Below are positions 1 through 64,000 of a stretch of DNA of 64,000 bases, piece after piece. Positions within the stretch are counted from its first letter, which is position 1. Every line of letters starts with the position of its first letter. The notes under the pieces are model-generated. The model did no database searches. It was not told the DNA's origin and was given only the letters and a program-made list of their open reading frames with translations. The position numbers were made by a program, and so were the translations under genes. The stretch spans positions 186,001-250,000 of the IMG/VR virus record IMGVR_UViG_3300023174_000038; one strand, given 5' to 3'.

Positions 1-1
1 C

Positions 2-79
2 CCAAAAGATTATACGTTTAAAAAGCAATGGTGGGAATTTGACATATCTGGACTTATCATAAAACTGATAAAAATTTAA
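2..79 (+). CDS. 3' end of probable fatty acid (delta-9-type) desaturase, partial
   Basis: Reads PKDYTFKKQWWEFDISGLIIKLIKI*; WWEFD resembles the C-terminal WWE(I/F)D motif of acyl-lipid desaturases; next gene is desaturase-like. Confidence 0.55.
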   Translation, partial: PKDYTFKKQWWEFDISGLIIKLIKI

Positions 80-511
80 ATGTTTGTTTTGTATTTTTTG
101 TTATGGACTCTAATGTTATATTGGATCCATAGAATAGGTCATTATCTACCTGTGATGCGTAATATACATATGCATCATCATAGATTTGTACTACAACATA
201 AGACCACGTGGCATTGGTCTAATCTATTCTTGTTTAATGATGACTGGACTAGTACTATAGATTTATGGCTTACTGAAGTTATACCTACATTACTTTTTAG
301 TCTAGTAACAGGACAATGGTGGATAAGTATATTTTATTATATATGGGCAGCGTTTATACAAGAAACAATAGAACACAATAAAAATTTTAACACCCCTATA
401 TTAACTAGTGGCAAATGGCATTTAATACATCACCGCTCTACTTTTAATTACGGGTTGTTTATACCCATATGGGATATAATATTTAGGACATACATACGTG
501 TACACAAGTGA
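80..511 (+). CDS. Fatty acid hydroxylase / sterol desaturase family protein
   Basis: His boxes YWIHRIGH, HMHHH, EH, HLIHH, NYG and hydrophobic segments. Confidence 0.8.
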   Translation: MFVLYFLLWTLMLYWIHRIGHYLPVMRNIHMHHHRFVLQHKTTWHWSNLFLFNDDWTSTIDLWLTEVIPTLLFSLVTGQWWISIFYYIWAAFIQETIEHNKNFNTPILTSGKWHLIHHRSTFNYGLFIPIWDIIFRTYIRVHK

Positions 512-1424
512 AAACAATTGGTATCAATGGCAATATGGTGATGAACCACTATTTGGTCGTCAAACAAGTAATTTGCCGTTTAACACATTCTACAGTAAAT
601 CAGATGTGCTGATTGGTTCCTTTAAGGAAGAATTACAGAAGGCAGCAAAAAGTACATTGGATCATTACCCCGGATTAAAACCTTGCATATTCTTTAGTGG
701 TGGGGTAGATAGTGAATTGATTCTACGTGCTTATTTAGATATAGGTGCTAATCCTGAAGTATATATTGTACGATATAAAAACGATTTAAACATTTATGAT
801 GTAAGCTATGCTATAACCATTTGTACGATATTAAAAGTTGAATATAATTTAATAGATTTTAATTTACAACAATTTTATGAAAATGATGCTGAAAAAATAG
901 CAGAGGATGCTCAGATAGATCGTCCTAGAATGTTGCCTCACATTAAATTTACTGAATGTGCAGATGGATTAATTATTGTAGGTCATAGCGATATCCGATG
1001 GTATAGACCACACGATGATTATACTAAAAAAGCTACGTGGTTAGCACAAGACTTTGAGCATGATATTGGTTGTGACAAATATAATATATTGCACAATCGT
1101 CCTGCAATCTATCAATGGTGGAAATGGACACCCGGTTTAGTAATATCTTATACTCAACTTAAATGGTTTAAACAATTAGTCAATGATGAAATAATAGGAA
1201 AATTGGGACTTAATTCTTCAAAACTATTAGGATTCAGAGAAGCATATCCCGACTTAATAACTAGAGAAAAACAAACTGGTTTTGAAAAGACTGATGAATT
1301 AATAAATGAATTTGAATCTTTCCTCAAACAAAAATATAAAGGTTTGCCTTATAGACAACTAGTAAATAGAACGTTAGATGACCTATTGACAGAGATAATT
1401 GGAATCCCGCATGATATTAAGTAA
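498..1424 (+). CDS. PP-loop (adenine nucleotide alpha hydrolase-like) protein
   Basis: FFSGGVDSE motif; paralog of 20304-21209. Confidence 0.7.
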   Translation: MYTSENNWYQWQYGDEPLFGRQTSNLPFNTFYSKSDVLIGSFKEELQKAAKSTLDHYPGLKPCIFFSGGVDSELILRAYLDIGANPEVYIVRYKNDLNIYDVSYAITICTILKVEYNLIDFNLQQFYENDAEKIAEDAQIDRPRMLPHIKFTECADGLIIVGHSDIRWYRPHDDYTKKATWLAQDFEHDIGCDKYNILHNRPAIYQWWKWTPGLVISYTQLKWFKQLVNDEIIGKLGLNSSKLLGFREAYPDLITREKQTGFEKTDELINEFESFLKQKYKGLPYRQLVNRTLDDLLTEIIGIPHDIK

Positions 1425-2589
1425 TAAAACTAATGGCTATTACATTGTCAATGGTGTCTCTACTGGTAACAAATTACAAGCAATACTTGAGGCTAGTAAA
1501 ACAAAATCAGAATTACGTTGGAATTTCTATGATGATATATTTTCTGCAGCCAGTAGTAAATTCAACAACAATCACATATTGCTTAAAGAATTATATAGAG
1601 CAAGAGCCCAGCAATTAAGAGATAGTAATGAATATCTAATTCTAAATTATAGTGGCGGTAGCGATAGTCATAATATACTAATGACTTTTTTAGAGTATAA
1701 TATAAAACTAGATCATATTTTTGTTCAATGGCCTGAACAATTAATGGACAAAGGTATATATACTCCTAATAGATTAGACAGAACTAACGCAAATTTTCAC
1801 AGTGAATGGGATTTAGTATTAAAGAAAGACTTAGTTTGGTTGAGTAGTAAGTATCCTGAAATTACTATTGAGATAGCAGATTGGACTACTACAGTAAAAG
1901 AGCAATTTTACAAAGATGATATATTTGCCAATGATGTTAGTAACCTGCCTAGCATTGCTAGGGCCCAAAAACAAAATACATTTAGTATAACAGAAGGTAC
2001 GCTAGCACTTCAGGGCAAAAAAGTGGCTAGTATATTTGGAGTTGATAAGCCGTGTGTAATTCATAAAGAAGGTAAATGGTTCTTTTACTTTGTTGATACT
2101 GCTTGTATGGCTCAACCAAATCCTGATAATCCATATGGTACTGAGTATTTTTATTGGTCTCCTAATTTTCCTGATATTGCAGTAGCACAGGCTCATATGA
2201 TGAAACGTTATTTTGAAATAAATAATACCAAAGCATACTTAGTACAGGCACCGTCTGAGCGTATAAAAGTAGACCCGTCATTTATTAATATCAGCTATGA
2301 ACATCATTACCTTGAATATGCACAAGTAGCAGAAATTGCAAAACTAGTTTGTTATCCATATTGGGACTTCAATCGCTTTCAAGCAGATAAACCTTTTGCA
2401 GTATTAGATGGATTTAAATTGGGAACAAGAGCGTGGGATAATGTTCTTACTAAAATACCTAATTTTAACCGTGTACAACAAGCATGGGAATATCATTGGA
2501 AAAGTTATTTAAAACAGATAGATATGAAGTTTATGAGAAATCAGGACACAGTTAATGTTTGTAAAACTAAATGGCATCATTTTGGATAA
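1411..2589 (+). CDS. PP-loop (adenine nucleotide alpha hydrolase-like) protein
   Basis: NYSGGSDSH motif; ATG at 1411 preferred over TTG at 1399. Confidence 0.7.
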   Translation: MILSNKTNGYYIVNGVSTGNKLQAILEASKTKSELRWNFYDDIFSAASSKFNNNHILLKELYRARAQQLRDSNEYLILNYSGGSDSHNILMTFLEYNIKLDHIFVQWPEQLMDKGIYTPNRLDRTNANFHSEWDLVLKKDLVWLSSKYPEITIEIADWTTTVKEQFYKDDIFANDVSNLPSIARAQKQNTFSITEGTLALQGKKVASIFGVDKPCVIHKEGKWFFYFVDTACMAQPNPDNPYGTEYFYWSPNFPDIAVAQAHMMKRYFEINNTKAYLVQAPSERIKVDPSFINISYEHHYLEYAQVAEIAKLVCYPYWDFNRFQADKPFAVLDGFKLGTRAWDNVLTKIPNFNRVQQAWEYHWKSYLKQIDMKFMRNQDTVNVCKTKWHHFG

Positions 2590-2623
2590 TTTCCCGCAAT
2601 CTTAGGCTAGGAATAAATATTTT

Positions 2624-2938
2624 ATGTATACAATTTTTAAAAAACAAATAAGGGAGTCATTAAACATCCCTTTTTATTTTGAGAAACATCTTACACCAAA
2701 TGAGTATAAGGTATATTTTCACACTAATTTTGTTGTAAATGAAAAATTTATTTCACATGAAGTAACTTATTCAGAAGATAAATTAATTATTATTGACAAA
2801 TTAGTTTGGTCATCACGTGATGCATTTTTAGATTATGCGTCAGATGCATTTTGTTATGACATATTAATGTTTCCGAATAAAATGTATAATATTAAAAATA
2901 AAATTGCAACAGTAATATCAGTAGAGGGGATATCATAA
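2624..2938 (+). CDS. Small hypothetical protein, paralog of 3562-3867
   Basis: Shared pattern (R..NI.PFY; SEDKL/SDDNL; W.S.D); TAAATA 4 nt upstream of ATG. Confidence 0.7.
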   Translation: MYTIFKKQIRESLNIPFYFEKHLTPNEYKVYFHTNFVVNEKFISHEVTYSEDKLIIIDKLVWSSRDAFLDYASDAFCYDILMFPNKMYNIKNKIATVISVEGIS

Positions 2939-3528
2939 TGACAATAGGGTTACCAATTTGGAAGACGTTTGAATCCAACGATTTTTTTAAAGATTTACAG
3001 ATCCCTAAAGATTGGGATACATTAGAAGATTTTGTTAATTGGTATATGGAATCTAAAATTCCTATTATGATTCCATGGAATGCTAAAGTTATACGTAGTG
3101 ATGATGCTGTGGCTATTTCTATTTTCAGAAAAGGCCAGTATCAAGTAGAATTTTATTTAGAATATCCTGAAATGTATATACGTAAACATTCACATCCTAG
3201 AATGGAAGTTATAACTATGGATTTGGGTGGAGGAGGATTAACACCTAGAAATGAAAATAATACGTCAAGGATATGGGGTACTGCTTATATGAAATTATTA
3301 GCAGGCGAGTATCATGGTGGTGACACTAGTAGTTTATTAAGTAATGGTTTTTGCACACTTGCATTTCAAAAATGGGAAGATCCTACTGAAATGACTTCTG
3401 CAGCCATTCAATGGAAAGGTGAAATCCAAGGGCCTATTCAAGCAAAACTTATTAAAGATAATGTTAAAACAGCATTAGTTCAGGATAATTATGCAGATGC
3501 TACTGGAATAGATAAAAACAATCAATAA
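2938..3528 (+). CDS. Cupin-like protein, paralog 1
   Basis: HSHPxME and later HG; shares SDDA..I..FRKG..QVE.YL and WKG...GPI with 5018-5587. Confidence 0.6.
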   Translation: MTIGLPIWKTFESNDFFKDLQIPKDWDTLEDFVNWYMESKIPIMIPWNAKVIRSDDAVAISIFRKGQYQVEFYLEYPEMYIRKHSHPRMEVITMDLGGGGLTPRNENNTSRIWGTAYMKLLAGEYHGGDTSSLLSNGFCTLAFQKWEDPTEMTSAAIQWKGEIQGPIQAKLIKDNVKTALVQDNYADATGIDKNNQ

Positions 3529-3561
3529 TTGGACTAAATATTATAACGGAGAAAAACAATC

Positions 3562-3867
3562 ATGTCATACAAAATAACAAGAACAGTAGTCAGACCTAAC
3601 ATCAGCACACCTTTTTATGAAGACCATGCTGATACCACCATTATAGCTTCTTATATTCAAACTACTTACCAGAATACTAATAAAATGATAGAAAAAACTA
3701 CTACAATTAGTGATGATAATTTAACATCTGTTACCGAAATTACCTGGGATTCATCTGATAGTTGGAATGAATTTCTTACTGATAACTATTTAATGACAAC
3801 ATATTTTATGCCTAGTAAAATTTATGAAGGTACACATGGTATGTTTTCTACATTTGTAGGTGCTTAA
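3562..3867 (+). CDS. Small hypothetical protein, paralog of 2624-2938
   Basis: ORF with GGAG SD and TAAATA upstream. Confidence 0.7.
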   Translation: MSYKITRTVVRPNISTPFYEDHADTTIIASYIQTTYQNTNKMIEKTTTISDDNLTSVTEITWDSSDSWNEFLTDNYLMTTYFMPSKIYEGTHGMFSTFVGA

Positions 3868-3876
3868 ATTTGATGT

Positions 3877-5016
3877 ATGACTCATTTTAATCCTCATTCA
3901 AATGATTGGTTAAAAAATAAATTTGATATATATAAAGAACTTAGAGCTAGAGATAAAGCATACTGGAGTGAAACCTATCAATTATATGTTATTACTAGAT
4001 ATGCCGATGTAAAATATGCGCTAAGTGAACATGATATCTTCTCATCTGCTAAGGGAAACTTAATAGTAGAAATGCCCTTTAGATTTGGCAGAACGTTAGG
4101 TGCTAGTGACAACCCATCACATGATGTATTTAAAAATATAGTAAAAAATGCGTATAGTAAGGATAATATAAATCGTATAGTAGATTTATTTTCTATTAAG
4201 GCAATAGAGTTACTTGAGAATAAACAATCGTTTAATGTTTCTACCGTTATAGAAGAACTAAGTGCTTGGGTAACTGCAGAAATATTAAACCTACCTTATG
4301 ATAAAGAACAGGTTAAAAATATCATTTTAGGTATACAGCGTCATAGTCCAGGATGTGTTTCAGTTAATGTAGATAGAACGTATTTAAATATATTTACTAA
4401 GTTACTTGATGACTTAACATCTAGAAAAGTAAAACCCACTGGTCCGGGTATATATAAAGAATTTATGACTAATCATCCAGATGTACAACCGGTAATGTCT
4501 TTGTTTCATGGACCAACTATATCCGGAGCTAGTTCACTTACCGGAGCATTAGAATTTTTAACATTAGATGTAGTTAGAGAAAATCAATTAGATATATTAT
4601 TAGAAGATAGGAATAATATTCCCAGCGTAATAGAAGAATCATTAAGATTTCATGCATCAACTGGTAGATTTTCTAGAACAGTAACTAAAGATGTAACACT
4701 ACATGGGATTGACCTTAAACCAGGTGATAGAGTTGCGTTATGTTTAGAATCTGCAAATAGAGACCCTGAAAAATTCATAGACCCTGAGAAATTCATTCTT
4801 AATAGAAGTACAGTTGGTCAATTAGCATTTGGTCATGGATTACATGCTTGTATAGCATTAGCTATTAGTAAATCAATAATGACTAAATATTTAGATATAT
4901 TATTAGATGTTGTTGGCAAATACAAAATAACAACATCTAATTCTGAATTAGAATATGTAATGACTGCATCCGGCAATGATGATATGATATCTAATATATG
5001 TATAGAAAAAATATAA
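3877..5016 (+). CDS. Cytochrome P450
   Basis: EESLR (ExxR), SANRDPEKF, heme motif FGHGLHACIA. Confidence 0.93.
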   Translation: MTHFNPHSNDWLKNKFDIYKELRARDKAYWSETYQLYVITRYADVKYALSEHDIFSSAKGNLIVEMPFRFGRTLGASDNPSHDVFKNIVKNAYSKDNINRIVDLFSIKAIELLENKQSFNVSTVIEELSAWVTAEILNLPYDKEQVKNIILGIQRHSPGCVSVNVDRTYLNIFTKLLDDLTSRKVKPTGPGIYKEFMTNHPDVQPVMSLFHGPTISGASSLTGALEFLTLDVVRENQLDILLEDRNNIPSVIEESLRFHASTGRFSRTVTKDVTLHGIDLKPGDRVALCLESANRDPEKFIDPEKFILNRSTVGQLAFGHGLHACIALAISKSIMTKYLDILLDVVGKYKITTSNSELEYVMTASGNDDMISNICIEKI

Positions 5017-5017
5017 T

Positions 5018-5587
5018 ATGACAACTAGATACAATGATAATCCTGACTATGTAAGAAAGGCATTCAATCAACTAGCAGATCCATTTGCTGATTTTGTTGT
5101 GCCTGAAACTTGGGACAACGTACAAGAATTTGCAGATTGGTGGATGGGAATACGTATGCCTATTGTTTTTCCTAAGTATCCGGAAGTATTTTTGTCAGAT
5201 GATGCTACTGCTATATGTTTATTCCGTAAAGGACGATTTCAAGTTGAGTTGTATTTAATACACCCAAAGCCCGGTGTTCCAACACATGAACATCCTGATG
5301 TTGAAGTGATTAAAATACGTACCGGGTTACCCGGAGGACCAGTAGCAAGTGATGTATTATATAATGGTCAAGCACACGGGTCTGGTATGAAATTAGAAGC
5401 AGAGATAAGAGGGTTCCCCTTACTTGCCATTCAGCATTGGCTTACTAGGGAGCCTACTACTATTGCATCAATGTGGAAAGGTCCTACTGCAGGACCTATA
5501 CATGAAGCACTTATACGCAGATACAATCCAGATGCGTATGTAATAGAAGGCTATGCAGATATTACACAAAAGATGAATAAGTCATAG
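5018..5587 (+). CDS. Cupin-like protein, paralog 2
   Basis: HEHPDVE and AHG motifs; similar to 2938-3528. Confidence 0.6.
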   Translation: MTTRYNDNPDYVRKAFNQLADPFADFVVPETWDNVQEFADWWMGIRMPIVFPKYPEVFLSDDATAICLFRKGRFQVELYLIHPKPGVPTHEHPDVEVIKIRTGLPGGPVASDVLYNGQAHGSGMKLEAEIRGFPLLAIQHWLTREPTTIASMWKGPTAGPIHEALIRRYNPDAYVIEGYADITQKMNKS

Positions 5588-6055
5588 TGACTTTAACATT
5601 TCTTCATGAATAGGACCTAGTGGCTCTCCACGATATTCTATAGTAGCACTTAATGGGTTTTTGATATCGGCAGGCCAACGTTGAATGTTATAAACTACTG
5701 CACCACGTGGTCCTATATCAAACCCATGTGTAATACTACTAGGACTAATTTTTCCTATAACACCCACATCTTCATCAGTAAGAACAATTGTCATAAGTGG
5801 TACAGGGTCGGGAAATTTAAGATAAGCAGTCATATCCCCACTTATAAAAATTACTTGATTCTCAAAAGGATGTGAATGCATTACTGTTGTTTTGTTTGGA
5901 AACAATAAGTAATATTCAATTACTACATTACCCTCAACCCATGCTAATGTACTAGCACTAGTGTCGGTATAGAAAACTCTATTATTTGGGATGTTAGGCA
6001 TATGGCAAAAACCACTGTCAACAAACGATTGTATTATCTCATCTGCGCTACGCAT
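5582..6055 (-). CDS. Cupin-like protein, paralog 3
   Basis: HSHPFEN, THG, EYRGEPLGPIHE matching paralogs 1 and 2. Confidence 0.6.
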   Translation of the reverse strand: MRSADEIIQSFVDSGFCHMPNIPNNRVFYTDTSASTLAWVEGNVVIEYYLLFPNKTTVMHSHPFENQVIFISGDMTAYLKFPDPVPLMTIVLTDEDVGVIGKISPSSITHGFDIGPRGAVVYNIQRWPADIKNPLSATIEYRGEPLGPIHEEMLKSL

Positions 6056-6134
6056 ATTTTAGTACTCTCTTTCAATATATTTATTCACATTTAGTACTCA
6101 TATTGATTTTTGGGTCATTTGTTTTTTAAAATGC

Positions 6135-6163
6135 TTGACATTAATTCTTGGCTGTGTTATACT
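6135..6163 (+). promoter_or_regulatory. Sigma70-type promoter
   Basis: TTGACA-17 nt-TATACT. Confidence 0.8.
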
Positions 6164-6227
6164 TCAGCATGAATTGAAAAAAGGTGTAAAAATACACTAA
6201 TTTACAACCAGGACTAAATAAAAGACT

Positions 6228-6365
6228 ATGATGAATAAAACTTGTAACATGCTAAAGCATATCGGACAGTGGCTAACGTTAGTCAGTGTATCCTTTGTAC
6301 CAGCATATCCAACAAGTATTCGCGGTTCAAATGATAACCAAGAAAGAACCCCGGGGACTAGGTAA
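6228..6365 (+). CDS. Putative attenuator leader peptide (45 aa, all 20 amino acids)
   Basis: MMNKTCNMLKHIGQWLTLVSVSFVPAYPTSIRGSNDNQERTPGTR*; TAAATA at 6215-6220; terminator follows. Confidence 0.65.
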   Translation: MMNKTCNMLKHIGQWLTLVSVSFVPAYPTSIRGSNDNQERTPGTR

Positions 6366-6392
6366 CAAGTTAACATCATAACAACTTTATCT

Positions 6393-6433
6393 AACCCCTG
6401 GGAAACTAAAAAGTCTCAGGGGTTTTTGCTTTT
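6393..6433 (+). terminator. Intrinsic terminator / attenuator hairpin
   Basis: AACCCCTGGGA...TCTCAGGGGTT stem followed by TTTGCTTTT. Confidence 0.8.
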
Positions 6434-6445
6434 ACAGAGAGGAAT

Positions 6446-6474
6446 TTGACAAGAAATGGATAAACAGATAGAAT
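6446..6474 (+). promoter_or_regulatory. Sigma70-type promoter
   Basis: TTGACA-17 nt-TAGAAT. Confidence 0.65.
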
Positions 6475-6623
6475 ACAAAACTTCTGAAAACAAACGTGAT
6501 TGGTTTAGCAATCATGTTTTGACTAAGGAACAAGTAGCACAGTTGATAGAGAATAAACTTCAACGTGCTAAAGTCTATCAAGAGGCTATTGAGAAAGTTA
6601 AAAAACTAACTTATACCAATTGA
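6456..6623 (+). CDS. Small hypothetical protein (55 aa)
   Basis: MDKQIEYKTSENKRDWFSNHVLTKEQVAQLIENKLQRAKVYQEAIEKVKKLTYTN*; GAGG upstream. Confidence 0.55.
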   Translation: MDKQIEYKTSENKRDWFSNHVLTKEQVAQLIENKLQRAKVYQEAIEKVKKLTYTN

Positions 6624-6624
6624 T

Positions 6625-6750
6625 AGATAGCGTGAATAGGCAACGAGAGCCGTAATACAGCGCAAAATGTATAGAATGGGCGGACTGAGGCATAAAATCT
6701 GTGGCGGTAACACAGAAAGTCAGAATCAGGCGGAGGTAACGATCTCCGCA
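6625..6750 (+). ncRNA. Candidate structured ncRNA A
   Basis: GC-enriched non-coding stretch; hairpins TCTGTG/CACAGA and GCGGAG/CTCCGC. Confidence 0.45.
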
Positions 6751-6759
6751 GAAAAGGAT

Positions 6760-7374
6760 TTAGTTCCTTTTCTTATATAAATCTCTTTCATTATTGTAAC
6801 GATTGAATTTACGACCTTTAATCCAACCCTGGTCATAATAGTGAGGATAAAGCGCATATGGAATACATTGACTCTTGCTCAAATCAAAGTTTGAAACCCA
6901 GATAGTATTTCCTTTAGCATTTCCTTTCCTTTCTTTTGTCCAACTAAGGCGTTGTCCATGTGAACTGGCCGCTAGGTATTTTTCACGATAAACGGCATCA
7001 TTTAACATTCTATCTCGGTGCTTTAATCCTGCAATCTTAGCAGCCTTGGTTTGCTGTCCCGGTTGATGTCCTTGATTAGGTAATGTGTTTATATAAGAAA
7101 AGGAACCGTGGCCCCCTTCTACTATATTATAAGTAGTGTCTAAACTAACGAAATCCGCGTTTACGACCTGTTTTTCTCTAAATAACATTGATTCTTTGTC
7201 ATTGAAGTGTTCAATGATTTCTTTGACAAAATTCTCTTTACCATATTTTTTGATTGCACGATGAAGATTCAGACCGGATCCAAAGTACCCATCATTTAAG
7301 TCGGAAGTTTGATGAACACCTATATAGATTTTATTATTTAATGTATTGGTGATTTTGTATAGATAATAGAACAT
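6760..7374 (-). CDS. GIY-YIG homing endonuclease (Seg-like)
   Basis: YLYKITN...KIYIG, YFGSG, AIKKYGKENF, YNIVEGG. Confidence 0.88.
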   Translation of the reverse strand: MFYYLYKITNTLNNKIYIGVHQTSDLNDGYFGSGLNLHRAIKKYGKENFVKEIIEHFNDKESMLFREKQVVNADFVSLDTTYNIVEGGHGSFSYINTLPNQGHQPGQQTKAAKIAGLKHRDRMLNDAVYREKYLAASSHGQRLSWTKERKGNAKGNTIWVSNFDLSKSQCIPYALYPHYYDQGWIKGRKFNRYNNERDLYKKRN

Positions 7375-7428
7375 ATTGTATTTATACGGACAGTAAGATG
7401 AAACTATATTAATATACTAACCCTATCA

Positions 7429-7529
7429 TGTCGTGTAGTGATACACGGCATTCTAAAACATACATCGTGGAAAATAAGGCCAAGAGGGCAACCCTGTTGA
7501 TTAGGGTGTACTATGTGTGTTTTAGAATG
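7429..7529 (+). ncRNA. Candidate structured ncRNA B (long closing stem)
   Basis: Hairpin TGTCGTGTA/TACACGGCA then 17-bp stem CATTCTAAAACATACAT/ATGTGTGTTTTAGAATG ending at the tRNA-Arg start. Confidence 0.55.
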
Positions 7530-7605
7530 CGACCGTAACTCAGTGGATTAGAGTACCTGTCTACGAAATAGGGAGTCGGAGGTTCAAGTCCTTCCGGTCG
7601 CACCA
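7529..7605 (+). tRNA. tRNA-Arg(ACG)
   Basis: Cloverleaf, anticodon arm CCTGT-CT ACG AA-ATAGG, encoded CCA. Confidence 0.95.
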
Positions 7606-7611
7606 ATATAT

Positions 7612-7687
7612 GGGACCATAGCTCAGTCGGTAGAGCAGTGGACTTTTAATCCATTGGTCGGGCGTTCGAACCGCCCTGGTCCCACCA
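7612..7687 (+). tRNA. tRNA-Lys(TTT)
   Basis: GTGGA-CT TTT AA-TCCAT, CCA. Confidence 0.95.
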
Positions 7688-7693
7688 TAATAT

Positions 7694-7783
7694 GGAAACG
7701 TGGCAGAGTTTGGTTTATTGCAACAGTCTTGAAAACTGTCGGTCCGAAAGGGCCCGTGAGTTCAAATCTCACCGTTTCTACCA
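7694..7783 (+). tRNA. tRNA-Ser(TGA)
   Basis: ACAGT-CT TGA AA-ACTGT, long variable arm, CCA. Confidence 0.95.
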
Positions 7784-7784
7784 T

Positions 7785-7861
7785 GGTGCTTGTCGTCAAG
7801 CGGTTAAGACCTCGGATTGTGATTCCGATATGCGTGGGTTCAAATCCCATCAAGCACCCCA
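7785..7861 (+). tRNA. tRNA-His(GTG)
   Basis: TCGGA-TT GTG AT-TCCGA, G-1:C73, CCA. Confidence 0.95.
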
Positions 7862-7862
7862 T

Positions 7863-7937
7863 GGATGTATAGCACAGCGGTAGTGCAATTCCTTCATACG
7901 GAATAGGTCAGTAGTTCAAATCTACTTACATCCACCA
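7863..7937 (+). tRNA. tRNA-Met(CAT), probably elongator
   Basis: ATTCC-TT CAT AC-GGAAT, CCA. Confidence 0.85.
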
Positions 7938-7942
7938 AACAT

Positions 7943-8016
7943 GCCCGGTTAGTTAAAAAGTATAACACACCCCTGATAAGGGTGAATCAGAGGAGCATTA
8001 CCTCTACTGGGTACCA
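7943..8016 (+). tRNA. tRNA-Ile(GAT), atypical D and T loops
   Basis: CACCC-CT GAT AA-GGGTG; acceptor GCCCGGT/ACTGGGT-A-CCA; T loop AGCATTA. Confidence 0.8.
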
Positions 8017-8023
8017 AATTTAC

Positions 8024-8097
8024 TGGGGGTTAGTTAAATGGTATAACATCGGATTTTGATTCCGAGATCACAAGTTCAATTCTTGTACCCTCTGCCA
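8024..8097 (+). tRNA. tRNA-Gln(TTG)
   Basis: TCGGA-TT TTG AT-TCCGA, CCA. Confidence 0.92.
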
Positions 8098-8179
8098 GTT
8101 ACGGAATATAATAAAGCCAAATTGATTGACAATCTGATATTAATCCTATTATAATGTTAAAAATTATATAGAAAGGTAT

Positions 8180-8503
8180 GTGATGGCAGGCAGATACATC
8201 GTTAGAAAATTTAAAAACGGAGTTAAGCATTTTTGGGATACTGATACAGGCAGTTGTATACACTGGTCTAAAGTCCAAGAGCGTATACCTAAAAAAGAAT
8301 TTGACAAATTATTTGAACAATTCAACAATAAACAACCAAAAAAAGAAAATGTTACTGAGCCACTTCCAAAACTATCTGAAATTTTGAGTGAAGTAATTAA
8401 CTTATATTCTGAAAAAATTTCAATAGAAGAAATAGTTGGAGCATTGGAGTTGTGCAAGACCCGTGCGTTAACAATGCATAAAATAAAAAAAATAAATCAA
8501 TGA
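8180..8503 (+). CDS. Hypothetical protein
   Basis: ORF after TTGACA-18-TATAAT (8126-8155) with AAGG SD. Confidence 0.65.
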   Translation: MMAGRYIVRKFKNGVKHFWDTDTGSCIHWSKVQERIPKKEFDKLFEQFNNKQPKKENVTEPLPKLSEILSEVINLYSEKISIEEIVGALELCKTRALTMHKIKKINQ

Positions 8504-8664
8504 GAGTGCCAGTTATGGGATAGACGATAGATTTGAGTCCCTGTCAATCTAGTCACAGTGGGGTTAACTGTGATGACACTATAGTATGATTTACGGGTGT
8601 ATAAACTTGCCTATACGAGACAATCTAACGAGGCTTACTAACAATAAGATAGTTAGGCTCCCTC
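8502..8664 (+). ncRNA. Candidate structured ncRNA C
   Basis: Hairpins TAGATT/AATCTA, TCACAGT/ACTGTGA, GTATA/TATAC, CTAAC/GTTAG; partial end pairing. Confidence 0.5.
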
Positions 8665-8671
8665 TTTTATC

Positions 8672-8746
8672 GGGTCCTTAGTTCAATGGATAGAATACGA
8701 TGCTTCGAACTTCGGGATGTGGGTTCAATTCCTGCAGGACCCGCCA
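8672..8746 (+). tRNA. tRNA-Arg(TCG)
   Basis: CGATG-CT TCG AA-CTTCG, acceptor GGGTCCT/AGGACCC-G-CCA. Confidence 0.88.
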
Positions 8747-8793
8747 TATGGCATTAAATACATATAGTGATAATAACAGAAAAGGAGTACTAC

Positions 8794-9354
8794 ATGGCTG
8801 TTCTAGCACTAGATATCTCGGGAGTTCCCCGGCAATGGATATCAAATGATGACGCAATTACCTATAAAGCAAAAGATGCCATAGCATGGTCAATGGGTAA
8901 TATTGTGGCTAAATATCGTGGTGGCATACAAAATGACGGTACATTAAGTTACTTAGAAGCTAATAGCATTATTGCTATCAAAGGTCATGGATTCAATCCA
9001 TACAAACACTCATGTGTTGCATTAACTAATAAAACATTGTTTGGTCGTGATAGACATGTATGTGCTTATTGCGGTGAACAGTTTCCAAACTATCATCTAT
9101 TAAGTCGTGACCACATTGTTCCACGTAGCAAAGGTGGTGAAAACACTTGGATGAATGTTGTTACCAGTTGTAAAACTTGTAACAGCAAAAAAGGACATAA
9201 GAGTTTAAAAGAAGTACGTATGGAATTACTATATGCACCTTATGTCCCAAACCACTACGAAAATATGATATTACAACATAGAACAATACTTGCTGACCAA
9301 ATGGAATATTTGTTAGCAGGTGTTCCAAAACATAGTAGAATATTATTAAGTTAG
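8794..9354 (+). CDS. HNH endonuclease family protein
   Basis: RDRHVCAYCG, SRDHIVPRSKGG, NVVTSCKTCNSKK; AAGGAG SD before ATG 8794. Confidence 0.9.
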   Translation: MAVLALDISGVPRQWISNDDAITYKAKDAIAWSMGNIVAKYRGGIQNDGTLSYLEANSIIAIKGHGFNPYKHSCVALTNKTLFGRDRHVCAYCGEQFPNYHLLSRDHIVPRSKGGENTWMNVVTSCKTCNSKKGHKSLKEVRMELLYAPYVPNHYENMILQHRTILADQMEYLLAGVPKHSRILLS

Positions 9355-9379
9355 TGTATAATACTATTAAATAAAATAC

Positions 9380-9454
9380 TCCCTTATAGCTCAGTGGTAG
9401 AGCAGCGCCCTTGTAAGGCGAAGGTCCCGTGTTCAAGTCATGGTGGGGGAACCA
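9380..9454 (+). tRNA. tRNA-Thr(TGT)
   Basis: CGCC-CT TGT AA-GGCG, CCA. Confidence 0.93.
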
Positions 9455-9461
9455 AATATAT

Positions 9462-9537
9462 TCTCTTGTAGCTCAGTCGGTAGAGCGTTTGACTGTTAAT
9501 CAAAATGTCCCTGGTTCGAGCCCAGGCAAGGGAGCCA
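9462..9537 (+). tRNA. tRNA-Asn(GTT)
   Basis: TTTGA-CT GTT AA-TCAAA, CCA. Confidence 0.95.
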
Positions 9538-9542
9538 AATTT

Positions 9543-10241
9543 ATGCATAAGATAAAAATATTCAGTCATATCATTGATACCCCAGATAGTTTAATGATTT
9601 TTAATAATCAATTCTCTTTACTTAAAGAAACTGGGTTACTAGACGTGGCATACAAAATATATCTATGCGTTAACGGAGAAGTATCTAAATTTGATACAAT
9701 ACAAGAATTAGCGAATCAATATCATAATGTAGAAATGATTCATACCAATACTAGTATTGAACATTATGAATATCCCACATTAAATTTTCTTAAAGAAAAT
9801 ATTGATAACGATACTGATTCTTATATTTTGTATTTTCATGTTAAAGGTGCTAGTAAAAACGAATCCAAAGATATACGTAATTGGCGTTTTCTATTAGAAT
9901 ACTATAATATCATAAAATATCAAACCTGTATAGATTATCTTAACAAGGGATATGATACAGTTGGTATACTATATAGAGAGGGTTTTCATAGTCAATGGCT
10001 ACACTATAGTGGAAACTTTTGGTGGGCTAATTCTAATCATATTAAGCGTTTACCTAAATTACCTCACCCATCTGATACATTAGGTGGCGGGAATAGTAAA
10101 ATTAGTATGTTGCCGTATATGAATGAAAACTTTAGATATGACCATGAAGCTTGGATAGGTTGTGTCAAACCCTGGAATTATATATCGTTGTTCCAAGATG
10201 ATATAGAAGAAGAAACACGTAGGATAATGAAATTATGTTAG
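9543..10241 (+). CDS. Hypothetical protein, possibly glycosyltransferase-like
   Basis: YEYPTL, LYFHVKG, HYSGNFWWA motifs; start moved past the tRNAs. Confidence 0.6.
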   Translation: MHKIKIFSHIIDTPDSLMIFNNQFSLLKETGLLDVAYKIYLCVNGEVSKFDTIQELANQYHNVEMIHTNTSIEHYEYPTLNFLKENIDNDTDSYILYFHVKGASKNESKDIRNWRFLLEYYNIIKYQTCIDYLNKGYDTVGILYREGFHSQWLHYSGNFWWANSNHIKRLPKLPHPSDTLGGGNSKISMLPYMNENFRYDHEAWIGCVKPWNYISLFQDDIEEETRRIMKLC

Positions 10242-10951
10242 TATCAGTAGACCCTTTTTATCATGTAACCATTGACAATTTTTTTGAGGAATCTTTAGCA
10301 GAAAAACTATCTAATGAATTTATTGATTATAATGATGAACGTTGGTTTTATTACAATAATGTTATTGAAAATAAAAAAACATTAAACGATTGGAGATTTT
10401 TACCCAAACATATATATCAAGCATTCACTCAGTTTTGCTCAGATGAATTTGTTAAAAAACTACAAGATATGACTGGTATAGAAAAATTGTATCCTGATTA
10501 TGGATTGCATGGTGGCGGCTGTCATATGCATGGTAGAAACGGTAAACTTAATATACATAGAGATTATTCTATACACCCTAAATTAGGATTAGAACGAAAG
10601 TTAAATCTTATTATATATCTATCTAAAGATTGGGATACGTCATGGGGAGGTGGATTAGAATTATGGTCACACGATGATGAAAACAATCAACCAAAAGAAA
10701 AAGTAAAAGAAGTAGAATGTGTTTTTAATCGTGCTGTACTTTTTGATACGACACAAGATTCTTGGCATGGTTTACCTGAACCCTTACGTTGTCCTGCAGG
10801 TGTCTATAGAAAAAGTTTAGCTATGTATTATATGACTAACCCTAGCCTAGAGGTTGACCCAAGACAACGGGCATTATTTGCACCCACAGAAAATCAGAAA
10901 AATGATATTGAAGTAAAAAACTTCATAGAAGAAAGAACAAAGCTTTCTTAA
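10235..10951 (+). CDS. 2OG-Fe(II) oxygenase
   Basis: HRD...LIIYL..WGGGLELW..FNRAVLF..SWHG..RKS. Confidence 0.88.
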   Translation: MLVSVDPFYHVTIDNFFEESLAEKLSNEFIDYNDERWFYYNNVIENKKTLNDWRFLPKHIYQAFTQFCSDEFVKKLQDMTGIEKLYPDYGLHGGGCHMHGRNGKLNIHRDYSIHPKLGLERKLNLIIYLSKDWDTSWGGGLELWSHDDENNQPKEKVKEVECVFNRAVLFDTTQDSWHGLPEPLRCPAGVYRKSLAMYYMTNPSLEVDPRQRALFAPTENQKNDIEVKNFIEERTKLS

Positions 10952-10954
10952 TAG

Positions 10955-11029
10955 CTGGCGTTAGTATAATGGATAATACAATCGGCTTCTACCCGATGAA
11001 TGTGGGTTCGATTCCTGCACGCCGGACCA
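10955..11029 (+). tRNA. tRNA-Arg(TCT)
   Basis: ATCGG-CT TCT AC-CCGAT, CCA. Confidence 0.92.
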
Positions 11030-11083
11030 AATAATATACGTATTTTATAGGTTAGAGATAAATACTCTAACCGAGGAGAGAGT

Positions 11084-11425
11084 ATGTGGAAATGTAAAAC
11101 ATGTGAAAAAGAAGGACAGGAACATTTTTATAAAAGCCAAGCTTGGTATTGTAAAAGTTGTTGGAATGTTCGTACGGCACACCGATCTAAAAACAATGTA
11201 AAAATTCTTAAAGAAGAATACGGTGGAAAATGCACCAAGTGTGGTTACAATAAATGCATGGATGCACTACAGTTTCACCATGTTGATCCTACTAAAAAGG
11301 AATTTTCATTAGGGTTAGCAAGACAAAAAAATTTAGATAAACTTAGAAAAGAGATGGACAAGTGTATTTTGGTTTGTAGTAATTGTCATATTGAAATTCA
11401 CCATGACATACATAAAAATAAATAA
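11084..11425 (+). CDS. HNH endonuclease with Zn-binding Cys pairs
   Basis: CxxC pairs, LQFHHVDP, CILVCSNCH. Confidence 0.85.
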   Translation: MWKCKTCEKEGQEHFYKSQAWYCKSCWNVRTAHRSKNNVKILKEEYGGKCTKCGYNKCMDALQFHHVDPTKKEFSLGLARQKNLDKLRKEMDKCILVCSNCHIEIHHDIHKNK

Positions 11426-11427
11426 AA

Positions 11428-11456
11428 TAGAGGTTCGATTCCTCTACGCCGGACCA
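11428..11456 (+). repeat. Duplicated 3' end (T arm and acceptor strand) of tRNA-Arg(TCT)
   Basis: AGAGGTTCGATTCCTCTACGCCGGACCA vs GTGGGTTCGATTCCTGCACGCCGGACCA at 11002-11029. Confidence 0.9.
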
Positions 11457-12035
11457 TTATTGAATTAGAAGTTGCCAATCTTCATTGCTATAGTGATAAT
11501 CTTCCAACACTTCTAGCATTCTTGCAAAGACAATTAATCCTCTTTTGTGATTAATTAATTCTATTTGATGTAATTTTATCTTCTTTTCAGCAAAAGTTTT
11601 TAATAAATTCTCACCCTCTTTTTTCAACTTAATTTTTTTTGAAACAATATTCAATTTGGCTATTAGATTGTTACATTCTACGATGGCAACAGAGGTTTGT
11701 TGTTGTAATGCACGTATTTCTATTTTCATTTTTAGTATTAAGTCATCAAATTCTGGGTTAATGTGTGGTAGAAATTGTGTTATCATAACAGACAGTCTAC
11801 CAAAGACTTCAGTATTAAGATTGAAGTCATCATAGTGATCACCTGTTGAATCATAGTGTTCACGTTTAGTTGGATCACTTAACACTTCATATGCTAATTT
11901 CATTCGCTTAAACTTTTCTACATCTCCTCCCTTGTCAGGATGATATAATTGTGCCAAGATTCTGTATTTTTGTTTGATTTCTTCAGACGTACAGGTTTTT
12001 GGTAATTCTAAATCATCGTATAGGGAGGTTGTCAT
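11457..12035 (-). CDS. DnaJ-domain protein
   Basis: LYDDLEL...YHPDKGG...AYEVLSDPTKREHYD. Confidence 0.88.
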   Translation of the reverse strand: MTTSLYDDLELPKTCTSEEIKQKYRILAQLYHPDKGGDVEKFKRMKLAYEVLSDPTKREHYDSTGDHYDDFNLNTEVFGRLSVMITQFLPHINPEFDDLILKMKIEIRALQQQTSVAIVECNNLIAKLNIVSKKIKLKKEGENLLKTFAEKKIKLHQIELINHKRGLIVFARMLEVLEDYHYSNEDWQLLIQ

Positions 12036-12088
12036 AACAATATTTATCATGAAATATTGCATGTAGTATTAAGTACTATGTTTAAAAT

Positions 12089-12198
12089 TTGACAATAAAT
12101 CCTCAATCTGCTATACTCTAGTTATAGATTGATTGAACAAGTTTTTGGGAAACAGTGAAACAAAAGAATTTGACAATAAATGGTAGTTATGATACAAT
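12089..12198 (+). promoter_or_regulatory. Two tandem sigma70-type promoters
   Basis: TTGACAATAAAT...TATACT and TTGACAATAAAT...TACAAT, 17-nt spacers. Confidence 0.75.
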
Positions 12199-12286
12199 CA
12201 TAGCATGAGTTGAGAAAGTCATCGTACTAATCAACAAGGTTCTTTAAAATTCTGAGTTATCATATAGCCCTGTTTAAGTTACAGGG

Positions 12287-12501
12287 ACTATATGAAAATA
12301 CATTAAGGTCACCTAATCCGTTAGGCAGGTCTATGGGGTCAGCCGGTGGACGACGCCGGGTCGCATAGGGTGCAAGAAGCGTATCGACAATAGCAATATT
12401 GTTTAACGTGACGGGCAGTTAGGCAGTAATGACAGAAACAACGATCCAGTAGACGGTACTGGTGGATACAGTTTACGTTCCTTAATGTGTTTTCATATAG
12501 T
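12287..12501 (+). ncRNA. Candidate structured ncRNA D (22-bp closing stem)
   Basis: ACTATATGAAAATACATTAAGG/CCTTAATGTGTTTTCATATAGT enclosing a GC-rich multibranch core. Confidence 0.65.
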
Positions 12502-12502
12502 G

Positions 12503-12629
12503 TGTTATTAGTTTTGCTGACGTAAGCGCCTGAGTAAACGTCAACTCTAACTAACTATGTATAGAAACGGTAAACTTGCAAATAATTCCGTTGAGCATAG
12601 CAAATAGTGCGTCAGCAAAACTAATAACA
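12503..12629 (+). ncRNA. Candidate structured ncRNA E (22-bp closing stem)
   Basis: TGTTATTAGTTTTGCTGACGTA/TGCGTCAGCAAAACTAATAACA, ends 1 nt before tRNA-Glu. Confidence 0.65.
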
Positions 12630-12630
12630 T

Positions 12631-12705
12631 GGAGCATTCGTCTATCGGTTAGGACATTAGGTTTTCATCCTAAGAAGAGGAGTTCGATTCTCCTATGCTC
12701 TTCCA
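12631..12705 (+). tRNA. tRNA-Glu(TTC)
   Basis: TTAGG-TT TTC AT-CCTAA, CCA. Confidence 0.93.
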
Positions 12706-12708
12706 AAG

Positions 12709-12905
12709 AATCCCGTTACTACTTTCGTTAAAGTAGCGTTTGAATAGCGATAGAGTTCCGGTGGCAGAAAACCGTTAGCGTGAGGATTAAAAATACCCTC
12801 GCAGGCTCTGATAGGCAGAATCTCAACTGCACACAGACTTTGAATAAATGGAGATGGACAGAGTAACTGCTCAATTAAGGGCTTGTGTGGAAACAAGTAG
12901 CTTAT
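12709..12905 (+). ncRNA. Candidate structured ncRNA F
   Basis: Hairpins CTACTTT/AAAGTAG, CGGT/ACCG, GCGTGAGG/CCTCGC, GAG-TAACTG-CTC, CTTGT/ACAAG. Confidence 0.5.
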
Positions 12906-12915
12906 ACTAATTTTT

Positions 12916-12978
12916 TGAGTTACATCGCCTTGATACTTCTCTCAGTAATGAGACACTAGGTCTTGCAACCGTAACTCA
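12916..12978 (+). ncRNA. Small tRNA-sized structured element G
   Basis: TGAGTTAC/GTAACTCA closing stem; inner TCTCA-GTAA-TGAGA. Confidence 0.4.
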
Positions 12979-12982
12979 TCTT

Positions 12983-13068
12983 GGAGATGTAGGAAAATTG
13001 GTAACCCCAGGAGACTGTAAATCTTCCGCCTTATGGCACTACTGGTTCAACTCCAGTCGTCTCCACCA
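12983..13068 (+). tRNA. tRNA-Tyr(GTA)
   Basis: GGAGA-CT GTA AA-TCTTC, variable arm, CCA. Confidence 0.93.
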
Positions 13069-13135
13069 AGAATATAGGAGGGTCGCTGGGCAGGCGTACT
13101 CTTAAACGACCTAGGCCAAAGGGGTGTCCTATTCT
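13069..13135 (+). ncRNA. Small structured element H
   Basis: ATAGGA/TCCTAT outer stem, GGGTCG/CGACCT inner stem. Confidence 0.4.
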
Positions 13136-13141
13136 GTGTTA

Positions 13142-13216
13142 GGTCTCAAAGTGTTCACGGACGCATACATGCCTGTCACGCATGAGGAGCGGGATCGTTA
13201 CCCGCTGGGACCGCCA
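13142..13216 (+). tRNA. tRNA-Asp(GTC), atypical T loop
   Basis: CATGC-CT GTC AC-GCATG; T loop ATCGTTA; GCCA end. Confidence 0.88.
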
Positions 13217-13262
13217 AAATATTTGACAACAATCATTGTATGATATATAGATAACAAGTTTT

Positions 13263-13347
13263 GCGAGTGTGGTGGAATCGGAATACACACAAGACTTAAA
13301 ATCTTGCGCCGCAAGGATTGAGGGTTCAAGTCCCTCCACTCGCACCA
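13263..13347 (+). tRNA. tRNA-Leu(TAA)
   Basis: CAAGA-CT TAA AA-TCTTG, variable arm, CCA. Confidence 0.95.
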
Positions 13348-13356
13348 AAGAATGAT

Positions 13357-13433
13357 GCCTCTATAGCGCAATTGGTTAGCGCAGCGGACTCATAATCCGT
13401 TGGTTCCTGGTTCGAGTCCAGGTGGAGGCACCA
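13357..13433 (+). tRNA. tRNA(CAT), probably Ile2 (lysidine type)
   Basis: GCGGA-CT CAT AA-TCCGT; context resembles proteobacterial tRNA-Ile2. Confidence 0.8.
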
Positions 13434-13441
13434 GTTAAGCA

Positions 13442-13533
13442 GGAGACGTGGCCGAGTGGCCGAAGGCAGCAGGTTGCTAACCTGTCGTATGTAGTAATAT
13501 GTACCGTGAGTTCGAATCTCACCGTCTCCACCA
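13442..13533 (+). tRNA. tRNA-Ser(GCT)
   Basis: GCAGG-TT GCT AA-CCTGT, long variable arm, CCA. Confidence 0.95.
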
Positions 13534-13534
13534 A

Positions 13535-13717
13535 TTAGCGATGGTTTGTTTTGTTTATGATTTGATGTAAGATGTTAGGATCATCACTCATCATCCTAGC
13601 TAGTAAACCAGTAAGATAACCCCGTTCATATAATAATTGTTCGTGGCTATCTTTGTAATTACGTTTGTTTTGACGCAACAACTTTTCAACAACATCAATA
13701 CAGTTTTGTAGTTCCAT
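13535..13717 (-). CDS. Small hypothetical protein (MELQNC...)
   Basis: TAAATA 4 nt upstream of ATG 13717. Confidence 0.6.
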   Translation of the reverse strand: MELQNCIDVVEKLLRQNKRNYKDSHEQLLYERGYLTGLLARMMSDDPNILHQIINKTNHR

Positions 13718-13732
13718 ACTGTATTTATAAAA

Positions 13733-13930
13733 GAACGTTCCGGGTGTCTCCGGATAGTGTGACCCACACGATGAGAAGTAGTGTGACAACTACGGGTGGT
13801 AGTCTTTAAACCGAAAGGCCGCTAGCAATGCGAGAACGGTCCCTGTCGGGAAGCGGGTGGAAGGAGTGTGTGATGGGTATGATAGCGTCATATCTTGATA
13901 CTCTATAATTACCGCCGGGGGATGCAGAGC
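13733..13930 (+). ncRNA. Candidate structured ncRNA I
   Basis: GC-rich; hairpins TCCGG/CCGGA, GTGTG/CACAC, GTAGT/ACTAC, TATGA/TCATA; TCCCT/GGGGA. Confidence 0.55.
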
Positions 13931-13936
13931 ATATAT

Positions 13937-14014
13937 GCAACGGTGGCAGAGTGGTCCAATGCAACGGATTGCAAATCCGTAAAACCGTCAGTTCAAATCT
14001 GACCCGTTGCTCCA
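13937..14014 (+). tRNA. tRNA-Cys(GCA)
   Basis: ACGGA-TT GCA AA-TCCGT, U73-CCA. Confidence 0.93.
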
Positions 14015-14019
14015 AACAA

Positions 14020-14184
14020 TTATAGTGCTTGTATAAAAGCAAGTGCTGTTTCAATATTATTGAAGAATTTCATAGTCAATTTGAAATTGTCAACATCAAA
14101 TACCATAATGTAAAATGTATGTTCAGCACTCATTGATAAGTGTATAACAAGTCCTGTTTTCGTGATAGCGTCATATATGTACAT
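14020..14184 (-). CDS. Small hypothetical protein (MYIYDAITK...)
   Basis: TAAATA 5 nt upstream of ATG 14184; longer ORF overlaps tRNA-Gly. Confidence 0.55.
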   Translation of the reverse strand: MYIYDAITKTGLVIHLSMSAEHTFYIMVFDVDNFKLTMKFFNNIETALAFIQAL

Positions 14185-14196
14185 AAATATATTTAT

Positions 14197-14270
14197 GCGG
14201 GGTTCGTATAGTGGTAATACCTCAGCCTTCCAAGCTGATGCGGAGAGTTCGATTCTCTTACCCCGCTCCA
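14197..14270 (+). tRNA. tRNA-Gly(TCC)
   Basis: TCAGC-CT TCC AA-GCTGA, U73-CCA. Confidence 0.95.
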
Positions 14271-14286
14271 TTATTATAAATATCAT

Positions 14287-14817
14287 ATGAAATTACTATT
14301 TGTGCCATTAGATATAAAAGTCACTGATATCAACTTTGATTTAGGTGAAAAACAAAACTATCACATAAATCATTGGGAAACATTTGATGTTATTGGGAAA
14401 GAAAATAATTATCAAAACTATAACAGTTTATTAAATCAACTTCCAATAACGGATATCACTATCTTTACACATAAGATTCAAAAAACTAAAATTGGACCTC
14501 ATTATGATTATCATGGTTTGCATGATGAATTATATAAACATTTCAAAGAAAATGAGCCAGCCGGCTATCATGTAGTTTTAAAAGGTAAAGGTGACTCATT
14601 AGAAATTTTTAACGGCAAAGAATGGATTAACCCTATATTACCTAAAGTGCCTATAGCATACTTACTAAATTTAACTTCTTGCATACATAGAGTAAAAGAA
14701 GATAATTCAAGAGAAACACTGTATATACAAGGTTGGTTAGATATTAAAAAACATAATCAATTAATAGAACGCAGTTTAAAACAATATGGCAATCTAGCAG
14801 TATATAGCCAAGCTTAA
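14287..14817 (+). CDS. Hypothetical protein, possible double-stranded beta-helix oxygenase
   Basis: PHYD...IHRV...R pattern; TATAAATA upstream. Confidence 0.5.
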   Translation: MKLLFVPLDIKVTDINFDLGEKQNYHINHWETFDVIGKENNYQNYNSLLNQLPITDITIFTHKIQKTKIGPHYDYHGLHDELYKHFKENEPAGYHVVLKGKGDSLEIFNGKEWINPILPKVPIAYLLNLTSCIHRVKEDNSRETLYIQGWLDIKKHNQLIERSLKQYGNLAVYSQA

Positions 14818-15093
14818 TTATTTACCAATTCTATTTAAAATGTTCATTGCTCTGGTTCTTAACCGTTCAGTAAATTCTGATTCAGTTAATGCTCCTTTAG
14901 CAAGATTACATTTTCTACAAGTTACTTGAAGATTATTATACGTGGTTTCTCCACCTTTACTTTCAGCAATCACATGATCTATGTGTATTTCTTTATCGGA
15001 TAAGTCTTCATCACAATAGACACACCATTTTCCGTCCCTTTCAATAACTCTACGACGTAGGTTAAGAGGGATGTATTGTTTCTTTTGTAGCAT
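14818..15093 (-). CDS. HNH endonuclease
   Basis: RDGKWCVYC, HIDHVIAESKGG, NLQVTCRKCNLAK. Confidence 0.9.
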   Translation of the reverse strand: MLQKKQYIPLNLRRRVIERDGKWCVYCDEDLSDKEIHIDHVIAESKGGETTYNNLQVTCRKCNLAKGALTESEFTERLRTRAMNILNRIGK

Positions 15094-15158
15094 AAATTTA
15101 TTTAGCTACCCAAATATAGTAGACAGATAAATAGTTTTCTGTTATTATGAATAATAAA

Positions 15159-15243
15159 GCGGACGTGGCGTAATTGGCAGCCGCACCAGATTTAGGTTCT
15201 GGCGTCGTAAGATGTGTGAGTTCGAGTCTCACCGTCCGCACCA
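15159..15243 (+). tRNA. tRNA-Leu(TAG)
   Basis: CCAGA-TT TAG GT-TCTGG, CCA. Confidence 0.95.
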
Positions 15244-15247
15244 AACA

Positions 15248-15321
15248 GGGGGATTGATGTAATGGGAGCCTGGGACCTTTGCAAGGTCTTCGTAACAGTT
15301 CGATTCTGTTATCCTCCACCA
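15248..15321 (+). tRNA. tRNA-Ala(TGC)
   Basis: GGACC-TT TGC AA-GGTCT; G3:U70; CCA. Confidence 0.9.
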
Positions 15322-15327
15322 AGATAG

Positions 15328-15402
15328 CGCGGGGTAGAGAAGTAGTAACTCATCAGGCTCATAACCTGAAGATCGGCGGTGCGAATCCGTCCCCCGCATC
15401 CA
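15328..15402 (+). tRNA. Initiator tRNA-fMet(CAT)
   Basis: CGCGGGG/CCCCGCA with C1:A72 mismatch; TCAGG-CT CAT AA-CCTGA. Confidence 0.9.
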
Positions 15403-15406
15403 GTTA

Positions 15407-15483
15407 CGGAGTGTGGCGCAGTCTGGTAGCGCACCTGGTTTGGGACCAGGGGGTCCAAGGTTCGAATCCTTGTACTCCGACCA
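15407..15483 (+). tRNA. tRNA-Pro(TGG)
   Basis: CCTGG-TT TGG GA-CCAGG, CCA. Confidence 0.95.
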
Positions 15484-15505
15484 ATGTTTTTAAAAAGGAA
15501 ATAGT

Positions 15506-15670
15506 ATGACATGCAGAGGATATGATGCGAAAGCAGTGAAAGTTTCAAAGACAGTTAAACGTGCCGCGGCAAAAATTATGGACAACCATAAGCGTGGTGA
15601 CTTTATTCGTAGTTATGTAGAGATTGAAAGAAGTAATTCACGTACAGGTTCTCGTAAGGATAGCAAATGA
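15506..15670 (+). CDS. Small basic hypothetical protein (MTCRGYDAK...)
   Basis: 54-aa ORF with AAGGA SD. Confidence 0.55.
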   Translation: MTCRGYDAKAVKVSKTVKRAAAKIMDNHKRGDFIRSYVEIERSNSRTGSRKDSK

Positions 15671-15846
15671 GTAAAGGTAGCTTGCCAAGACCTTATAGTG
15701 TTGATTTGAAAACTTTCAACAATAATTGGGATAATATCTTTCGCAAGCCTGATCCAAGAATTATTGAGGATCAAAAGAATGAAGATGAAGCATTTGAACA
15801 AATTGCTAGTCAATCAGAAGTTAAAGATAGTACCCAAGGTGGTTAA
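15667..15846 (+). CDS. Small hypothetical protein (MSKGSLPRP...)
   Basis: 59-aa ORF coupled by ATGA overlap. Confidence 0.55.
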   Translation: MSKGSLPRPYSVDLKTFNNNWDNIFRKPDPRIIEDQKNEDEAFEQIASQSEVKDSTQGG

Positions 15847-15855
15847 ATAGAATGT

Positions 15856-15930
15856 GGATCGTTAACTCAGTGGTAGAGTAGCGCCTTTACACGGCGAATG
15901 TCGGGAGTTCGACCCTCTCACGATCCACCA
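15856..15930 (+). tRNA. tRNA-Val(TAC)
   Basis: CGCC-TT TAC AC-GGCG, CCA. Confidence 0.93.
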
Positions 15931-15945
15931 AACAAAGGAGTAATT

Positions 15946-16086
15946 ATGAGCAAAAGTGAAGATGTAATTAATAGAGCATACGGACACATTGTCAAAGAAG
16001 TTACTCCGGTACTTATTTTTGATATTACTATATTTCGTGGTTTTAAATACTATTGGTACAAATTACTTAGAAAAGTAACAAGATAA
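15946..16086 (+). CDS. Small hypothetical protein
   Basis: AAGGAG SD then ATG 15946. Confidence 0.5.
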   Translation: MSKSEDVINRAYGHIVKEVTPVLIFDITIFRGFKYYWYKLLRKVTR

Positions 16087-16090
16087 AATT

Positions 16091-16627
16091 ATGGCACATC
16101 CGCAACAATTTAATTATATACAAAAACTTAAACTATTATATCCAACTCATTTCTTTAATAGCAAAGTACTTGAAGTGGGTAGTCTTAACATTAATGGTTC
16201 AATACGAATCTTTTTTAGTCATTGTGATTATTTAGGAATTGATGTTGGTCCGGGTAATGATGTTGACTTAGTATGTGAAGGTCAAACGTTAGATCATCCA
16301 GACAATACATATGATACAGTTGGTAGCTGTGAATGTTTTGAACATAATCCTTATTGGGTAGAAACATTCGTTAACATGCATCGTATGGCTAAACCAAATG
16401 GACTAGTGTTTATGACATGTGCTACTACTGGTAGACCAGAACACGGTACTACTCGTACTACACCACAAGATAGTCCTCTTACTACAGGTATAGGGTGGGA
16501 CTATTATAGAAATTTAACTGAAGAAGATTTCAGAAAAGAATTAGACATAGATAATATGTTTAGTACATATAAATTTGAAGTGGGTTCACCCCATGCAGAT
16601 TTGTATTTTTATGGTATTAAAAAATAA
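16091..16627 (+). CDS. Class I SAM-dependent methyltransferase
   Basis: VLEVGS, YLGIDVGPG, CFEHNP. Confidence 0.8.
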   Translation: MAHPQQFNYIQKLKLLYPTHFFNSKVLEVGSLNINGSIRIFFSHCDYLGIDVGPGNDVDLVCEGQTLDHPDNTYDTVGSCECFEHNPYWVETFVNMHRMAKPNGLVFMTCATTGRPEHGTTRTTPQDSPLTTGIGWDYYRNLTEEDFRKELDIDNMFSTYKFEVGSPHADLYFYGIKK

Positions 16628-16635
16628 AGGTAAAT

Positions 16636-16857
16636 ATGTCACAAAGCAGAGCAAGATATTCAAGTGAAGAAGCCGCACTTATGGTCGGTAATCGTTTTGA
16701 TTTAGTTCTTATCGCTTCACAAAGAGTAAGAGAATTAAAGCGAGGACATCGTTCACTACTTACTACTAAAGCAGGACCAATGGTAACTGCATTAGAAGAA
16801 ATTGAACAAGGACTTGTTGGACGTGAATATCTTAAACGTATTAGAAAAAATTTGTAA
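16636..16857 (+). CDS. rpoZ: RNA polymerase omega subunit
   Basis: ARYSSEEA..VGNRFDLVLIASQRVREL..ALEEIEQG. Confidence 0.9.
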   Translation: MSQSRARYSSEEAALMVGNRFDLVLIASQRVRELKRGHRSLLTTKAGPMVTALEEIEQGLVGREYLKRIRKNL

Positions 16858-16861
16858 ATAT

Positions 16862-16935
16862 ATCTCCCTAATGTAATGGCAGCATACCGGTCTCCAAAAC
16901 CGTTAGTCAAGGTTCGAGTCCTTGGGGGGATGCCA
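16862..16935 (+). tRNA. tRNA-Trp(CCA)
   Basis: CGGT-CT CCA AA-ACCG, G73-CCA. Confidence 0.9.
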
Positions 16936-16949
16936 AATAAAGGAATGTT

Positions 16950-17552
16950 ATGCCCGCTGTATTTTTAACAAGTGACACCCACTTTGGGCATGCCGGAGTA
17001 TGCCATTTCACACGTAACGATGGGGTTACAAAACTTCGCCCATGGACTGATCCAGATGAGATGGATGAAGAAATGGTTAAGCGTTGGAACGAAACAGTAC
17101 GACCTAATGATAAAGTATATCATTTGGGTGATGTTGTAATCAATCGTAAAGCACTAAAGATTATGAGTCGGTTAAACGGTGACAAAGTATTGATTCGTGG
17201 TAACCACGATATCTTCCGTGATGATGAGTATAGAGAACACTTTAGAGAGTTACGTGCCTATCATGTTATGAATGGAATGATATTAAGTCATATTCCTATA
17301 CATGAAGAATCATTGGGACGATTTGGTGTTAACATTCACGGTCATTTACATGCCAATCGTGTAATGAAACATGTTGAGACTTTACATGAGTTTCATGAAC
17401 GTGGTAGTAGACATTATATTGATGTACGTTATCATTGTGTATGTGTAGAACATACAGACTATAGACCTATATTGTTTGAAGATGTTATCAAACGCATTGA
17501 AAGTGAAGGTGGTACTGTAGGATTTAAGAACGGTAATGGACCTACAATGTAA
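16950..17552 (+). CDS. Calcineurin-like metallophosphoesterase
   Basis: SDTHFGH, LGD, GNHD, SH, HGHLH. Confidence 0.9.
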   Translation: MPAVFLTSDTHFGHAGVCHFTRNDGVTKLRPWTDPDEMDEEMVKRWNETVRPNDKVYHLGDVVINRKALKIMSRLNGDKVLIRGNHDIFRDDEYREHFRELRAYHVMNGMILSHIPIHEESLGRFGVNIHGHLHANRVMKHVETLHEFHERGSRHYIDVRYHCVCVEHTDYRPILFEDVIKRIESEGGTVGFKNGNGPTM

Positions 17553-17580
17553 AAATAGACCCTTCGGGGTCTATTTTTTT
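17551..17580 (+). terminator. Bidirectional intrinsic terminator
   Basis: AAAATAGACCC-TTCG-GGGTCTATTTTTT. Confidence 0.85.
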
Positions 17581-17585
17581 GGCTA

Positions 17586-18806
17586 TCATCTGACTATTTG
17601 ATTGTTAGAATAATCTTGTAGATACATACGACCTCTAGGTACTCTATTCTTTACAGCGTATTTTTCTAGGTCTTGCATAGCTTGTTGTTGTGTTTTATTT
17701 ACTGCGGTTGCAACTTGCCTTCCTGCATTATATATTCTCCAATCACTTATACGTGGACCTTCAGGTTCAGTAGGTTGTGTTGCTTGAGTTGGTTCAGGTT
17801 CAGCTGGTTGATTTACAAAAACATTATCATCCGGTGGTATATCCTTGCTCGGTGCACCTGGGGTTGATTTATAACTTTGAGGGAATTTTGCTACTATTTG
17901 TTTGGCAGCTTCTCTAACATCATATCCGTCAGGTGGACTAATTTCTTTACTACCGGCTTTTACTTCACCAGCTTTTGTAAGTATTGCTTTAACAATTTCT
18001 TTCATTAATCCGGGAAATCTTTTAGCAAACTCAGCATCAGCGCCAACTCTATTATATCTTTGATCCTGTGTACTATTTACAAGTTGACTAGTAGGTGCAT
18101 GTAATTGCCACTTTCCATTTTTATTATCAATGTTTTGTTTATCAACAATACTAACGATAGGACCATCAGGAGCATAATTATTAAACCAATTTAATCCACT
18201 AGATCCACCTGTACAGAAGTTACTCATGTGTCCTGTTTGGTTATTAAATGTATAACAAGCACCGTAGTTCAATGGCATGATAACATGAAATCTATCATTA
18301 TCTAGTAATACAATTTCTTTTCTATTACGTTTATGCTTTTCTAATGCTTCAGCATCTTTAATTCTTCGTAGAGTATTACGATACTCATCTTTTCCCATTG
18401 CCTGTTGTAATGCCCGTATACTAGGAAACTTATTAAAGTCTTGATCTGGCTTCTGTAATAAACCACGTGTACTTAATGCTTGCCATGCACCTAATGCATC
18501 TCCGCCCTCACCATTCAAATCTTCATAATCTATAGCATGATTGTTATATAGTTTTAATAACCAATTATCAAACTTACCTTCTTTGCTCAAATCACCATAC
18601 TCATTTTTAGCTAGTGTTTGATTAACTAATTTACTCCAAGATTGAACATAATCAGCGACTGTGGGTCTTGGACCCATATCTGCTATTTCATTTTTAGGGA
18701 ATGTCCTATCATGTCTGACAGCAATAGCTAACATTTTTGCTAGCTTTGGGTCCTTCATTATATTAGTACCTATATTAGCTTCTGTTAAAAAGTGTGTTGC
18801 TCTCAT
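17586..18806 (-). CDS. Hypothetical protein, possible virion internal protein
   Basis: 406-aa ORF; N-terminus MRATHFLTEA. Confidence 0.7.
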   Translation of the reverse strand: MRATHFLTEANIGTNIMKDPKLAKMLAIAVRHDRTFPKNEIADMGPRPTVADYVQSWSKLVNQTLAKNEYGDLSKEGKFDNWLLKLYNNHAIDYEDLNGEGGDALGAWQALSTRGLLQKPDQDFNKFPSIRALQQAMGKDEYRNTLRRIKDAEALEKHKRNRKEIVLLDNDRFHVIMPLNYGACYTFNNQTGHMSNFCTGGSSGLNWFNNYAPDGPIVSIVDKQNIDNKNGKWQLHAPTSQLVNSTQDQRYNRVGADAEFAKRFPGLMKEIVKAILTKAGEVKAGSKEISPPDGYDVREAAKQIVAKFPQSYKSTPGAPSKDIPPDDNVFVNQPAEPEPTQATQPTEPEGPRISDWRIYNAGRQVATAVNKTQQQAMQDLEKYAVKNRVPRGRMYLQDYSNNQIVR

Positions 18807-19708
18807 TATACTAAACTCCTTTTTAGATAAGCAAGAACCGCACTTAATTTCTGTCTATCTCCGTTAGCTATATCTGACAACACTTTTGTAGGACCGTCAT
18901 TCTTTTCTGATGATAAACTACTATCACGATATCTATAACCACTGGTTACATTACCTGTTAATTCTGGATAGTAATATCTTGCCGTTAAAACTATACTATT
19001 GTTTACAGCACTAGTAAGTAATTCAGTCATGGCACCATTATCTAAACCTTCAATTGCCTGATCAATTAATTTTACCTGATCAATTTTCTTATCTACTTTG
19101 TGATGAGCATCATTTTTTGCCATACTAGCAATAACGCCATTAATATCAGCTTTAGAAGCAATTAGTATTTTCTTAAAAAGTGGTTTGAATCGTTTGGTTA
19201 ATTTATTCGTAGTAGTAAAGCCTGCAGGCTCTGGTTTATTGCTAGCACGATCCTGGCGTAATTGTTTAGAGTACTCACTATCCATGAAGTAAAATTTTCT
19301 AGCATCACCTACAATCTTTTTTAACAAACTATTAGCATCGGTAACATTGTCTGCAAAGGTAGAATATACCATATTGCCCTCATCAGGATCAGGTTTACCG
19401 TTACTAGCGAATATTTGATATGAACCAGACCTTGATGCTCTTCTTCCATAGCTATCGGATACCATAAATCTTACTGCGCCGAATCCTTTATTACCTGCTA
19501 TTAATAACCATGTCCCGGGATGATCTTTTAGATCAGTCCATTTGGGTCTGACCGCAGGTTCAGGCTGAATATCATGACCAAAAGCTTCTTTAGAGTGTAA
19601 CTGTTTTAATATTTCTTGTGCACCTGGCCCGGTAAATTGAGCCATAGCTGTACTGGCTTCTGAAACTATGCTTTCGCATAATTGTGAAAAATACTTATAA
19701 TTATCCAT
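18806..19708 (-). CDS. Hypothetical protein, possible virion internal protein
   Basis: 300-aa ORF; N-terminus ...LCESIVSEA; TAAATA upstream. Confidence 0.7.
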   Translation of the reverse strand: MDNYKYFSQLCESIVSEASTAMAQFTGPGAQEILKQLHSKEAFGHDIQPEPAVRPKWTDLKDHPGTWLLIAGNKGFGAVRFMVSDSYGRRASRSGSYQIFASNGKPDPDEGNMVYSTFADNVTDANSLLKKIVGDARKFYFMDSEYSKQLRQDRASNKPEPAGFTTTNKLTKRFKPLFKKILIASKADINGVIASMAKNDAHHKVDKKIDQVKLIDQAIEGLDNGAMTELLTSAVNNSIVLTARYYYPELTGNVTSGYRYRDSSLSSEKNDGPTKVLSDIANGDRQKLSAVLAYLKRSLV

Positions 19709-19729
19709 ATATGTATTTATTCTTTCCGT

Positions 19730-20320
19730 TTATTTACGTCCTATAATCATATATCGTTTATAGCCATTAGTCTCATATTGTATGTTTGTAACACCGGAAT
19801 ATATCAAATTACTTAAATTAAACCGATTAACTAACTCATCTAAACTATCGGTTGTTTGTTTTATAAACCAAGGGAATTCAGGATCTTTCATATTAGTAGT
19901 TTGAATACATACCAATTTTCCTTTTGGAACTGAATCATACCATTTATTACTATCCATTTGGTCTATACTACAGTTAATAAAAATGCTATTAATACAGTTA
20001 CTAAAATCATAGTCATTAACGTCCTGTACATGATTATAAACTCTAGGTAATTCATATTTCCACATATTACATATTTTATTAGCATTAGTTATTGCTTCTG
20101 GATTTATATCATAACCATGAACCTCATAATAGAATGTAGGGTTACGTGTAAGTAGCATAAATGCTAATAGATTATCCCAGCACCCTAGAATATGTAATGA
20201 GGGTATGCTAATACATTCACGATGTATAGCGTTTTCTAGTTCCTCACATAGCCATAGTTTGCTTTTAATCAATCCATGATAAAAGGATTCATGTGTATCA
20301 AATTTAGTTGAATTTGTCAT
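19730..20320 (-). CDS. Methyltransferase-fold protein
   Basis: SKLWL, ILGCW, GYDIN, FINCS, RYMIIG. Confidence 0.6.
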   Translation of the reverse strand: MTNSTKFDTHESFYHGLIKSKLWLCEELENAIHRECISIPSLHILGCWDNLLAFMLLTRNPTFYYEVHGYDINPEAITNANKICNMWKYELPRVYNHVQDVNDYDFSNCINSIFINCSIDQMDSNKWYDSVPKGKLVCIQTTNMKDPEFPWFIKQTTDSLDELVNRFNLSNLIYSGVTNIQYETNGYKRYMIIGRK

Positions 20321-21209
20321 TTTCAGTTACCGTTGTATTTAATAGTGTTTTGATAGTATTATTCCATTTAATGTGAGATTTAGTAAGTTTTAATTGTTTA
20401 ATTAAATCTATTTTATATTTTAATAAATTGAATTTTGACGTTTTATGATTTTCCCAACCATAACTTCTTAGTCTGGGTTTTAATTCAGGGTACATAGTTT
20501 GATACATACGTGATTTAAAATTGGATACATCTTCTCCTAGTACATAATTATCCAAATGTATTTGTATTAGTTTACTACTAGATTCTAAACTATATCCGAT
20601 CATATTACCTATACCGTGTATACCGTTATCAGTCATAAACCGTTCATAACTGGCAAACTCTAGTCTAAAAGGTGATAATACTTTATTTGGAATGTGTGTT
20701 TGCGGCCAAGGCCAATCTCCCCCTATAATAGGGAAATAATTACATTGTTCAATTAACCATAAATGTGTTGCTACATGAGGTTCTATGATATAATAAGGTG
20801 TCAAATAGGACAAATGTTTCCCATTCTCAAAAAATTTATCAGCATCTAATTCAACCAGTTTATGAGTTATATTATTTTCTCTACAAAATTTTTCAGCATA
20901 ATATAAATCATGGGTATTAATGATTAACCCTTCTATTTTAATCATCAATGTGATAGCTATTACCGGTATATTGTTTTTTAAACAGTATAACAATACTAAT
21001 TCACTATCTAATCCACCACTATATAATACCTCTACATATTTGGTCTGTCTGTTGGATAAATGGTCATTAAATATATCCGTAATATCACGCCCATATTCAA
21101 ATGGCACATCTAATAATTCTGTGGTAAATCTATGATAATTTTCTCCTAATTCTAGGGTACATTTCTTAAAATCATTTAATCCAACAGTCCATTCAATAAC
21201 ATTTTCCAT
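20304..21209 (-). CDS. PP-loop protein, paralog of 498-1424
   Basis: LYSGGLDSE; NTHDLYYA; matching layout. Confidence 0.7.
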   Translation of the reverse strand: MENVIEWTVGLNDFKKCTLELGENYHRFTTELLDVPFEYGRDITDIFNDHLSNRQTKYVEVLYSGGLDSELVLLYCLKNNIPVIAITLMIKIEGLIINTHDLYYAEKFCRENNITHKLVELDADKFFENGKHLSYLTPYYIIEPHVATHLWLIEQCNYFPIIGGDWPWPQTHIPNKVLSPFRLEFASYERFMTDNGIHGIGNMIGYSLESSSKLIQIHLDNYVLGEDVSNFKSRMYQTMYPELKPRLRSYGWENHKTSKFNLLKYKIDLIKQLKLTKSHIKWNNTIKTLLNTTVTENDKFN

Positions 21210-21297
21210 GATAATATTTAGTTGCTAAAAAATGTCGCTAAATAATAGCATATTTTAAATTTATGCTAAATACGAATAACACTACTCCGAGGCTAAA

Positions 21298-21798
21298 ATG
21301 CTACATTTCATCAAAGATATCACACACAAACTATTAGAATTTATTAAAGACGATCCAGTAAGACCGGAAATATCAACCGATTTTCGTGTTAGTAATGGAC
21401 GATTAGTTGCCGCATTAACTGATGAATCACCAGATAATCCTGATGCTATGGTATGTGTTAGTTTTCATGATTTTATTCCAGAGAATGTTAAAGATTTAGA
21501 TAATACTACCCAAGTACCAACAACAGCAGTATTTTATACTATATGGAGTTATAAAGCCGGTAAAGGTGCCGAATTATTATATCAAGCGGTTAAGGGTATT
21601 CAGGAACAATATCCCAGTGTTAATAGATTTGTAACATTAAGTCCTAAAACTAATATGGCAAGAAGATTCCATTTACGTAATGGTGCTATTGTTTTTAGAG
21701 AGAATATAGAAACTATTAATTATGAATATACACCAACAGTAAATACAGATAATAACTCGGAGAATAATAATGAGCAAAGAGAATCTATTAATAGTTAA
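21298..21798 (+). CDS. GNAT-fold protein resembling the malonyl-CoA decarboxylase C-domain
   Basis: TTAVFYTIWS and FVTLSP motifs. Confidence 0.5.
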   Translation: MLHFIKDITHKLLEFIKDDPVRPEISTDFRVSNGRLVAALTDESPDNPDAMVCVSFHDFIPENVKDLDNTTQVPTTAVFYTIWSYKAGKGAELLYQAVKGIQEQYPSVNRFVTLSPKTNMARRFHLRNGAIVFRENIETINYEYTPTVNTDNNSENNNEQRESINS

Positions 21799-22063
21799 TG
21801 AAGTAGAAGATGAAGATCCGGAAATGTGGCAATATGAACATAGTGCCATTATTGCATCAGAATTTATTAATGATGTATTATTAAATCAATTAGATAAATT
21901 TGAACTAGATAATGATGATGACACCTATATATATGGTATTGCTAGTCATGGATTATTTGTTTCATTAATAGCACGTTTAGGTGAAATGGGATATTCTGAA
22001 AAAGAATTACGTAAAGAAATTAAAACGTGGCTTAATACAAGTGTAGGACAAGTAATACATTAG
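21770..22063 (+). CDS. Acidic hypothetical protein
   Basis: ORF with GGAG SD. Confidence 0.6.
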   Translation: MSKENLLIVNEVEDEDPEMWQYEHSAIIASEFINDVLLNQLDKFELDNDDDTYIYGIASHGLFVSLIARLGEMGYSEKELRKEIKTWLNTSVGQVIH

Positions 22064-22209
22064 TATTACATTTTTCACAAACAAAAGTACTACTTTTGCT
22101 CCCTTAGGGGCTTCAAAATCGCTAGAAAGTTCAGGAACTTATACTGATACACTTCTAGCGGTTTTTGCCAATATTTGACAATAAATGGGCTTTCATGTAC
22201 AATTCATCT

Positions 22210-22548
22210 ATGAACTCAAAAATCGCCCGTAAACGTAGAACAGATCGCAATCAAGTGATATACTATATACAAGATACAGTAACACTTGAGTATTATGTTG
22301 GTTTGACTGCCCTTTGTTTTGCAGGTAATGTCCGTAAGACACTAGTCCGTCGTATGCAAAAACATATGCAACGGGCCATGACTGAAAACAAAACTTGGGG
22401 TTTAAGTCGTGCATTACGTGAGCGAGGTGCTGAACGTTTTGTATTTGGAGTAGTTGAAGTTGTGCGTGGCAAACGTCCTGCACATGCCCGTGAAACAGAA
22501 TTGATTAACACATTGCAACCAGCATTGAACACATTTGGAGTAAAATGA
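22210..22548 (+). CDS. GIY-YIG domain protein
   Basis: VIYYI...YYVG...R..KH...E..LI...LN; sigma70 promoter at 22176-22204. Confidence 0.7.
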   Translation: MNSKIARKRRTDRNQVIYYIQDTVTLEYYVGLTALCFAGNVRKTLVRRMQKHMQRAMTENKTWGLSRALRERGAERFVFGVVEVVRGKRPAHARETELINTLQPALNTFGVK

Positions 22549-22772
22549 AATTAAACAATATATTGCAATGGATCGGTGCAGTATTCATTATTGTTGGTCA
22601 TATATGTAATGCAGTTGGACCTGATGCTCATCCCTACAATATTGTAGCATTTACATTGGGTACAATTATGTTTTTAACATGGACAATACGTGTAAAGAAT
22701 AATCCGCAACTGGTAGTAAACATTGTAGCAATAGTCACTTGTTTAATTGGTTTAGTTAATGCATGGAGATAA
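22545..22772 (+). CDS. Small membrane protein
   Basis: Three hydrophobic segments. Confidence 0.65.
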   Translation: MKLNNILQWIGAVFIIVGHICNAVGPDAHPYNIVAFTLGTIMFLTWTIRVKNNPQLVVNIVAIVTCLIGLVNAWR

Positions 22773-22773
22773 T

Positions 22774-23034
22774 ATGAACAAAAAAATTGAAGAATTGATG
22801 TATCATGCTGGCCTTACTGCACAAGGATGCTGGGATGAAATGGATGAATACGACCGTAATGCTATTGAAACTTTTGCCGAACTAATTGTTTTGGAATGCG
22901 TTACTGTACTAGATACGGCTCATGAGGATGCTAGATTAAGTAGTAATTTTGGTGAATCTTTGTTAGCCCTATTAAAGTGTTTTGGTCAAGGTCATGCAAC
23001 ATATTTAAAAGAACATTTTGGAGTTGAAGAATGA
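22774..23034 (+). CDS. Hypothetical protein
   Basis: GGAG SD; FAELIVLEC motif. Confidence 0.6.
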   Translation: MNKKIEELMYHAGLTAQGCWDEMDEYDRNAIETFAELIVLECVTVLDTAHEDARLSSNFGESLLALLKCFGQGHATYLKEHFGVEE

Positions 23035-23339
23035 ACAAATTAGTTAGAGATGGAATGGTTGCTGTATTGTATAGTCCCGACTACGGTTCGGGATGGTATA
23101 CGTGGAATCACGACCATCCTGAAATATTATTTGATCCTGCTATCGTTAAGTTAGTAGAAGAAAATAAATGGGATGAATTGAAAACATATGTTACACTAAA
23201 ATATCCTAAAATATTTATTGGTGGTATGGATGATTTGAGAGTAGCATGGATACCTGAAGGTGCAATGTTTAGAGTAAACGAATATGACGGAGATGAATCT
23301 ATTGAATTGAAAGATGATGCGGATTGGTTTACGGCATAA
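23031..23339 (+). CDS. Hypothetical protein
   Basis: VAVLYSPDYGSGW...EYDGDE. Confidence 0.65.
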   Translation: MNKLVRDGMVAVLYSPDYGSGWYTWNHDHPEILFDPAIVKLVEENKWDELKTYVTLKYPKIFIGGMDDLRVAWIPEGAMFRVNEYDGDESIELKDDADWFTA

Positions 23340-23364
23340 GTAATGTATTATTGGGGGCTGATTA

Positions 23365-23601
23365 ATGAATAAAAAAATTAAAGATATTGCCAAAGAGGCT
23401 GGCTTTGTTACTTGGGCCAATGAATCATGGGGGCCAGGTGCAGGCAAGATTGATTGGGCTGGCCCGTATGATAAAGAACTAGAAAAGTTTTATGAATTAG
23501 TTGTACGTGAATGTGCCAAAGAAGTTAAGGATGTATATAAACAGGGCGGTGGCACATATGGTGAAGTTATTTTAAAAAAAATGAATGTTAAAATCAAATG
23601 A
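23365..23601 (+). CDS. Hypothetical protein
   Basis: FYELVVRECA, related to 22774-23034. Confidence 0.6.
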   Translation: MNKKIKDIAKEAGFVTWANESWGPGAGKIDWAGPYDKELEKFYELVVRECAKEVKDVYKQGGGTYGEVILKKMNVKIK

Positions 23602-23709
23602 TACTTTATATAACTAATAAAGCTCGTACAGTCTTTCTACCCTACGAAGAAGGTATGATTGAATGGCTACATGAGAATTATCCTTTCAGTCAATATAGAA
23701 TAGAAGAAT

Positions 23710-23913
23710 ATGAAAAGTAAAGAACAAATTATAACTGATATGTGTTATACATATCGGCAAGATTATGGTTTAGATAAAGACCCAAATAGTCCATCATGGT
23801 GTGCAGGCATGACACCGGAAGAACGCAACGGATTATATAATACAATGGCTCAAATTTATGAAAATAACATTGCACCACTATTAAAACATTATGGAGAGAA
23901 AAATGGAAAATGA
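23710..23913 (+). CDS. Hypothetical protein
   Basis: ORF in co-oriented string. Confidence 0.55.
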   Translation: MKSKEQIITDMCYTYRQDYGLDKDPNSPSWCAGMTPEERNGLYNTMAQIYENNIAPLLKHYGEKNGK

Positions 23914-24067
23914 TAACCGTGTTGAAATTGAATTAGATTTAAATGAACATGAAGTATATTTGTTGGCTATGGAAGCACATAAACGTGATATTACGCTAAA
24001 TAAGATGATAGAGAGTATTTTACAAGAAGTGGTTGACAAACATAAAGTCAACGAAACACTAGTGTAA
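23903..24067 (+). CDS. Small protein, possible ribbon-helix-helix
   Basis: MENDNRVEIELDLNEHEVYLLAMEAHKRDITLNKMIESIL...; GGAG SD. Confidence 0.5.
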   Translation: MENDNRVEIELDLNEHEVYLLAMEAHKRDITLNKMIESILQEVVDKHKVNETLV

Positions 24068-24094
24068 AACGTTATATAAGTATAGGAGATAGTT

Positions 24095-24397
24095 ATGAAA
24101 AAAATTCTATTAGCATTATCATTACTAGCGGTAACCGGAACAGCAATGGCACAACACTATCATGGACACGGTTTACGTCACGGTGGTTACTATCGTGGTC
24201 CTGGAGTAGGTTGGTGGGTAGCTCCTGTAGTTGTAGGAGCGATCGGTTATGAATTAGGTCGTCAACAAGTTATTGTACAACAACAGCCGGTAGTTATACA
24301 ACAGCAAACTGTGCCAGCTAATGTAACATGTACCGATTGGAAAGAGGTACAAACATCAGATGGAAAAATATATAGAGAACGAACTTGTACACAGTAA
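24095..24397 (+). CDS. Secreted hypothetical protein
   Basis: Signal peptide; AGGAG SD. Confidence 0.7.
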   Translation: MKKILLALSLLAVTGTAMAQHYHGHGLRHGGYYRGPGVGWWVAPVVVGAIGYELGRQQVIVQQQPVVIQQQTVPANVTCTDWKEVQTSDGKIYRERTCTQ

Positions 24398-24442
24398 CCA
24401 AAATGTCTTGTGTGATATTGTTCAATATGTTACAATATTCAT

Positions 24443-24730
24443 ATGAACGATATTTTTTATGGAATTTTTAATTGGATCAAAGATGATTACCGTACTCATC
24501 CTATTAGGTTTATCATTGAGTTGCTTGCTTGGGGCATTTCAATTGGGTGTTCAATTACCATGGCTCTCACAGTCCCCAATCCGCCTTTACTTGCTTTGTA
24601 CCCTATTTGGATCTTCGGCTGTAGTCTCTATGCTTGGGCTAGTTTTACTAGGAAATCTTTTGGGATGTTGGCTAACTACTTGTTACTTGTGACAATTGAT
24701 AGTGTGGGATTAATAAGGATGATAATGTGA
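24443..24730 (+). CDS. Membrane protein
   Basis: Three hydrophobic helices. Confidence 0.65.
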   Translation: MNDIFYGIFNWIKDDYRTHPIRFIIELLAWGISIGCSITMALTVPNPPLLALYPIWIFGCSLYAWASFTRKSFGMLANYLLLVTIDSVGLIRMIM

Positions 24731-25104
24731 TAAACAAATTAGAACAATATAAAAAATACTTTGCCTTTACCGGTACTAGTACTCGTAGTGAATATTGGGG
24801 TGTATACTTAATTAGTTGGGCCCTATTAGGTCTTACTAGTACATTGGCTTTTATAGTATTTGTATTAAGTTTACCCTTTACTATTGTAGTAATAGGATTA
24901 CTCGGATGGATTACTTCACTGGCAATATTATGTGTAGGTAGTGTACTATCATGTTGGTTATGGATTGCAACCACAATTAGGCGTTGTAATGATGCTGGAA
25001 TCAATTCATGGTTTGCTATTACCGTATTATTACCCCCACCTTTTGGAACTATTCCAGTCGTTGTATTTGGGTGCTTAGATCCTGACACTACTGCCAAAAA
25101 TTGA
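24727..25104 (+). CDS. DUF805 family membrane protein
   Basis: YFAFTG...RSEYW...RRCNDAG. Confidence 0.8.
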   Translation: MINKLEQYKKYFAFTGTSTRSEYWGVYLISWALLGLTSTLAFIVFVLSLPFTIVVIGLLGWITSLAILCVGSVLSCWLWIATTIRRCNDAGINSWFAITVLLPPPFGTIPVVVFGCLDPDTTAKN

Positions 25105-25137
25105 CATAAATACGTTTCCTATGTTATAATATGCATT

Positions 25138-25296
25138 ATGAAACAAAAAATACTATCATTCATTATTGAACAGCCCAAACATCGGGCACATAGAGTGTTG
25201 TTTTCTTGCAACACACCGTTCAAACCTAAGGTTGTACAATCTAAAAAAGGTCTGTACAATCGTAAACCTAAGCATCCAAACCGCACTGAAATTTAA
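25138..25296 (+). CDS. ArfA-like alternative ribosome rescue factor (52 aa)
   Basis: TPFKPKVVQSKKGLYNRKPKH vs E. coli ArfA [23 protein letters not shown]; own sigma70 promoter 25101-25130. Confidence 0.6.
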   Translation: MKQKILSFIIEQPKHRAHRVLFSCNTPFKPKVVQSKKGLYNRKPKHPNRTEI

Positions 25297-25308
25297 CAAG
25301 GTAAACAT

Positions 25309-26040
25309 ATGAAATCCTACATAACATTATTGTTGGCAATAATTGCCTCAATTTCGGCCATGGCTCAGGACTATGATATTAGTGATACTATAATTAATAG
25401 TTCACATTTAAGATCAACCTATTATACAAAAAGTTCATTTTTTGATTCCGGTACTGATTTTGATACATTTATTAAAACAGTTGATAAAACAAAACCAACA
25501 GTCATTCATTCGCATGGCTGTTCAGGTATTTGGGGTGATGATACTACATTAAAAAATTTCTATACAGGGTTAGGCTTTAACTTTGTAATGCTTAATTTTC
25601 ACAAGAGAGGTGATGCAAGTGCATCATGTTCATCCTCCGGAGGATTTAGTTATCACGCAGATCCCTATAAACGAATACCACCTAGATTATTGGAATTAGT
25701 AAACCACATAAATGTTCTTAAAGCCAATGGAATAACTACCATATATGCGACTGGTCACAGTGAAGGTGGAATGGTAGTACAATTATTGCAGGACGAAGTG
25801 TCAAAGGCCATCATTCATTCTATGAGTTGTGTACCTCTTATAGAAAATGAGCGTAATGCCAAAGTACAATATTTACATTTGGTTTCACGGAATGATCCAT
25901 TATTAACCCGACCCGGAGTTAGTCATATATGTACAAATCGTAACAATTATACAACCGTTACCTCATCCGTACGGTCACATTCAGCACTAGCAGACCCATC
26001 CTGGGAATCAAAAATTAAAGAATTTTTAAATGTAAAATAA
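25309..26040 (+). CDS. Secreted alpha/beta hydrolase
   Basis: Signal peptide, HGC, GHSEGG nucleophile elbow, downstream D and H. Confidence 0.75.
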   Translation: MKSYITLLLAIIASISAMAQDYDISDTIINSSHLRSTYYTKSSFFDSGTDFDTFIKTVDKTKPTVIHSHGCSGIWGDDTTLKNFYTGLGFNFVMLNFHKRGDASASCSSSGGFSYHADPYKRIPPRLLELVNHINVLKANGITTIYATGHSEGGMVVQLLQDEVSKAIIHSMSCVPLIENERNAKVQYLHLVSRNDPLLTRPGVSHICTNRNNYTTVTSSVRSHSALADPSWESKIKEFLNVK

Positions 26041-26049
26041 CACCAAAAT

Positions 26050-26078
26050 TTGACAATAAATGGATTTGGTGCTACAAT
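26050..26078 (+). promoter_or_regulatory. Early promoter repeat
   Basis: TTGACAATAAATGGATTTGGTGCTACAAT. Confidence 0.8.
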
Positions 26079-26109
26079 ACTTATATTGAATCATTAAAAG
26101 GAAACAAAA

Positions 26110-26334
26110 ATGTCACTTAAACAAAAAGCATTACTTCAAACACTGGCCATCATTGTCGGAACCGTACTAGGATCAGTACTAATTGCATATCTTATTTCTG
26201 TACTTGATAGAGATACTTTAGTATACATTACTGGTACAGCATTTTTCGGATTTATGTTTTATTCTATTTATGGGCTTGTTTTGAGCAGGCTTGAGTCTAA
26301 AGAAACTTTGGATAAATTGTCATCCAAAATTTGA
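26110..26334 (+). CDS. Small membrane protein
   Basis: Two TM segments; stop lies inside the next TTGACA. Confidence 0.6.
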   Translation: MSLKQKALLQTLAIIVGTVLGSVLIAYLISVLDRDTLVYITGTAFFGFMFYSIYGLVLSRLESKETLDKLSSKI

Positions 26335-26359
26335 CATTAAATGGTTTTGGTGCTATAAT
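26331..26359 (+). promoter_or_regulatory. Early promoter repeat
   Basis: TTGACATTAAATGGTTTTGGTGCTATAAT. Confidence 0.8.
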
Positions 26360-26388
26360 AGAGTCTTATTCAGTCAAAAGGAGTTCTT

Positions 26389-26664
26389 ATGAACATTAAG
26401 CAAATTAATACTGCTATCATGCAGGGTGATCTTACTAATGAAGAATTGAACAGTATCAATGATGCTATTCGTTTTGCTCGTGCCCAACTAGTGGTACGAA
26501 ACAAATCGGCATTGACGATTGGATCCAATGTTAAATTTACTAGTTCAACCCGTGGTACAATCTCTGGTGTTGTAAAGAAAATCAATCGTAAATTTGTAAT
26601 TGTAGATCAACCGGGTCAGTTCCGTAGTTGGAGAGTGCCCGCTAACATGTTGGAGGTTTTATGA
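26389..26664 (+). CDS. Hypothetical protein, SH3-like C-terminus
   Basis: AAGGAG SD; IGSNVKF...GVVKKINRK...WRVPANML. Confidence 0.65.
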   Translation: MNIKQINTAIMQGDLTNEELNSINDAIRFARAQLVVRNKSALTIGSNVKFTSSTRGTISGVVKKINRKFVIVDQPGQFRSWRVPANMLEVL

Positions 26665-26834
26665 GTTATTTTGTCGGAATCGTTATCGTTATTGCCCTCG
26701 TTGCAATTGGCCCGTTACTGACTATTTGGTCGTTGAACGTATTGTTCCCGGCATTAGCTATTAAGTACTCATTAGAGTCTTGGTTAGCTGTAGTAATTTT
26801 AGGTGGATTGTTTAAAGTAGGAAAAACAAAATGA
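26661..26834 (+). CDS. Small membrane protein
   Basis: MSYFVGIVIVIALVAIGPLL...; GGAGG SD. Confidence 0.55.
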   Translation: MSYFVGIVIVIALVAIGPLLTIWSLNVLFPALAIKYSLESWLAVVILGGLFKVGKTK

Positions 26835-26992
26835 GTGATTTGGAAATTGATATCGTTGAAATGTTGGGTCAAGGCACACACCCTGCAACTATCTCCGCTG
26901 TACTTGAAGTGCCTGTCACTTGGGTTTATGAAGTGTCCGATTCCTTACAGGATAGGGAACTGTTTAGCCCGTACAAAACAGTCAACTCCTAA
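26831..26992 (+). CDS. Small HTH-like protein
   Basis: MSDLEIDIVEMLGQGTHPATISAVLEVPVTWVYEV... Confidence 0.55.
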   Translation: MSDLEIDIVEMLGQGTHPATISAVLEVPVTWVYEVSDSLQDRELFSPYKTVNS

Positions 26993-26994
26993 AT

Positions 26995-27051
26995 TTGACA
27001 ATAAATGGATTTGGTGCTATAATAGAATCTTAGACAGTTAAACAAAGGACT
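26995..27051 (+). repeat. Promoter-leader cassette repeat
   Basis: TTGACAATAAATGG...TATAATAGAATCTTAGACAGTTAAACAAAGGACT; near-identical copies at 47-48.7 kb. Confidence 0.85.
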
Positions 27052-27056
27052 AACAA

Positions 27057-27470
27057 ATGGCTTACATGAATCAGGAACGCAAAGCAAAGATTACACAAGC
27101 ACTTAAGCCTATCTTGGCTAAGTACAAGGTTAAAGGATCTTTGTCGGTTCGTAATCACATGACCATCGTATTGACCCTCAAATCCGGTGCTATTGACTTT
27201 ATTGGCAATAGCAACAAGGTTTGTGGCAATGATTTTTATCAAGTGGCTCGTGGGTTCAAACCCAATACAAATGGATACGATCAGGTGAATCAATATTGGT
27301 TCCAGGATCACTATGATGGTGTTGCTAAGGAATTCTTGACCGAGGCATTTCAGGCGTTAAAAGCTGCCGATTGGTATGACGAATCGGATGCAATGACAGA
27401 TTATTTTAACACGGCATACTATGTTGATGTTAACATTGGCAAATGGAACAGTCCATATATTGTTCAATGA
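27057..27470 (+). CDS. Hypothetical early protein
   Basis: ORF directly behind cassette promoter and SD. Confidence 0.75.
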   Translation: MAYMNQERKAKITQALKPILAKYKVKGSLSVRNHMTIVLTLKSGAIDFIGNSNKVCGNDFYQVARGFKPNTNGYDQVNQYWFQDHYDGVAKEFLTEAFQALKAADWYDESDAMTDYFNTAYYVDVNIGKWNSPYIVQ

Positions 27471-27584
27471 ATCAAATAATGGGTAACACAATGGTTGACA
27501 ACAAATGGCTATTGTGTTATCATTATATCAGTGCTGAGTGATATCAGTACATTTTTAAACTTAGCTTTTTTTAAAGGAAACATA

Positions 27585-27965
27585 ATGGCTAATTCTAATC
27601 AAACTTTCAAAGTCGCTGGTATTACTATTCACAATGGTAACGCTAAAGTTCGTTTCACAGATGACATGGTCCGTCGTATTAAGCAATTCACTAAAGGTGG
27701 TGCTAGTCGTGTAGACTTTGTTGAGTTGCCGTCAGAAATGACAAAAGTAGAAGCATTAAAGTATCTTGCAACACTTCCTGAGTTTGCTAGTGCGTCAGAT
27801 CAGGCAACTATTGCTGATACACTTGAAGATAAAACAAAAGAAGCAAGTAAAGGTGAAGTTAAAGTAAAAGCTTCTAAATCAAAGCCTAGCATTGATGCTA
27901 TCAAAGCTCGTGCTAAAAAAGCAAAAGTGTCCGCAGAAGATGTATTGTCTGCTATTGCTGAATAA
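27585..27965 (+). CDS. Hypothetical protein
   Basis: AAAGGA SD before ATG 27585. Confidence 0.7.
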   Translation: MANSNQTFKVAGITIHNGNAKVRFTDDMVRRIKQFTKGGASRVDFVELPSEMTKVEALKYLATLPEFASASDQATIADTLEDKTKEASKGEVKVKASKSKPSIDAIKARAKKAKVSAEDVLSAIAE

Positions 27966-27990
27966 TTAACAGGGCTTCGGCCCTACAAAT

Positions 27991-28203
27991 ATGAACCTAA
28001 ATCTATCTACATTCCGTCGCTCGTTTAACCCTCGTAGAGAATTTAATCCTGCAGATAGAAAAGATTTGCTGGAATTCAAATTTTTTAAGAAGCATGGTAA
28101 ATGGAAAACAGGTTGTCCATTCTTTCTTGAGGATCCATTTGTTGAGATTCCGGCAATGTGTGAAAACAAATTCACAACTTATATGCTAGAGAAGATGAAA
28201 TAA
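27991..28203 (+). CDS. Hypothetical protein
   Basis: WKTGCPFFLE. Confidence 0.6.
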   Translation: MNLNLSTFRRSFNPRREFNPADRKDLLEFKFFKKHGKWKTGCPFFLEDPFVEIPAMCENKFTTYMLEKMK

Positions 28204-28205
28204 AT

Positions 28206-28230
28206 AAAGCCCCTTAATTGGGGCTTTTTT
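28206..28230. terminator. Bidirectional terminator
   Basis: AAAGCCCC-TTAATT-GGGGCTTTTT between convergent genes. Confidence 0.8.
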
Positions 28231-29065
28231 ACGGATTGTTAACAGATTTGATAACCCAATAGTCACTACTCATATCAGGTTTAATTACGTCAAATGGCAT
28301 ATAAAAATAACCTCTATCACCCCAAGCTTCTCCCCAGCTATTTCTGACAATAAACACTTTTTTAGTTTTGTCATATCCAACAAGTAATACAGCATGTCCG
28401 CCTAATAGCTTTTCACGTTTTTTATTTGGATAAGGCATATTACCAGTTCTAGCAACAGTAGCTGACATGAAACTTTCATACACATAGAAGCCCATCACAA
28501 CTGGATAGCCGTTCGTTAATGCGTCAATACATCCATTAAAATCTTCCACTCTTTCGTATCGTGTTACTTTACGATTCAATGCGTCACTCTTTGCCTCATT
28601 GATTGGTTCTTGTTTAAACTTATTAATATTATATGGCCAATAAGTTTCTAAACTAACACCATACTTGTTTGTAGCTTTGATTCCATCACGTATGAATGCA
28701 CCGCTATCATAGTTAATCGTGCCCATTATTAATCGTTCATAGTAGTATATAAACAATCTACTAACATCAGTTGGTTTACCATTACGTTTGTTTAGTAGTT
28801 CTATTGCACCTGCGATAGATTGACCGGTACAGCTACCTAGTGTACCTTGATTCTCAATCGGGCTACAATGACTTCTTAAATCAACAATGTCAATAACTGT
28901 TTTCTGTGTTATTTGATATTTGTAATCTCTGTGGTCTAGTTTATCAGCTTTCCATATTAATGAAAATGTGTCAAGTGTCCTAGGTATAACTTTTTTGCTG
29001 ACAGGTGGATTAAAGGTATGATCCTCGTTAGTGTTTATGATTGTGCGTGGATCTTGTTTTGGCAT
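28229..29065 (-). CDS. Papain-like (C1) cysteine peptidase
   Basis: QGTLGSCT, GGHAVLLVGY, RNSWG. Confidence 0.92.
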   Translation of the reverse strand: MPKQDPRTIINTNEDHTFNPPVSKKVIPRTLDTFSLIWKADKLDHRDYKYQITQKTVIDIVDLRSHCSPIENQGTLGSCTGQSIAGAIELLNKRNGKPTDVSRLFIYYYERLIMGTINYDSGAFIRDGIKATNKYGVSLETYWPYNINKFKQEPINEAKSDALNRKVTRYERVEDFNGCIDALTNGYPVVMGFYVYESFMSATVARTGNMPYPNKKREKLLGGHAVLLVGYDKTKKVFIVRNSWGEAWGDRGYFYMPFDVIKPDMSSDYWVIKSVNNP

Positions 29066-29074
29066 AATTTTCCT

Positions 29075-29746
29075 TTATTGTAAATCAAATAAAATTATTT
29101 CAGATTCATTTGTATTGGTTATTGTGATGATTGATTCTTCACTAAAACTTAAACCATCACCTTCAATTAATTCTATATTATTTATTGTTATTGTCCCTGT
29201 AATGATATACATATAGTATTTGCGTGTAGGGTCTATGTTGTATGTGTAATCATTTGTAAAAATACCGGCTAGTAGTTTGGCATCTTGTTTGATTGGGAGT
29301 TTCTCTGTAATATTACAGAACTTGTTTAGTTTATCTTCACGTGTAAACTGATACCAGTTGTGTCTTGGTTCAGTATCAAACAGATTAGGTCTAATCCAAA
29401 GTTGTAGATAACGATTAGGTGTGTCTGCGGTATTGCCTTCAGTATGACTTATACCTTTACCTGCACTCATTCGTTGAACACCACCGGCCGGTACTTCAAC
29501 ATCATTTCCTAAACTATCTACATGATGACTACTACCTTCTACAACATAACCAAATATTTCCATGTTCTTATGTTCATGCCAAGGCACTTGCCAAGCATAC
29601 TGAACACGGTCGTCATTGATAGTTTGAAGGTCACTAAAGTTCATATAGCGAGCATCAAAGTAACTTGGGAAGCTAAACGTCCTGTAACTGTTTATAAAAT
29701 CTGCTCTAGGATTGCCCCTGGTGTCAGCTGGTCGGTGAACAATCAT
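29075..29746 (-). CDS. Pirin family protein
   Basis: TFSF..YFD, INDDRV, HEHKNME, H.DSLGN, MSAG.GISHTE, LQLWI. Confidence 0.9.
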   Translation of the reverse strand: MIVHRPADTRGNPRADFINSYRTFSFPSYFDARYMNFSDLQTINDDRVQYAWQVPWHEHKNMEIFGYVVEGSSHHVDSLGNDVEVPAGGVQRMSAGKGISHTEGNTADTPNRYLQLWIRPNLFDTEPRHNWYQFTREDKLNKFCNITEKLPIKQDAKLLAGIFTNDYTYNIDPTRKYYMYIITGTITINNIELIEGDGLSFSEESIITITNTNESEIILFDLQ

Positions 29747-30286
29747 TTAGCACCATTGGTTTCCGTTGACAATGAGTGGTTTGATTACGGTAAATGTAGC
29801 AGGTAAGTTCCAAGTGCCTGCCAATGTGTAAATTGGACCGTTGAAGTAATTGGTTCCAGAAGTTTGCCAGATAGGATTACCGGTATCAACCACACCCATA
29901 TTCAAAAATACGTTATTGTCGCCGTAGTCATAAAGACACATAATAACCACACCAGAGGCAAGTGTGCTACCGGCTCCCCAGGTAACATCGAACATATAAG
30001 CATTAGTATCAGGATTCAATCCATTACTAGCCCAGTACGCACGAATCTCAGCAAGTTTGGCAGGACTACCGCCGTTGTTTAAACTTAAACTAGGAGTCCA
30101 AACTGCTTCTCCTGGCCCACTTTGTCCAGTAGTAGTAAATCCTGTATTACCGTTAGGGGTTATATAGGTTCCTCCATAGGAAACAGTAAAGTCTGTTGAA
30201 CTTAGTGAGAATGATGCAACGGGTGTACCGGCGCCAATTACTATTCCGCCACCGACGTTTATTCCGTTTTCTATTACTATTGCCAT
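29747..30286 (-). CDS. Probable virion accessory protein
   Basis: Gly/Thr-rich; N-terminal IENGINVGGGIVIG. Confidence 0.55.
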   Translation of the reverse strand: MAIVIENGINVGGGIVIGAGTPVASFSLSSTDFTVSYGGTYITPNGNTGFTTTGQSGPGEAVWTPSLSLNNGGSPAKLAEIRAYWASNGLNPDTNAYMFDVTWGAGSTLASGVVIMCLYDYGDNNVFLNMGVVDTGNPIWQTSGTNYFNGPIYTLAGTWNLPATFTVIKPLIVNGNQWC

Positions 30287-30311
30287 GTTATATCCTTTTG
30301 TTTATTTATCT

Positions 30312-31022
30312 TCATACACCATACCTAGTTCTTATGGTTGTGTAATTTGATTGAATCTCTGTTGATGATAAAGCACGATTGTAAATTAATGCCTGACCAA
30401 TGTTGCCCTTTAAGGTTTCAGTTCCGCCGACATTGGTAGCACCAACTTGTAGTAGACTTGATGATACATTGAGTCCACTGGCAGCGGCTGACGCAACTTG
30501 TGTGCCGTTGACCCAAATTTTTCTAGTAGTTCCGTCCCATTGCGCTACAATATTAACCCACTGTGATGCAGGACTGACTGTGCTGGTTGCGGCTAGATCG
30601 TTAGTATACCAGTAGTTTATTAAAGTATTTGTACCAGTGGTTCTAAGTTGATTGGTTTGATTAACAATACTTGAATTACCTATGCCAATCATGCCCCCAA
30701 AAGTGGGCCAAGTGCCTGTGGGCCACTGAACCCATACGCTCATAGTATATGCACTTGTGCCTATAGGAATACCTGTAGTGGTTGCTTTGTTAAAATAGCC
30801 GTTGCTAGACAAAGTAAAGTATCCACCGCCCGAACTAGTATATGAGATATTGCCAGAGTTCTGCATTACAACATTGTTGTTTTGCCCGCTTAGATCATAC
30901 CAAGTGGTACCTGAACCCGCATAACTTGCAGATACGGCTGCATCAAGATACAATTGTAGTCCACTAGATACAATACTATCAATTACAGTTACGCCTTTAA
31001 GAGTTACACCTTGTATTATCAT
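30312..31022 (-). CDS. LamG / concanavalin A-like lectin domain protein
   Basis: GLQLYLDA..SY.GSGTTWYDLSG...IYNRALSSTEI. Confidence 0.85.
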   Translation of the reverse strand: MIIQGVTLKGVTVIDSIVSSGLQLYLDAAVSASYAGSGTTWYDLSGQNNNVVMQNSGNISYTSSGGGYFTLSSNGYFNKATTTGIPIGTSAYTMSVWVQWPTGTWPTFGGMIGIGNSSIVNQTNQLRTTGTNTLINYWYTNDLAATSTVSPASQWVNIVAQWDGTTRKIWVNGTQVASAAASGLNVSSSLLQVGATNVGGTETLKGNIGQALIYNRALSSTEIQSNYTTIRTRYGV

Positions 31023-31032
31023 AGTTGATCCA

Positions 31033-34000
31033 TTAACTGATTGCTATCCAACCGTAACGAACAGTGACATTACCGCCGCTAGTGTTGTTGATGCCAAAGT
31101 CAAATCTATTAGTAGTTGCACTTGGAGCGGTATTACTACGAACTATGGCATTTGCTGTACCTACAAACTGATTGGGTATACTGGTAAAGTCTATGGGTGT
31201 GCCACCACCGTTGTAGACCCAGGCATACTGAGCACCCACAACAGGCACATTGGTGTTGGTAACAGTGGCTGTGGCATTCCAAACCAAGATACCATTGGGG
31301 ATATTGCAATCAACCCACATTTGATAAGTCTCGCTGGAACCCACAGTAAAACTCTGGGTGCTGTTGCCTGTAGGCACCGTCCAAGTGCCTGAAAACCGTG
31401 TGACCGCATCCACCGGTGTGTTGTTGGCATAGTTTACGGCAAATGTGTTGCCAGGCAACTTCAAGTTGCCGGTGTTGTCAAATGTCCAATTGTATGAGCC
31501 GGCTACCAAGGTTACATTTGATTGTGTACCAACAATGTTACCAGCTACATTTACAGTTACATTGGTTAATGCCGCACCATTACCAACAAAGTTTCCTGAT
31601 GTAGTAATATTACCTGTGGCGCTTAATTGTCCAGCAGTGTTTACATTACCACTAATGTTTGCAGTACCTGTGATATTAGCACCAGTACCGGTTATTGTCA
31701 TTGTAGTGTTACCAACAGCCGCTATAGTTACATTACCATTAGCAGTTGCGATATTGACATTACTATTACCATTAGCTATTCTTGCTACATTACCGGTCCA
31801 CGCTGTATTTTGTACAGTAGAATCAGGGAATTTAATAGTTGCACCAGCACGTGATAACTCAAAAGAATTATTAGCATGTGATATTCTACCAAATATATTA
31901 CCTGTTAAGAATCCACCTGTACCAAAGATAATGTCTTTTGTTGTACCTTGACTTCCTGTTGCTAATATTAAATTACCACCTTTGGGTCCTGTAATAAGTT
32001 GTCCAGGAGCATATGATTCTACGAATAAATATCCATCTCCTGGGCCTGTAATAGTATAATTGGCATCACCAAATCCACCACTAGTAAAGCCCATATCAGC
32101 CCAACCACCAGTATCATCACCAAGACGACCTTGTGCTACCCAGTCTGCACTACCGTTGTCAGATACATTATTAATAACAGCTTGTATATAAGCATTATGA
32201 TTGCTACTTGCAATCATTACTGCATGTTCTAATCCAGCCAATGTGTTAGCACCTGGACCAATATAGATAGTGTTACCACCTAATACAACTGTATCCGGAG
32301 CATAGAATGTTCCATCTTGGGCAAATATAAAATCATGCACACCTGCATTTGCGTATATAGTAAAGTTAGCACTAGCTGGACCTATTAAATCGCCGGGCAC
32401 TGATAAGTTACCATCTGTTCCAAATGTCCACATAGCAGTATTACTATTACCATCATTACTGTTGATAACAACATTACCTGTATTTGCTAACTTAACATAT
32501 AAGTTATCACTACCTAAGAACAACTCTGTTTCATACAAGTTGCCACTTGTCATATGTATATGGTCACCGTCATTCGCTGTTGGATATATTAATAACTGTT
32601 GATTGGCAGTAGTTCCACCTGCTGGTTTTAAAGCAATAGCACTACCACTAAGTGATTGGTCTGGAATGTTAGTTTCATAAACAACACTATTTAATGGCAA
32701 GGTCAAGTTACCAGTAGTATCAAAGTTCCAAGTCTTTGTGCCACTGACATTACCTGCCTGTATGGCCACATTGCCGCCCTGTAAAACAGCAATATTGGCT
32801 TCTTCATCTGTACCTAAAATCAAATTAGCACCAGCGGCACCGGCTGCCATATGTATATCCGCGGCCCCGGTCAAGTAAATATTTACATATGCGGCAGCAT
32901 CAGCAGGGTCTGGTTGTAGTTTTAAGTTACCGTCACCGATAATATTGATATCATTGAATGTAACATTGCCTGTATTACCACCGATTGATACTTGAGTACC
33001 ATTAGCATAGTTAACTGCAAATGTATTACTTGGTAGTGTTAGGTTACCGCTAGCGCCAAATGACCATGTCTGTACAGATTGGCTATTTCCAATATTACCT
33101 GCTAGTAAATTAACATTACCATAAGTATTATATAATGCTACTGCATTACCATCTCCCTGTACAGGAATTGACATTCCGGCAGTTTGACCATTACCTAAAT
33201 CTGAATTGTTTACAACAACACCAGTATTAGAATAAATGACCGTGTCATCAAAACCTATATTACCTGTGTTAGCACCACCTGCTACTGCCGCAAATACTCC
33301 GTTGCCGTATAATACATTGCTACTATTACCAGTTAAGTTAATGTTAGCAATGTTGCCTATGTTAGTAGCAATAATATTACCTACTGTAACATTAGCATTG
33401 ATAGAAATATTTCCAGCCGTATTAGCTACAAGGGTTACACCGTTATTAAAGCGAATATCTGCTTGTTTGAATTTAGAAGTAGTAACTCCTCCCAAATTTA
33501 AACTAATAAATTGCAAGTCTAATCCGTAATTAAATCCTGAATTAGGGGTTGAATTTTTCATACTTACAGCATAGGCTGCATTTGCAGTAGTTAATCCACC
33601 GTCACCATCTAAATATGCAACAACAGCACCATCTGCTGTTGTAGTTTGATCACCCACTACACCAAGTACGCCTGCTTTAATAAACTCACTAGCATTAGTA
33701 CCGGTAACTAAATATTGACCAGTTACACCTGTAACATAGTTACGTGTTTGAGTTAAATTACTACCTGTCACTCGTCCGCGAATAGCTTGTGCGCTAGCCG
33801 GATCTGATGAGGAGTTACTACCAAATGTAGAATCAACATTAAGAACTGATTTTGTGGCTACAGTTGCACCGCCACCTACAATGTTAGCTACTCCGGAAAC
33901 ATTGGCAAACGGTGTAGCAAATACGCCAGTTGTTTTGTCAAACGTAAATCCTGTATTACCACCAAATGCCCCCACATCATTAAATTGAATTTGTGTATTA

Positions 34001-34425
34001 GTGCCACTTGGTATACCGTTTCCACCAGAAACAGTTGTCCAACTTAAATTACCACTACCATTTGTAGTTAATGTTTGACCATTACTACCACCTGTTATAT
34101 GTAAATTAGCTACCGCTCCTAATGTTACATTAGCAGTATTACTAAAGTTAACAACACCGGTTGCATTACTTACAGTCAAGCCAGTTAAATTACCTATGCT
34201 TGTTATATTTGGTTGTGCATTAGTTGTTACTGTATTTGCTGTTGTAGCTTTGGCAGCCGCAACATAATTTCCACCAGCACCTGCAAGTACTAAATTAGCA
34301 ATATTAGCCATAACAGTTTTCTGTGTTGTAGGCGTACCCGACATATTAACTACTGGTAGTACTGTAGAACTTGCTAAGTTTGCACCAATGTCTACTAATT
34401 CTGTAATTTTAATTGTTGTTGTCAT
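31033..34425 (-). CDS. Long tail fibre-like protein
   Basis: 1130 aa, Asn/Gly/Thr-rich, repeated W.F...GNL.LP modules. Confidence 0.75.
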   Translation of the reverse strand: MTTTIKITELVDIGANLASSTVLPVVNMSGTPTTQKTVMANIANLVLAGAGGNYVAAAKATTANTVTTNAQPNITSIGNLTGLTVSNATGVVNFSNTANVTLGAVANLHITGGSNGQTLTTNGSGNLSWTTVSGGNGIPSGTNTQIQFNDVGAFGGNTGFTFDKTTGVFATPFANVSGVANIVGGGATVATKSVLNVDSTFGSNSSSDPASAQAIRGRVTGSNLTQTRNYVTGVTGQYLVTGTNASEFIKAGVLGVVGDQTTTADGAVVAYLDGDGGLTTANAAYAVSMKNSTPNSGFNYGLDLQFISLNLGGVTTSKFKQADIRFNNGVTLVANTAGNISINANVTVGNIIATNIGNIANINLTGNSSNVLYGNGVFAAVAGGANTGNIGFDDTVIYSNTGVVVNNSDLGNGQTAGMSIPVQGDGNAVALYNTYGNVNLLAGNIGNSQSVQTWSFGASGNLTLPSNTFAVNYANGTQVSIGGNTGNVTFNDINIIGDGNLKLQPDPADAAAYVNIYLTGAADIHMAAGAAGANLILGTDEEANIAVLQGGNVAIQAGNVSGTKTWNFDTTGNLTLPLNSVVYETNIPDQSLSGSAIALKPAGGTTANQQLLIYPTANDGDHIHMTSGNLYETELFLGSDNLYVKLANTGNVVINSNDGNSNTAMWTFGTDGNLSVPGDLIGPASANFTIYANAGVHDFIFAQDGTFYAPDTVVLGGNTIYIGPGANTLAGLEHAVMIASSNHNAYIQAVINNVSDNGSADWVAQGRLGDDTGGWADMGFTSGGFGDANYTITGPGDGYLFVESYAPGQLITGPKGGNLILATGSQGTTKDIIFGTGGFLTGNIFGRISHANNSFELSRAGATIKFPDSTVQNTAWTGNVARIANGNSNVNIATANGNVTIAAVGNTTMTITGTGANITGTANISGNVNTAGQLSATGNITTSGNFVGNGAALTNVTVNVAGNIVGTQSNVTLVAGSYNWTFDNTGNLKLPGNTFAVNYANNTPVDAVTRFSGTWTVPTGNSTQSFTVGSSETYQMWVDCNIPNGILVWNATATVTNTNVPVVGAQYAWVYNGGGTPIDFTSIPNQFVGTANAIVRSNTAPSATTNRFDFGINNTSGGNVTVRYGWIAIS

Positions 34426-34443
34426 TTTTATTTCCTGATATCT

Positions 34444-35061
34444 TTAAGCAAATACTGCACCGTTATTACCTACACAGAACCATTTGCTTGCTATATATTG
34501 TAATGTACATGCGTCGCCGGTATTGCTAAATGTCATTGTGCCTGAACCACCCCATCCTGGATTGGTTACGGTGACAACCATATTGCCACCCGAACTGAAC
34601 ATCATAAACGTTTTAATTTGTCCTGCTGTACCAATAGCTAATGTCGCTGTACTTGCTGTTGTTGTTGTAAAATAACTAGCAGTAACCGCAACATTTACAG
34701 CCGATCCGCTTGATAAATTCTCACTACTATTCAATAACAATTGTCCTGAAACACTTACATTTGAGGGTAAATCTACAGTTACTGTTCCTGTAGTTGTTAC
34801 TGGGCTACCGGTAATTGTTAAATTATTACTTGTGAAACTGACGTTAGTTACACCCGTGTTAATTATATCTACTGTGCCTGCAGTACTGTTAGCATTTACT
34901 GTAATTCCGGTGTTTCCGGTAAATGTATCGTATGGGCTAGCATCCGTAAATAGTGTTGCAAAATTGTCTTTTGTCTTATTAAATGCTGTGTATAGGCTGT
35001 CGCTACCCGTAGATTCGTTTTGTAATCCAATATTAATTACTTGTAGTCCTGAAATTGCCAT
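34444..35061 (-). CDS. Baseplate / tail fibre connector-like protein (T4 gp9/gp10-type N-terminus)
   Basis: INIG......GSDSLYTAFNKTKDNF. Confidence 0.6.
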   Translation of the reverse strand: MAISGLQVINIGLQNESTGSDSLYTAFNKTKDNFATLFTDASPYDTFTGNTGITVNANSTAGTVDIINTGVTNVSFTSNNLTITGSPVTTTGTVTVDLPSNVSVSGQLLLNSSENLSSGSAVNVAVTASYFTTTTASTATLAIGTAGQIKTFMMFSSGGNMVVTVTNPGWGGSGTMTFSNTGDACTLQYIASKWFCVGNNGAVFA

Positions 35062-35110
35062 AATTTAATCCTTATTATGTATTTATCAATAAGGACTAAA
35101 TGTAATATCG

Positions 35111-35437
35111 TCAGGATGGACTAAAACTACTCCCGCATCCGCATGTTGTTACCGCATTAGGATTACTGATTTTGAACTGCGAACCGTTCAAATCTTCAAC
35201 ATAATCTATGCTGGCATTCTGTAAATATTGTGCTGATATGCTATCAACCAACATACTTAATGACCCTACAGGTATCTCAAAATCATCTTCATTTTGTTCT
35301 TCATCTATAGTAAAACCATATTGCATTCCACTACATCCTCCACCTTGAACAAATACACGAATTCTAGCTTTTGGATTGTTTTCCTCTGCTAAAATATCAG
35401 CTATCTTTATAGTAGCATTCTCTGTTATTGCTATCAT
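35111..35437 (-). CDS. erpA: Fe-S cluster insertion protein ErpA/IscA
   Basis: [20 protein letters not shown]. Confidence 0.9.
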
Positions 35438-35988
35438 AAACTCTTACCCCATCTTGTGTTAATTACATTCCAATTGATGATTTTCCATTGTTCTTTTAGA
35501 TACTTTTGCTTATCACTACCATAATCTAATATCCAGGCATGCTCCCATCTATCAACTAATAACAATATATCATTACGTACTGCATGGTTCTTAATTGTTT
35601 TAATCTTACCATCAGTTGCTAAGTATACCCATCCAGATCCTTCTAACTTCATGAATTCAATTTCAAACTGAGACTTCATATCGTCATATGTTTTATAATG
35701 TTTGTTGATAAAACCTAACATAGGGCCGTTTGGCTTGTTGTTATTTCTAACTTCACGGAATTGTGGGAATAATGTGTTATGCAAGAAAGCACCTGCATAG
35801 TTGAAATCTTTGTCACCCTCACCCTTGTTATAACGTTCGGCATAGCCCTTAGCTAGTTTATCATAATGTAGGTCAAGGGTATCCTGGCTTAAAACAGGTT
35901 TAACCTCACTCGCAGTGAAGTTTAGTGGTATGATTTCTATGTCTTGAGGTTTAGCTTTATCCTCAAGTAATTGAATTATATCTCTCAT
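35434..35988 (-). CDS. Fe/Mn superoxide dismutase
   Basis: LHY, FLHN, GSGWVYL, DRWEHAW. Confidence 0.88.
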
Positions 35989-36053
35989 ACATATATTTAT
36001 TCATTTTTAATAAAAGGACATAAATAAATTATAAGGAGTGAAATCTAACTATT

Positions 36054-36824
36054 ATGGATGAAAAATATAAATTTAGGGGAGAAAGAATTTCTGAAGCTAA
36101 AAGAATGAAACAATCAGAATTTTTAAACAGAGCCACATCTGTGCATGGTAGTAGATATGATTATTCTAAATCATTGTATGTGAATGCACATACCAAAATA
36201 AAAATTGGTTGTTCAGAACACGGAATATTTGAACAGAGACCTCACGACCACGTTAAAGGTAAAAACGGATGCCCAGTATGTGGCGCAATTAACAGAAGAA
36301 AAAACCATTCAAAACAAGCATTTGATAAATTTTTAATATTAGCAAAAAAAATACATCAAAACAAATATCAATATATTGTTGAATCATATACCGGGATAAC
36401 AGATTTGATGGAAATAGTTTGTCCAATACATGGTGTATTTAAACAAAGTGCTGATATTCATAAAAGAGGAAATGGGTGCCAAAGGTGCGGCTCCGGTCCT
36501 ATTTCAAATATGTCACAACAATGGCTTGATTCTTTGAATATAGTAGACCGAGAATATTGGATAACAATTAATGAAAAAAGATATAAAGTAGATGGATATG
36601 ATATTAATTCAAATACCATTTACGAATTTTTAGGTGATTATTGGCATGGAAATCCAAAAGTACATCACCCAGAAAAAATTAATTCGCATAATAAACATAC
36701 CTTTAAGGAACTATATGAAGGTACTATTGTAAGATTAGAAATTTTTAAAAAAGCAGGATATAATTTAGTTTTTATATGGGAAAATGATTATTTAAAGCCG
36801 TCTGACAATTCTTCCCTTGGATAA
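36054..36824 (+). CDS. Putative homing endonuclease (Zn-ribbon repeats plus PD-(D/E)xK domain)
   Basis: Two C..HG.F.Q...H..G.GC..CG repeats; [16 protein letters not shown]. Confidence 0.8.
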
Positions 36825-37004
36825 ATCATACGGTGAAAATTCTATTAAAACCGTATCCCCTAACAAAATTTTAATATCATGCTGGCGCATCTTGCCAGAG
36901 ATATAACCTATTACATTTGTGTTATTTACTTTAACACGAAACATGGCATTGGGTAACACATCTGTTACCGTACCATCCATTCGTAAACCTTCTTCTTTTG
37001 CCAT
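36792..37004 (-). CDS. infA: Translation initiation factor IF-1
   Basis: [43 protein letters not shown]. Confidence 0.95.
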
Positions 37005-37026
37005 GTGTTTTGCTTTACGCTCCTTT

Positions 37027-37422
37027 TTAATTCCTACGCATTGTGCTAATTGCTTTAGCCTCTTCATCACTAAAGACCGGCACAGCATTACTTTTATGCA
37101 TAGTGCCAATCCCAATAATTTTATTACCTGTATATTGTGGAATATCTTTAGTGCGTACCGCACCTTTGTGACCTGTATCTAAACTGTTAATACGTACAGA
37201 CTCACGACCTACGGGTGCAGATAGTGTATATTGTAATGGTTCTGCCGCTAAAGCACGTTTGCGCTTTTTGTCATCCGCATCAACTTCCCATTTTTTTTGT
37301 AGTTCTTTCCAGTCGGCATCAAGCTGACGGGCTTTTTGTGCCTCTGCGCTATTGCGAAACTTAATTTTGCCTTTGCGTTTACCGCCGGTATTAAGCCAGG
37401 GTCCTTCTAAATGCATGGTCAT
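37027..37422 (-). CDS. Hypothetical protein
   Basis: [20 protein letters not shown]. Confidence 0.7.
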
Positions 37423-37487
37423 GATGTGTGGGTCATAGTTATTAAACAGTTATAATTATAGCAAAATATGGATTATTTGTCAAGTTT

Positions 37488-37871
37488 TTACTTCTTTAAT
37501 ATTGCCCAAACACGCTCTTTTTCTATGATCTCGGCTTCTAATTCTTTATAGCGTTTACCCAATTCTTTTAGTTCATCCCATCTATCTTCTAGTTCGGGAT
37601 TGGTGTGAAGAATCGCTAATCGTTCTTCAATCTTAGAAAACATATCAGTAAGGCTTTTGCCCTTGATAGTTACTTCACCTTCAAAATCAGCATTACCCTT
37701 TACAGATAGAGAATTACCTTTAAGGCTAGGATCAGTTGAAATAACGTTTGAGGTACCATTTAAACCCCAATATATCCCATTTGAAGTAGTATTAGGTATA
37801 GTAACTGTACCGGTGGTAACCGTATTGAAAGAATCACCTATCATAGTGTTATTATAATTTGGATAACTCAT
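37488..37871 (-). CDS. Hypothetical protein
   Basis: ORF, C-terminal coiled coil. Confidence 0.65.
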   Translation of the reverse strand: MSYPNYNNTMIGDSFNTVTTGTVTIPNTTSNGIYWGLNGTSNVISTDPSLKGNSLSVKGNADFEGEVTIKGKSLTDMFSKIEERLAILHTNPELEDRWDELKELGKRYKELEAEIIEKERVWAILKK

Positions 37872-38053
37872 TTGTTTGCTCGTTTTAAGATATATTTGCC
37901 CTTCTCATCTATAGCAAATTCAATCTCATCACCCTCACGCCAGCCTAATTCATCTAACAATTGTTGTGGTATAGGCAACATTAAATCGCCTGTTTCAGGA
38001 TCTTCATGTGTAATTACTTCATAACGAACTAAATCTTTGCCAAGTTTCTTCAT
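37868..38053 (-). CDS. AbrB/MazE-type DNA-binding protein
   Basis: GDLMLPIPQQLLDELGWREGDEIEF. Confidence 0.75.
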   Translation of the reverse strand: MKKLGKDLVRYEVITHEDPETGDLMLPIPQQLLDELGWREGDEIEFAIDEKGKYILKRANK

Positions 38054-38061
38054 ATCAATAC

Positions 38062-38619
38062 TTATCTAGTTAGATAGGGGGCATAAATCTTTTCTAGTGA
38101 ATTAATAGTATGCTCAGTATTTTCATCCTCATGCTTAACAGCAATGCCACCTGCATTACTCCAAAGATTTAAATACTTACCATAATCATCTACTAAGACA
38201 TTTGGCTCACTATTACTCAATGCGTATTTGTGTTTATGTTGAGTAAAGATAGCATTTTGTGTAGCATTTGGATTGTGTTCATCTAACCAATCTTTTTTAG
38301 CTTCTACACTAGCACTAGCATATGGTCCACGTAATGGGGCACTTAATACAGTATATGGAATTTTATGTTGATTTAACCATTGTACAACTTTGCCTCCGCC
38401 TTGAAGAGGTTTTAGTTCTCTAAAAAACTTATATACTTCTTCAGGGCTACTTGAAGCTAACTCATTTATTGATGTTTCAGTATCAGGAATCTCTTTGTAA
38501 TTACCAACATTATGTTTTGCGGCCCAAGCCCCAAAGAAATCAGCTTGTACTCCATCCATATCTAAGTATAGATGCGGCATCTTTTTGTTTGTATTTTCCA
38601 TCAATTCCTTAAGTTTCAT
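38062..38619 (-). CDS. 5'(3')-deoxyribonucleotidase, HAD family
   Basis: LDMDGV, LSAP, KKDWL, LVDD. Confidence 0.85.
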   Translation of the reverse strand: MKLKELMENTNKKMPHLYLDMDGVQADFFGAWAAKHNVGNYKEIPDTETSINELASSSPEEVYKFFRELKPLQGGGKVVQWLNQHKIPYTVLSAPLRGPYASASVEAKKDWLDEHNPNATQNAIFTQHKHKYALSNSEPNVLVDDYGKYLNLWSNAGGIAVKHEDENTEHTINSLEKIYAPYLTR

Positions 38620-38626
38620 TTAGCTA

Positions 38627-39163
38627 TTATATCACAAACGGTATAATAAGCCAAATGCCTTGGGCTAATAGTAATGAACCAAATATACTAACTCCAATAC
38701 TACCCCAATACATACGTTTATCTACAGCTAGAATACTAGCAGATAATAACACAATAGCTAATTGAAATGCCATTGCGGCAAATGTTAACCATGGCGTATG
38801 CTTTTTGGCTTCATCACGTTCACTTTCAATCTGTAATGCTTTAGCCATTAACTCTTTCTTGCCCTCACCTTTAGCCGGATCACTTTCATAACGGTCAATC
38901 TTAGCTTGTAATATTTCTTTACGTTTTATATCGGTAGTAGCTTCTAATTGCCCTTCAGCAATACTTTGCTTGATAGATTTTGCTTGGTAAAAGTTCCAAG
39001 TATCATTTGCTTTGATAGTGTTACTTAATATTTTACCACTAAATCCACTAGACATATAGGTTGTAATTGCTAATAATAGTGCAATGACAGTAATTACCCA
39101 TCCTGCTCTATCTTTAATTTGTGCTTCACGTTCACTGCGTGATAATGTTTTTACTTCTGCCAT
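38627..39163 (-). CDS. DUF4337-like membrane protein
   Basis: ANDTWNFYQAKSIKQ; three TM segments. Confidence 0.7.
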   Translation of the reverse strand: MAEVKTLSRSEREAQIKDRAGWVITVIALLLAITTYMSSGFSGKILSNTIKANDTWNFYQAKSIKQSIAEGQLEATTDIKRKEILQAKIDRYESDPAKGEGKKELMAKALQIESERDEAKKHTPWLTFAAMAFQLAIVLLSASILAVDKRMYWGSIGVSIFGSLLLAQGIWLIIPFVI

Positions 39164-39397
39164 TTTGTTTCCTTTAGTATTATGCTATTTTATTGAATTT
39201 GTTCAATTAAATATATATTTATACCCAATCTGAAGGAGTAAGCCTATGAGTTGGTTCAAGCATAAACCCAGAACAAAAACACCCCCAAAATTACATGCAC
39301 ATCATTCAAGCCCTATAGCAGAAAAACTATTAAAAGAGACAAAACTTGAAGTAACTGGCGTAAAAGCTAAGTTAGCAGAACAAGAAAAAAAGAAAAA

Positions 39398-39580
39398 ATG
39401 ACGGGAAGAGAACTACATACAATGTACCAACAATGGTGCCAGGGTAATGACCAGTATGATTTTCGTTGGTTAGACTTTGTTGAGATGGCTGCAAGACAGT
39501 TTAAACAGCCGGAAAGTGAAGTATTAAGAGAGTTACAGAAACACTATTGGTTTGTTAAAAATAACAAAGAATGTAAGTAA
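39398..39580 (+). CDS. Small hypothetical protein
   Basis: ORF track. Confidence 0.45.
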   Translation: MTGRELHTMYQQWCQGNDQYDFRWLDFVEMAARQFKQPESEVLRELQKHYWFVKNNKECK

Positions 39581-39633
39581 CTTAAAGATAAATATAAGCA
39601 TATTAATGGTGTTTTAACCATAAAGGAAATACA

Positions 39634-40524
39634 ATGCAAATAAGTAGTGGAATAGTTTTTACCAGTGGACTTAGTATAACCGGAAGTGATGGTCCGTCAG
39701 TTACACCTACAGTAGAATATCTTGTTGTTGCTGGTGGCGGCGGTGGAGGTGCCCTTGGTGGAGGTGGTGCAGGTGGTTTTAGAACAAATACTGGATTGTC
39801 TGTAACTTCTGGCTCTGCTATTACAGTTACAGTTGGCGCTGGAGGAACGGGTGGTAATGGTGCAGGAAGTCCTGCACATACAAGCGGCTCTAATTCTGTT
39901 TTTAGTTCTATAACCTCTGCCGGCGGCGGATATGGTGGAAATTTTGCTGCTCCAACAGCAGAATCTGGTGCTAGTGGCGGATCTGGTGGCGGTGGCGGTG
40001 GAACTGACGCAGGCGGTACTGCAGGTAGCGGTGGTACTGGAAATACTCCATCTGTTTCTCCAGCACAAGGAACCAATGGAGCTTCTGGTACTGTCCAAAA
40101 CACCACCTCAACGGGCGGTGGAGGTGGTGGTGCTACTAGTGCCGGCGCAGTAGGAACAAATAGTTCATTTGGCGGCCAAGGTGGTGCTGGTACAGCATCT
40201 TCAATCTCTGGTTCATCAGTAACTTACTCGGGCGGAGGCTCTGGCGGAGGCTCAGTTTCTAGGTCGGGGGGAACAGGGGGCGGTGGCGCCGGTGGTGCTG
40301 CTAATTCAGTAGGAACTGCGGGCACATCAAATACCGGTGGAGGTGGAGGTGGCGGTGGCAATTCTTCACCGCAAACAGGTGGTAATGGAGGTTCCGGTAT
40401 AGTAATCATTCGCTATGCAGATACATATGCAGCCGCAACAAGTACTACTGGATCTCCGACAATAACAGTTTCAGGTGGATATAGAGTATATCAATGGACT
40501 AGTTCTGGTTCAATAACCTTCTAA
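39634..40524 (+). CDS. Glycine-rich virion accessory protein
   Basis: VEYLVVAGGGGG...GGSGIVIIRY...YRVYQWTSSGSITF. Confidence 0.8.
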   Translation: MQISSGIVFTSGLSITGSDGPSVTPTVEYLVVAGGGGGGALGGGGAGGFRTNTGLSVTSGSAITVTVGAGGTGGNGAGSPAHTSGSNSVFSSITSAGGGYGGNFAAPTAESGASGGSGGGGGGTDAGGTAGSGGTGNTPSVSPAQGTNGASGTVQNTTSTGGGGGGATSAGAVGTNSSFGGQGGAGTASSISGSSVTYSGGGSGGGSVSRSGGTGGGGAGGAANSVGTAGTSNTGGGGGGGGNSSPQTGGNGGSGIVIIRYADTYAAATSTTGSPTITVSGGYRVYQWTSSGSITF

Positions 40525-40586
40525 GGGTAAATCTGATTAGTATATTCTCTAGTTGTATGATATACTATAACGAATAGGAGAATATA

Positions 40587-40904
40587 TTGAAATCACTTTA
40601 TCTAATACTACTAACTTTAGGAATATCAACATGCTCCTACTCACAAGAACTAAAAGACACTATAGAAGCAGAATTACCCTGCTATAACACAAAAGAACTC
40701 TTTAAAAGTCTTAGAGAAAAATATAAAGAAATGCCTCTACTTACTGGTAAGGCAACAGATATAGCTAGGTCAACTCTCAGTGTTTGGATGAACTCAACTG
40801 ATAAAAATTGGACAATAGTCGCTACTACAAAAGATATTAGCTGTATCGTTGGTATGGGAACTGATATTAAACTAATCAGCTACAAGACAGGTACAAGTAT
40901 ATGA
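40587..40904 (+). CDS. Secreted hypothetical protein
   Basis: AGGAG SD, TTG start, signal peptide. Confidence 0.6.
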   Translation: MKSLYLILLTLGISTCSYSQELKDTIEAELPCYNTKELFKSLREKYKEMPLLTGKATDIARSTLSVWMNSTDKNWTIVATTKDISCIVGMGTDIKLISYKTGTSI

Positions 40905-41632
40905 TTAAAAAATTAATAACAATTCTAGCATTAACAATATCTTCGGTATACGCCGATCCACTAACAGCACAAGCTTGGTTAGTAGCTGATAGTAATGGTA
41001 AAATACTAGAAGGCTCTAATATGTCCGAAGTACGTAGCATAGCTAGTATCACTAAACTAATGACTGCTATGGTAGTATTAGATAGTGGTCAATCATTAAC
41101 TGAAATCATCCCAAAGAAACTGTACAATAAACTTCTAACAAGAGAAACACTAATAGATTTGGCAATCGTTAAATCAGATAACAATGCCGCTAAACTATTA
41201 TGTGATTACTATCCAGGTGGATATAACAAATGTATTGATGCTATGAATTATAAAGCGGCATCATTACAAATGGATAACTCAATCTTCACCGATCCTACCG
41301 GTAGGATGCATACTAATGTTAGTACAGCACATGACTTAATTAAACTTGTATTTGCAGCCAGTACATATCCATTGATAGTAGAAGCAAGTAATATGGATGC
41401 TGTACGTTGGAGTATTGGTAAGAAGAAAACAGCAGAATTTAAGAACACTAATACTTTAGTAGGACATGGTTATAAATTCTTAGTAAGTAAAACTGGCTTT
41501 ATCAATAAAGCAGGTGGCTGTATTGTTATGATGATGGATACAGCAAATGGAATCAGGACCGTAGTCCTGTTGGGTTCAAAGAATACTAAAACTCGTATTC
41601 CAGAAGCAAAGATGCTATCTATGCTTTATTAA
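40901..41632 (+). CDS. Peptidase S11 D-Ala-D-Ala carboxy/endopeptidase (PBP)
   Basis: SITK, SDN and KTG motifs; signal peptide. Confidence 0.9.
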   Translation: MIKKLITILALTISSVYADPLTAQAWLVADSNGKILEGSNMSEVRSIASITKLMTAMVVLDSGQSLTEIIPKKLYNKLLTRETLIDLAIVKSDNNAAKLLCDYYPGGYNKCIDAMNYKAASLQMDNSIFTDPTGRMHTNVSTAHDLIKLVFAASTYPLIVEASNMDAVRWSIGKKKTAEFKNTNTLVGHGYKFLVSKTGFINKAGGCIVMMMDTANGIRTVVLLGSKNTKTRIPEAKMLSMLY

Positions 41633-41898
41633 TCTTTAGGTCCAAACTTAGTGATATCTTTCTTAGGAACATAATCAACACCGGGTACTGGACTATAGTC
41701 TTTTGTTATACTTGGTATCATCTCATCACCGTATTTTAATGTAATATAGCTGAATGTTCCGCTATTAGTAGTTTCTTTTAAACCAATCATTAAATGTCTA
41801 TGCCATGATATTTTCATATCAACAACCTTTTTAATATTATTGTCGGTTAGTATATCTGTGAAATTGTTGTTCTCACGGTAAAAAGTATAATATTTCAT
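41629..41898 (-). CDS. Hypothetical protein
   Basis: ORF in minus-strand string. Confidence 0.55.
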   Translation of the reverse strand: MKYYTFYRENNNFTDILTDNNIKKVVDMKISWHRHLMIGLKETTNSGTFSYITLKYGDEMIPSITKDYSPVPGVDYVPKKDITKFGPKD

Positions 41899-42095
41899 TT
41901 TTTCCAAAGTATAAAGTTTATGTAATCGGATTCAGTTTCAAAATAGAAATCATATAATCCACCATCACGTCCTGCAGGTACTTGACAATCGTAGCCCCAG
42001 TCGTTAGCACAGTTTCGTTGACACCAATCAATTACGGGTTTTAATTCTCCGTAACCAATTGTAATTCTAGTTTTGTATTGGGTATCGGGTGACAC
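41895..42095 (-). CDS. Hypothetical protein
   Basis: WC..NC...W...F.F....D...F.L.W pattern. Confidence 0.55.
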   Translation of the reverse strand: MSPDTQYKTRITIGYGELKPVIDWCQRNCANDWGYDCQVPAGRDGGLYDFYFETESDYINFILWKK

Positions 42096-42567
42096 TTACG
42101 TTGCCTTGTTCTAAAAATTCTAATCCTTTAGTATCTCTATATGCGTCACGGTAAAAGACCTGTTTTATACCAGATTGATATATAGCCTTTGCACAATGGA
42201 TACAAGGTGCATGTGTAACAAATAATATAGCATCCTCGCTAGATTCAGTACTTGCGGACACTTTTGAAATTACATTCATCTCGGCGTGGAGTACCTCATC
42301 CTTAGTAACTAACCGATATCTACGATTACTTTCTACTGTACTATCATATTCTTCAAATGGATATAGTTGTCCATCCCAAGCATCTCCTGGCATGTATTCT
42401 TTATATTCACATTCGTTAGTCCATCCAGTTGGCATGCCATTGTATCCTGTACCTAGGATCTTGTTACCTTTAACAATAACTGCACCAACATTTAATCTGA
42501 TAGCTGAACTTAGCTTGCTAGTTAGTTCAGCTATATCCATGTAATAGTCTATAAACTTAGGTTTCAT
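42067..42567 (-). CDS. dCMP deaminase
   Basis: VGAVIV, GYNG, HAE, PCIHC. Confidence 0.92.
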   Translation of the reverse strand: MKPKFIDYYMDIAELTSKLSSAIRLNVGAVIVKGNKILGTGYNGMPTGWTNECEYKEYMPGDAWDGQLYPFEEYDSTVESNRRYRLVTKDEVLHAEMNVISKVSASTESSEDAILFVTHAPCIHCAKAIYQSGIKQVFYRDAYRDTKGLEFLEQGNVSVTRYPIQN

Positions 42568-42803
42568 TTAACGTAGAATTTCTTAATATGTATTTTTGCA
42601 CTATGATCGGGTAAGATACTTAGTACATAGTTTGGCTCGTCATACTTTTTGCAAAAGGCTTCACCTAGTTTATAGTCACCTTTTATTTGTTCAAATAGAA
42701 ACTCTTTGCAAAAATTATCAAACTCTTGTTTACTAATACTAAAATCTTTTTGTCCTTTACCTAGAGTTTGTAAGTATAGTTGTTGCGCCATTTTATCAAA
42801 CAT
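42564..42803 (-). CDS. Hypothetical protein
   Basis: ORF. Confidence 0.55.
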   Translation of the reverse strand: MFDKMAQQLYLQTLGKGQKDFSISKQEFDNFCKEFLFEQIKGDYKLGEAFCKKYDEPNYVLSILPDHSAKIHIKKFYVK

Positions 42804-42806
42804 TAA

Positions 42807-43343
42807 TTAATCCCAAAGTGCTCTAAAATATTTACCAAACAGATCCAAACCTTCTTGGATACGATCTTCATGTAGTTGATGCCCTTCAGCATCATACCAA
42901 TGTGCGTCAGGATCTTTATCAACCATTTGAAATGTATCTTCTACTTTACCTGTTATAGGATTGGGGTATGTTTTATCAGTTTTAATCCAATCATAGTCAC
43001 TTTTGCCATGATGATATTTGTCACCATAATCTTCAAATGCAATTTGGTGAAAAGCCCAAATCATTTTGTCTAGTGTTTCATCCCAACGTTTAGCACCTTC
43101 TTCCCATGCCTCATCGTGTGATTCAATATAGAAATCAAAACTTTGTTGTGTACTATATTCTTCTCCGCCAACATCTACAAAATCACTGGGGATACCCTGT
43201 TTAGTTTGTTTTAGTTGAATTAATGCCGGATAGATAATAGTAGCTAGCGTGTGGTCTGTACTCCAAGTATCAAATCTATCAATTTGTACATTGATTTTTC
43301 TACGATTACCTTTTCTAGGGTAATTGCCAATATTTATTTTCAT
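42807..43343 (-). CDS. Hypothetical protein
   Basis: DTWSTDHTLA...GLDLFGKYFRALWD. Confidence 0.7.
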   Translation of the reverse strand: MKINIGNYPRKGNRRKINVQIDRFDTWSTDHTLATIIYPALIQLKQTKQGIPSDFVDVGGEEYSTQQSFDFYIESHDEAWEEGAKRWDETLDKMIWAFHQIAFEDYGDKYHHGKSDYDWIKTDKTYPNPITGKVEDTFQMVDKDPDAHWYDAEGHQLHEDRIQEGLDLFGKYFRALWD

Positions 43344-43666
43344 ACTTTTTCAGTTACCTTGCCTTCAATAAATGCAACAAAATAATCTCCGTGCTTTACT
43401 GTAGCATATTCAATTTTCTTGTATTCTCTACTTAGTTGTGCTAGTTGCTCCAATGAATTACCTTGACAAATAAAATCGTTTGTTTCACGGTCATATAACA
43501 AAATAATATCATCTACTAATTCTGTTTCTAATTTATAAACATTAGGTTTAGTTACTTCTTCAACAATGATAAATGAACGTAAGTTTTTACGTAGTTTATA
43601 CATTGTGTAGAACTCACCCATAACCCATCCTAGGGCTAGTATAAGAATGATATCAAGTAGTGTCAT
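43340..43666 (-). CDS. Membrane-anchored hypothetical protein
   Basis: N-terminal TM segment. Confidence 0.6.
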   Translation of the reverse strand: MTLLDIILILALGWVMGEFYTMYKLRKNLRSFIIVEEVTKPNVYKLETELVDDIILLYDRETNDFICQGNSLEQLAQLSREYKKIEYATVKHGDYFVAFIEGKVTEKV

Positions 43667-43670
43667 AATA

Positions 43671-43952
43671 TTATTTATTGATAGTTAAGTTAGACCATTT
43701 CTTTAATTTCTTAAACTTATTCTTTTTAGCCTGATCTAAACCTTCAACTGTAATACCCACATTGTTATCTGTAATCAATTCAACCATGGCCAGCAAGTCA
43801 CCCAATTCTTCTTCAAGCATTTGGATATTAGTCATTGGCTTATTAGGTTTCATTTGATCTGGACCGAACCTAAAACACTTGCTAACAGCTTGTGTAACCT
43901 CGGCACATTCCTCTTGTAAGATTAGTAGTATTTCTCTTGTATCTTCGTTCAT
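43671..43952 (-). CDS. MazG-like NTP pyrophosphohydrolase
   Basis: EECAE...EEELGDLL. Confidence 0.8.
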   Translation of the reverse strand: MNEDTREILLILQEECAEVTQAVSKCFRFGPDQMKPNKPMTNIQMLEEELGDLLAMVELITDNNVGITVEGLDQAKKNKFKKLKKWSNLTINK

Positions 43953-44179
43953 TTTTTATTCCATCTAAAATTGTTTAATTCTGCTACTACTTCATCTAAT
44001 GATTCCTGTACTTCCCATGTACCATGAGGAGGACAAAATACATATGTAATATTTTCAATTATACCATCTTCTTTTTTAGCAAGATTGGGTGTATTGAATA
44101 CTGTTGAAATCAAATCAATATTGATTGCAATTTTATTGCCTTTGTGTGCGTCACTGGCATTTGTAAGAGAGATAAACAT
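43949..44179 (-). CDS. Hypothetical protein, FlbD-like pattern
   Basis: IAINIDLI...VQESLDEVV. Confidence 0.55.
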   Translation of the reverse strand: MFISLTNASDAHKGNKIAINIDLISTVFNTPNLAKKEDGIIENITYVFCPPHGTWEVQESLDEVVAELNNFRWNKK

Positions 44180-44336
44180 TAAATTCCGATCATATTAGTT
44201 ATATATAAAAAAACAATTGCAAAATTAACTGCAAAAATTATTCCATCCATGTAGTACATCCACTTGGGACTATCTTTGTAATCTTTAGTTGCTAATATAT
44301 AACCAAAGAACAATACTACTCCTATGTTTATTAAAA

Positions 44337-44852
44337 TCATTGTTGTTTCCTATTAGCTTTAGTCATTACATATTTTTCGTGATAGGGTTTCCAATCGGTC
44401 AAGTAATGGTCATGTTTAATCCAACGATGTATACCTTTCTTTGCTTCTACTAAGAAGCCCCATTCACGTTTTTGTGGACCCATAAAAAATAGTGTTGTTG
44501 CTGGTTCCTCACCGTCAAGTTCAAGCCAATGATATTCACCTGCACCACGCTTAATGATACTACCAGGACCACGCCATGTTTGAAATTCTGTAAGCATTTT
44601 GCCATCATCATTAAACACTGGTGTATGTTCCCAATAACCACCTTTAAGAACAATAGTCATATAGCCCCAAGGATGGTCATGAAATATAGGGTCATCACTA
44701 CGCACAATTTTGTGCAATGTAACATTGAAGGGGAACCAATTACGGTCTTTGAGAAATAAATAATACCGATGCATGTAATCTAATCCTGTCCTACGATCAG
44801 GAATCAAACGATAACGACCTAACTTATTCATTACTTTGTGAAATAAACTCAT
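44337..44852 (-). CDS. Cupin-fold protein
   Basis: FHDHPW...GGYWE...YHWL...TLFFMGP. Confidence 0.7.
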   Translation of the reverse strand: MSLFHKVMNKLGRYRLIPDRRTGLDYMHRYYLFLKDRNWFPFNVTLHKIVRSDDPIFHDHPWGYMTIVLKGGYWEHTPVFNDDGKMLTEFQTWRGPGSIIKRGAGEYHWLELDGEEPATTLFFMGPQKREWGFLVEAKKGIHRWIKHDHYLTDWKPYHEKYVMTKANRKQQ

Positions 44853-44961
44853 TACTATCTCCTATCTGATTGACTATTATAACATACAACTGAATTAAAC
44901 ACAAGTATAAAGGCAGAAAAAGGGTGACGAATCACCCTTTATTCACATCTCAAATTTGAGA

Positions 44962-45222
44962 TTAAACAAGGCCCATTGCCATGGCCTTGTAACCAGCGGC
45001 TACAACTTCACGACTAGGAGTACCCAAACGATACTTAGTGTATGTACCACCAAGTTTGTTTGTACGCTTGTTAGCGTAGATTGCCAAACCGCCACGCAAG
45101 CGCAAATCGCTTACTGTTGCTGTTGGATTAGCAAACCCAAAACGTTGGGTAATTTGCTTTGCAGTCAATTCTTGACCTTGCTCAAATGCCTGGATAAGGC
45201 GTGCTTGTTTAGTTAATGTCAT
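44962..45222 (-). CDS. Winged helix-turn-helix protein
   Basis: LTAKQITQRFGFANPTATVSDLR; AAGGA SD; terminator 44917-44941. Confidence 0.65.
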   Translation of the reverse strand: MTLTKQARLIQAFEQGQELTAKQITQRFGFANPTATVSDLRLRGGLAIYANKRTNKLGGTYTKYRLGTPSREVVAAGYKAMAMGLV

Positions 45223-45319
45223 TTTATTTTCCTTTAAAAAAATCGCTGTTCTCACAACGTGTTACTATTGTATAACAACTAAGAGTTATATACAATATCT
45301 TTTGGTCACCTAGTTTAAA

Positions 45320-46168
45320 TTAGATGTCCAAAAACTTTAACTCAAACACATCGGCTTGAGGATCAGCACCCTTGTAACCACGAGGATTACATACCACTCG
45401 GGTAGTGCCAATATTATAATCAAATGGGTCATGCATATGACCATGCGTCCATAAGGTAATTTGTGGATGATTTAAAATGAATTCACTCAATTCACTATGA
45501 TAACCACCATTCATTACATAATGAACATTATGCTTATATCTGTCATGGGTACTCATTGCACTAGGTGCATGATGTCCTACAAATACAACTTTCTTATCCT
45601 TCATATCAACCAACACTTGTTTCAAATAACTTAGTGTTTGTTGATGACGATATACAGTATGTGCTGGTCGTAACTTACTATATCCATGCTCATCATTACG
45701 GATAACTCTGTAATCATTCATCATATCAGTTAATGCATGTAATGTTAATGGGTCACCCTTATTACAATCAGTCCACAATGTAGCACCAATAAAGGACACT
45801 TCATTGATAACCTTGATATCGTTCTCAAGGAAGTAAACATTGGGGTAAACAGCACACGCTTCACGCAGGTGATCTAAACTAGCTTTCCATCGTCCGTGAT
45901 AGAATTCATGATTGCCGGCAACATAAACAACATGAGGGAACTCATTGCTTACTCTACTGAGGAAAGCACGAAATCTTTGTGCGGCTTTTTGTCTTGTACC
46001 CAATTTAGTATAAGATTCATATGGGCTAGAGACTGTAGGAGGATGATTATGTAAATCCTCTGCTAACATAATATCGCCGGATAGGATAAGGACCTCAGCA
46101 CCGCCGGTGTTCTTAAGGTCAATATCTTCAAACTCTAAATGCAGGTCACTGCACAACGCTATTTTCAT
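45320..46168 (-). CDS. Metallophosphoesterase
   Basis: SDLHLE, GD, GNHE, HH, HGHMH, NPRGY. Confidence 0.9.
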   Translation of the reverse strand: MKIALCSDLHLEFEDIDLKNTGGAEVLILSGDIMLAEDLHNHPPTVSSPYESYTKLGTRQKAAQRFRAFLSRVSNEFPHVVYVAGNHEFYHGRWKASLDHLREACAVYPNVYFLENDIKVINEVSFIGATLWTDCNKGDPLTLHALTDMMNDYRVIRNDEHGYSKLRPAHTVYRHQQTLSYLKQVLVDMKDKKVVFVGHHAPSAMSTHDRYKHNVHYVMNGGYHSELSEFILNHPQITLWTHGHMHDPFDYNIGTTRVVCNPRGYKGADPQADVFELKFLDI

Positions 46169-46493
46169 TTAATTCTGCTATATGTTTACAAGTTCCACGA
46201 TACATATATCCCGGGCATGTACAAGTTTTTTCATCAGTATCAACAGAGTAAACATTACCTTTACTGCCAGACACTTTAATGATTGTACTCTTTTCTTTAA
46301 TTACCTTGAAAGGATTTGGCTTAACTGCTACAAACTTACGACCACGCTTGTCAATTGTGATCGGATTTTTGAAGTAATGAGGAGTAGTAGAACCAACCTT
46401 GATGTATGCAACCATTTTGCTTCCGTCAAGTAAGTATGTATGATTAGCATTGTTGCCATCATTCCAAACTGTTGTTTCTACTACTGATTCCAT
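46146..46493 (-). CDS. SWIM zinc-finger protein
   Basis: CTCPGY...CKH. Confidence 0.8.
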   Translation of the reverse strand: MESVVETTVWNDGNNANHTYLLDGSKMVAYIKVGSTTPHYFKNPITIDKRGRKFVAVKPNPFKVIKEKSTIIKVSGSKGNVYSVDTDEKTCTCPGYMYRGTCKHIAELNENSVVQ

Positions 46494-46494
46494 A

Positions 46495-46986
46495 TTAAGC
46501 TACCTCTGTTTCTTCTTGTGCAATACGATCTTCCTCGTCCATAATTGCAGACTCTAATGTAACAAAGGCTCCGTCGTGGTCACAGACAAACCAAACAGCC
46601 TTGCCATCAATGTTGCGCAGGATATAGTCATATTCCTGATGTTCGCACTTATTAAAATAATCATTGATATCATTGTAATAGCGAGCCTCGCAACCTACTT
46701 CACCGCGGTCACGACTATAGAATACACACATGTCCCGATATAGATTATTGTATTCAACCAATGTCATGTCTTCCATATCATAGTGACTGAAGGGATGCTT
46801 TGTTCCAATTTGAGGACGCAAACTTGACAAGTCACCGAGGTCAATCAAGTCACGCAAGATGAAGGGATTAGAATAATACTCCATCAACATTTTACCGTTG
46901 TGAGCCAAGTAACCATCCCAATGACAATATACTTGACCAATAGTACCATCAGCGAATTCTAATGCAATTGTAGAACGAGTAGCCAT
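46495..46986 (-). CDS. Hypothetical early protein
   Basis: MATRS...YCHWDGY. Confidence 0.75.
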   Translation of the reverse strand: MATRSTIALEFADGTIGQVYCHWDGYLAHNGKMLMEYYSNPFILRDLIDLGDLSSLRPQIGTKHPFSHYDMEDMTLVEYNNLYRDMCVFYSRDRGEVGCEARYYNDINDYFNKCEHQEYDYILRNIDGKAVWFVCDHDGAFVTLESAIMDEEDRIAQEETEVA

Positions 46987-47045
46987 TTTGTAAGTCCTTT
47001 ATTTAACTGTCTAAGAATATATTATAACACCAAAACCATTTATTG

Positions 47046-47324
47046 TCAAGCCGCAAGCCGCTCTATAATCCAACCCTCTTGGACCATATATTGATGGAAA
47101 TCCCGTGTAGCACGAATCTCAGGAGAGTCGGATGTAGTACCGCACATCTGCAAAGACCGTTCACGCATTTCAACAATTTCTGATCCAGTCCAGGTTGCTG
47201 TTGGATCAGTCATCATTTCATTAAACATGAATTGTTTTGACCTCTTATCCAATGTATTACTGAACGGGTCCAATTGCAAAATAAATCCAGGACCAAGTGA
47301 ATAAACTGTTTGAAGACTAGCCAT
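47046..47324 (-). CDS. Hypothetical early protein
   Basis: Cassette gene with AAGGAG SD. Confidence 0.65.
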   Translation of the reverse strand: MASLQTVYSLGPGFILQLDPFSNTLDKRSKQFMFNEMMTDPTATWTGSEIVEMRERSLQMCGTTSDSPEIRATRDFHQYMVQEGWIIERLAA

Positions 47325-47392
47325 TTTAAAACTCCTTTAATTAACTGTTGATAAGATATATTATACACCCAAACTCATTTATTGTCAACCTT

Positions 47393-47665
47393 TTACACCA
47401 AGTCAACTTGGACTTGTTTGCCTCGGAAAGTGTCACCGAGACCTGTTGGAACTACCTCGTTTTTACGTTTGGCTTCATAACGCAAATAAGACAATTTAAG
47501 CATAGCATCCCAGCAAAGTGTGCGGGCTGTGACTGTAGCGAATTGCTCGGTCATTTGCTTGATAGTCATATACATACCAATATCGTTCTCAGACCCATCA
47601 CCTTTAAAAATTACACGGAATTTTTGTGAGTTATTGAATCCGTCAATGATAGTTTTTGTACGCAT
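47393..47665 (-). CDS. Hypothetical early protein
   Basis: Cassette gene. Confidence 0.65.
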   Translation of the reverse strand: MRTKTIIDGFNNSQKFRVIFKGDGSENDIGMYMTIKQMTEQFATVTARTLCWDAMLKLSYLRYEAKRKNEVVPTGLGDTFRGKQVQVDLV

Positions 47666-47728
47666 TTTCTAGTCCTTTTCTTTACTGTCTAAGATTCTAT
47701 TATAGCACAATTCCCATTTATTGTCAAA

Positions 47729-47989
47729 TTACATTGACCAGTAAGTCTCGCTGGCCGGGTTGCAACAGTTGGGGGTGTCCGCATCAATTTCAACAAGCTT
47801 TCCGGTCATCAGATTCTTGACCGTTTTCTTAGGGAAAACGTAGTATGGATTAAGAACCTTAAAAGCTTCCAAAGTCTTTTGAGTTTGAGCCAAGGGGTTA
47901 GTTTCAATAAACTTAACCATTGAGATAAAACTCATACCCAAAAATTCTGCATCTTTTTGGATAACTTTAACTGCTGTAACTTCTTTCAT
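47729..47989 (-). CDS. Hypothetical early protein
   Basis: VKNLMTG...DTP.CCNPASETYWSM. Confidence 0.7.
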   Translation of the reverse strand: MKEVTAVKVIQKDAEFLGMSFISMVKFIETNPLAQTQKTLEAFKVLNPYYVFPKKTVKNLMTGKLVEIDADTPNCCNPASETYWSM

Positions 47990-48052
47990 TTGTTGTCCTT
48001 TAGTTGACTGTCTAAGATTCTATTATATACCCAAAACCATTTATTGTCAAAT

Positions 48053-48277
48053 TTAGGCTACTTTTGAATCCATCATTTCTGCTAAGATAAACTTGGCAAT
48101 ATTCAATTGTTTACGTACGGCCTCAGAGCGGCCCATAGCACCCAATTCCTGAGCATCAGAAAGAATGCCCATTACGACCATTTCCAGACCAGAAAACTGT
48201 GCGGTAATACTTTCCATGTACTGTTTACGGATGTCCTGTTCTGTCATTCCGTAGCAGTTAGTTTCAAAATTAGTCAT
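48053..48277 (-). CDS. Hypothetical early protein
   Basis: Cassette gene. Confidence 0.65.
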   Translation of the reverse strand: MTNFETNCYGMTEQDIRKQYMESITAQFSGLEMVVMGILSDAQELGAMGRSEAVRKQLNIAKFILAEMMDSKVA

Positions 48278-48332
48278 TGCAAGCTCCTTTAATCAATCAA
48301 TACATGTATTATAGACCCAAAACCATTTATTG

Positions 48333-48599
48333 TCAAATTTTGTATGAGCAATAACCACGGATTTTGCTTTGTTTATTGGTGTAGCTTTCATTGAATTTGA
48401 CTTCATAGCCCTTAGCTTTAAGAGCCGTCATTAGTGTTGACAGGTCACAGTCTTCCTCAAGGAAAGCATTAGTACCATTTTGGTAACTGTAAGGGGTGAT
48501 CTTATCAGCGATACCAAGACTAACCAACTTTGCTTTGGGGAAACGTGCCCATGCATGTCCGGGGTCACCAAATACTTTGATAGAGATTTTCTTTGTCAT
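48333..48599 (-). CDS. Hypothetical early protein
   Basis: DPGHAW...FLEEDCD. Confidence 0.7.
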   Translation of the reverse strand: MTKKISIKVFGDPGHAWARFPKAKLVSLGIADKITPYSYQNGTNAFLEEDCDLSTLMTALKAKGYEVKFNESYTNKQSKIRGYCSYKI

Positions 48600-48657
48600 T
48601 GCATAGTCCTTTATTTAACTGTCTAAGATTCTATTGTAGCACAATGTCCATTTATTG

Positions 48658-49185
48658 TCAAATTTCCCAATTATAGGGACATAACGCTAGTTGACGAAAA
48701 GACCGAAATCTAAAGTTTTCAAATTTTTTAATATTGTCTTTTTTAATATTGTAAGAATATGTAATTAATCCACAATTCTTTTTATTATGCATTGTAATAT
48801 GTTTACTCCAAAAGCTTTTGGGTAAGAAATAATACATTAAAGAATCGGTGTGCGGGTTGTAAACTATAACTCTTAATCCACCTTGTTTAAGTGTACCGGC
48901 AGATGTGACTACACTATGTACTGCACCTGTAAAACTAGTGTTTGATGTACCTGAAGAATTAACACCAATACTAGCTGTTTTACTATCGGTACCATCTGAA
49001 AAATCACAATGGCTACCATCAATAAATTTATAAGATCCTACTGCCGCAAAACTTTCCTCTATTAACCTAGTAACGTTAAACATATCAGGATTCTTGTAAG
49101 CCCAATTACACAAGTCCTGACTGCGTTTGAATGCAGGGTGATATTTGAAAATTACTTCACGGAACAATACTGCATTTTTAGACAT
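48658..49185 (-). CDS. Hypothetical protein, possible PD-(D/E)xK-like nuclease
   Basis: EE...DFSDGTDSK pattern. Confidence 0.5.
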   Translation of the reverse strand: MSKNAVLFREVIFKYHPAFKRSQDLCNWAYKNPDMFNVTRLIEESFAAVGSYKFIDGSHCDFSDGTDSKTASIGVNSSGTSNTSFTGAVHSVVTSAGTLKQGGLRVIVYNPHTDSLMYYFLPKSFWSKHITMHNKKNCGLITYSYNIKKDNIKKFENFRFRSFRQLALCPYNWEI

Positions 49186-49251
49186 AAAAAATTCCTATTA
49201 AAGTTACAATCAGATGTAAGTTTAACAGGAATTCAGTTTATTGTCAAATTA

Positions 49252-49845
49252 TTAACTGTTGCGTTTTTGCAACACACTATCAGCTAGGCCATATGCTACG
49301 GCCTCACTTGCACTCATAAAAAAGTCACGTTCCATGTCTTTTGCAAGTTCCTCAAACGTCTTTCCAGCACTATTGTGGTCAACATAGATTTGTGTTAGTG
49401 ACTTTTTCATAGCCAGTATCTCTTTAACTTGAATCTCCATATCAGTAGCTTGACCACGGGCACCACCACTTGGTTGATGAATCATATGTCGTGCATTAGG
49501 TAGAATACTACGTTTACCTTTTGCACCTGCTTGACCTAACAAACTACCCATTGAACAGGCCTGACCCATAACAATTGTTTGAACATCGGGTCTAATAAAT
49601 TGCATACAATCATAGATTGCCATACCAGCTGTTACTGAGCCACCTGGACTATTAACATAGAGGCTAATGTCTTTATCTGAATCTTCGCTTTCCAAATATA
49701 GTAGTTGTGCAACGATTAGATTTGCCATTTGGTCATGTACTTCACCTTCAAGTAAAATTACACGGTCTTTTAACAGACGACTATAAATGTCATAACTACG
49801 TTCACCTTTACTTGTTTGTTCTAATACCATTGGGACTAAGCTCAT
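49252..49845 (-). CDS. clpP: ClpP protease
   Basis: [29 protein letters not shown]. Confidence 0.97.
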
Positions 49846-49930
49846 ATTGTTTCCTTCTTTAAAAATATTTTGCGATAAATACTTAATGGTGCTATAATTA
49901 GCACTTCATTAACTCTTTGAGATATTATAC

Positions 49931-51007
49931 ATGAGATATACTGAATTTACAAGAACTTTGGTTGAAGCTGTTGACCAAATTAAAACTGTTACCAAACATG
50001 ATGTGGAACAGACTTTGCGTAAAGCTGGGTATGAAGATTTCAAAATCAACGGCAATAAAATCAACGTTTTGGTACAGATACCTGATGGTGCAAAGAAAGC
50101 TGAATTTCGCAATGATATCTTACAAGAAGTATTGGCTGTACTCAAAAAAGCATATCCACAAGATGGGGTAGAGTATTCAAGTGATCCTGGTATTAGTAGT
50201 TTGGGTGGTATAATATTTGCTAATAGTCCTGTACAAGTTGTTGTAAAAGACAGTGGTAAACAGGGTGAAAAAAGTGCTGGTGTAGCTAACGAAATAGAAT
50301 TAGCTAGTATTATTCAATCAGTAGTTGAAACATATGGTTCAGCTAATGTAACATTTGTTGATCCACGTGGTAAGAAGATGACCATTAAGAACTGCATAAA
50401 TGTTGACGTTGCAGGGCGTGATACAGGTGGACGCAAAAAAGCTGACGTAGTGTTACAAAGTCCTAAAGGATTCTTGCCAATTAGTATTAAGAAATTAGAT
50501 GCTGATATGTGGGAAAGTGCTGACAATTTGTTTGGTCAACGTGCCCGTAGTATCTTAGATAGTTTGGTAAAGAACGGTGATGTTAAACTTAATAAGATTG
50601 GCGAACGCAAGTCAAAAACAGGAAGTGTTCCTGTATATGAATTAAGTAAAGAGATTGTTATGGAGCCTACTGAAGAAGAAGCATTAAATGCAATCTTTGG
50701 TAGTGATTTAAATCCTAAAGGTGGAATTGTTATTCAGACCTTTAAGCCAGAGCATTTTGTACAAGATGGTGCTACTGTAACTGTTGATGCACATGCTGTT
50801 ATTACTAGTGCAGCCGATATACCAGAAAGTCATTTAATGGTTTGGTTGTTACGTAATGATAGTACACGTAATGGTGGTAGTTTAGGTGTTGCTGGTATTC
50901 GTCCCTTAGGAGTTACATTAACTCGCGGTATAGGTAAGAAGGGTACAAAAGATGTTATCTTAGTGGATCAACACGGTAACGTAGTTAAGAATCCAAATAT
51001 CAAATAA
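49931..51007 (+). CDS. PD-(D/E)xK-like nuclease-fold protein
   Basis: GVANE...KKADVVL...ISIKK; N-terminus MRYTEFTRTLVEA. Confidence 0.55.
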   Translation: MRYTEFTRTLVEAVDQIKTVTKHDVEQTLRKAGYEDFKINGNKINVLVQIPDGAKKAEFRNDILQEVLAVLKKAYPQDGVEYSSDPGISSLGGIIFANSPVQVVVKDSGKQGEKSAGVANEIELASIIQSVVETYGSANVTFVDPRGKKMTIKNCINVDVAGRDTGGRKKADVVLQSPKGFLPISIKKLDADMWESADNLFGQRARSILDSLVKNGDVKLNKIGERKSKTGSVPVYELSKEIVMEPTEEEALNAIFGSDLNPKGGIVIQTFKPEHFVQDGATVTVDAHAVITSAADIPESHLMVWLLRNDSTRNGGSLGVAGIRPLGVTLTRGIGKKGTKDVILVDQHGNVVKNPNIK

Positions 51008-51499
51008 TTAACATTTATCAAAACGTTGATGTTTAAACCAACGTTTACGACCGTGTCCTAATTTCAATGAAATTCCATGTTTGGCTAACCTTTCACGATG
51101 TGCGTAAAAGCTAGGACCATGACTCATTATTCTGTCCTTACCCTCACGTTCACGTTTTTCCCCGTCAATATCCCATTGATATTGATGAACCATTTCATGT
51201 GCTAGAGTAGTGATTAACCATTGTTTACAGAACCATTTGTCCATAAGACGGATTTTACAATAGGTTTTACGATATTTGACTATTTCATAACTAGCAAAGC
51301 ACATGCCCCAGTATTTTCTACAGCGGGCCGTAACCTCAATTTCAGGCATGTTCAACTTATTGTTAAAGCATGCCTGATTGATTATTTTATATAGTTCTAT
51401 TACTTCAGCTACATTTGTTCGGTAGCTTAGACGTTTTTGGTAACCGATACTTGGTAGCGGTTCACGCATTAGTTTGGAAAGTTCGGATTTTTTTGTCAT
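51008..51499 (-). CDS. SprT-like metalloprotease
   Basis: TLAHEMVH...SHGPSF. Confidence 0.85.
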   Translation of the reverse strand: MTKKSELSKLMREPLPSIGYQKRLSYRTNVAEVIELYKIINQACFNNKLNMPEIEVTARCRKYWGMCFASYEIVKYRKTYCKIRLMDKWFCKQWLITTLAHEMVHQYQWDIDGEKREREGKDRIMSHGPSFYAHRERLAKHGISLKLGHGRKRWFKHQRFDKC

Positions 51500-51597
51500 A
51501 CTGTATTTATTGTAGCAGGAACCTGTAATCTAACAATATATTAGGAAAAATAACCAATTTGTCGTCCGTGAGTAAATATATGTTTAGGAGAAATTAA

Positions 51598-51924
51598 ATG
51601 GAAATTATTATAGGATTGGTCATTTTGGCCGGGGTATCTTGGTTTTTTATTATGCGTAACGGTAAGAAAATAGAAGTTGCGGCACCTTATAAGGTAGAAA
51701 CACCTGCTCCAGTATCAGAGCCAGTTAAGGTTGAGGAAACTAAAGTTGAAGTAATCCCTGCGGGAACTGAAGCTTCGGTTGCGGCACCGGTTAAAAAGGC
51801 ACCTGCTAAGCCAAAAGCGGCAGCAAAACCTAAGGCAACTGCTAAAACAGCTACAGCCAAAGAGCCTGCTAAAACTACTAAAGCTAAAGCACCTGCTAAG
51901 CCAAAAGTTACAGTAGCAAAATAA
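51598..51924 (+). CDS. Membrane-anchored Lys/Ala/Pro-rich protein
   Basis: N-terminal TM then KAPAKPK repeats. Confidence 0.7.
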   Translation: MEIIIGLVILAGVSWFFIMRNGKKIEVAAPYKVETPAPVSEPVKVEETKVEVIPAGTEASVAAPVKKAPAKPKAAAKPKATAKTATAKEPAKTTKAKAPAKPKVTVAK

Positions 51925-51939
51925 CTACTGATTTGATTA

Positions 51940-52632
51940 ATGAAAATAGGATTTGATGTAATCAGTGACTTAAATCTTGTACCAGAAGAACAATTCAACT
52001 GGGAAGGGAAAGCAACAAGTCTCTATTGTATTATAGCAGGTAACATCAGTAATGATTTACGTACTATACATCAAATCCTATTACATTTATCACGTTTTTA
52101 TCAAGGTGTGTTCTACACCGCAGGAACATTAGAATATGAAGGTGTATCACATATACCATCACGTACTACTGAACTTTTTAATATATGTAAAAATATACGC
52201 AATGTAGCATATTTACATAATCATGTAGTTATAATAGATGGGATTGCTATTGTAGGTACAAATGGTTGGTATAACACTAATCTGTCTCATTCTTTATTAA
52301 CTCTATCCGATATAGAAAATGAACGTTATGAAGATATAGGATATCTAAGTAACACCTTAGAAAAATTACAATTACACTTAGATGTAACAAAAATTCTAAT
52401 TGTTAGTCATTCCGCTCCCAGTTTTGATTTACTATTTGGGGAAGAATCGGATGACATATATACAATCCCCCCTTTGAAATTAACATTAATTAAAGACCTA
52501 GAGGGTAAGGTAACTCATTGGGTATACGGTGATTACAATAAAACCGTTGATATTGTAATGGACAATGTTAATTACATTAACAACAGTTATTATAAAAGAA
52601 ACCCTTATTGGGCTAAAAGAATAGAAATTTAG
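51940..52632 (+). CDS. Degenerate metallophosphoesterase-fold protein
   Basis: ISDLNL, AGNIS, AGTLEY, WVYGD replace the canonical DxH, GD, GNHE and HGH. Confidence 0.65.
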   Translation: MKIGFDVISDLNLVPEEQFNWEGKATSLYCIIAGNISNDLRTIHQILLHLSRFYQGVFYTAGTLEYEGVSHIPSRTTELFNICKNIRNVAYLHNHVVIIDGIAIVGTNGWYNTNLSHSLLTLSDIENERYEDIGYLSNTLEKLQLHLDVTKILIVSHSAPSFDLLFGEESDDIYTIPPLKLTLIKDLEGKVTHWVYGDYNKTVDIVMDNVNYINNSYYKRNPYWAKRIEI

Positions 52633-52937
52633 TTAGTTTCTGACTCTACTTTAACTTGTAGAGGATAACCTTGACTACGTGCAGATACCGTTACTTCAAT
52701 TCCTTTTTGTTCAGCAATTTCGTAAGGTAAAACAGCAACAACTGCACTGCCGTTACTATGTATGTTCTCAGTAATATGTGCAGCCGTGTCATCAGTATAA
52801 TTGAAATATTCAATTAAACTACTTACAACAAATTCCATACTTGTTACTTCATCATTCAAATAAATGATTTTGAATAATGGGGGTTCCGTCAAATTCAAGT
52901 TAGGTTTGATTGTGGTTTTGATTTCTGTTTTAGACAT
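52629..52937 (-). CDS. clpS: ClpS adaptor
   Basis: LNDEVTSMEFVV...IHSNGSAVV...EIAEQK...YPL. Confidence 0.9.
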   Translation of the reverse strand: MSKTEIKTTIKPNLNLTEPPLFKIIYLNDEVTSMEFVVSSLIEYFNYTDDTAAHITENIHSNGSAVVAVLPYEIAEQKGIEVTVSARSQGYPLQVKVESETN

Positions 52938-52999
52938 AGTATTATATTAGTTATGTGTGTGAGTTGCCCCACACACTTATTTATAGAAGTTTTATTATA

Positions 53000-53449
53000 T
53001 TACTTAGTGTAAGTTATTGCAATAGATTTCGGCTTCTTCTCTTCAGGAATCTTACGTTCCAAATATACAGAAAGAATTCCGTTTTTTACTTCAGCATGTA
53101 TCACTTCAACATGTTCCGCTAATGGGAATGTTTGTGTGAAGTCTCTGCTACTTAAACCTCTATGTAAATATTCATAGTTAAGCATTTCTTCACGAACCTT
53201 AGATCCAGATATAATTAATGCATTATTATCTAATTTTATATCTACTTCGTTCTCTCCAAACCCTGCTACAGCGACCTCAATAGTGACAGTCTCCTCGCCA
53301 GTTTTTATAACGTTATGTGGTGGATAATTAGTATTTGTTTGTCCAGCCGTTAGACGCATTAATTCATCTAACATAGAATCAAATCCTATTCCAAATTTGT
53401 GAATTGATGGAATATCAATAGCACGAAGGGTTAATGTTTTTGTTGTCAT
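53000..53449 (-). CDS. Small heat shock protein (IbpA-like)
   Basis: IGFD, NYPPHN, AVAGF, YLHRGLSSR, NGIL. Confidence 0.93.
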   Translation of the reverse strand: MTTKTLTLRAIDIPSIHKFGIGFDSMLDELMRLTAGQTNTNYPPHNVIKTGEETVTIEVAVAGFGENEVDIKLDNNALIISGSKVREEMLNYEYLHRGLSSRDFTQTFPLAEHVEVIHAEVKNGILSVYLERKIPEEKKPKSIAITYTK

Positions 53450-53508
53450 GTTTTTCTCCTAATAAGCAAGTTATGACGATATCGGGCCCGCCGAATGCGG
53501 CACCCGAT
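53450..53508 (-). promoter_or_regulatory. ROSE-like RNA thermometer of hsp20
   Basis: CUUGCU-UAUU-AGGAG plus upstream GC hairpin. Confidence 0.7.
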
Positions 53509-53517
53509 TTTTTTAAG

Positions 53518-55413
53518 TTAAATTGATTCTTTAACTTCTGCATCAACTACATTGTCATCAGACTTTTGTGATTGAGATGCCTCTTTAGCTTTTTGTTCCT
53601 CTTCGGATTTAACCTTAGTAATAGGACCAATAGCTTCATATAGTTCTTTAACCTTGTTGTCAATGGCTTCAACATCGGTTCCGGCTAATGCAACTTCTAG
53701 TGCATCAATAGCATTAGATGCTTTTTCTTTTTCTTCGGCTGACACTTTGTCACCGTATTTTTCATAATCTTTACGGAAACTATTTAATGTTGATTCACCA
53801 CTATTTTTTGTTTGAATGAACTTAACTTGTTTAGCATCAGATTCAGCATTCGCTTCAGCTTCATCAACCATCTGTTGAATTTCTCTTTCAGATAATCCTG
53901 AATCAGATTTGATTGTAATCTTATTCTCTTTACCAGTACCTTTGTCTCTAGCACTTACATTAAGAATACCATTAGCATCAATATCTAATGTAACTTCAAT
54001 TTGCGGGACACCTCGCATTGCAGGAGGAATACCCTCTAAATTAAATTCACCCAATGACTTGTTATATGTAAACAAATCACGTTCACCTTGTGCAACTTTA
54101 ATAGTTACGGCTGGCTGATTGTCATCTGCTGTACTGAATACTTGACTATGTTTAGTTGGAATAGTTGTATTCTTTTTAATTAATTTAGTGAATACACCAC
54201 CTGAGGTTTCAATACCTAAGCTTAATGGTGTTACATCTAGTAACAATACGTCGGTACGTTCACCGGCTAATACACTACCTTGAAGTGCCGCACCTGCTGC
54301 CACTGCTTCATCTGGGTTAACATCTTTACGTGGTTGTTTACCAAATAACGCTTCAACCGTTTCCTGTACCTTAGGCATACGTGTCATACCACCAACAAGA
54401 ATAACCTCATCAATATCAGATGTAGATACACCTGCATCTTTCATGGCTTGCTTGCATGGCTGAATACTACGTTGGATTAATTCATCTACCAATGATTCTA
54501 ATTTGGCACGACTTAATTTAACATTTAAATGTTTAGGACCACTAGCATCTGCTGTAATATAAGGTAAGTTAACATCTGTTTGTGCTGAACTTGACAATTC
54601 AATTTTAGCCTTTTCAGCCGCTTCTTTTAAGCGTTGTAGTGCTAGCATATCTTTCTTAAGGTCAACCGCATTGTCTTTCTTAAATTCATCAACCAAGTAA
54701 TCCATGATACGTTGGTCAAAGTCTTCACCACCTAAGAATGTATCACCATTAGTTGATAATACTTCAATTTGAGTTTCACCTTCAACGTCTGCTAATTCAA
54801 TGATAGATACATCAAATGTACCACCACCTAAGTCATAGACAGCAATCTTACGATCCTTCTTGTCTTGTTTGTCTACGCCATATGCTAACGCAGCCGCTGT
54901 GGGTTCGTTGATAATACGCAATACTTCTAAACCAGCAATGCGTCCTGCATCTTTAGTAGCTTGTCTTTGACTGTCATTGAAGTAAGCTGGTACTGTAATA
55001 ACTGCTTGAGTAACTGTTGTACCCAAATAGTCTTCCGCAGTCTTTTTCATTTTGCGTAGTACTTCAGCACTGATTTGTGGTGGGGCTAATTTTTGTCCGT
55101 TTACTTCTACCCATGCATCACTATTCTCGTTTTTAACGATTTTATATGGCATTAAATCAATATCTTTTTGAACAGCGTTTTCTGTGAACTTACGTCCAAT
55201 TAATCGCTTGGCAGCATAGATAGTGTTTTTTGGGTTTGTAACTGATTGACGTTTGGCACTTGCACCTACTAGAATCTCATCATTGGCATAGGCAACGATT
55301 GAGGGTGTAGTTCTTGTACCTTCACTATTTTCAATTATTTTGGGAATTCCGTTTTCAATAACGGCTACACAGGAATTTGTGGTTCCGAGATCTATTCCAA
55401 TTACTTTGCTCAT
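53518..55413 (-). CDS. dnaK: DnaK / Hsp70
   Basis: [25 protein letters not shown]; start MSKV after AGGAG. Confidence 0.98.
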
Positions 55414-55482
55414 TGTTTTCTCCTTTGTAAAGCAAGATTTTTTCTCTATAGACCCGTTAGGCATCTATAGAAAAGTATTTAT
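55414..55482 (-). promoter_or_regulatory. TAAATA promoter and ROSE-like thermometer of dnaK
   Basis: CUAUAGAUGCC..GGGUCUAUAG hairpin then UCUUGCUU-UACA-AAGGAGA. Confidence 0.65.
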
Positions 55483-55521
55483 TATACTAGATTGTGTAAA
55501 GAAATATATTATTTAGGGAAA

Positions 55522-55740
55522 TTAATACAACTTTTTAGGCAATTGCTGGTCACGCAAATATTTGTCCCAACGTCTTTTAGCCTGACTTTTAGCTAGTTTA
55601 CGTTTAACTGTAGGTTTCACAAATTCTTGTCGGTCACGGGTTTCTTGTAAAGTACCATAATCTGTAATCATTTTCTTGAACTTACGTAAGGCCTTTTCTG
55701 TATTTCCGTCATTAACTAAAACTTTGCGTCCTCTAATCAT
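55522..55740 (-). CDS. rpsU: Ribosomal protein S21
   Basis: EKALRKFKK...RQEFVKPTVKRK. Confidence 0.88.
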   Translation of the reverse strand: MIRGRKVLVNDGNTEKALRKFKKMITDYGTLQETRDRQEFVKPTVKRKLAKSQAKRRWDKYLRDQQLPKKLY

Positions 55741-56942
55741 ATTGCGGCTTTTGGCTGTAAAATTTGCTCCTGATTAATATTTATCTTTTTAATGTTGTTT
55801 TCACGGTACTTCTTAGTGTTATACATATGAGGCATTAAAACCTTCTCAATCTCTGTATGTAAACCACGAGCACCGGTCTTTAATTTCATTGTATTTTCAG
55901 CTAACTGAGAAATAGCATCTTCTGTAAAATTTAACTCAATATCATCTAAACTTAATAGATACTTATATTGGTCGATATAGTTGTTTTTAACTTTTGTCAG
56001 GACCTGAACCATTTCGTCTTTTGTAAGATTTTCAACATTTACTGTAGTAGTAAAACGTCCGATGAATTCAGGAATCATACCAAATCGTGTTAAATCATCC
56101 GGGCTAACCATAGATAAATCACCCTCTTTGCGGGAGTCCTTAATATCAGCACCAAATCCAATACTAGTTCCATTGATACGATTGTTAACAATATCCTTTA
56201 ATCCAACAAATGCACCACCGGCAATGAATAGAATGTTCTTTGTATTAACCTCAATCATATCACCACTAGGATGCTTACGTCCTCCACCAGCTGGGATACG
56301 ACATGTTGTACCCTCAACCATCTTTAATAGTGCTTGTTGTACACCTTCGCCGGATACGTCACGGGTAATACTTGCACCTTCGCTTTTACGGGCAATTTTG
56401 TCAATCTCATCAACAAACACAATACCACGTTCTGCCAGTTTAGCATCACCACCGGCAGCATTAACTAGCATACTAATCATTGATTCAACATCATCACCTA
56501 CATATCCAGCCTCGGTCAAGCTAGTAGCATCAGCAACAATAAAGGGCACTTCTAAGTATTTTGCTACAGTTTTAGCTAATAGTGTTTTACCTGAACCTGT
56601 TGGTCCAATTAATAATACGTTACCTTTTTGTATTTCTAAGTCTTTTGGCGGATTATTAATACGTTTATAGTGATTAGCAATAGCTACACTAAGAACCATT
56701 TTAGCATTAATTTGACCAATAATATGTTGGTCTAAAAATTCTTTAATAGTTTCCGGATCATATCTTATATGGTCTTTGTTTATTGAATCTTCGGAATTGT
56801 TATTTTCATCAACCATTAATTGAGTACATAACTCAATACAGTCGCTACAGATAGCAACATCTTCTCCGACAATTAATTTATTTACGACATCTTTATGATT
56901 GCCGCAAAATGAGCAATGGCTTAATTTTGTTTCTGTTGACAT
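55737..56942 (-). CDS. clpX: ClpX ATPase
   Basis: CSFCG..ICSDC Zn finger, GPTGSGKT, DEIDK, RKH, IGF. Confidence 0.97.
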   Translation of the reverse strand: MSTETKLSHCSFCGNHKDVVNKLIVGEDVAICSDCIELCTQLMVDENNNSEDSINKDHIRYDPETIKEFLDQHIIGQINAKMVLSVAIANHYKRINNPPKDLEIQKGNVLLIGPTGSGKTLLAKTVAKYLEVPFIVADATSLTEAGYVGDDVESMISMLVNAAGGDAKLAERGIVFVDEIDKIARKSEGASITRDVSGEGVQQALLKMVEGTTCRIPAGGGRKHPSGDMIEVNTKNILFIAGGAFVGLKDIVNNRINGTSIGFGADIKDSRKEGDLSMVSPDDLTRFGMIPEFIGRFTTTVNVENLTKDEMVQVLTKVKNNYIDQYKYLLSLDDIELNFTEDAISQLAENTMKLKTGARGLHTEIEKVLMPHMYNTKKYRENNIKKININQEQILQPKAAI

Positions 56943-56955
56943 ACTAATACTTATC

Positions 56956-57969
56956 TTAATTATTTTTTACACATACTTTTTTAGGCACCACTGACAATTC
57001 AATTTTAGATAAATTGTGCATAATATGTGCTAACTTACTATCCTGATGAATTTTTAATTCAATTTTATTGATCGCACTAGAACTTTGATTAATACCTACA
57101 TTAATTGTTTTTACATAATTAATGTTATAAAACGGGTTGTTTAAACGATTTACTGCCGTAGTCTCAAAACATTGACTATATTGCGTTCTGTTATAGAAGT
57201 CTTTAATTTCCATATTAACCCGAACTTCATTCCAATCCATCATAGCATCTAATAACTTATTGGGAATAACAAATTCATTAAAATAATATTTCTCAGAACC
57301 TACTCTAACAGTAGAAGGGTATTGTTGTGAAAATCCTTTTTCTTGTGTCCATAATGAGGGTTTACCATCAGCTACTAATTGTATCGCATCATGCAGGGAT
57401 GCTACATAATTTGGGTTCCATGCCAATGTATAGGGAATAGTTAACGTTAGATTTCTATAGGTGTCTACCTTAACGACATAATCACTTTGATTAATATCAT
57501 ATGCCCGTCTAGGGTAATCATTTAATACACTAGAGAGAATCCGATCACCATTATTTTTATTTTCTAAGAATGATTTATATTGAGTATTATGTTTAGCACC
57601 GTCAAGGTTTTTACTATCCTTACCCTTAGATAGGATTCTGTCACTTAATCTTAATAAAGACAATTTAACATCTACAACTACCTGAACCTTATTACCTATG
57701 TTTTGTTGTGATATAATTTTATACTCATCAACAAAGGCTGAACTATATGCTAGGATTTCATTCTTAATAAGTTTTTCGTTGTATGATTCACGTTCACTTG
57801 CAATCACTACACCAACTTGATACTCAATAGCCTCTTTAAAAGCATTATGTTTAGCTTCTTCGTATGTGTTACCTAGACCGGTAGTACGAATGTAATTATC
57901 AGATTTAGAGGTAGACGCACATGCGGTAAGTATAAAACATACCGCTAGCAATAATAAACGCATAATCAA
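56956..57969 (-). CDS. Lipoprotein
   Basis: Lipobox LTAC. Confidence 0.7.
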   Translation of the reverse strand: MIMRLLLLAVCFILTACASTSKSDNYIRTTGLGNTYEEAKHNAFKEAIEYQVGVVIASERESYNEKLIKNEILAYSSAFVDEYKIISQQNIGNKVQVVVDVKLSLLRLSDRILSKGKDSKNLDGAKHNTQYKSFLENKNNGDRILSSVLNDYPRRAYDINQSDYVVKVDTYRNLTLTIPYTLAWNPNYVASLHDAIQLVADGKPSLWTQEKGFSQQYPSTVRVGSEKYYFNEFVIPNKLLDAMMDWNEVRVNMEIKDFYNRTQYSQCFETTAVNRLNNPFYNINYVKTINVGINQSSSAINKIELKIHQDSKLAHIMHNLSKIELSVVPKKVCVKNN

Positions 57970-58601
57970 TTACCGAATTTTTTACGCAATTGATTAGAAA
58001 CTTGTTCGGATTCTTTATCCCAACGAATTGTTACAGCAACTTCTTGTGGACCAACTATCTCTTGTTTGATAACCTTAAATCCACGCAAGATACCTTGAGC
58101 ATTAACACGAATGGTCTCGTTTAATTGATAAGCAGTATCATTGCTGTTTTCACGCACAGAATGATTTGTATCTTTTTCTGCATCTGTATCACTCATTGCA
58201 ACAACTTCTCCTGTTGTTGTGCGTGACTTCATTCGGTCGCTTGCTTTCTCAACGTTCTTGGCAAGTGTGTTAGTTACACGTGTGCTAGAAACATCTTCCT
58301 GAATAAAGTGACGTACATTTGCACGGGCACGATCACCTGCACGAATTAATGCAGTACGGCGATTGTTATCAGTGTTGCCATTTGAACTTGCAGTACCGAC
58401 TGATTCAATACTAGTGATTGCACAATTTGATTTGTCCCATGAATACCAAGCGCAATCAGTTTCAATACGAATTGTATCTTGTTTAAATGATGTGGAAAGC
58501 TTTTGATTACGGATCTGCTCAAATTCGCCTTCACCGCGTTTCATACTAGAACAGCCCACTAATGAGAGAGCAGTTACTAAAGCCAATAATTTGAAATTCA
58601 T
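57966..58601 (-). CDS. LPP20-like lipoprotein
   Basis: Lipobox LVGC; GGAG SD before ATG 58601. Confidence 0.7.
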   Translation of the reverse strand: MNFKLLALVTALSLVGCSSMKRGEGEFEQIRNQKLSTSFKQDTIRIETDCAWYSWDKSNCAITSIESVGTASSNGNTDNNRRTALIRAGDRARANVRHFIQEDVSSTRVTNTLAKNVEKASDRMKSRTTTGEVVAMSDTDAEKDTNHSVRENSNDTAYQLNETIRVNAQGILRGFKVIKQEIVGPQEVAVTIRWDKESEQVSNQLRKKFGN

Positions 58602-58659
58602 TTCAATCTCCGATAAGTTAAGATATGTGTATATTAACACAATAGCCAATTATTGTCAA

Positions 58660-60207
58660 TTATTTTTGATTCTTTAGGAACAATTCTATCTGTTCTTTTT
58701 CATTTTCGGACAACAAATCAAGGTCATATTCGCCCTTTTCTATCTTTTCAACCAAATATTTGATGTATTTTTGGTTATGTAGATAGGTATCCGACTGTTC
58801 CTTTTGAACCTCAATCCATTTGCGACTGTCATACTTATAAACACGGTTTGGTAATGCATCTACACGTACAAATACATCACCTTTATTAGCAACATTTGGG
58901 AATTTTATACCAAAATTTGTATTAATTGTACGTTGACTATCAGCGGTTAACATAAAGATATCTGGACGCAAACTCTTTAATGCTTCCATTTGATAATGCT
59001 TATCTTCAAACATTACATAACCACCATCTAATTCCTTATAAGGTTTTTCGGGTTCAATTGTTACTTCAGTATCTTTTACTTCAAATACCGATTCTTCTAC
59101 TACTTCTTCTTTTGTAGCAACCATTGGCTTAGTATCAAAACTTACAAATGGTTTACTTAAGTAAGGATGTTTTTCTAATAAAGATTTTGGTTCTTCTGGT
59201 TCTTCAAAGGGTCCGTCCTTTACATCACAATTTTTATTTGGACAGAATAAACCTATACCGGGTGCATTAACCAACTCAGTATCGCACATATAACAGTTAA
59301 TAGGATGTTTGGGAGTTCCAGCCATTGCAACAATTTGTTTAATTTGTTCATCGGTTAATGGACCGTCATCAGGTTCATATGCTGGTTCTGTGACAGTGGG
59401 AGTTGATATTGGTTCAGTCCCTAGAGGGCTGTCACCCTCCTCATCCCATTCTTTACTTGCATTAGCGGCAAGAACAAGCGCAATAGCTAATGGATCAAAT
59501 ACAATAACAAGTAAAATAATAACCCAACGTACCGCACTCTCTAACATATTGTTATCAGCATTATCACCATAAATCAATGCGGCAATATATTTGATAGGAC
59601 CAACTTCTGCTTCTACTTTGCGATTCTCTGCCGCAATAGGTGCTCGTTCTTCATTAAGTTTAGCAATTTCTTTCTGTGCATCACCAATATCTTTTTGCAG
59701 TTTACTACGTTCACCGGCTTGTTGTCTACGAATTTGTACCGCACGTTCAGCACTATTCTCGCTATCACCACGACTTAATCGTTGGTCAACTTGATTATCC
59801 ATTTGAGTTAATGCTTTACGTGCTAACTCAATATTGTCTCGTTGTGTTTTAATCTTTTCATCATACAAAGATAATTTGTCTTGACTATCACCAGTACTGA
59901 TGCCATGCTCCATGTGAGCTTTACTTAAGAAGCCAAATATACCCATACTTGTTAGTAATGCTAATGCAATAACGGCAGGTACAAGATAGAGTTTGAGTAA
60001 GAAACCTGCACGACCCCAGTACTTACGTAGCCAAACGGTTGTGGTGATCTTTCCTATTTCAAGGATACCTCCCATAATGATAACGGGAATAACCGCACCT
60101 GCAAAGATAGCGGTTAAGCCGATAATACTATACCAGGCAGCTACCGAACTAAGTGATAGTGCTACTAATAGTGTAAGATTTGAGAATGATAAAAATTTAA
60201 GGCGCAT
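58660..60207 (-). CDS. Membrane / coiled-coil protein
   Basis: TM segments, TSMGIFGFLSKAH, GPIKYIA, VFDPLA. Confidence 0.75.
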   Translation of the reverse strand: MRLKFLSFSNLTLLVALSLSSVAAWYSIIGLTAIFAGAVIPVIIMGGILEIGKITTTVWLRKYWGRAGFLLKLYLVPAVIALALLTSMGIFGFLSKAHMEHGISTGDSQDKLSLYDEKIKTQRDNIELARKALTQMDNQVDQRLSRGDSENSAERAVQIRRQQAGERSKLQKDIGDAQKEIAKLNEERAPIAAENRKVEAEVGPIKYIAALIYGDNADNNMLESAVRWVIILLVIVFDPLAIALVLAANASKEWDEEGDSPLGTEPISTPTVTEPAYEPDDGPLTDEQIKQIVAMAGTPKHPINCYMCDTELVNAPGIGLFCPNKNCDVKDGPFEEPEEPKSLLEKHPYLSKPFVSFDTKPMVATKEEVVEESVFEVKDTEVTIEPEKPYKELDGGYVMFEDKHYQMEALKSLRPDIFMLTADSQRTINTNFGIKFPNVANKGDVFVRVDALPNRVYKYDSRKWIEVQKEQSDTYLHNQKYIKYLVEKIEKGEYDLDLLSENEKEQIELFLKNQK

Positions 60208-60214
60208 CTAATAT

Positions 60215-60427
60215 TTAGTCTAGTGTTACGTCAAATAAGTGACTATAATAACTAAGAAATTCAGCTACAGGTAAAACAAGTTTTTGAGGGATATTGGGAC
60301 CTCTGGACACATGATATGTAACTAAATAATCACCGCGGTTCTCATCGGTCTTTTTTACCTGTATTACTTCAATCTTGTTACCATCTTCAAACACATAGGA
60401 TTGTCCTATCAAGGTATATGCGTTCAT
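60215..60427 (-). CDS. Hypothetical protein
   Basis: ORF. Confidence 0.55.
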   Translation of the reverse strand: MNAYTLIGQSYVFEDGNKIEVIQVKKTDENRGDYLVTYHVSRGPNIPQKLVLPVAEFLSYYSHLFDVTLD

Positions 60428-61518
60428 TTTGTATTATGATATACATCAAACTGTGCCCACTGTCCGCGCCAGTTGTCATGTTCACTATCCATACCATTAT
60501 CATCAAGTTCATCACCGTCATATACTAAACGTGTAACTACACTTGTACCTTGAACATCCCAATTGAATACTTTAAGTTTTTTAGGTTCAAATACACCTTC
60601 AATAGTAGTTTGAATGCAACTACCTTTACCACCTTGTGTCCACATCAACCAATAACCCTTACCTAGATGTTCTGGATATAGTTCTTCTTGTTCTTCTGAT
60701 GTTTCCCAACGACTATCTTCTTCACCATGTGCGTCACTAAAGAATGATTCTAAGTCACCCTCATAGATTGTTTCACCTTCGCTATTCTCAATAGTCATAT
60801 GTGTATCGTCTTGGTCAAAGCCCCAGAACGAATGTTTACCTTGATACTCATAATAAGGCAAATCAAATCGTGCCGCTTTAGGAGTACCATTCTCATCATA
60901 GTCATAGTTCTCGTTAAGAGCATCACTCAAATCATCTTCGTGTTCTTCACTACTCCAATGTTCATATTGTTGTTTCTTAATCTTGTGTACACCAATCTCA
61001 CGTGTACGACCCCAAATACGAATTGTATATGTATCTTCGGGATAACTTTCTTTTAATGAACCCTCATCTTCTGTATCGTCACCAAAAGGCCATTTAGCAG
61101 TTTCTACAAAATCACTATCTGGTGTTGGCCAATGTGCGGAAATTTTATCTACTACTGGTAGTTTTTCAAATTCACGTTTAAGTTCTTCAAGGTCTGCTTC
61201 CAAATCAGCCTCATCAATCGGTTCTTCTACATTGTGCCAACTTGATTCATCACCTAATTCATAAGTAACATCATACCCACCTTTGCGGTCAGTCCAACAG
61301 TCATCGTATTGAAACTCCCATTCCATCTCTACATCATTCTCATAGGCATCATTAATAACTTCTTCAAAATCAACTTCACCTAATTGAATGTCTGTAAGTT
61401 TTTGTACAATCTCATCCTCATCTAAGTCAGGGTAGATTTCACTTAATAATGCTTCATCAAGTTTAATAGCATATTGTCTATCATGTTGATGCCATTCATG
61501 TTTTACGATTGTTACCAT
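60424..61518 (-). CDS. Highly acidic hypothetical protein
   Basis: 364 aa, Asp/Glu-rich; AGGAG SD. Confidence 0.75.
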   Translation of the reverse strand: MVTIVKHEWHQHDRQYAIKLDEALLSEIYPDLDEDEIVQKLTDIQLGEVDFEEVINDAYENDVEMEWEFQYDDCWTDRKGGYDVTYELGDESSWHNVEEPIDEADLEADLEELKREFEKLPVVDKISAHWPTPDSDFVETAKWPFGDDTEDEGSLKESYPEDTYTIRIWGRTREIGVHKIKKQQYEHWSSEEHEDDLSDALNENYDYDENGTPKAARFDLPYYEYQGKHSFWGFDQDDTHMTIENSEGETIYEGDLESFFSDAHGEEDSRWETSEEQEELYPEHLGKGYWLMWTQGGKGSCIQTTIEGVFEPKKLKVFNWDVQGTSVVTRLVYDGDELDDNGMDSEHDNWRGQWAQFDVYHNTK

Positions 61519-61543
61519 TATATTCTCCTAATTATAGATTATA

Positions 61544-62878
61544 TCACTTGTCGTCACGAAAACGAACAAATCTGGGGAAACGCAAACTATACGTTCCATC
61601 TTGGTTCTGTGTAATCACATCACATAGGACTTCAGCAGTACGACCAATGACCATATTACGATTAGTCCAATAATCATCTCTATCAACATCACTAAAGCCA
61701 CTACCCACATTGACTGTAATTTCTTTCCCGTCGTCAACTCCATGACAAACAAGTGCTCCAAGTCTTCCCAAATTTCTACCAGTTCCTTCTTCAACACCCA
61801 CGACCTCCAAGTCTACAGTTAATGTTGGCTTCCATTTCATCCAGTCAGTACTGCGCTTGCAGATATAGGGAGCTTCTAATTCTTTAATCATAATGCCTTC
61901 AAATCCTGCATTAACTTGATCCTTAGCATAACGTTCAAGTTGATCCTTACCTGCGGCTGTGTCTAAGTCAACCATAATATGCGGTAACAACTCTACGTTA
62001 GGCATAGTGTCAACTACGTGCCGAATATGTTCAAGTATGGCTATGCGTTTACGCAGTTGAGCATTCCAATGTCCTTCACGGAAATCACTTAATGGAATAA
62101 TATCAAAAATATTAAACACACTATCATCTGCTTGCACATCAGTCTTACGGCGTGCTTGTCGCATCAGTTCTTGGAATGTATTACCAATTACTTCTCCATC
62201 TAATACAAATCCGTTAATCAATGCGTTCTGATGTCCTCTAGCAATCTTAATAAAGTTGTCGCTAATCTGTTTTTCAATGTGACCAAAGTTATCAAACACT
62301 TTACCATTACGGCTGTAGCAAACTGTAGTCACACCCTCACTTGCACCGGGTATTACAAACATCAATACACGAACACCATCTAACTTAGGCTCAAGGCGTT
62401 TAGTACCTTTCATCTCAGGACGACCTTCACTATTAGTTGCTAGTTGACAACCAAAGATTGGAATTTCGTAATCAGTTTTCTTACAGATTTTGTTGATTGT
62501 TTTTTCAGATATACCAGCACGTAAATCTCTACGAATAACAGGAGCACAGAATGTATTCCATTCTATGCTATCAAATCGTTCACTCATTTCATTGATAGCA
62601 TCAAGTGCGGCATTGCCTGACAAATCACGGTGCGACAATAGTGTAAGCAATGTATTAAAATCACTCCAAGGATTTTCAGCATCAACAATACCTACAGTAT
62701 CAGGAACTTTACGTACACCAAATGTCACATAAGGATTGTAACAAGCTTTTGTCAAACCCAAAAAAATCTGAGCATTAGTGCTACCTAGGACACTTGCCTC
62801 AAGCGCCTGTAAAATGATATCTTCCTTGTGCAGGCGACTATCACTTTCATTTAACTTTGTTATCCACGATGCTGACAT
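61544..62878 (-). CDS. ATP-dependent DNA ligase
   Basis: EPKLDGVR, LDGE, FDI, EGIMIK, WMKWK, SLRFPRF. Confidence 0.95.
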   Translation of the reverse strand: MSASWITKLNESDSRLHKEDIILQALEASVLGSTNAQIFLGLTKACYNPYVTFGVRKVPDTVGIVDAENPWSDFNTLLTLLSHRDLSGNAALDAINEMSERFDSIEWNTFCAPVIRRDLRAGISEKTINKICKKTDYEIPIFGCQLATNSEGRPEMKGTKRLEPKLDGVRVLMFVIPGASEGVTTVCYSRNGKVFDNFGHIEKQISDNFIKIARGHQNALINGFVLDGEVIGNTFQELMRQARRKTDVQADDSVFNIFDIIPLSDFREGHWNAQLRKRIAILEHIRHVVDTMPNVELLPHIMVDLDTAAGKDQLERYAKDQVNAGFEGIMIKELEAPYICKRSTDWMKWKPTLTVDLEVVGVEEGTGRNLGRLGALVCHGVDDGKEITVNVGSGFSDVDRDDYWTNRNMVIGRTAEVLCDVITQNQDGTYSLRFPRFVRFRDDK

Positions 62879-62887
62879 TTAAAATCC

Positions 62888-63070
62888 TTATTTTACCTTA
62901 CGTTTATTACATTCTTCATATGCCTGATCAGGAACTTGTTCATATGTATCTAGTTTGGAACATTGATACTCTAGTACAATATAATCAGGGTCATCAGTAC
63001 TTTCTCGCACTAACCACAATATTCCTATAATTACTAATATTGTGATAACTGTTGATTTGATGGTATCCAT
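62888..63070 (-). CDS. Small membrane protein
   Basis: TM segment; start MDTIK. Confidence 0.5.
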   Translation of the reverse strand: MDTIKSTVITILVIIGILWLVRESTDDPDYIVLEYQCSKLDTYEQVPDQAYEECNKRKVK

Positions 63071-63096
63071 GATATTACCCCTTACGGGGTATTTAG

Positions 63097-63525
63097 CTAC
63101 CAACTACTATTATAAAATACTTTCAATCCTAGGAACACTTCTGCCTTAGCGTTGTTTACAAACTCAAGGTCTTGTTCATAGTAATAATTATCTGCAGGAT
63201 TACCAAAGAAGAAACCTTCTGTACTAGGAAGTTTGCCGTGACGAATAGCACGTTCAAGATTATCTAAATCATCCCAAGTAAGTTCTAACTCAATGCCATT
63301 GAATTTTTGATCTTTACTTTGCAGACCAGGTTCTTTTTTACTATGCCAAAGTTGTTCCATCCAACCATGCAAGTTAGGATGTTTACGCCAATAAGCAATC
63401 TCATATGGCTTAGTAACTGTCTTACTCACAAACTCACTTGTAGTTGCATCAAACTCTGCGGTTTCATAGAAGTCATTATATTGACCTTTTTTGTTAGCAA
63501 CATAAGCATACATATCTAATCCCAT
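63097..63525 (-). CDS. Hypothetical protein
   Basis: MGLDMY...YWRKHPNLHGWME...YNSSW; GGAGG SD. Confidence 0.75.
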   Translation of the reverse strand: MGLDMYAYVANKKGQYNDFYETAEFDATTSEFVSKTVTKPYEIAYWRKHPNLHGWMEQLWHSKKEPGLQSKDQKFNGIELELTWDDLDNLERAIRHGKLPSTEGFFFGNPADNYYYEQDLEFVNNAKAEVFLGLKVFYNSSW

Positions 63526-63684
63526 AATATCCTCCACCTTTTTACGTTTATATTTCACTTAGCTTGTTCAACAGTTACCTGTTTAACTTTTTCTACACCG
63601 TTGTCAGCAATTTTGGCAATGCCACTAAAGCCCACAGTTGAGACTACAATACCAAGAATAAACCCTACTAATAATTTTGTCATT

Positions 63685-63918
63685 TTAAATCTCCGGAAAT
63701 TGATATAGTTCCCACTCTTCGGCATACTCTGTTTCTAAAACAGTTGCCGCATCTGTATAGCCATGATTGACTAATGTTTGAATGCAATTTTTAATAATCA
63801 AATTAGCAAACATGTCAGGATCAAAATCGTATGTATACGTAGAACGATTGCCGTCCTCATCAGTTTCAACATAGCCCTTAGCCTGTTTAAAAAGTTTTTC
63901 AATATCTTTATTCATCAT
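63685..63918 (-). CDS. Hypothetical protein
   Basis: FANLIIKNC, related to 22774-23034 motif. Confidence 0.55.
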   Translation of the reverse strand: MMNKDIEKLFKQAKGYVETDEDGNRSTYTYDFDPDMFANLIIKNCIQTLVNHGYTDAATVLETEYAEEWELYQFPEI

Positions 63919-64000
63919 TCATCTCCACCATCCCAAAATGTATTAACAAATCTCTACCTAACAACGGACCATGTTCCCATGCACTACATGCATAACGATC

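Follow-up and report, generated by a model that had tools for sequence, protein, structure and literature searches.

The region ahead of the tRNA array of an uncultured jumbo phage (348.7 kb; IMG/VR) is likely, at a probability of about 0.75, to be a ribosome-mediated transcription attenuator sensing overall decoding capacity. This reading is inferred from sequence comparison, and it rests on a leader ORF that holds all 20 amino acids and runs into one strand of an antiterminator. The window analyzed here is a stretch of 64,000 nucleotides (positions 186,001 to 250,000 of IMG/VR record IMGVR_UViG_3300023174_000038); coordinates refer to it, and features lie on the + strand unless stated otherwise. 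All of the evidence is sequence comparison inside one family of uncultured phages.

Phages have been known to carry tRNA genes for more than 50 years, and the regulation and triggers of these genes are largely unknown. Recent literature links them to the supply of codons in late infection and to evasion of tRNA-cleaving defences; a search of the full-text literature returned no leader or attenuator described ahead of phage tRNA genes. The module would be a simple, directly testable regulatory circuit for such genes. Selection on the completeness of a peptide's amino acid set, and not on its sequence, was likewise not described in the literature searched. If the reading is true, a compact natural element of ~270 nt that signals when decoding of any amino acid fails would be a useful reporter of translation stress.

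Distribution of the module

A search with orf55, a small gene just beyond the terminator, retrieved 16 related loci, and the 400 nt upstream of orf55 contained the same promoter, small ORF, conserved block, and terminator in all 16; in these first relatives, the tRNA array begins ~400 nt downstream. A DNA pattern made from the invariant 5' motif described below matched more than 120 IMG/VR stretches (a lower bound). A profile built from 37 diverse leader peptides matched 132 protein clusters, all of them unnamed or "hypothetical" and originating from JGI, ENA, Logan, and a few NCBI metagenome assemblies. Both routes of ascertainment begin from the same family. The contigs come from lake or sediment samples.

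The module was found only in viral or metagenomic DNA. Cellular genomes (596 Gb, 185,579 species genomes) gave two matches to the 5' pattern and no genuine copy; both matches were assigned to chance because they had neither the ORF nor tRNAs. Megablast of positions 6050 to 6800 against 50,697 cultured-phage records gave no match, and a distant search of positions 5000 to 12000 among cultured phages recovered tRNAs and homing endonucleases only. A region of Asteriusvirus, a cultured jumbo phage, was set aside as a comparator, its tRNAs being scattered among genes. The DnaK protein of the window's phage is ~67% identical to gammaproteobacterial DnaK.

Position relative to tRNA genes was uniform. 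A same-strand tRNA lay downstream (median, 525 nt) in 58/58 loci with at least 1.5 kb of downstream sequence, and no tRNA of either strand lay upstream in any of the 91 loci with at least 2 kb on that side. The arrays headed by the module contain 11 to 40 tRNAs.

Promoter, 5' elements, and leader ORF

Transcription is predicted to begin at P1, a sigma-70 promoter with an extended −10 element (TTGACA-17-TGnTATACT; 6135 to 6163; 11/12 positions matched, TG present). A P1-like promoter was located upstream in 77/83 related loci, and the −35 and −10 boxes showed no variation in alignment A1. The 5' untranslated region carries a hairpin (GGUGUA-AAAA-UACACU; 6183 to 6198) of unknown role, which is longer in most relatives and in which direct reading of alignment A1 shows GUGUAAA/UUUACAC exchanged for GUGCAAA/UUUGCAC. 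It is followed by the invariant motif CCAGGACTAAATAA (6208 to 6221), kept in relatives, which includes the sole Shine-Dalgarno-like AGGA, a TAAATA box, and two TAA stops. The motif (CCAGGACUAAAUAA) nearly repeats the antiterminator strand called segment 2 below, and any role for it beyond ribosome loading is inferred. It occurs as a single copy in the window, which ruled it out as a repeated phage promoter. The AGGA-to-ATG spacing of the leader is 13 nt versus 5 to 8 nt in other genes of the phage.

The leader ORF (6228 to 6365; 45 sense codons) contains all 20 amino acids in 36 distinct codons, among them all four Thr codons, both codons each for Lys, Gln, and Asn, three Arg codons, and three Gly codons. 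Its length was 40 to 59 codons in 85/85 distinct complete relatives, and changes in length preserved the reading frame. Variable columns numbered 13, 13, and 23 by codon position, and pN/pS was 0.39 (0.45 for the neighbouring orf55). These comparisons mark the leader as a genuine coding unit conserved as an ORF; its translation at useful rates is an inference. Peptide motifs such as Lys-His-x-Gly-x-Trp and Ser-Ile-Arg-Gly are kept more tightly than the counting of codons alone would require. Conservation is strongest in Ser-Ile-Arg-Gly and a Pro-Gly motif, which is explained by their being encoded by RNA segments 1 and 2 (below).

A noncoding structured RNA, in which the ORF is a mere by-product of balanced base composition, is extremely unlikely. 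In its favour, the region is GC-richer than the phage, nucleotide conservation is high, and the antisense frame in the window also holds all 20 amino acids. Against it, the sense frame is open for 40 to 59 codons in every relative, whereas the other five frames carry stops; the frame survives length changes, variable columns fall by codon position as counted above, and completeness of an amino acid set belongs to translation, not to RNA. Only 33/83 loci keep the wobble-sharing antisense frame open, which ruled out the antisense ORF at 6197 to 6379 as a real gene, and the remaining frames contain stops.

Downstream of the leader, CAUCAUA (6374 to 6380) is the complement of the start region UAUGAUG (6226 to 6232) and a candidate anti-TIR element. 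The partner of the start region is CAUAGU after the stop codon in some relatives and segment 2 itself in those with a long tail beyond that segment; cognate pairs were better than shuffled ones (P = 0.004, partner shuffle). Possibly, by inference only, this element closes the leader start once the RNA is complete and so confines translation to the cotranscriptional round.

Terminator and antiterminator

The leader is followed by an intrinsic terminator (6393 to 6433) with an 11-bp stem (6393 to 6403/6414 to 6424), then TTTTTGCTTTT, with a U-tract at 6423 to 6433; a simple terminator scanner missed it because its loop exceeds 8 nt. In most loci, 5 to 6 U residues follow the hairpin, and several relatives have weak tracts such as UUUCCA or UUAACC. 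Weaker tracts where the downstream promoter P2 is missing were a trend only (P = 0.067). Pairing was kept in 97% of alignment cells versus 21 to 70% in slid controls, and double-change cells numbered 25 versus 9.9 expected (0/500 shuffles as high). Compensatory changes fell at 3 to 4 pairs, with C-G to A-U in 18 to 23 sequences (18 in A4, the short-tail subset alignment; 22 to 23 in A2, the MAFFT alignment of all types), U-A to C-G in 4 to 6 sequences, and G-C to A-U in 2 to 3.

The 5' arm of this terminator lies in segment 3 (UUAUCUA-A-CCCCUGGG; 6387 to 6402), which can pair either with segment 4, forming the terminator, or with segment 2 (CCCGGGG-AC-UAGGUAA; 6350 to 6365), the 5' strand of an antiterminator made of the last codons of the leader plus its stop (6363 to 6365). 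The antiterminator comprises 7+7 bp (CCCGGGG at 6350 to 6356 with CCCUGGG at 6396 to 6402; UAGGUAA at 6359 to 6365 with UUAUCUA at 6387 to 6393), such that a G-run and an AU-rich stretch in the last codons meet an AU-rich flank and the C-run of the terminator 5' arm. It was present in 83/83 loci at a mean of −11.6 kcal/mol, compared with −6.9 when partners were shuffled and −5.2 when other ORF parts were used, and cognate partners were distinguished from noncognate ones at P = 5e-5 (partner shuffling, 28 types). Its sequence varies between types while complementarity is kept: segment 2 GGGGAC-UAGGUAA occurs with segment 3 UUAUCUA-A-CCCC, GGGG(AG)UUUCAUAGA with UUUAUGAAACCCC, and GGGUUUAGAUA with UAUCUAAACCC. 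Duplex energies and alignment A4 were used for the antiterminator because A2 leaves segment 2 of the long-tail type out of register. On A4 (MAFFT, not fitted to structure), 88% of cells were paired versus 28 to 67% in slid controls, and double-change cells numbered 24 versus 7.1 ± 2.0 in shuffles (0/500 as high). Sequence and comparison thus show two mutually exclusive helices, both with compensatory changes.

Segment 1 (AGUAUUCGCGGU; 6315 to 6326), which encodes Ser-Ile-Arg-Gly, has its predicted partner in the 5' part of segment 2. It might act as a pause or anti-antiterminator hairpin; support for this 1:2 hairpin is weak because both strands are highly conserved and covariation is slight. 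In the window, the predicted folding order is the 1:2 hairpin first, the antiterminator as the minimum-energy fold when the RNA 3' end is at 6403 to 6415, and the terminator plus 1:2 only from a 3' end of 6424 onward. RNAalifold also proposed that the 5' motif pairs with segment 3, a pairing on which covariation is silent because the motif is invariant by ascertainment; segment 3 covaries with segment 2 instead. That a ribosome finishing the ORF would mask segment 2 is inferred from footprint geometry, and in the long-tail type the stop lies 17 to 20 nt past segment 2, so that masking at the stop would be indirect.

An earlier note, made from the letters of the window alone, had placed the promoter, 45-codon ORF, and terminator and had counted codons as given here, and all of these held, as did its TAAATA box, which lies inside CCAGGACTAAATAA. 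The pairing that it drew between CCGGGGACTAG (6351 to 6361) and CTAACCCCTGG (6391 to 6401) held as written and extends to the 7+7 bp above. The note had read the region as an attenuator and had named as computational checks the conservation of ORF length in relatives, codon diversity relative to controls, and covariation of both helices. Each came out in favour: length stayed within 40 to 59 codons, completeness of the amino acid set and the diversity of codons and isoacceptors were above both phylogeny-aware and codon-usage nulls, and both helices showed compensatory changes. The attenuator reading is therefore supported.

Completeness of the amino acid set

Considered as a single sequence, the leader is unusual for this phage. 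Among 45-codon windows of the phage's genes, 0.8% contain all 20 amino acids and 0.15% use 36 or more distinct codons; 3/101 ATG-initiated ORFs of 35 to 65 codons in the window contain all 20 amino acids, namely, the leader, its antisense frame, and a frame overlying tRNA genes. These chance figures are suggestive, not decisive, and significance rests on the comparative data.

All 20 amino acids were found in 79/85 distinct leader peptides (40 to 59 amino acids). For random peptides of 40 to 58 residues, the probability of a complete set is 0.3 to 4.5% with phage composition, 0.6 to 9% with the family's own composition, and 4 to 32% with uniform composition. Plain column shuffling gave 20.6 ± 3.4 complete peptides. 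A tree-aware simulation, which kept column rates, state spectra, and gaps and evolved columns independently, gave 11.6 ± 7.3 complete tips (maximum, 35), and 0/300 runs reached 79. Where a sole Cys, Trp, or His is lost, it reappears elsewhere in the peptide: the usual Cys near position 6 is replaced by one near position 21, within Ser-Ile-Arg-Gly, or elsewhere; the usual Trp by one near the C terminus or after Ile-Arg; and the single His shifts likewise.

Representatives from the profile search were complete in 114/120 cases (103/109 for new sequences), and two of the six incomplete ones were truncated gene calls. Rare residues are favoured by the profile, so this set is only partly independent. 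Shuffle P values, too, overstate independence and are not true probabilities, since the sequences are related. The stronger arguments are the tree-aware simulation and the several independent relocations; on sequence and comparison, completeness of the set is shown to be under selection.

Attenuation predicts that the set should be complete before segment 2, because only stalls upstream of it can free it. This was so in 77/77 complete peptides, with a margin of at least 3 codons in 73/77 (21 expected from within-peptide permutation). Peptides of the long-tail type, which have 10 or more codons after segment 2, were complete upstream in 20/20 cases versus 6.8 expected. When a footprint of 12 nt ahead of the A site was strictly imposed, 32/77 passed versus 14.8 expected, and most of those that failed fell short by between a fraction of a codon and about one codon. 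In a few leaders, a relocated Trp precedes segment 2 by just 2 codons, and a ribosome held up there might still mask that segment. The absence of any amino acid represented only within or after the antiterminator strand goes beyond what the earlier note had predicted.

The leader could instead be a stand-alone early gene for a small trans-acting protein with a host-takeover or antidefence role, its full set of amino acids being incidental; we regard this as very unlikely. Many phage early genes are this small. The strong promoter, the separate terminator, the conserved peptide with recognizable motifs, and a pN/pS value resembling that of orf55 would all suit such a gene. It leaves unexplained, however, the relocation of rare residues once lost, a completeness far above neutral expectation, the absence of any unique residue in or after segment 2, the retention of both Leu, Ser, and Arg codon boxes (below), and the covariation of the ORF 3' end with the terminator flank. 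The peptide also belongs to no Pfam or PHROG family.

Sampling of tRNA species

The leader samples tRNA species as well as amino acids. Both codon boxes were present for Ser in 83/83 leaders, for Leu in 76/83, and for Arg in 72/83, whereas the same peptides written with phage codon usage would be expected to have both in 74, 52, and 49, respectively. The ATA codon was used in 70/83 leaders, and distinct codons per leader averaged 36.1 versus 31.6 expected.

The tRNA array of the window (7529 to 16935) comprises 25 genes of 23 anticodon species, with HNH and other small genes interspersed. The leader in the window has cognate codons for 22 of the 23 species, with only Arg-UCG missing; 655 gene windows of 45 codons covered a mean of 14.9 species and a maximum of 21. 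Across 27 other loci, 481/552 anticodon species were covered, and the misses were mostly second isoacceptors.

Beyond the terminator

A second promoter, P2 (TTGACA-17-TAGAAT; 6446 to 6474), follows the terminator, and its spacer contains the start codon of orf55 (6456 to 6623; pN/pS as above), which encodes a conserved 55-residue protein of unknown function. Because the P2 start site lies inside orf55, RNA that has read through from P1 is the only transcript able to encode this protein. In 62/83 relatives, a P2-like promoter is present past the terminator, and because it is conserved, in the window included, tRNA transcription need not depend on read-through; P2 is likely to supply much of it in the window's phage. 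In 21/82 loci, no P2-like promoter was found; in most of these, the noncoding RNA described next begins 19 to 33 nt past the terminator, and the 21 loci would need P1 read-through, there being no other evident promoter for that RNA and the tRNAs.

Between the attenuator and the first tRNA lies a conserved, GC-rich, structured noncoding RNA of unknown family (6630 to 6775). Its motif was found in 79/83 loci, with compensatory changes at 13/16 predicted pairs; the 3' part of the window copy is divergent. Searches of Pfam, PHROG, and Rfam gave no family for the leader, orf55, or this RNA, and with Rfam models, only tRNA was detected at E ≤ 1 in 5500 to 8000 and at E ≤ 0.1 in four related loci. 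In the window's phage, an opposite-strand gene for a GIY-YIG (SegE-like) homing endonuclease (6760 to 7374, − strand) now separates the noncoding RNA from the tRNA array; it was seen at this site in this phage only and was not there in the first 16 relatives.

An unlikely alternative is that the leader senses decoding while its output is post-transcriptional and not control of termination. The folds would then govern RNA processing or stability, closure of the leader start, or translation of orf55, and the hairpin and U-tract would merely end or stabilize an abundant small RNA. The complementarity between the start region and the downstream element is in keeping with this, as are the ribosome site of orf55 directly 3' of the U-tract, the weak U-tracts in several relatives, and a whole P1 transcript folded more stably than shuffles (z = −3.0). 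Against it, orf55 is missing from many relatives that retain the whole switch, most loci keep 5 to 6 U residues after the hairpin, the two helices compete for one C-run as in classical attenuators, and the 21 loci described above have no other evident source of transcription for the noncoding RNA and the tRNAs.

Proposed mechanism

In the attenuator reading, the leader would serve as a "pangram," with at least one codon for each amino acid and for nearly every phage tRNA species, all placed before the antiterminator strand. P1 would fire, and a ribosome would load on the nascent RNA and trail RNA polymerase. If decoding were unhindered, the ribosome would arrive at the last codons and stop (6350 to 6365) before the 3' arm of the terminator had been made; segment 2 would be masked, segment 3 would pair with segment 4, and the transcript would stop at about 6433. 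If the ribosome were delayed at any codon by an uncharged, scarce, or cleaved tRNA, or had not loaded, segment 2 would be free to pair with the emerging segment 3, which would block the terminator. Read-through from P1 would then enter orf55, the conserved noncoding RNA, and the tRNA array. The net outcome would be negative feedback on decoding capacity, over a P2 baseline where P2 is present.

Translation of the leader at useful rates and the direction and size of the response are inferred; experimental support is lacking for translation, for termination, and for read-through. The natural signal is likewise inferred and may be starvation, a codon-usage mismatch, decay of host tRNAs, or anticodon nucleases. 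The points against an attenuator are the 13-nt Shine-Dalgarno spacing, the conserved P2, the overconserved peptide motifs, the late Trp of a few leaders, and the stop distance of the long-tail type. Conservation of P2 means that the attenuator probably modulates rather than gates tRNA transcription. The claim in the earlier note that the leader would switch on the tRNAs is thus better worded as P1-driven transcription added to a P2 baseline; its link to host anticodon nucleases is pure inference.

A bolder reading, against which we lean slightly, is that the phage has built an alarm for the whole decoding system, in which loss of any tRNA would lift termination. Its triggers would be starvation, decay of host tRNAs in infection, or a host anticodon nuclease or other tRNA-cleaving defence, and read-through would boost a replacement set of tRNAs, together with the unknown noncoding RNA and the 55-residue protein. 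If true, this would be the first known regulatory circuit for phage tRNA genes and the first example of a "pangram" peptide kept by natural selection.

Comparison with known systems

We conclude, at the confidence given at the outset, that the module works as a ribosome-mediated attenuator outside the amino acid operon class and outside curated RNA families. The attenuators of enterobacterial amino acid operons (trp, his, leu, pheA, thr, and ilvGMEDA) are alike in having a translated leader ORF followed by an intrinsic terminator, an antiterminator formed by the ORF 3' region and the terminator 5' arm with a possible 1:2 hairpin, and a fold chosen by the position of the leading ribosome. They differ in using runs of codons for a single amino acid, whereas the phage leader has no runs and holds 20 amino acids, mostly once or a few times each, and in controlling biosynthetic enzymes, whereas the phage module precedes orf55, a noncoding RNA, and 25 tRNA genes. 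Without a ribosome, the predicted default of the phage leader is read-through, whereas trp superattenuates. The module is also phage-borne and has no sequence or Rfam similarity to those leaders.

T-box riboswitches similarly couple tRNA charging to read-through by a terminator/antiterminator choice. A T-box, however, recognizes a single uncharged tRNA by direct binding and involves neither ribosome nor ORF, and no T-box match was obtained at the locus. In the ermC, cat, and ARE-ABCF (e.g., msrD and vmlR) leaders, a stalled ribosome remodels the RNA and induces a relief gene (see also PMC10314930). Such antibiotic-sensing leaders detect drug-bound ribosomes at specific motifs; the phage leader has no known arrest motif and appears, in contrast, to be built for tRNA and amino acid supply at any codon. 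The rRNA and tRNA operons of Escherichia coli pair a regulated upstream P1 with a baseline downstream P2 (see also PMC5179076). There, P1 is controlled at initiation (ppGpp/DksA and Fis), whereas the output of the phage P1 would be controlled by attenuation.

The closest parallel is the mycobacterial whiB7 upstream ORF (uORF), which with its terminator senses translational stalling in general. Stalling there leads to antitermination, the range of starvations sensed depends on the amino acids that the uORF contains, and whiB7 is activated by depletion of tRNAs and tRNA synthetases (PMC10274678). The uORF of Mycobacterium smegmatis contains every amino acid except Cys, and that of Mycobacterium tuberculosis is without several (PMC10274678); since composition varies between species, completeness is not maintained there. 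The output of whiB7 is a transcription factor that serves stress and drug resistance and is encoded in a cellular genome, whereas that of the phage module would be decoding machinery, and the module lies upstream of tRNAs in a phage and not upstream of whiB7 in Actinobacteria. By its composition alone, the phage leader fits the whiB7 type and goes further, with all 20 amino acids present, kept under selection, and relocated within the peptide.

A conserved structured noncoding RNA (window positions 6630-6775, plus strand; for example, 4170-4390 in the related locus L007) lies downstream of the attenuator, ahead of the first tRNA of the array; it was present in 79 of the 83 related loci and had no match in Rfam. 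Compensatory changes were found at 13 of its 16 predicted pairs. The 3' part of the RNA differs in the window copy. Unique to this phage is the insertion of a GIY-YIG (SegE-like) homing endonuclease gene (6760-7374, minus strand) between this RNA and the tRNA array. An HNH endonuclease gene (8767-9354) lies within the array.

Upstream, the leader start-codon region UAUGAUG (6226-6232) is complementary to CAUCAUA (6374-6380), located just past the leader stop codon, and a complement to the start region was retained in other family types with different sequences (partner-shuffle P = 0.004). On the finished RNA, this pairing could possibly close the translation start of the leader. An invariant 5' motif, CCAGGACUAAAUAA (6208-6221), nearly repeats the antiterminator strand, CCGGGGACUAGGUAA (6351-6365), and was predicted by RNAalifold to pair with the AU-rich terminator flank; covariation of the motif could not be assessed, because the family was ascertained via the same motif. 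At the extreme 5' end of the predicted transcript from P1, the promoter of the leader, lies AUGAAUUGA (6171-6179; a start codon, one codon, and a stop codon), which is conserved and nearly invariant among the relatives.

The start codon of orf55, a conserved open reading frame for a 55-aa protein (6456-6623), falls inside the spacer of P2, the second promoter (6446-6474); therefore, P2 transcripts are unable to encode orf55, which can be expressed from P1 read-through only. Neither Pfam nor PHROGs contained a family matching the orf55 protein. A minority of relatives (loci L078, L141, L085, L146, L157, and L114) have UUUCCA, UUUACCA, or UUAACCA in place of the U-tract directly 3' of the terminator stem, and several of these relatives are without P2. 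The association of a weak U-tract with the absence of P2 was a trend only (P = 0.067).

On the opposite strand of the leader, a 60-codon open reading frame (6197-6379, minus strand), whose wobble positions are common to the leader, likewise contains all 20 amino acids; it was ruled out as a conserved gene, being open in just 33 of the 83 relatives.

Just upstream of P1 are two convergent genes (5018-5587, plus strand; 5582-6055, minus strand), neither assigned to a Pfam family and neither conserved 5' of the module in the relatives, whose upstream flanks were all different. His-x-His-Pro-like motifs were noted by eye in both. Elsewhere, the window carries an ATP-dependent DNA ligase gene (61544-62878) and a full-length homologue of DnaK (Hsp70; 53518-55464, minus strand), the product of which is approximately 67% identical to gammaproteobacterial DnaK.

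What the first reader, a model, noticed from the sequence alone, without database searches (positions are those of the whole stretch)
7429..7529. Third long-stem RNA abutting tRNA-Arg(ACG)
Seen: a 17-bp stem CATTCTAAAACATACAT/ATGTGTGTTTTAGAATG whose last base is tRNA +1, enclosing AGGG-CAA-CCCT and preceded by a 9-bp hairpin. The stem resembles that of element D (AAAA..ACAT/ATGTGTTTT). Inference: a recurring architecture of an AU-rich long stem carrying a variable GC-rich cargo.
Basis: partly seen in the sequence, partly recalled or inferred. Interest (0 to 1): 0.6.

Follow-up and report, generated by a model that had tools for sequence, protein, structure and literature searches.

The report
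Conserved leader-RNA stem heading phage tRNA array
The hairpin is real: it is the last domain of a previously undescribed, conserved structured leader RNA that heads the tRNA gene array of a group of uncultured T4-like giant phages, and in this genome a homing-endonuclease gene has split that leader; it probably acts as a cutting and insulating stem for tRNA maturation, which is untested.

Summary
Bases 7448-7465 pair with 7513-7530: 18 perfect pairs with one G.U, or 21 pairs with one mismatch. The stem overlaps tRNA-Arg(ACG) positions +1 and +2, and a 6-bp GNRA hairpin (7432-7447) precedes it. Fold z-score is -4.9.

It is not a free-standing RNA gene. Related IMG/VR phage contigs yield 37 further distinct versions. 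All lie at a fixed distance after a small conserved ORF, as the 3' domain of a multi-helix leader RNA at the head of the tRNA array.

- Pairing: 98% of cells pair, and 9 of 18 stem pairs show compensatory changes.
- Invariant core: a 6-bp block (AUUCUA/UAGAAU) never varies.
- Cargo: the apical insert is hypervariable, with about 17 classes of 13-94 nt, so it is dispensable.
- Junction: the stem abuts tRNA-Arg directly in 19 of 38 versions.

In this window a roughly 670-bp GIY-YIG endonuclease cassette (6750-7419) separates the leader's 5' half (6624-6749) from this 3' half.

No Rfam family and no GenBank phage matches. The phage is T4-like and encodes no RNase III.

The most likely role (about 0.4) is a double-stranded processing stem cut by host RNase III, with RNase P cutting at tRNA +1. 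No expression data could be obtained.

The parts
6446..6474 (+). Sigma-70-type promoter-like site (TTGACA, 17 nt, TAGAAT) upstream of the leader. It overlaps the start of the small ORF. It is the only strong candidate promoter for the first seven tRNAs.
   Evidence: Read from the sequence and conserved in relatives. No comparably good + strand promoter lies between 6500 and 7528. Its function is inferred.
6456..6623 (+). Small conserved ORF (55 aa, core motif LTKEQ..LI..K..RA.VY) that always precedes the leader RNA.
   Evidence: 62 related loci were found, and 47 of them carry the leader at a fixed distance downstream. No Pfam family matches.
6624..6749 (+). 5' half of the leader RNA. It holds the hairpin with the AACGAGA loop (6639-6651), the GGGCGGAC motif, helix P2 (6685-6688 with 6720-6723) enclosing the GCGGTAA-loop hairpin (6698-6716), and a GC hairpin (6730-6749) in the place of helix H0.
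   Evidence: Alignment with relatives, sequence, and consensus folds with compensatory changes.
6750..7419 (-). Homing-endonuclease cassette inserted in the leader. The GIY-YIG (seg-like) gene is at 6760-7374 on the minus strand, with TATAAATA (T4 late-promoter type) at 7387-7380.
   Evidence: Pfam GIY-YIG and SegE_GIY-YIG. The cassette is absent from the L052, L073, L095, L111 and L126 contigs aligned across this site, and all 47 leaders found downstream of the small ORF sit at the uninterrupted distance. A related endonuclease sits in the leader of L132. TATAAATA is enriched before ORF starts.
7420..7427 (+). Orphan 3' strand of helix H0 (ACCCTATC). Its 5' partner was lost with the cassette insertion.
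   Evidence: Alignments A1, A2 and A4.
7432..7447 (+). Helix H1: a 6-bp hairpin with a GNRA tetraloop (GTGA).
   Evidence: 4 of 6 pairs show changes on both sides across 38 sequences, and 100% of cells pair. The loop is GNRA in most members.
7448..7465 (+). Helix H2, 5' arm of the long stem.
   Evidence: Covariation.
7466..7512 (+). Apical 'cargo' of H2 (47 nt): an inner stem extension, an internal loop and a terminal hairpin (7491-7496 with 7502-7507). This segment is hypervariable across the family.
7513..7530 (+). Helix H2, 3' arm. Its last two bases are tRNA-Arg positions +1 and +2.
7529..7605 (+). tRNA-Arg(ACG), the first gene of the 25-tRNA array, with CCA encoded.
   Evidence: ARAGORN and Rfam tRNA at 62.1 bits.

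Best explanation
Identity (shown): 7420-7530 is the 3' domain of a conserved structured leader RNA. It consists of a GNRA hairpin (H1) followed directly by a long AU-rich helix (H2) with a free-to-vary tip. In a clade of uncultured T4-like jumbo phages this leader lies between a small ORF and the first tRNA of the array. In this genome a GIY-YIG homing-endonuclease cassette has split it.

Mechanism (inferred): H2 is a double-stranded processing and insulating stem.
1. The array is transcribed together with the upstream RNA. Here that probably means read-through from the promoter at 6446-6474, across the cassette in antisense.
2. Host RNase III cuts the 18-21-bp duplex and severs the tRNA block from the upstream RNA.
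3. RNase P then cuts at tRNA-Arg +1, which lies at the foot of the stem.
4. The apical tip is released or discarded, which is why it can vary or nearly vanish.
5. The invariant 6-bp block AUUCUA/UAGAAU is the first part of the helix left after the RNase P cut. It is the likely recognition or end-protecting element.
For: - The structure is real. Across 38 distinct sequences 98.2% of cells pair, 16 of 32 pairs change on both sides (9 of 18 in H2), and 0 of 500 shuffles or any slid register come close (for the MAFFT-based set of 20).
- The RNA strand is the + strand: U.G, U-A and C-G alternate at one pair with no C.A, and the loops are GNRA.
- Position is constant: one copy per genome, at the array head, after the small ORF.
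- H2 abuts tRNA-Arg with no spacer in 19 of 38 versions.
- The cargo is dispensable (13-14 nt in L149 and L016) and falls into about 17 classes.
- In relatives, stems of the same kind enclose whole tRNAs (His, Lys-CUU) and end within -3 to +4 of the next tRNA, as rRNA processing stems do.
- Helix length fits the roughly 20-22 bp of E. coli RNase III substrates (PMC3867540).
- The phage is T4-like (Gp23 capsid), and host RNase III takes part in T4 tRNA maturation (PMC4810235).
- The phage has no RNase III gene, so a host enzyme would act.
Against: - There are no expression or cleavage data.
- The host and its RNase III specificity are unknown.
- RNase III has little positive sequence specificity, so it does not by itself explain an invariant 6-bp block.
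- The leader is a compact chain of contiguous helices with conserved loops, which looks more like a functional folded RNA than a mere cutting site.
- T4's own leader before tRNA-Gln has only an 11-bp hairpin, so the T4 parallel is loose.
Confidence: 0.4

Rival explanations
1. H2 is the closing helix of a stable, trans-acting leader ncRNA, comparable to T4 species 1 and 2 RNAs or other tRNA-island RNAs of phages. RNase P cleavage at tRNA-Arg +1 makes its 3' end, and the long stem buries that end and protects it from exonucleases. RNase III does not cut it.
For: - It is a multi-helix conserved RNA with covarying helices and conserved loops (AACGAGR, GCGATAA, GNRA).
- The helices abut without linkers.
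- The invariant block begins exactly at the first pair that survives an RNase P cut.
- 19 of 38 versions abut the tRNA directly.
- Apical hairpins of the cargo keep their pairing through compensatory changes (L013 against L039, L052 against L111, L151).
- T4 tRNA clusters carry small stable RNAs of unknown function (PMC2330249).
- ROOL and GOLLD also lie near phage tRNA islands (PMC12286853).
Against: - The leader tolerates a roughly 670-bp cassette between its halves here, and a related one in L132.
- H3 and the cargo are optional.
- An uninterrupted 18-21-bp duplex would normally be an RNase III target.
- No abundance data exist.
Confidence: 0.3
2. It is a regulatory leader that controls transcription into the tRNA array, acting as an attenuator or processive antiterminator. 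H1 with its GNRA loop would be a protein-binding hairpin.
For: - It lies at the head of the operon.
- H1 is a boxB-like short GNRA hairpin.
- About a third of the versions carry a further hairpin (H3) followed by a T-run before the first tRNA.
- H1 and H2 can exchange their boundary pairs.
Against: - H3 and its T-run are absent from the 19 of 38 versions that abut tRNA-Arg, this one included.
- No conserved, mutually exclusive terminator and antiterminator pairing was found.
- No boxA-like motif was found.
- The small upstream protein matches no known RNA-binding family.
Confidence: 0.1
3. The inverted repeat acts at the DNA level, either as a recombination module that shuffles cassettes (as PeSL motifs do in T4-type phages) or as the target of the neighbouring homing endonuclease.
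For: - Identical H2 plus cargo is joined to different downstream modules (tRNA-Arg against H3: L170/L171, L183/L186, L175/L182), and the same downstream module is joined to unrelated cargos.
- Endonuclease cassettes are inserted in the leader in two lineages.
- Similar stems recur in tandem in relatives.
- PeSL precedent: PMC2839356, PMC4122927.
Against: - Compensatory changes, G.U pairs and GNRA loops show selection on the RNA fold of the + strand.
- There is a single copy per genome.
- The element contains no promoter.
- Arm spacing varies from 13 to 94 nt.
- No cargo is inverted between genomes.
Confidence: 0.08
4. It is a chance or neutral palindrome in AT-rich intergenic DNA.
For: The genome is AT-rich (36% GC), and loose matches to the core motif are common.
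Against: z = -4.9, 38 distinct conserved versions with covariation, and a fixed genomic position.
Confidence: 0.01

Closest known systems
RNase III processing stems of stable-RNA operons (E. coli rRNA operon stems, the phage T4 tRNA precursor, T7 R1.1-type sites)
   Same: A quasi-continuous AU-rich duplex of 18-21 bp flanks stable RNAs in a polycistronic precursor. The apical part is free to vary. In relatives the same kind of stem encloses whole tRNAs. The phage is T4-like and would rely on the host enzyme.
   Different: Cleavage is untested. A 6-bp block of the stem is invariant, which RNase III alone does not require. The stem is embedded in a larger folded leader. T4's own leader hairpin is only 11 bp.
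T4 small stable RNAs, species 1 and 2 (rnaC, rnaD), in the tRNA cluster
   Same: These are non-tRNA structured RNAs of unknown function, co-located and presumably co-transcribed with tRNAs in a T4-type phage, next to a GIY-YIG seg endonuclease (segB in T4).
   Different: There is no sequence match. The T4 RNAs lie at the distal end of the cluster, not its head. Species 1 is tRNA-like with a T arm, and this element is not.
ROOL and GOLLD large ornate RNAs of phages
   Same: They are structured RNAs of unknown function, often encoded next to phage tRNA islands (PMC12286853).
   Different: No Rfam match at permissive thresholds. This RNA is far smaller (about 230-300 nt) and has a different architecture.
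PeSL promoter/stem-loop cassettes of T4-type phages
   Same: They are conserved short stem-loop modules at junctions where unrelated segments are exchanged between related T4-type genomes.
   Different: PeSLs combine an early promoter with a terminator and recur many times per genome. This stem has no promoter, occurs once per genome and is under RNA-level selection.

Membership tests
Bacterial RNase III processing stem | Quasi-continuous double helix of about two turns (about 20-22 bp; many cellular substrates are somewhat shorter) | tested here: met
   18 perfect pairs, or 21 with one mismatch. Family members span 17-22 bp. Criterion taken from PMC3867540.
Bacterial RNase III processing stem | Staggered double-strand cleavage by RNase III in vivo or in vitro | not testable with these tools
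Bacterial RNase III processing stem | No inhibitory G-C pairs at the proximal-box positions next to the cut | tested here: inconclusive
   The cut site is unknown. The helix is AU-rich (arms 33% GC), which is compatible but not diagnostic.
Bacterial RNase III processing stem | Flanks or separates stable RNAs in a polycistronic precursor | tested here: met
   It directly abuts tRNA-Arg, the first of 25 tRNAs. It does so in 19 of 38 versions.
Rfam families, including GOLLD, ROOL, YrlA and group I introns | Match to the family covariance model | tested here: not met
   There is no non-tRNA hit at the element at E up to 1 in the window, or at E up to 5 in L007, L013 and L073.
Y RNA / YrlA | A Ro (TROVE) protein partner encoded in the genome | tested here: not met
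   No TROVE domain in the 349-kb genome.
T4 species 1 and 2 RNAs | Sequence similarity to T4 rnaC or rnaD | tested here: not met
   blastn of the element and of a full relative leader against 50,697 phage records found only tRNA matches.
T4 species 1 and 2 RNAs | Non-tRNA structured RNA inside the tRNA cluster of a T4-type phage | tested here: met
   Gp23 capsid at E = 5e-99; array context; T4 map.
PeSL cassette | Early promoter fused to the stem-loop, present in many copies per genome | tested here: not met
   No strong promoter lies in 7419-7530. There is one copy per genome.
Intrinsic terminator | G+C-rich stem followed at once by a U-run | tested here: not met
   The stem is AU-rich and is followed by the tRNA. 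No + strand terminator was called.
MITE-like mobile inverted repeat | Multiple dispersed copies with terminal inverted repeats | tested here: not met
   A single model hit in the own genome and in a complete 352-kb relative. A 20-mer scan of 185,579 prokaryote genomes gave one chance hit with no model match.

The most novel reading that the evidence does not exclude
The leader is a new class of phage structured RNA whose long stem is cut by RNase III to release the hypervariable apical hairpin as a small RNA. That would be a bacterial analogue of a primary microRNA-type precursor. The many cargo classes would then reflect an arms race with hosts, for example decoys for tRNA-targeting defence nucleases or host-directed small RNAs.
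Probability: 0.12. Interest if true: 0.8.

Novelty: new variant of a known kind. Interest (0 to 1): 0.5.

Why it matters
Large tRNA arrays are a hallmark of jumbo phages, but how their long precursors are organised and matured is little studied outside T4.

This work defines a conserved leader RNA supported by covariation, with 38 distinct versions. It is absent from Rfam and from GenBank phages. It has an invariant duplex core and a hypervariable tip, and it belongs to a wider habit in these phages of wrapping spacers, and even whole tRNAs, in long stems.

That gives a concrete and testable model for RNase III/RNase P-coupled maturation of phage tRNA arrays. It also shows a homing endonuclease invading an RNA gene without destroying its 3' domain, and offers a candidate new structured RNA family for structural and functional study.

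Tried and rejected
- Rfam scans of the window array and of three relatives found only tRNAs and sub-threshold noise.
- megablast and blastn of the element, and of a complete relative leader, against 50,697 GenBank phage records found nothing except tRNA-Asn.
- No RNase III domain (PF14622, PF00636) and no TROVE/Ro domain is present in the genome.
- The first 14-mer scan of viral contigs returned mostly chance hits and had to be filtered by requiring the 3' arm.
- The loose core-motif scan of the genome is uninformative because the genome is AT-rich.
- The family covariance model does not detect the other two long stems in the window, so the three could not be unified.
- I looked for cargo in inverted orientation between genomes, as an invertible switch would show. 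Only trivial palindromic 9-mers were shared.
- A 20-mer scan of prokaryote genomes gave one hit in a MAG contig with no model match and no tRNAs. I take it as chance, so it gives no clue to the host.
- I first read the upstream similarity (CGGACAGTA...) as the end of homology. Alignment with relatives showed that the real 5' half lies upstream of the endonuclease gene.
- The -10-like TATAGAAT before GGGCGG is not conserved across relatives, so I rejected it as a promoter.
- The small ORF matches no Pfam family.

Full report
**1. Setting**

The window is bases 186001-250000 of a 348,701-bp IMG/VR virus record with 36% GC. All 25 tRNA genes of the genome lie on the + strand at window 7529-16935. 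The phage has a T4-type major capsid protein (Pfam Gp23, E = 5e-99). TATAAATA, the T4 late-promoter motif, is followed by an ORF start within 40 nt in 15 of its 28 copies, against 3-9 of 52-56 for scrambled controls. I therefore treat the phage as a T4-like jumbo phage. Its host is unknown.

**2. The observation**

The sequence shows a 5' arm at 7448-7465 and a 3' arm at 7513-7530. These form 18 contiguous pairs with one U.G, and the helix extends to 21 pairs with one mismatch. tRNA-Arg(ACG) starts at 7529, so the last two bases of the stem are tRNA +1 and +2.

- The fold has z = -4.94, and 0 of 200 shuffles fold as well.
- With the tRNA attached, stem and cloverleaf coexist and z = -4.45.
- Of the eight longest stems (21 bp or more) in the whole genome, three lie in the tRNA array: this one and two abutting ones at 12285-12503 and 12501-12631. 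The latter pair folds with z = -7.98.
- No ORF of 40 aa or more covers 7375-7528.

**3. Relatives show what it belongs to**

I reached related IMG/VR contigs in three ways: through the neighbouring P450 gene, through a DNA pattern, and through the small ORF upstream. They carry the same stem.

A covariance model built on 20 sequences found a strong + strand match in 47 of 62 loci. The match always starts about 85-125 nt after the end of the small ORF. With earlier finds this gives 38 distinct sequences. The model finds one copy in the window's own genome and one strong copy in a complete 352-kb relative.

The element is the 3' end of a longer conserved non-coding stretch of about 230-300 nt. 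That stretch lies between the small ORF and the first tRNA, whichever tRNA that is: Arg, Asn, Gln or others. Consensus folding gives a chain of helices:
- a hairpin with loop AACGAGR;
- the motif GGGCGGAC;
- helix P2, enclosing a hairpin with loop GCGATAA;
- H0, 8 bp;
- H1, 6 bp with a GNRA loop;
- H2, the long stem;
- in some members H3 (an inner CCCUCUGACGGG-type hairpin) followed by a T-run.

H1, H2 and H3 follow one another without linkers.

**4. Covariation**

On the MAFFT alignment of 20 sequences, 97.8% of cells pair and 7 pairs change on both sides. On 38 distinct sequences the figures are as follows (this alignment is fitted to the model, which favours the structure somewhat):
- 98.2% of cells pair.
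- 16 of 32 pairs change on both sides: 3 of 8 in H0, 4 of 6 in H1 and 9 of 18 in H2.
- No shuffle out of 500, and no slid register, comes close.

Examples in H2 are A-U to G-C (L159), C-G to U-A (L157) and A-U to U-A (L162, L180, L192). One pair alternates between U.G (20), U-A (11) and C-G (7) and is never C.A. Together with the GNRA loops, this places the selected fold on the + strand RNA.

Six consecutive pairs (AUUCUA/UAGAAU) and one further A-U never vary. In the more distant L010, L012 and L132 lineage the homologous position holds a long stem of different sequence.

**5. The cargo**

The apical insert falls into about 17 classes at 70% identity, with lengths of 13-94 nt. In L149 and L016 it is only 13-14 nt, so it is not essential.

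Within classes the small apical hairpins keep their pairing through compensatory changes: L013 against L039, L052 against L111, and L151. So the cargo is structured when it is present. Mean cargo GC is 0.43, against 0.33 for the arms.

The same H2 plus cargo is joined to different downstream modules: tRNA-Arg against H3 in L170/L171 and L183/L186, and tRNA-Arg against a third downstream context in L182/L175. The 3' foot of H2 is therefore a module junction. A hairpin with a YUGAC loop sits either in H3 or inside the cargo; the window class belongs to the second group. No cargo is inverted between genomes.

In 19 of 38 versions, including the window, H2 abuts tRNA-Arg(ACG) with no spacer.

**6. 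What is special in this window**

Compared with L052, L073, L095, L111 and L126, homology runs from window 6127 to about 6685-6724 and resumes at 7419-7420. Between these points lies a cassette with a GIY-YIG, SegE-like gene at 6760-7374 on the minus strand.

- The 5' half of the leader is at 6624-6749. Helix P2 is kept there through compensatory changes (CUGA/UCAG in place of CAGU/ACUG).
- The 3' half (H1 + H2) is at 7420-7530.
- The 5' strand of H0 is lost.
- A related endonuclease (53% identity) also sits inside the leader of L132, with TATAAATA, a Shine-Dalgarno sequence and ATG upstream of it.

This mirrors segB in the T4 tRNA cluster (PMC2330249).

No strong sigma-70-type promoter lies on the + strand between the cassette and tRNA-Arg. 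The first seven tRNAs therefore probably depend on read-through from TTGACA-17-TAGAAT at 6446-6474. This is an inference.

**7. Mechanism**

*Shown.* This is a conserved, folded RNA domain at the head of the array. The stem is the constant part, the tip is optional, and the foot coincides with the RNase P site of tRNA-Arg in half of the family.

*Inferred.* An uninterrupted 18-21-bp duplex in a bacterial transcript is the expected substrate of RNase III, whose idealised substrate is 22 bp with degenerate sequence needs (PMC3867540). Host RNase III takes part in T4 tRNA maturation (PMC4810235). The phage has no RNase III gene of its own. In relatives, stems of the same kind enclose whole tRNAs (His, Lys-CUU) and end within -3 to +4 of the next tRNA, as rRNA processing stems do.

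My preferred reading, at about 0.4, is that H2 is cut by host RNase III, which frees the tRNA block from the upstream RNA, and that RNase P then trims at +1.

The main rival, at about 0.3, is that H2 is left intact. It would then close and protect the 3' end, made by RNase P, of a stable leader ncRNA. This would better explain the invariant block and the compact multi-helix fold.

Regulatory (0.1) and DNA-level (0.08) readings are less well supported, for the reasons given under rival explanations.

**8. Comparison with known families**

- No Rfam family matches.
- No GenBank phage record matches.
- No Ro partner is encoded.
- The T4 leader before tRNA-Gln has only an 11-bp hairpin, and T4 species 1 RNA is tRNA-like with a T arm.
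- PeSL cassettes (PMC2839356, PMC4122927) share the role of module junction, but they have a promoter and many copies per genome.
- ROOL and GOLLD share the tRNA-island neighbourhood (PMC12286853) but neither sequence nor size.

I therefore file the element as a new variant of a known kind: a processing or leader stem of a stable-RNA operon, within a new RNA family.

**9. Limits**

- There are no transcript data.
- The host is unknown.
- The promoter assignment is inferred.
- The 38-sequence alignment is model-fitted.
- The relationship to the other two long stems in the window rests only on a short shared core.

Noticed in passing
genome 38319-38707, minus strand (outside the window): ARAGORN calls a permuted (two-piece type) tmRNA gene with tag peptide ANDSQFALAA in this phage genome.
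   Followed up: no
window 6750-7419: A GIY-YIG seg-like homing-endonuclease cassette is inserted in the leader RNA gene in the opposite orientation, with a T4-type late promoter motif TATAAATA at 7387-7380. Only 4 nt separate that motif from the called ATG, whereas L132 has a normal Shine-Dalgarno spacer. Relatives of this endonuclease all lie in phage tRNA arrays.
   Followed up: partly
window 12257-12631: Two abutting long-stem RNAs precede tRNA-Glu. The first is 12285-12503, a 23-bp stem with a 171-nt partly conserved GC-rich cargo; it has homologs in L007, L052, L068 and L078. The second is 12501-12631, a 24-bp stem ending at tRNA-Glu +1; it is present only here and in L052. Joint fold z = -7.98. 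Two strong promoters lie at 12089 and 12170.
   Followed up: partly
window 12706-12982: This 277-nt non-coding spacer between tRNA-Glu and tRNA-Tyr is 95-98% identical to L052, which is more conserved than the neighbouring genes. It has no significant fold (z = -0.97) and no Rfam hit.
   Followed up: partly
L007 16114-16214; L006 20167-20262; L010 5997-6094 and 5003-5144: In relatives, tRNA-His and tRNA-Lys(CUU) are wrapped in 14-22-bp leader/trailer stems that also pair the encoded CCA end. The 3' arm runs into, or up to, the next tRNA.
   Followed up: partly
L006 18064-18356; L068 4123-4617; L078 7050-7564: Tandem series of hairpins share one basal stem (ACCAUAUAAAAACAC... type, starting in the CCA end of tRNA-Lys(UUU)) but carry different apical inserts.
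   Followed up: no
L052 about 875-966: tRNA-Arg(ACG) next to the leader appears interrupted just after the anticodon loop by unrelated sequence. This may be an intron or an insertion.
   Followed up: no
L010 4150-4250; L012 5650-5745; L132 2190-2280 (minus strand): A tRNA-like element (acceptor-like stem, T arm GGTTCGATTCC, ending CCACCA) follows the leader, and ARAGORN does not call it. In L132 the long-stem cargo itself holds a T arm, GGGGTTCGAATCCCC.
   Followed up: no
window 3877-5016, 10235-10951, 11457-12062, 53518-55464: The phage encodes a cytochrome P450, a 2OG-Fe(II) oxygenase, a DnaJ-domain protein and a full DnaK (about 66% identical to DnaK-annotated sequences in Pseudomonas, Salmonella and Acinetobacter records of the phage collection). 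An HNH endonuclease lies at 8767-9354, inside the array.
   Followed up: partly
window 6394-6428: A terminator-like hairpin with a T-run lies only 8 nt before the Shine-Dalgarno sequence of the small ORF. How the ORF and the leader are transcribed is therefore unclear. The perfect promoter-like site at 6446-6474 overlaps the ORF's start codon.
   Followed up: no

What the first reader, a model, noticed from the sequence alone, without database searches (positions are those of the whole stretch)
10955..11456. HNH gene inserted at tRNA-Arg(TCT) with a recoded duplicate 3' end
Seen: the tRNA 3' 28 nt recur after the HNH gene, but with a different, still paired T stem (GTGGG/CCTGC vs AGAGG/CCTCT). 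No integrase is present. Established: free-standing homing endonucleases spread by gene conversion that alters their target. Inference: the element supplied a new, cleavage-resistant tRNA 3' end and displaced the original.
Basis: partly seen in the sequence, partly recalled or inferred. Interest (0 to 1): 0.62.

Follow-up and report, generated by a model that had tools for sequence, protein, structure and literature searches.

The report
Homing HNH gene replaced phage tRNA-Arg
In a 349-kb freshwater jumbo phage, a small mobile HNH nuclease gene arrived with its own complete tRNA-Arg(TCT) gene and overwrote most of the resident one, leaving a 28-base 3' stump; this shows selfish nucleases swapping tRNA alleles between phages.

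Summary
tRNA-Arg(TCT) lies at 10955-11029, a 113-aa HNH gene at 11084-11425, and an orphan 28-nt tRNA 3' end at 11429-11456. The orphan differs from the tRNA only at five T-stem bases that keep pairing.

Nine related contigs without the HNH gene carry an intact "type B" tRNA-Arg(TCT) against the same DnaJ-domain gene. Six of them also share the upstream oxygenase gene.

The incoming piece is larger than a recoded 3' end. It is a whole second natural allele, "type A", which also differs in the anticodon stem and is common in phages without the HNH gene.

The HNH gene belongs to a cassette family marked by an invariant 21-nt hairpin. In the roughly dozen distinct contexts found, the cassette starts 8-22 nt after a tRNA-Arg(TCT) or tRNA-Met gene. 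At least two other lineages carry 3' stumps that match natural alleles exactly.

Independent metagenomes confirm the arrangement, and also hold an HNH-free form in a near-identical background.

I read it as a free-standing homing endonuclease acting on tRNA genes, an HNH analogue of T4 SegB. Cleavage, and resistance of type A, are untested.

The parts
10235..10951 (+). 2OG-Fe(II) oxygenase gene; left syntenic anchor
   Evidence: Pfam 2OG-FeII_Oxy_3, E 2e-16. It is 88% nt identical to six HNH-free contigs right up to the first base of the tRNA.
10955..11029 (+). Intact tRNA-Arg(TCT), allele 'type A' (anticodon stem ATCGG/CCGAT, T stem GTGGG/CCTGC); the incoming tRNA
   Evidence: ARAGORN and Rfam tRNA at 56.3 bits. 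The same allele occurs in 18 viral contigs, most without an HNH gene.
11030..11083 (+). Cassette leader: spacer, 8-bp hairpin 11050-11057/11065-11072 with loop ATAAATA, SD GAGGAG at 11073-11078; an outer stem 11034-11039/11082-11087 covers the AUG
   Evidence: Fold energy -18.2 kcal/mol, z -4.9. The 21-nt core is identical before about 13 HNH genes whose proteins are only 43-75% identical to the window's. The SD or AUG is occluded in most of 18 leaders. The core occurs once in this genome.
11084..11425 (+). HNH endonuclease gene, 113 aa: N-terminal CxxC...CxxC ribbon plus HNH core; single copy in the genome
   Evidence: PHROG 2255, E 1.7e-26. tblastn finds 447 phage records, many annotated as HNH endonuclease. 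Invariant H65 H66 D68 N100 H102 H106 and eight Cys. AF2 pLDDT 87.8; the best structural hits are weak but mostly HNH nucleases. Single copy.
11429..11456 (+). Stump of the resident tRNA-Arg(TCT) 'type B': T arm AGAGG/CCTCT, acceptor 3' strand and CCA (nt 48-75; possibly from 11426 if the shared AAT is counted)
   Evidence: 28/28 identical to intact type B tRNAs at the same place in nine HNH-free contigs. It is not called as a tRNA.
11427..11447 (-). Terminator-like hairpin on the minus strand, formed by the stump's T arm and followed by a T-rich tail; lies just after the DnaJ stop
   Evidence: Consensus scan only: 7-pair stem, tail TTTATTTATT. Function is inferred.
11457..12062 (-). DnaJ-domain gene; right syntenic anchor, abutting the CCA of the stump as it abuts the CCA of intact type B in relatives
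   Evidence: Pfam DnaJ, E 1.3e-19. 13 related loci at 58-81% aa identity.

Best explanation
The 427-bp HNH cassette (leader hairpin plus HNH gene) is a free-standing homing-endonuclease gene that lives in phage tRNA arrays directly behind a tRNA gene. In this phage lineage the unit 'type A tRNA-Arg(TCT) + cassette' was copied from a co-infecting relative into the resident type B tRNA-Arg(TCT) gene.

The left join lies in the 5' 20-26 nt that the two alleles share. The right join is non-homologous (at most the 3-nt AAT) and falls at the boundary of variable loop and T stem. The event overwrote nt 1-47 of type B and left nt 48-75 as a stump. The phage keeps a working tRNA-Arg(TCT), now of another allele.

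Shown: the anatomy, the identity of the stump, the presence/absence polymorphism, the family-wide link to tRNA 3' ends, and recurrence of such stumps.

Inferred: that the HNH protein started the event by cutting or nicking the type B gene near nt 44-48; that type A, or the interrupted site, is spared; and that the leader hairpin keeps translation low on read-through tRNA transcripts.
For: (1) Synteny. Six contigs read oxygenase - type B - DnaJ, and three more read type B - DnaJ. The window reads oxygenase - type A - HNH - B(48-75) - DnaJ with identical spacing on both sides.

(2) Same unit in a sister locus. The nearest HNH genes (L013, L061; 73-75% aa) follow a type A tRNA with a homologous spacer and the same hairpin. 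Compared with L010 they are inserted within 3 nt of CCA.

(3) Mobility. The cassette is single-copy here and sporadic among relatives. A contig with about 97.5% identical oxygenase DNA lacks it. The stump is 28/28 intact while fourfold-degenerate sites in the flanking genes are 30-44% diverged from those relatives, so the event is recent or the stump is constrained.

(4) Family behaviour. About 13 HNH genes sharing the 21-nt hairpin all start 8-22 nt after a tRNA. The tRNA species (Arg-TCT or Met-CAT) splits on one well-supported branch of the HNH tree (96/95; 0 of 500 shuffles as low). Homologues in cultured phages S-WAM2, RCIP0023 and WPEC5 also sit behind tRNAs.

(5) Recurrence. L046 and L058 have a 43-nt tRNA-Arg(TCT) stump after the HNH stop. 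Each is 43/43 identical to a different intact allele found in HNH-free contigs L076-L078. Shorter stumps follow the HNH gene in L051/L055 and L059.

(6) Precedent. T4 SegB recognises the T-loop motif GGTTCRANTCC, cuts at the 3' ends of tRNA genes, drives co-conversion of flanking tRNA genes, and has a hairpin predicted to occlude its ribosome site (PMC2330249).
Against: No enzymology: neither cleavage of type B nor resistance of type A is shown.

In L013/L061 the HNH-plus and HNH-minus alleles carry the same type A tRNA and there is no stump. Recoding is therefore not required for this clade to persist.

The donor of the window's arrangement was not found. The right join therefore cannot be assigned to a mechanism: end joining, template switch, or inheritance of an older arrangement.

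Pfam HNH models do not reach significance on this protein and Foldseek E-values are all above 0.06. The HNH assignment rests on PHROGs, tblastn to annotated HNH genes and the conserved motif.

L015 = L027 has type A against DnaJ without an HNH gene. That fits loss of the HNH gene but equally fits tRNA exchange without any nuclease.
Confidence: 0.68

Rival explanations
1. Nuclease-independent recombination. tRNA arrays are permissive, repeat-rich regions. Type A plus a passenger HNH gene replaced part of type B by ordinary illegitimate or short-homology recombination between paralogous tRNA genes. The HNH protein plays no part, and may serve another role or be domesticated.
For: Types A, B and a third type are shuffled around the DnaJ gene in relatives without any HNH gene: B-DnaJ-A in L010, A-DnaJ in L015, and the tRNA on the other side of DnaJ in L029-L032. 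Public contigs join tRNA ends to other contexts (joints 11031>12163 and 11455>12084). The array holds several other nuclease genes.
Against: The cassette always sits at a fixed short distance behind a tRNA of a clade-specific species. L046 and L058 have diverged HNH genes, different sequence left of the join, and stumps matching two different natural alleles, yet both stumps start at the same tRNA position. That argues for a site-specific process.
Confidence: 0.2
2. Site-specific integration of a larger element, with the two 28-nt copies acting as attL/attR-like ends, as for integrase-driven islands at tRNA genes.
For: The layout (intact tRNA, insert, displaced 3' end) is the one that integrases produce (established knowledge).
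Against: The insert is 427 bp and encodes only the HNH protein. The neighbours are an oxygenase and a DnaJ protein. The two copies differ at 5 of 28 positions, and the incoming tRNA also differs upstream of any plausible core. The host is a lytic-type jumbo phage genome, not a chromosome.
Confidence: 0.02
3. Artefact or split gene: a chimeric metagenome assembly, or an intron-like insert in a tRNA that is spliced to give a hybrid of type A 5' part and type B 3' part.
For: The genome is a metagenome assembly. A hybrid of A(1-47) and B(48-75) would fold, because the T arm is self-contained.
Against: Contigs from two other studies bridge all the joins. No intron family or other RNA family matches 11030-11428 even at E up to 1. 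The upstream copy is already a complete tRNA.
Confidence: 0.02

Closest known systems
T4 SegB (GIY-YIG free-standing homing endonuclease in the T4 tRNA cluster; PMC2330249, PMC13096335)
   Same: A free-standing nuclease gene inside a phage tRNA array, directly behind a tRNA gene. SegB's recognition site contains the T-loop motif and it cuts at the 3' ends of tRNA genes. It drives co-inheritance of neighbouring tRNA genes with loss of the recipient's markers. A hairpin is predicted to occlude its ribosome site. Association with tRNAs is widespread among phages.
   Different: The catalytic fold differs (HNH here, GIY-YIG there). No activity is shown here. SegB homing was described between syntenic flanks. 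A leftover 3' stump of a different allele of the same tRNA behind the nuclease gene is not mentioned in the two SegB papers consulted (discussion, one results section and term searches only).
T5 F-TflI, F-TflII, F-TflIV (site-specific endonucleases encoded in the T5 tRNA gene region; Akulenko et al. 2004, cited in PMC2330249)
   Same: Nuclease ORFs located in a phage tRNA gene cluster (PMC2330249). That they are HNH-type nickases is from my own knowledge.
   Different: No sequence comparison was made here. No tRNA stump or tRNA allele replacement is known to me for them.
T4 Mob and Aeh1 MobE HNH homing endonucleases; intronless homing with co-conversion of flanking markers
   Same: A small free-standing HNH gene, sporadic among relatives, inserted between conserved genes, with translational control by RNA structure (as discussed in PMC2330249).
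   Different: Their targets are protein-coding genes such as nrd genes (my own knowledge). The target here is a tRNA gene, and part of the target survives as a stump.
Integrase-driven islands and prophages at tRNA genes
   Same: The same outcome: the element brings a replacement for the tRNA end and the original 3' end is displaced to its far side.
   Different: No recombinase is present, there is no identical core, the element is 427 bp, and a whole alternative tRNA allele is supplied.

Membership tests
HNH (His-Me finger) endonuclease | Sequence match to HNH family models | tested here: met
   PHROG 2255 'HNH endonuclease' at E 1.7e-26, plus five further PHROGs annotated as HNH endonuclease. 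tblastn hits to annotated phage HNH endonucleases down to 3e-24. However, Pfam HNH models give no hit even at E up to 10, and NCBIfam gives none.
HNH (His-Me finger) endonuclease | Catalytic His-His ... Asn ... His motif and the zinc-binding CxxC pairs conserved | tested here: met
   H65, H66, D68, N100, H102, H106 and C50, C53, C98, C101 are invariant in 14 sequences.
HNH (His-Me finger) endonuclease | beta-beta-alpha-metal fold | tested here: inconclusive
   The AF2 model has pLDDT 87.8, with strand 62-66, strand 94-98 and helix 99-111. Most of the best Foldseek hits are HNH nucleases (Cap5, PacI, Gme HNH, Cas9 HNH, T4 endonuclease VII, T5 SciA), but all have E >= 0.066 and TM <= 0.41.
Free-standing homing endonuclease gene | Presence/absence polymorphism at one locus among close relatives | tested here: met
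   Nine HNH-free contigs at the same place, and an HNH-free form next to oxygenase DNA about 97.5% identical to the window's. L013 compared with L010 gives a clean insertion behind CCA.
Free-standing homing endonuclease gene | Flanking markers replaced along with the gene (co-conversion) | tested here: met
   The tRNA next to the HNH gene is type A, where HNH-free syntenic relatives have type B (13 of 75 nt differ). This is a comparative inference, not a cross.
Free-standing homing endonuclease gene | Site-specific cleavage of the HNH-free allele, with the donor allele spared | not testable with these tools
   Needs enzyme assays on type B, on type A and on junction DNA.
Free-standing homing endonuclease gene | Nuclease-dependent preferential inheritance in mixed infection | not testable with these tools
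   The phage is uncultured, known only from lake metagenomes.
SegB family (GIY-YIG) | GIY-YIG catalytic domain | tested here: not met
   This protein has no GIY-YIG match. It works like SegB at most; it is not a member. A separate GIY-YIG/SegE-like ORF lies at 6760-7374.
Integrase-mediated tRNA-site island | Tyrosine or serine recombinase in the element, and identical att core repeats | tested here: not met
   The insert holds only the HNH ORF, and the repeats differ at 5 of 28 positions.

The most novel reading that the evidence does not exclude
These HNH cassettes are 'tRNA-bracketed' homing elements. They travel as intact replacement tRNA + nuclease gene + 3' stump of the target tRNA. The conserved 5' part of the tRNA serves as the left homology arm and the stump as the right one. 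They could then home into any phage that carries the target tRNA species, whatever its neighbouring genes, and each time swap the tRNA allele.

The start of the stump would mark the clade-specific cut site: nt 44-48 for the window's clade, the anticodon for the L046/L058 clade. Nuclease-driven turnover of tRNA alleles that differ in anticodon stem, variable loop and T stem could also matter for escape from host nucleases that target tRNAs.
Probability: 0.3. Interest if true: 0.72.

Novelty: new variant of a known kind. Interest (0 to 1): 0.55.

Why it matters
Homing endonucleases in phage tRNA clusters are known (T4 SegB, T5 F-Tfl enzymes). SegB was recently shown to remodel tRNA loci in ways that defeat host defences (PMC13096335).

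This locus adds an HNH family with a recognisable leader hairpin. It appears to enter tRNA genes themselves while bringing a working replacement. The event leaves a datable stump that tells which allele was there before, and possibly where the cut was made.

That gives a sequence-only way to trace tRNA allele replacement between uncultured jumbo phages. It also gives concrete substrates for testing a tRNA-gene-specific HNH nuclease: type A, type B and the junction DNA.

Tried and rejected
- Close and distant nucleotide searches of deposited phage genomes found no relative of the locus. They found only a marine-virus oxygenase homologue and tRNA-only hits.
- Pfam, NCBIfam and PDB sequence searches gave nothing for the HNH protein.
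- Foldseek against PDB gave only weak hits.
- Rfam at E up to 1 found only the tRNAs in 7000-17500. There is no intron or other RNA family in the insert or in the conserved non-coding stretch 12085-12630.
- I considered that the hairpin loop ATAAATA is a T4-type late promoter. TATAAATA is not enriched in the window (5 found, 14 expected), and the hairpin core occurs once in the genome. I make no promoter claim.
- The stump on its own does not fold better than shuffled sequence on the plus strand (z -0.6).
- A search with the oxygenase protein found no further HNH-bearing syntenic contig. The donor of the exact A-HNH-stump arrangement was not found.
- Integrase, assembly-artefact and split-tRNA readings are rejected for the reasons given under rival explanations.

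Full report
**What the window is.** The window is bases 186001-250000 of a 348,701-bp virus record that CheckV estimates as complete. It comes from a lake metagenome. G+C is about 35%. It carries 25 tRNA genes between 7.5 and 17 kb. No deposited phage genome is close at the nucleotide level.

**Checking the observation.**
- ARAGORN and Rfam place tRNA-Arg(TCT) at 10955-11029.
- An ORF of 113 aa runs from 11084 to 11425.
- The stretch 11429-11456 repeats the last 28 nt of the tRNA with 23 of 28 identical.
- The five differences all lie in the T stem and keep it paired: G-C, U-G, G-U become A-U, G-C, A-U.
- The acceptor 3' strand plus CCA occurs twice in the window against 0.02 expected, and only at these two places in the whole genome.
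- The neighbouring genes are a 2OG-Fe(II) oxygenase (10235-10951) and a DnaJ-domain protein (11457-12062, minus strand). Neither is a recombinase.
- Contigs from two other studies bridge the joins. One of 1606 nt covers 11000-12400 without a difference, and one of 464 nt covers 11004-11467 with two differences.

**The protein.** Pfam and NCBIfam do not recognise it. PHROG 2255 'HNH endonuclease' matches at 1.7e-26. tblastn finds 447 phage records, many annotated as HNH endonuclease. In an alignment of 14 relatives the HH...N...H residues, the two CxxC pairs of the HNH zinc site and an N-terminal CxxC...CxxC ribbon are invariant. An AlphaFold model is confident (pLDDT 87.8). Its Foldseek matches are weak (E at least 0.066) but are mostly HNH nucleases. 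The gene is single-copy in the genome.

**What relatives without the HNH gene carry.** I searched IMG/VR with the D-arm/anticodon-arm part of the tRNA, a pattern that leaves the T arm free, and with the DnaJ and oxygenase proteins. Two alleles of tRNA-Arg(TCT) emerged:

| Allele | Anticodon stem | T stem | Where found |
|---|---|---|---|
| Type A | ATCGG/CCGAT | GTGGG/CCTGC | the window's intact tRNA; 18 viral contigs, most without an HNH gene |
| Type B | GTAGC/GCTAT | AGAGG/CCTCT | against DnaJ in nine HNH-free contigs |

The two differ at 13 of 75 positions. Four base pairs are changed on both sides, two on one side, and three differences lie in unpaired bases.

- Six contigs (L006, L009, L010, L020, L022, L025) have the oxygenase gene at 88% nucleotide identity, then type B, then the DnaJ stop. 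Both flanks align with the window up to the first and last base of the tRNA.
- Three more (L021, L023, L026) have type B against DnaJ with another upstream neighbour.
- The last 28 nt of type B equal the window's stump 28/28.
- None of these nine contigs has the HNH gene.
- In a public run, a contig whose oxygenase DNA is about 97.5% identical to the window's runs into a tRNA that skips 10991 to 11426. Seven other letters lie in between, followed by 31 letters of the stump region. This is an HNH-free tRNA with the AGAGG arm in a near-identical background.

The incoming piece, however, is a whole alternative tRNA allele plus the HNH gene, not only a new 3' end.

**Type A exists independently of the HNH gene.**
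- It occurs on the other side of DnaJ in L006, L009, L010, L012 and L020, which carry both A and B.
- It lies directly against DnaJ in L015 = L027, with no HNH gene.
- It occurs in many other contexts.

**Where the unit came from.** The closest HNH genes (L013 and L061, 73-75% aa identity) follow a type A tRNA with a homologous 21-nt spacer and the same hairpin. Against L010, which has the same type A tRNA and the same downstream promoter region without the HNH gene, the insertion lies within three bases of CCA and leaves no stump. The window's region beyond DnaJ (from 12085) is nearly identical to the region that follows type A in L010. The backbone is therefore mosaic.

The simplest history is that 'type A + spacer + hairpin + HNH' was copied into a backbone of the form oxygenase - B - DnaJ. 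The left join falls in the 20-26 nt that A and B share at the 5' end. The right join has at most 3 nt of shared sequence (AAT) in front of the T stem of type B.

The stump has no change in 28 nt, whereas fourfold-degenerate sites in the flanking genes are 30-44% diverged from the type B relatives. Either the event is recent or the stump is constrained. On the minus strand, its T arm plus the T-rich run behind it scores as a terminator-like site just after the DnaJ stop. That could be such a constraint. This is inference.

**The cassette family.** The 21-nt hairpin core at 11051-11071 occurs once in this genome. It is found unchanged in front of about 13 distinct HNH genes in viral and metagenome contigs.
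- In every case the hairpin starts 8-22 nt behind the CCA of a tRNA-Arg(TCT) or tRNA-Met(CAT) inside a tRNA array.
- On the HNH tree the tRNA species splits on one branch (support 96/95; 0 of 500 label shuffles as low). The sample is small and the rows are related.
- In most of 18 distinct leaders the stem extends over the Shine-Dalgarno sequence. In the window, L013 and L061 it also covers the AUG. This resembles the occluding hairpins described for segB and the T4 intron endonucleases (PMC2330249).
- Homologues in cultured phages also sit behind tRNAs: S-WAM2 (Ala, running into Asn), Klebsiella phage RCIP0023 (Asn) and Escherichia phage WPEC5 (Met/Asn).

**Stumps recur.**
- In L046 and L058 the HNH stop codon is the TAA of a tRNA anticodon loop. 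It is followed by the rest of a tRNA-Arg(TCT).
- The 43 nt from the anticodon onward are 43/43 identical to intact alleles in HNH-free contigs: L076 for L046, and L077 and L078 for L058.
- Those two alleles differ from each other by a compensatory T-stem pair.
- The two HNH genes are strongly diverged and the sequence left of the join differs, yet both stumps start at the same tRNA position.
- In both loci the intact tRNA in front of the HNH gene is yet another allele.
- Shorter remnants (about 10-12 nt of acceptor strand plus CCA) follow the HNH gene in L051/L055 and L059.
- Elsewhere the HNH reading frame runs into the 5' end of the next intact tRNA (L044, L057, S-WAM2).

This recurrence argues for a site-directed process rather than a one-off accident.

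**Mechanism.** I take the cassette to be a free-standing homing endonuclease gene that acts on tRNA genes. The inferred sequence is:
1. During mixed infection the HNH protein breaks or nicks the resident tRNA-Arg(TCT) gene.
2. Repair copies the donor from the shared tRNA 5' part through type A and the HNH gene.
3. The right end rejoins with little or no homology, so the start of the stump (nt 44-48 here) would mark the break.

Whether type A is spared because of its different stems, or because the cassette interrupts the site behind CCA, is open. The L013/L010 comparison favours the second for this clade.

The closest described system is T4 SegB, a GIY-YIG enzyme. Its 27-bp site contains the T-loop motif, it cuts at tRNA 3' ends, and it carries neighbouring tRNA genes along (PMC2330249). 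Its association with tRNAs is widespread and it remodels tRNA loci (PMC13096335). This HNH protein is not a member of that family; it would only work like it. Searches of the paper library for truncated tRNAs next to homing endonucleases found nothing.

**Verdict.** The finding is real. The 'recoded, cleavage-resistant end' part must be replaced by 'a second natural tRNA allele came in with the nuclease gene'; resistance is untested. It is a new variant of a known kind of element and of moderate interest. Interest would rise if the stump-as-homology-arm idea, or a link to tRNA-targeting host defences, were confirmed.

No other genetic code was used.

Noticed in passing
window 12085-12630: A conserved non-coding stretch of about 550 nt lies between the DnaJ gene and tRNA-Glu. 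It is headed by two near-consensus sigma-70-type promoters (12089-12117 and 12170-12198, 11 of 12 matches each, with TG). It is nearly identical to L010 7380-7925 although the flanking genes are much more diverged. There is no Rfam match. It may be a structured RNA co-transcribed with tRNA-Glu.
   Followed up: partly
window 6760-7374 (-), 8767-9354 (+), 14818-15093 (-): Three further nuclease genes of homing type lie in or at the edge of the tRNA array: a GIY-YIG/SegE-like ORF just before the first tRNA, and two HNH_5 ORFs (one after tRNA-Arg(TCG), one between tRNA-Gly and tRNA-Leu). A gap of similar size (about 600-700 bp) follows tRNA-Arg(TCG) in most relatives, but I did not check what it holds.
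   Followed up: partly
window 11457-12062 and loci L006, L009, L010, L012, L020, L027, L029-L032: The DnaJ-domain gene lies on the opposite strand to the surrounding tRNA genes. In relatives it always abuts a tRNA-Arg(TCT), sometimes on one side, sometimes on the other, sometimes on both (B-DnaJ-A). Its C-terminal end comes in two unrelated versions. The gene itself may be a shuffled cassette.
   Followed up: no
window 8716-8737 and 10999-11020: The T arm of type A tRNA-Arg(TCT) is nearly the same as that of the neighbouring tRNA-Arg(TCG) (19 of 22 nt, same GTGGG/CCTGC stem).
   Followed up: no
public run X7, at window 10937: One contig carries a 17-nt insertion that repeats the end of the oxygenase gene just before the tRNA, a small tandem duplication at the left boundary in a close strain.
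   Followed up: no
L048 (hairpin at 4725 on the reverse strand): One cassette has a longer ORF with an extra N-terminal segment (it looks like a helix-turn-helix by eye) in front of the zinc ribbon of the HNH protein. The contig ends inside the ORF.
   Followed up: no
L049 (hairpin at 627): In one cassette the first ATG after the hairpin opens only a 13-codon frame, and HNH-like coding sequence continues in another frame behind its stop. It may be a frameshifted, decaying copy, or my start choice may be wrong. It lies between tRNA-Met and an intact tRNA-Arg(TCT).
   Followed up: no
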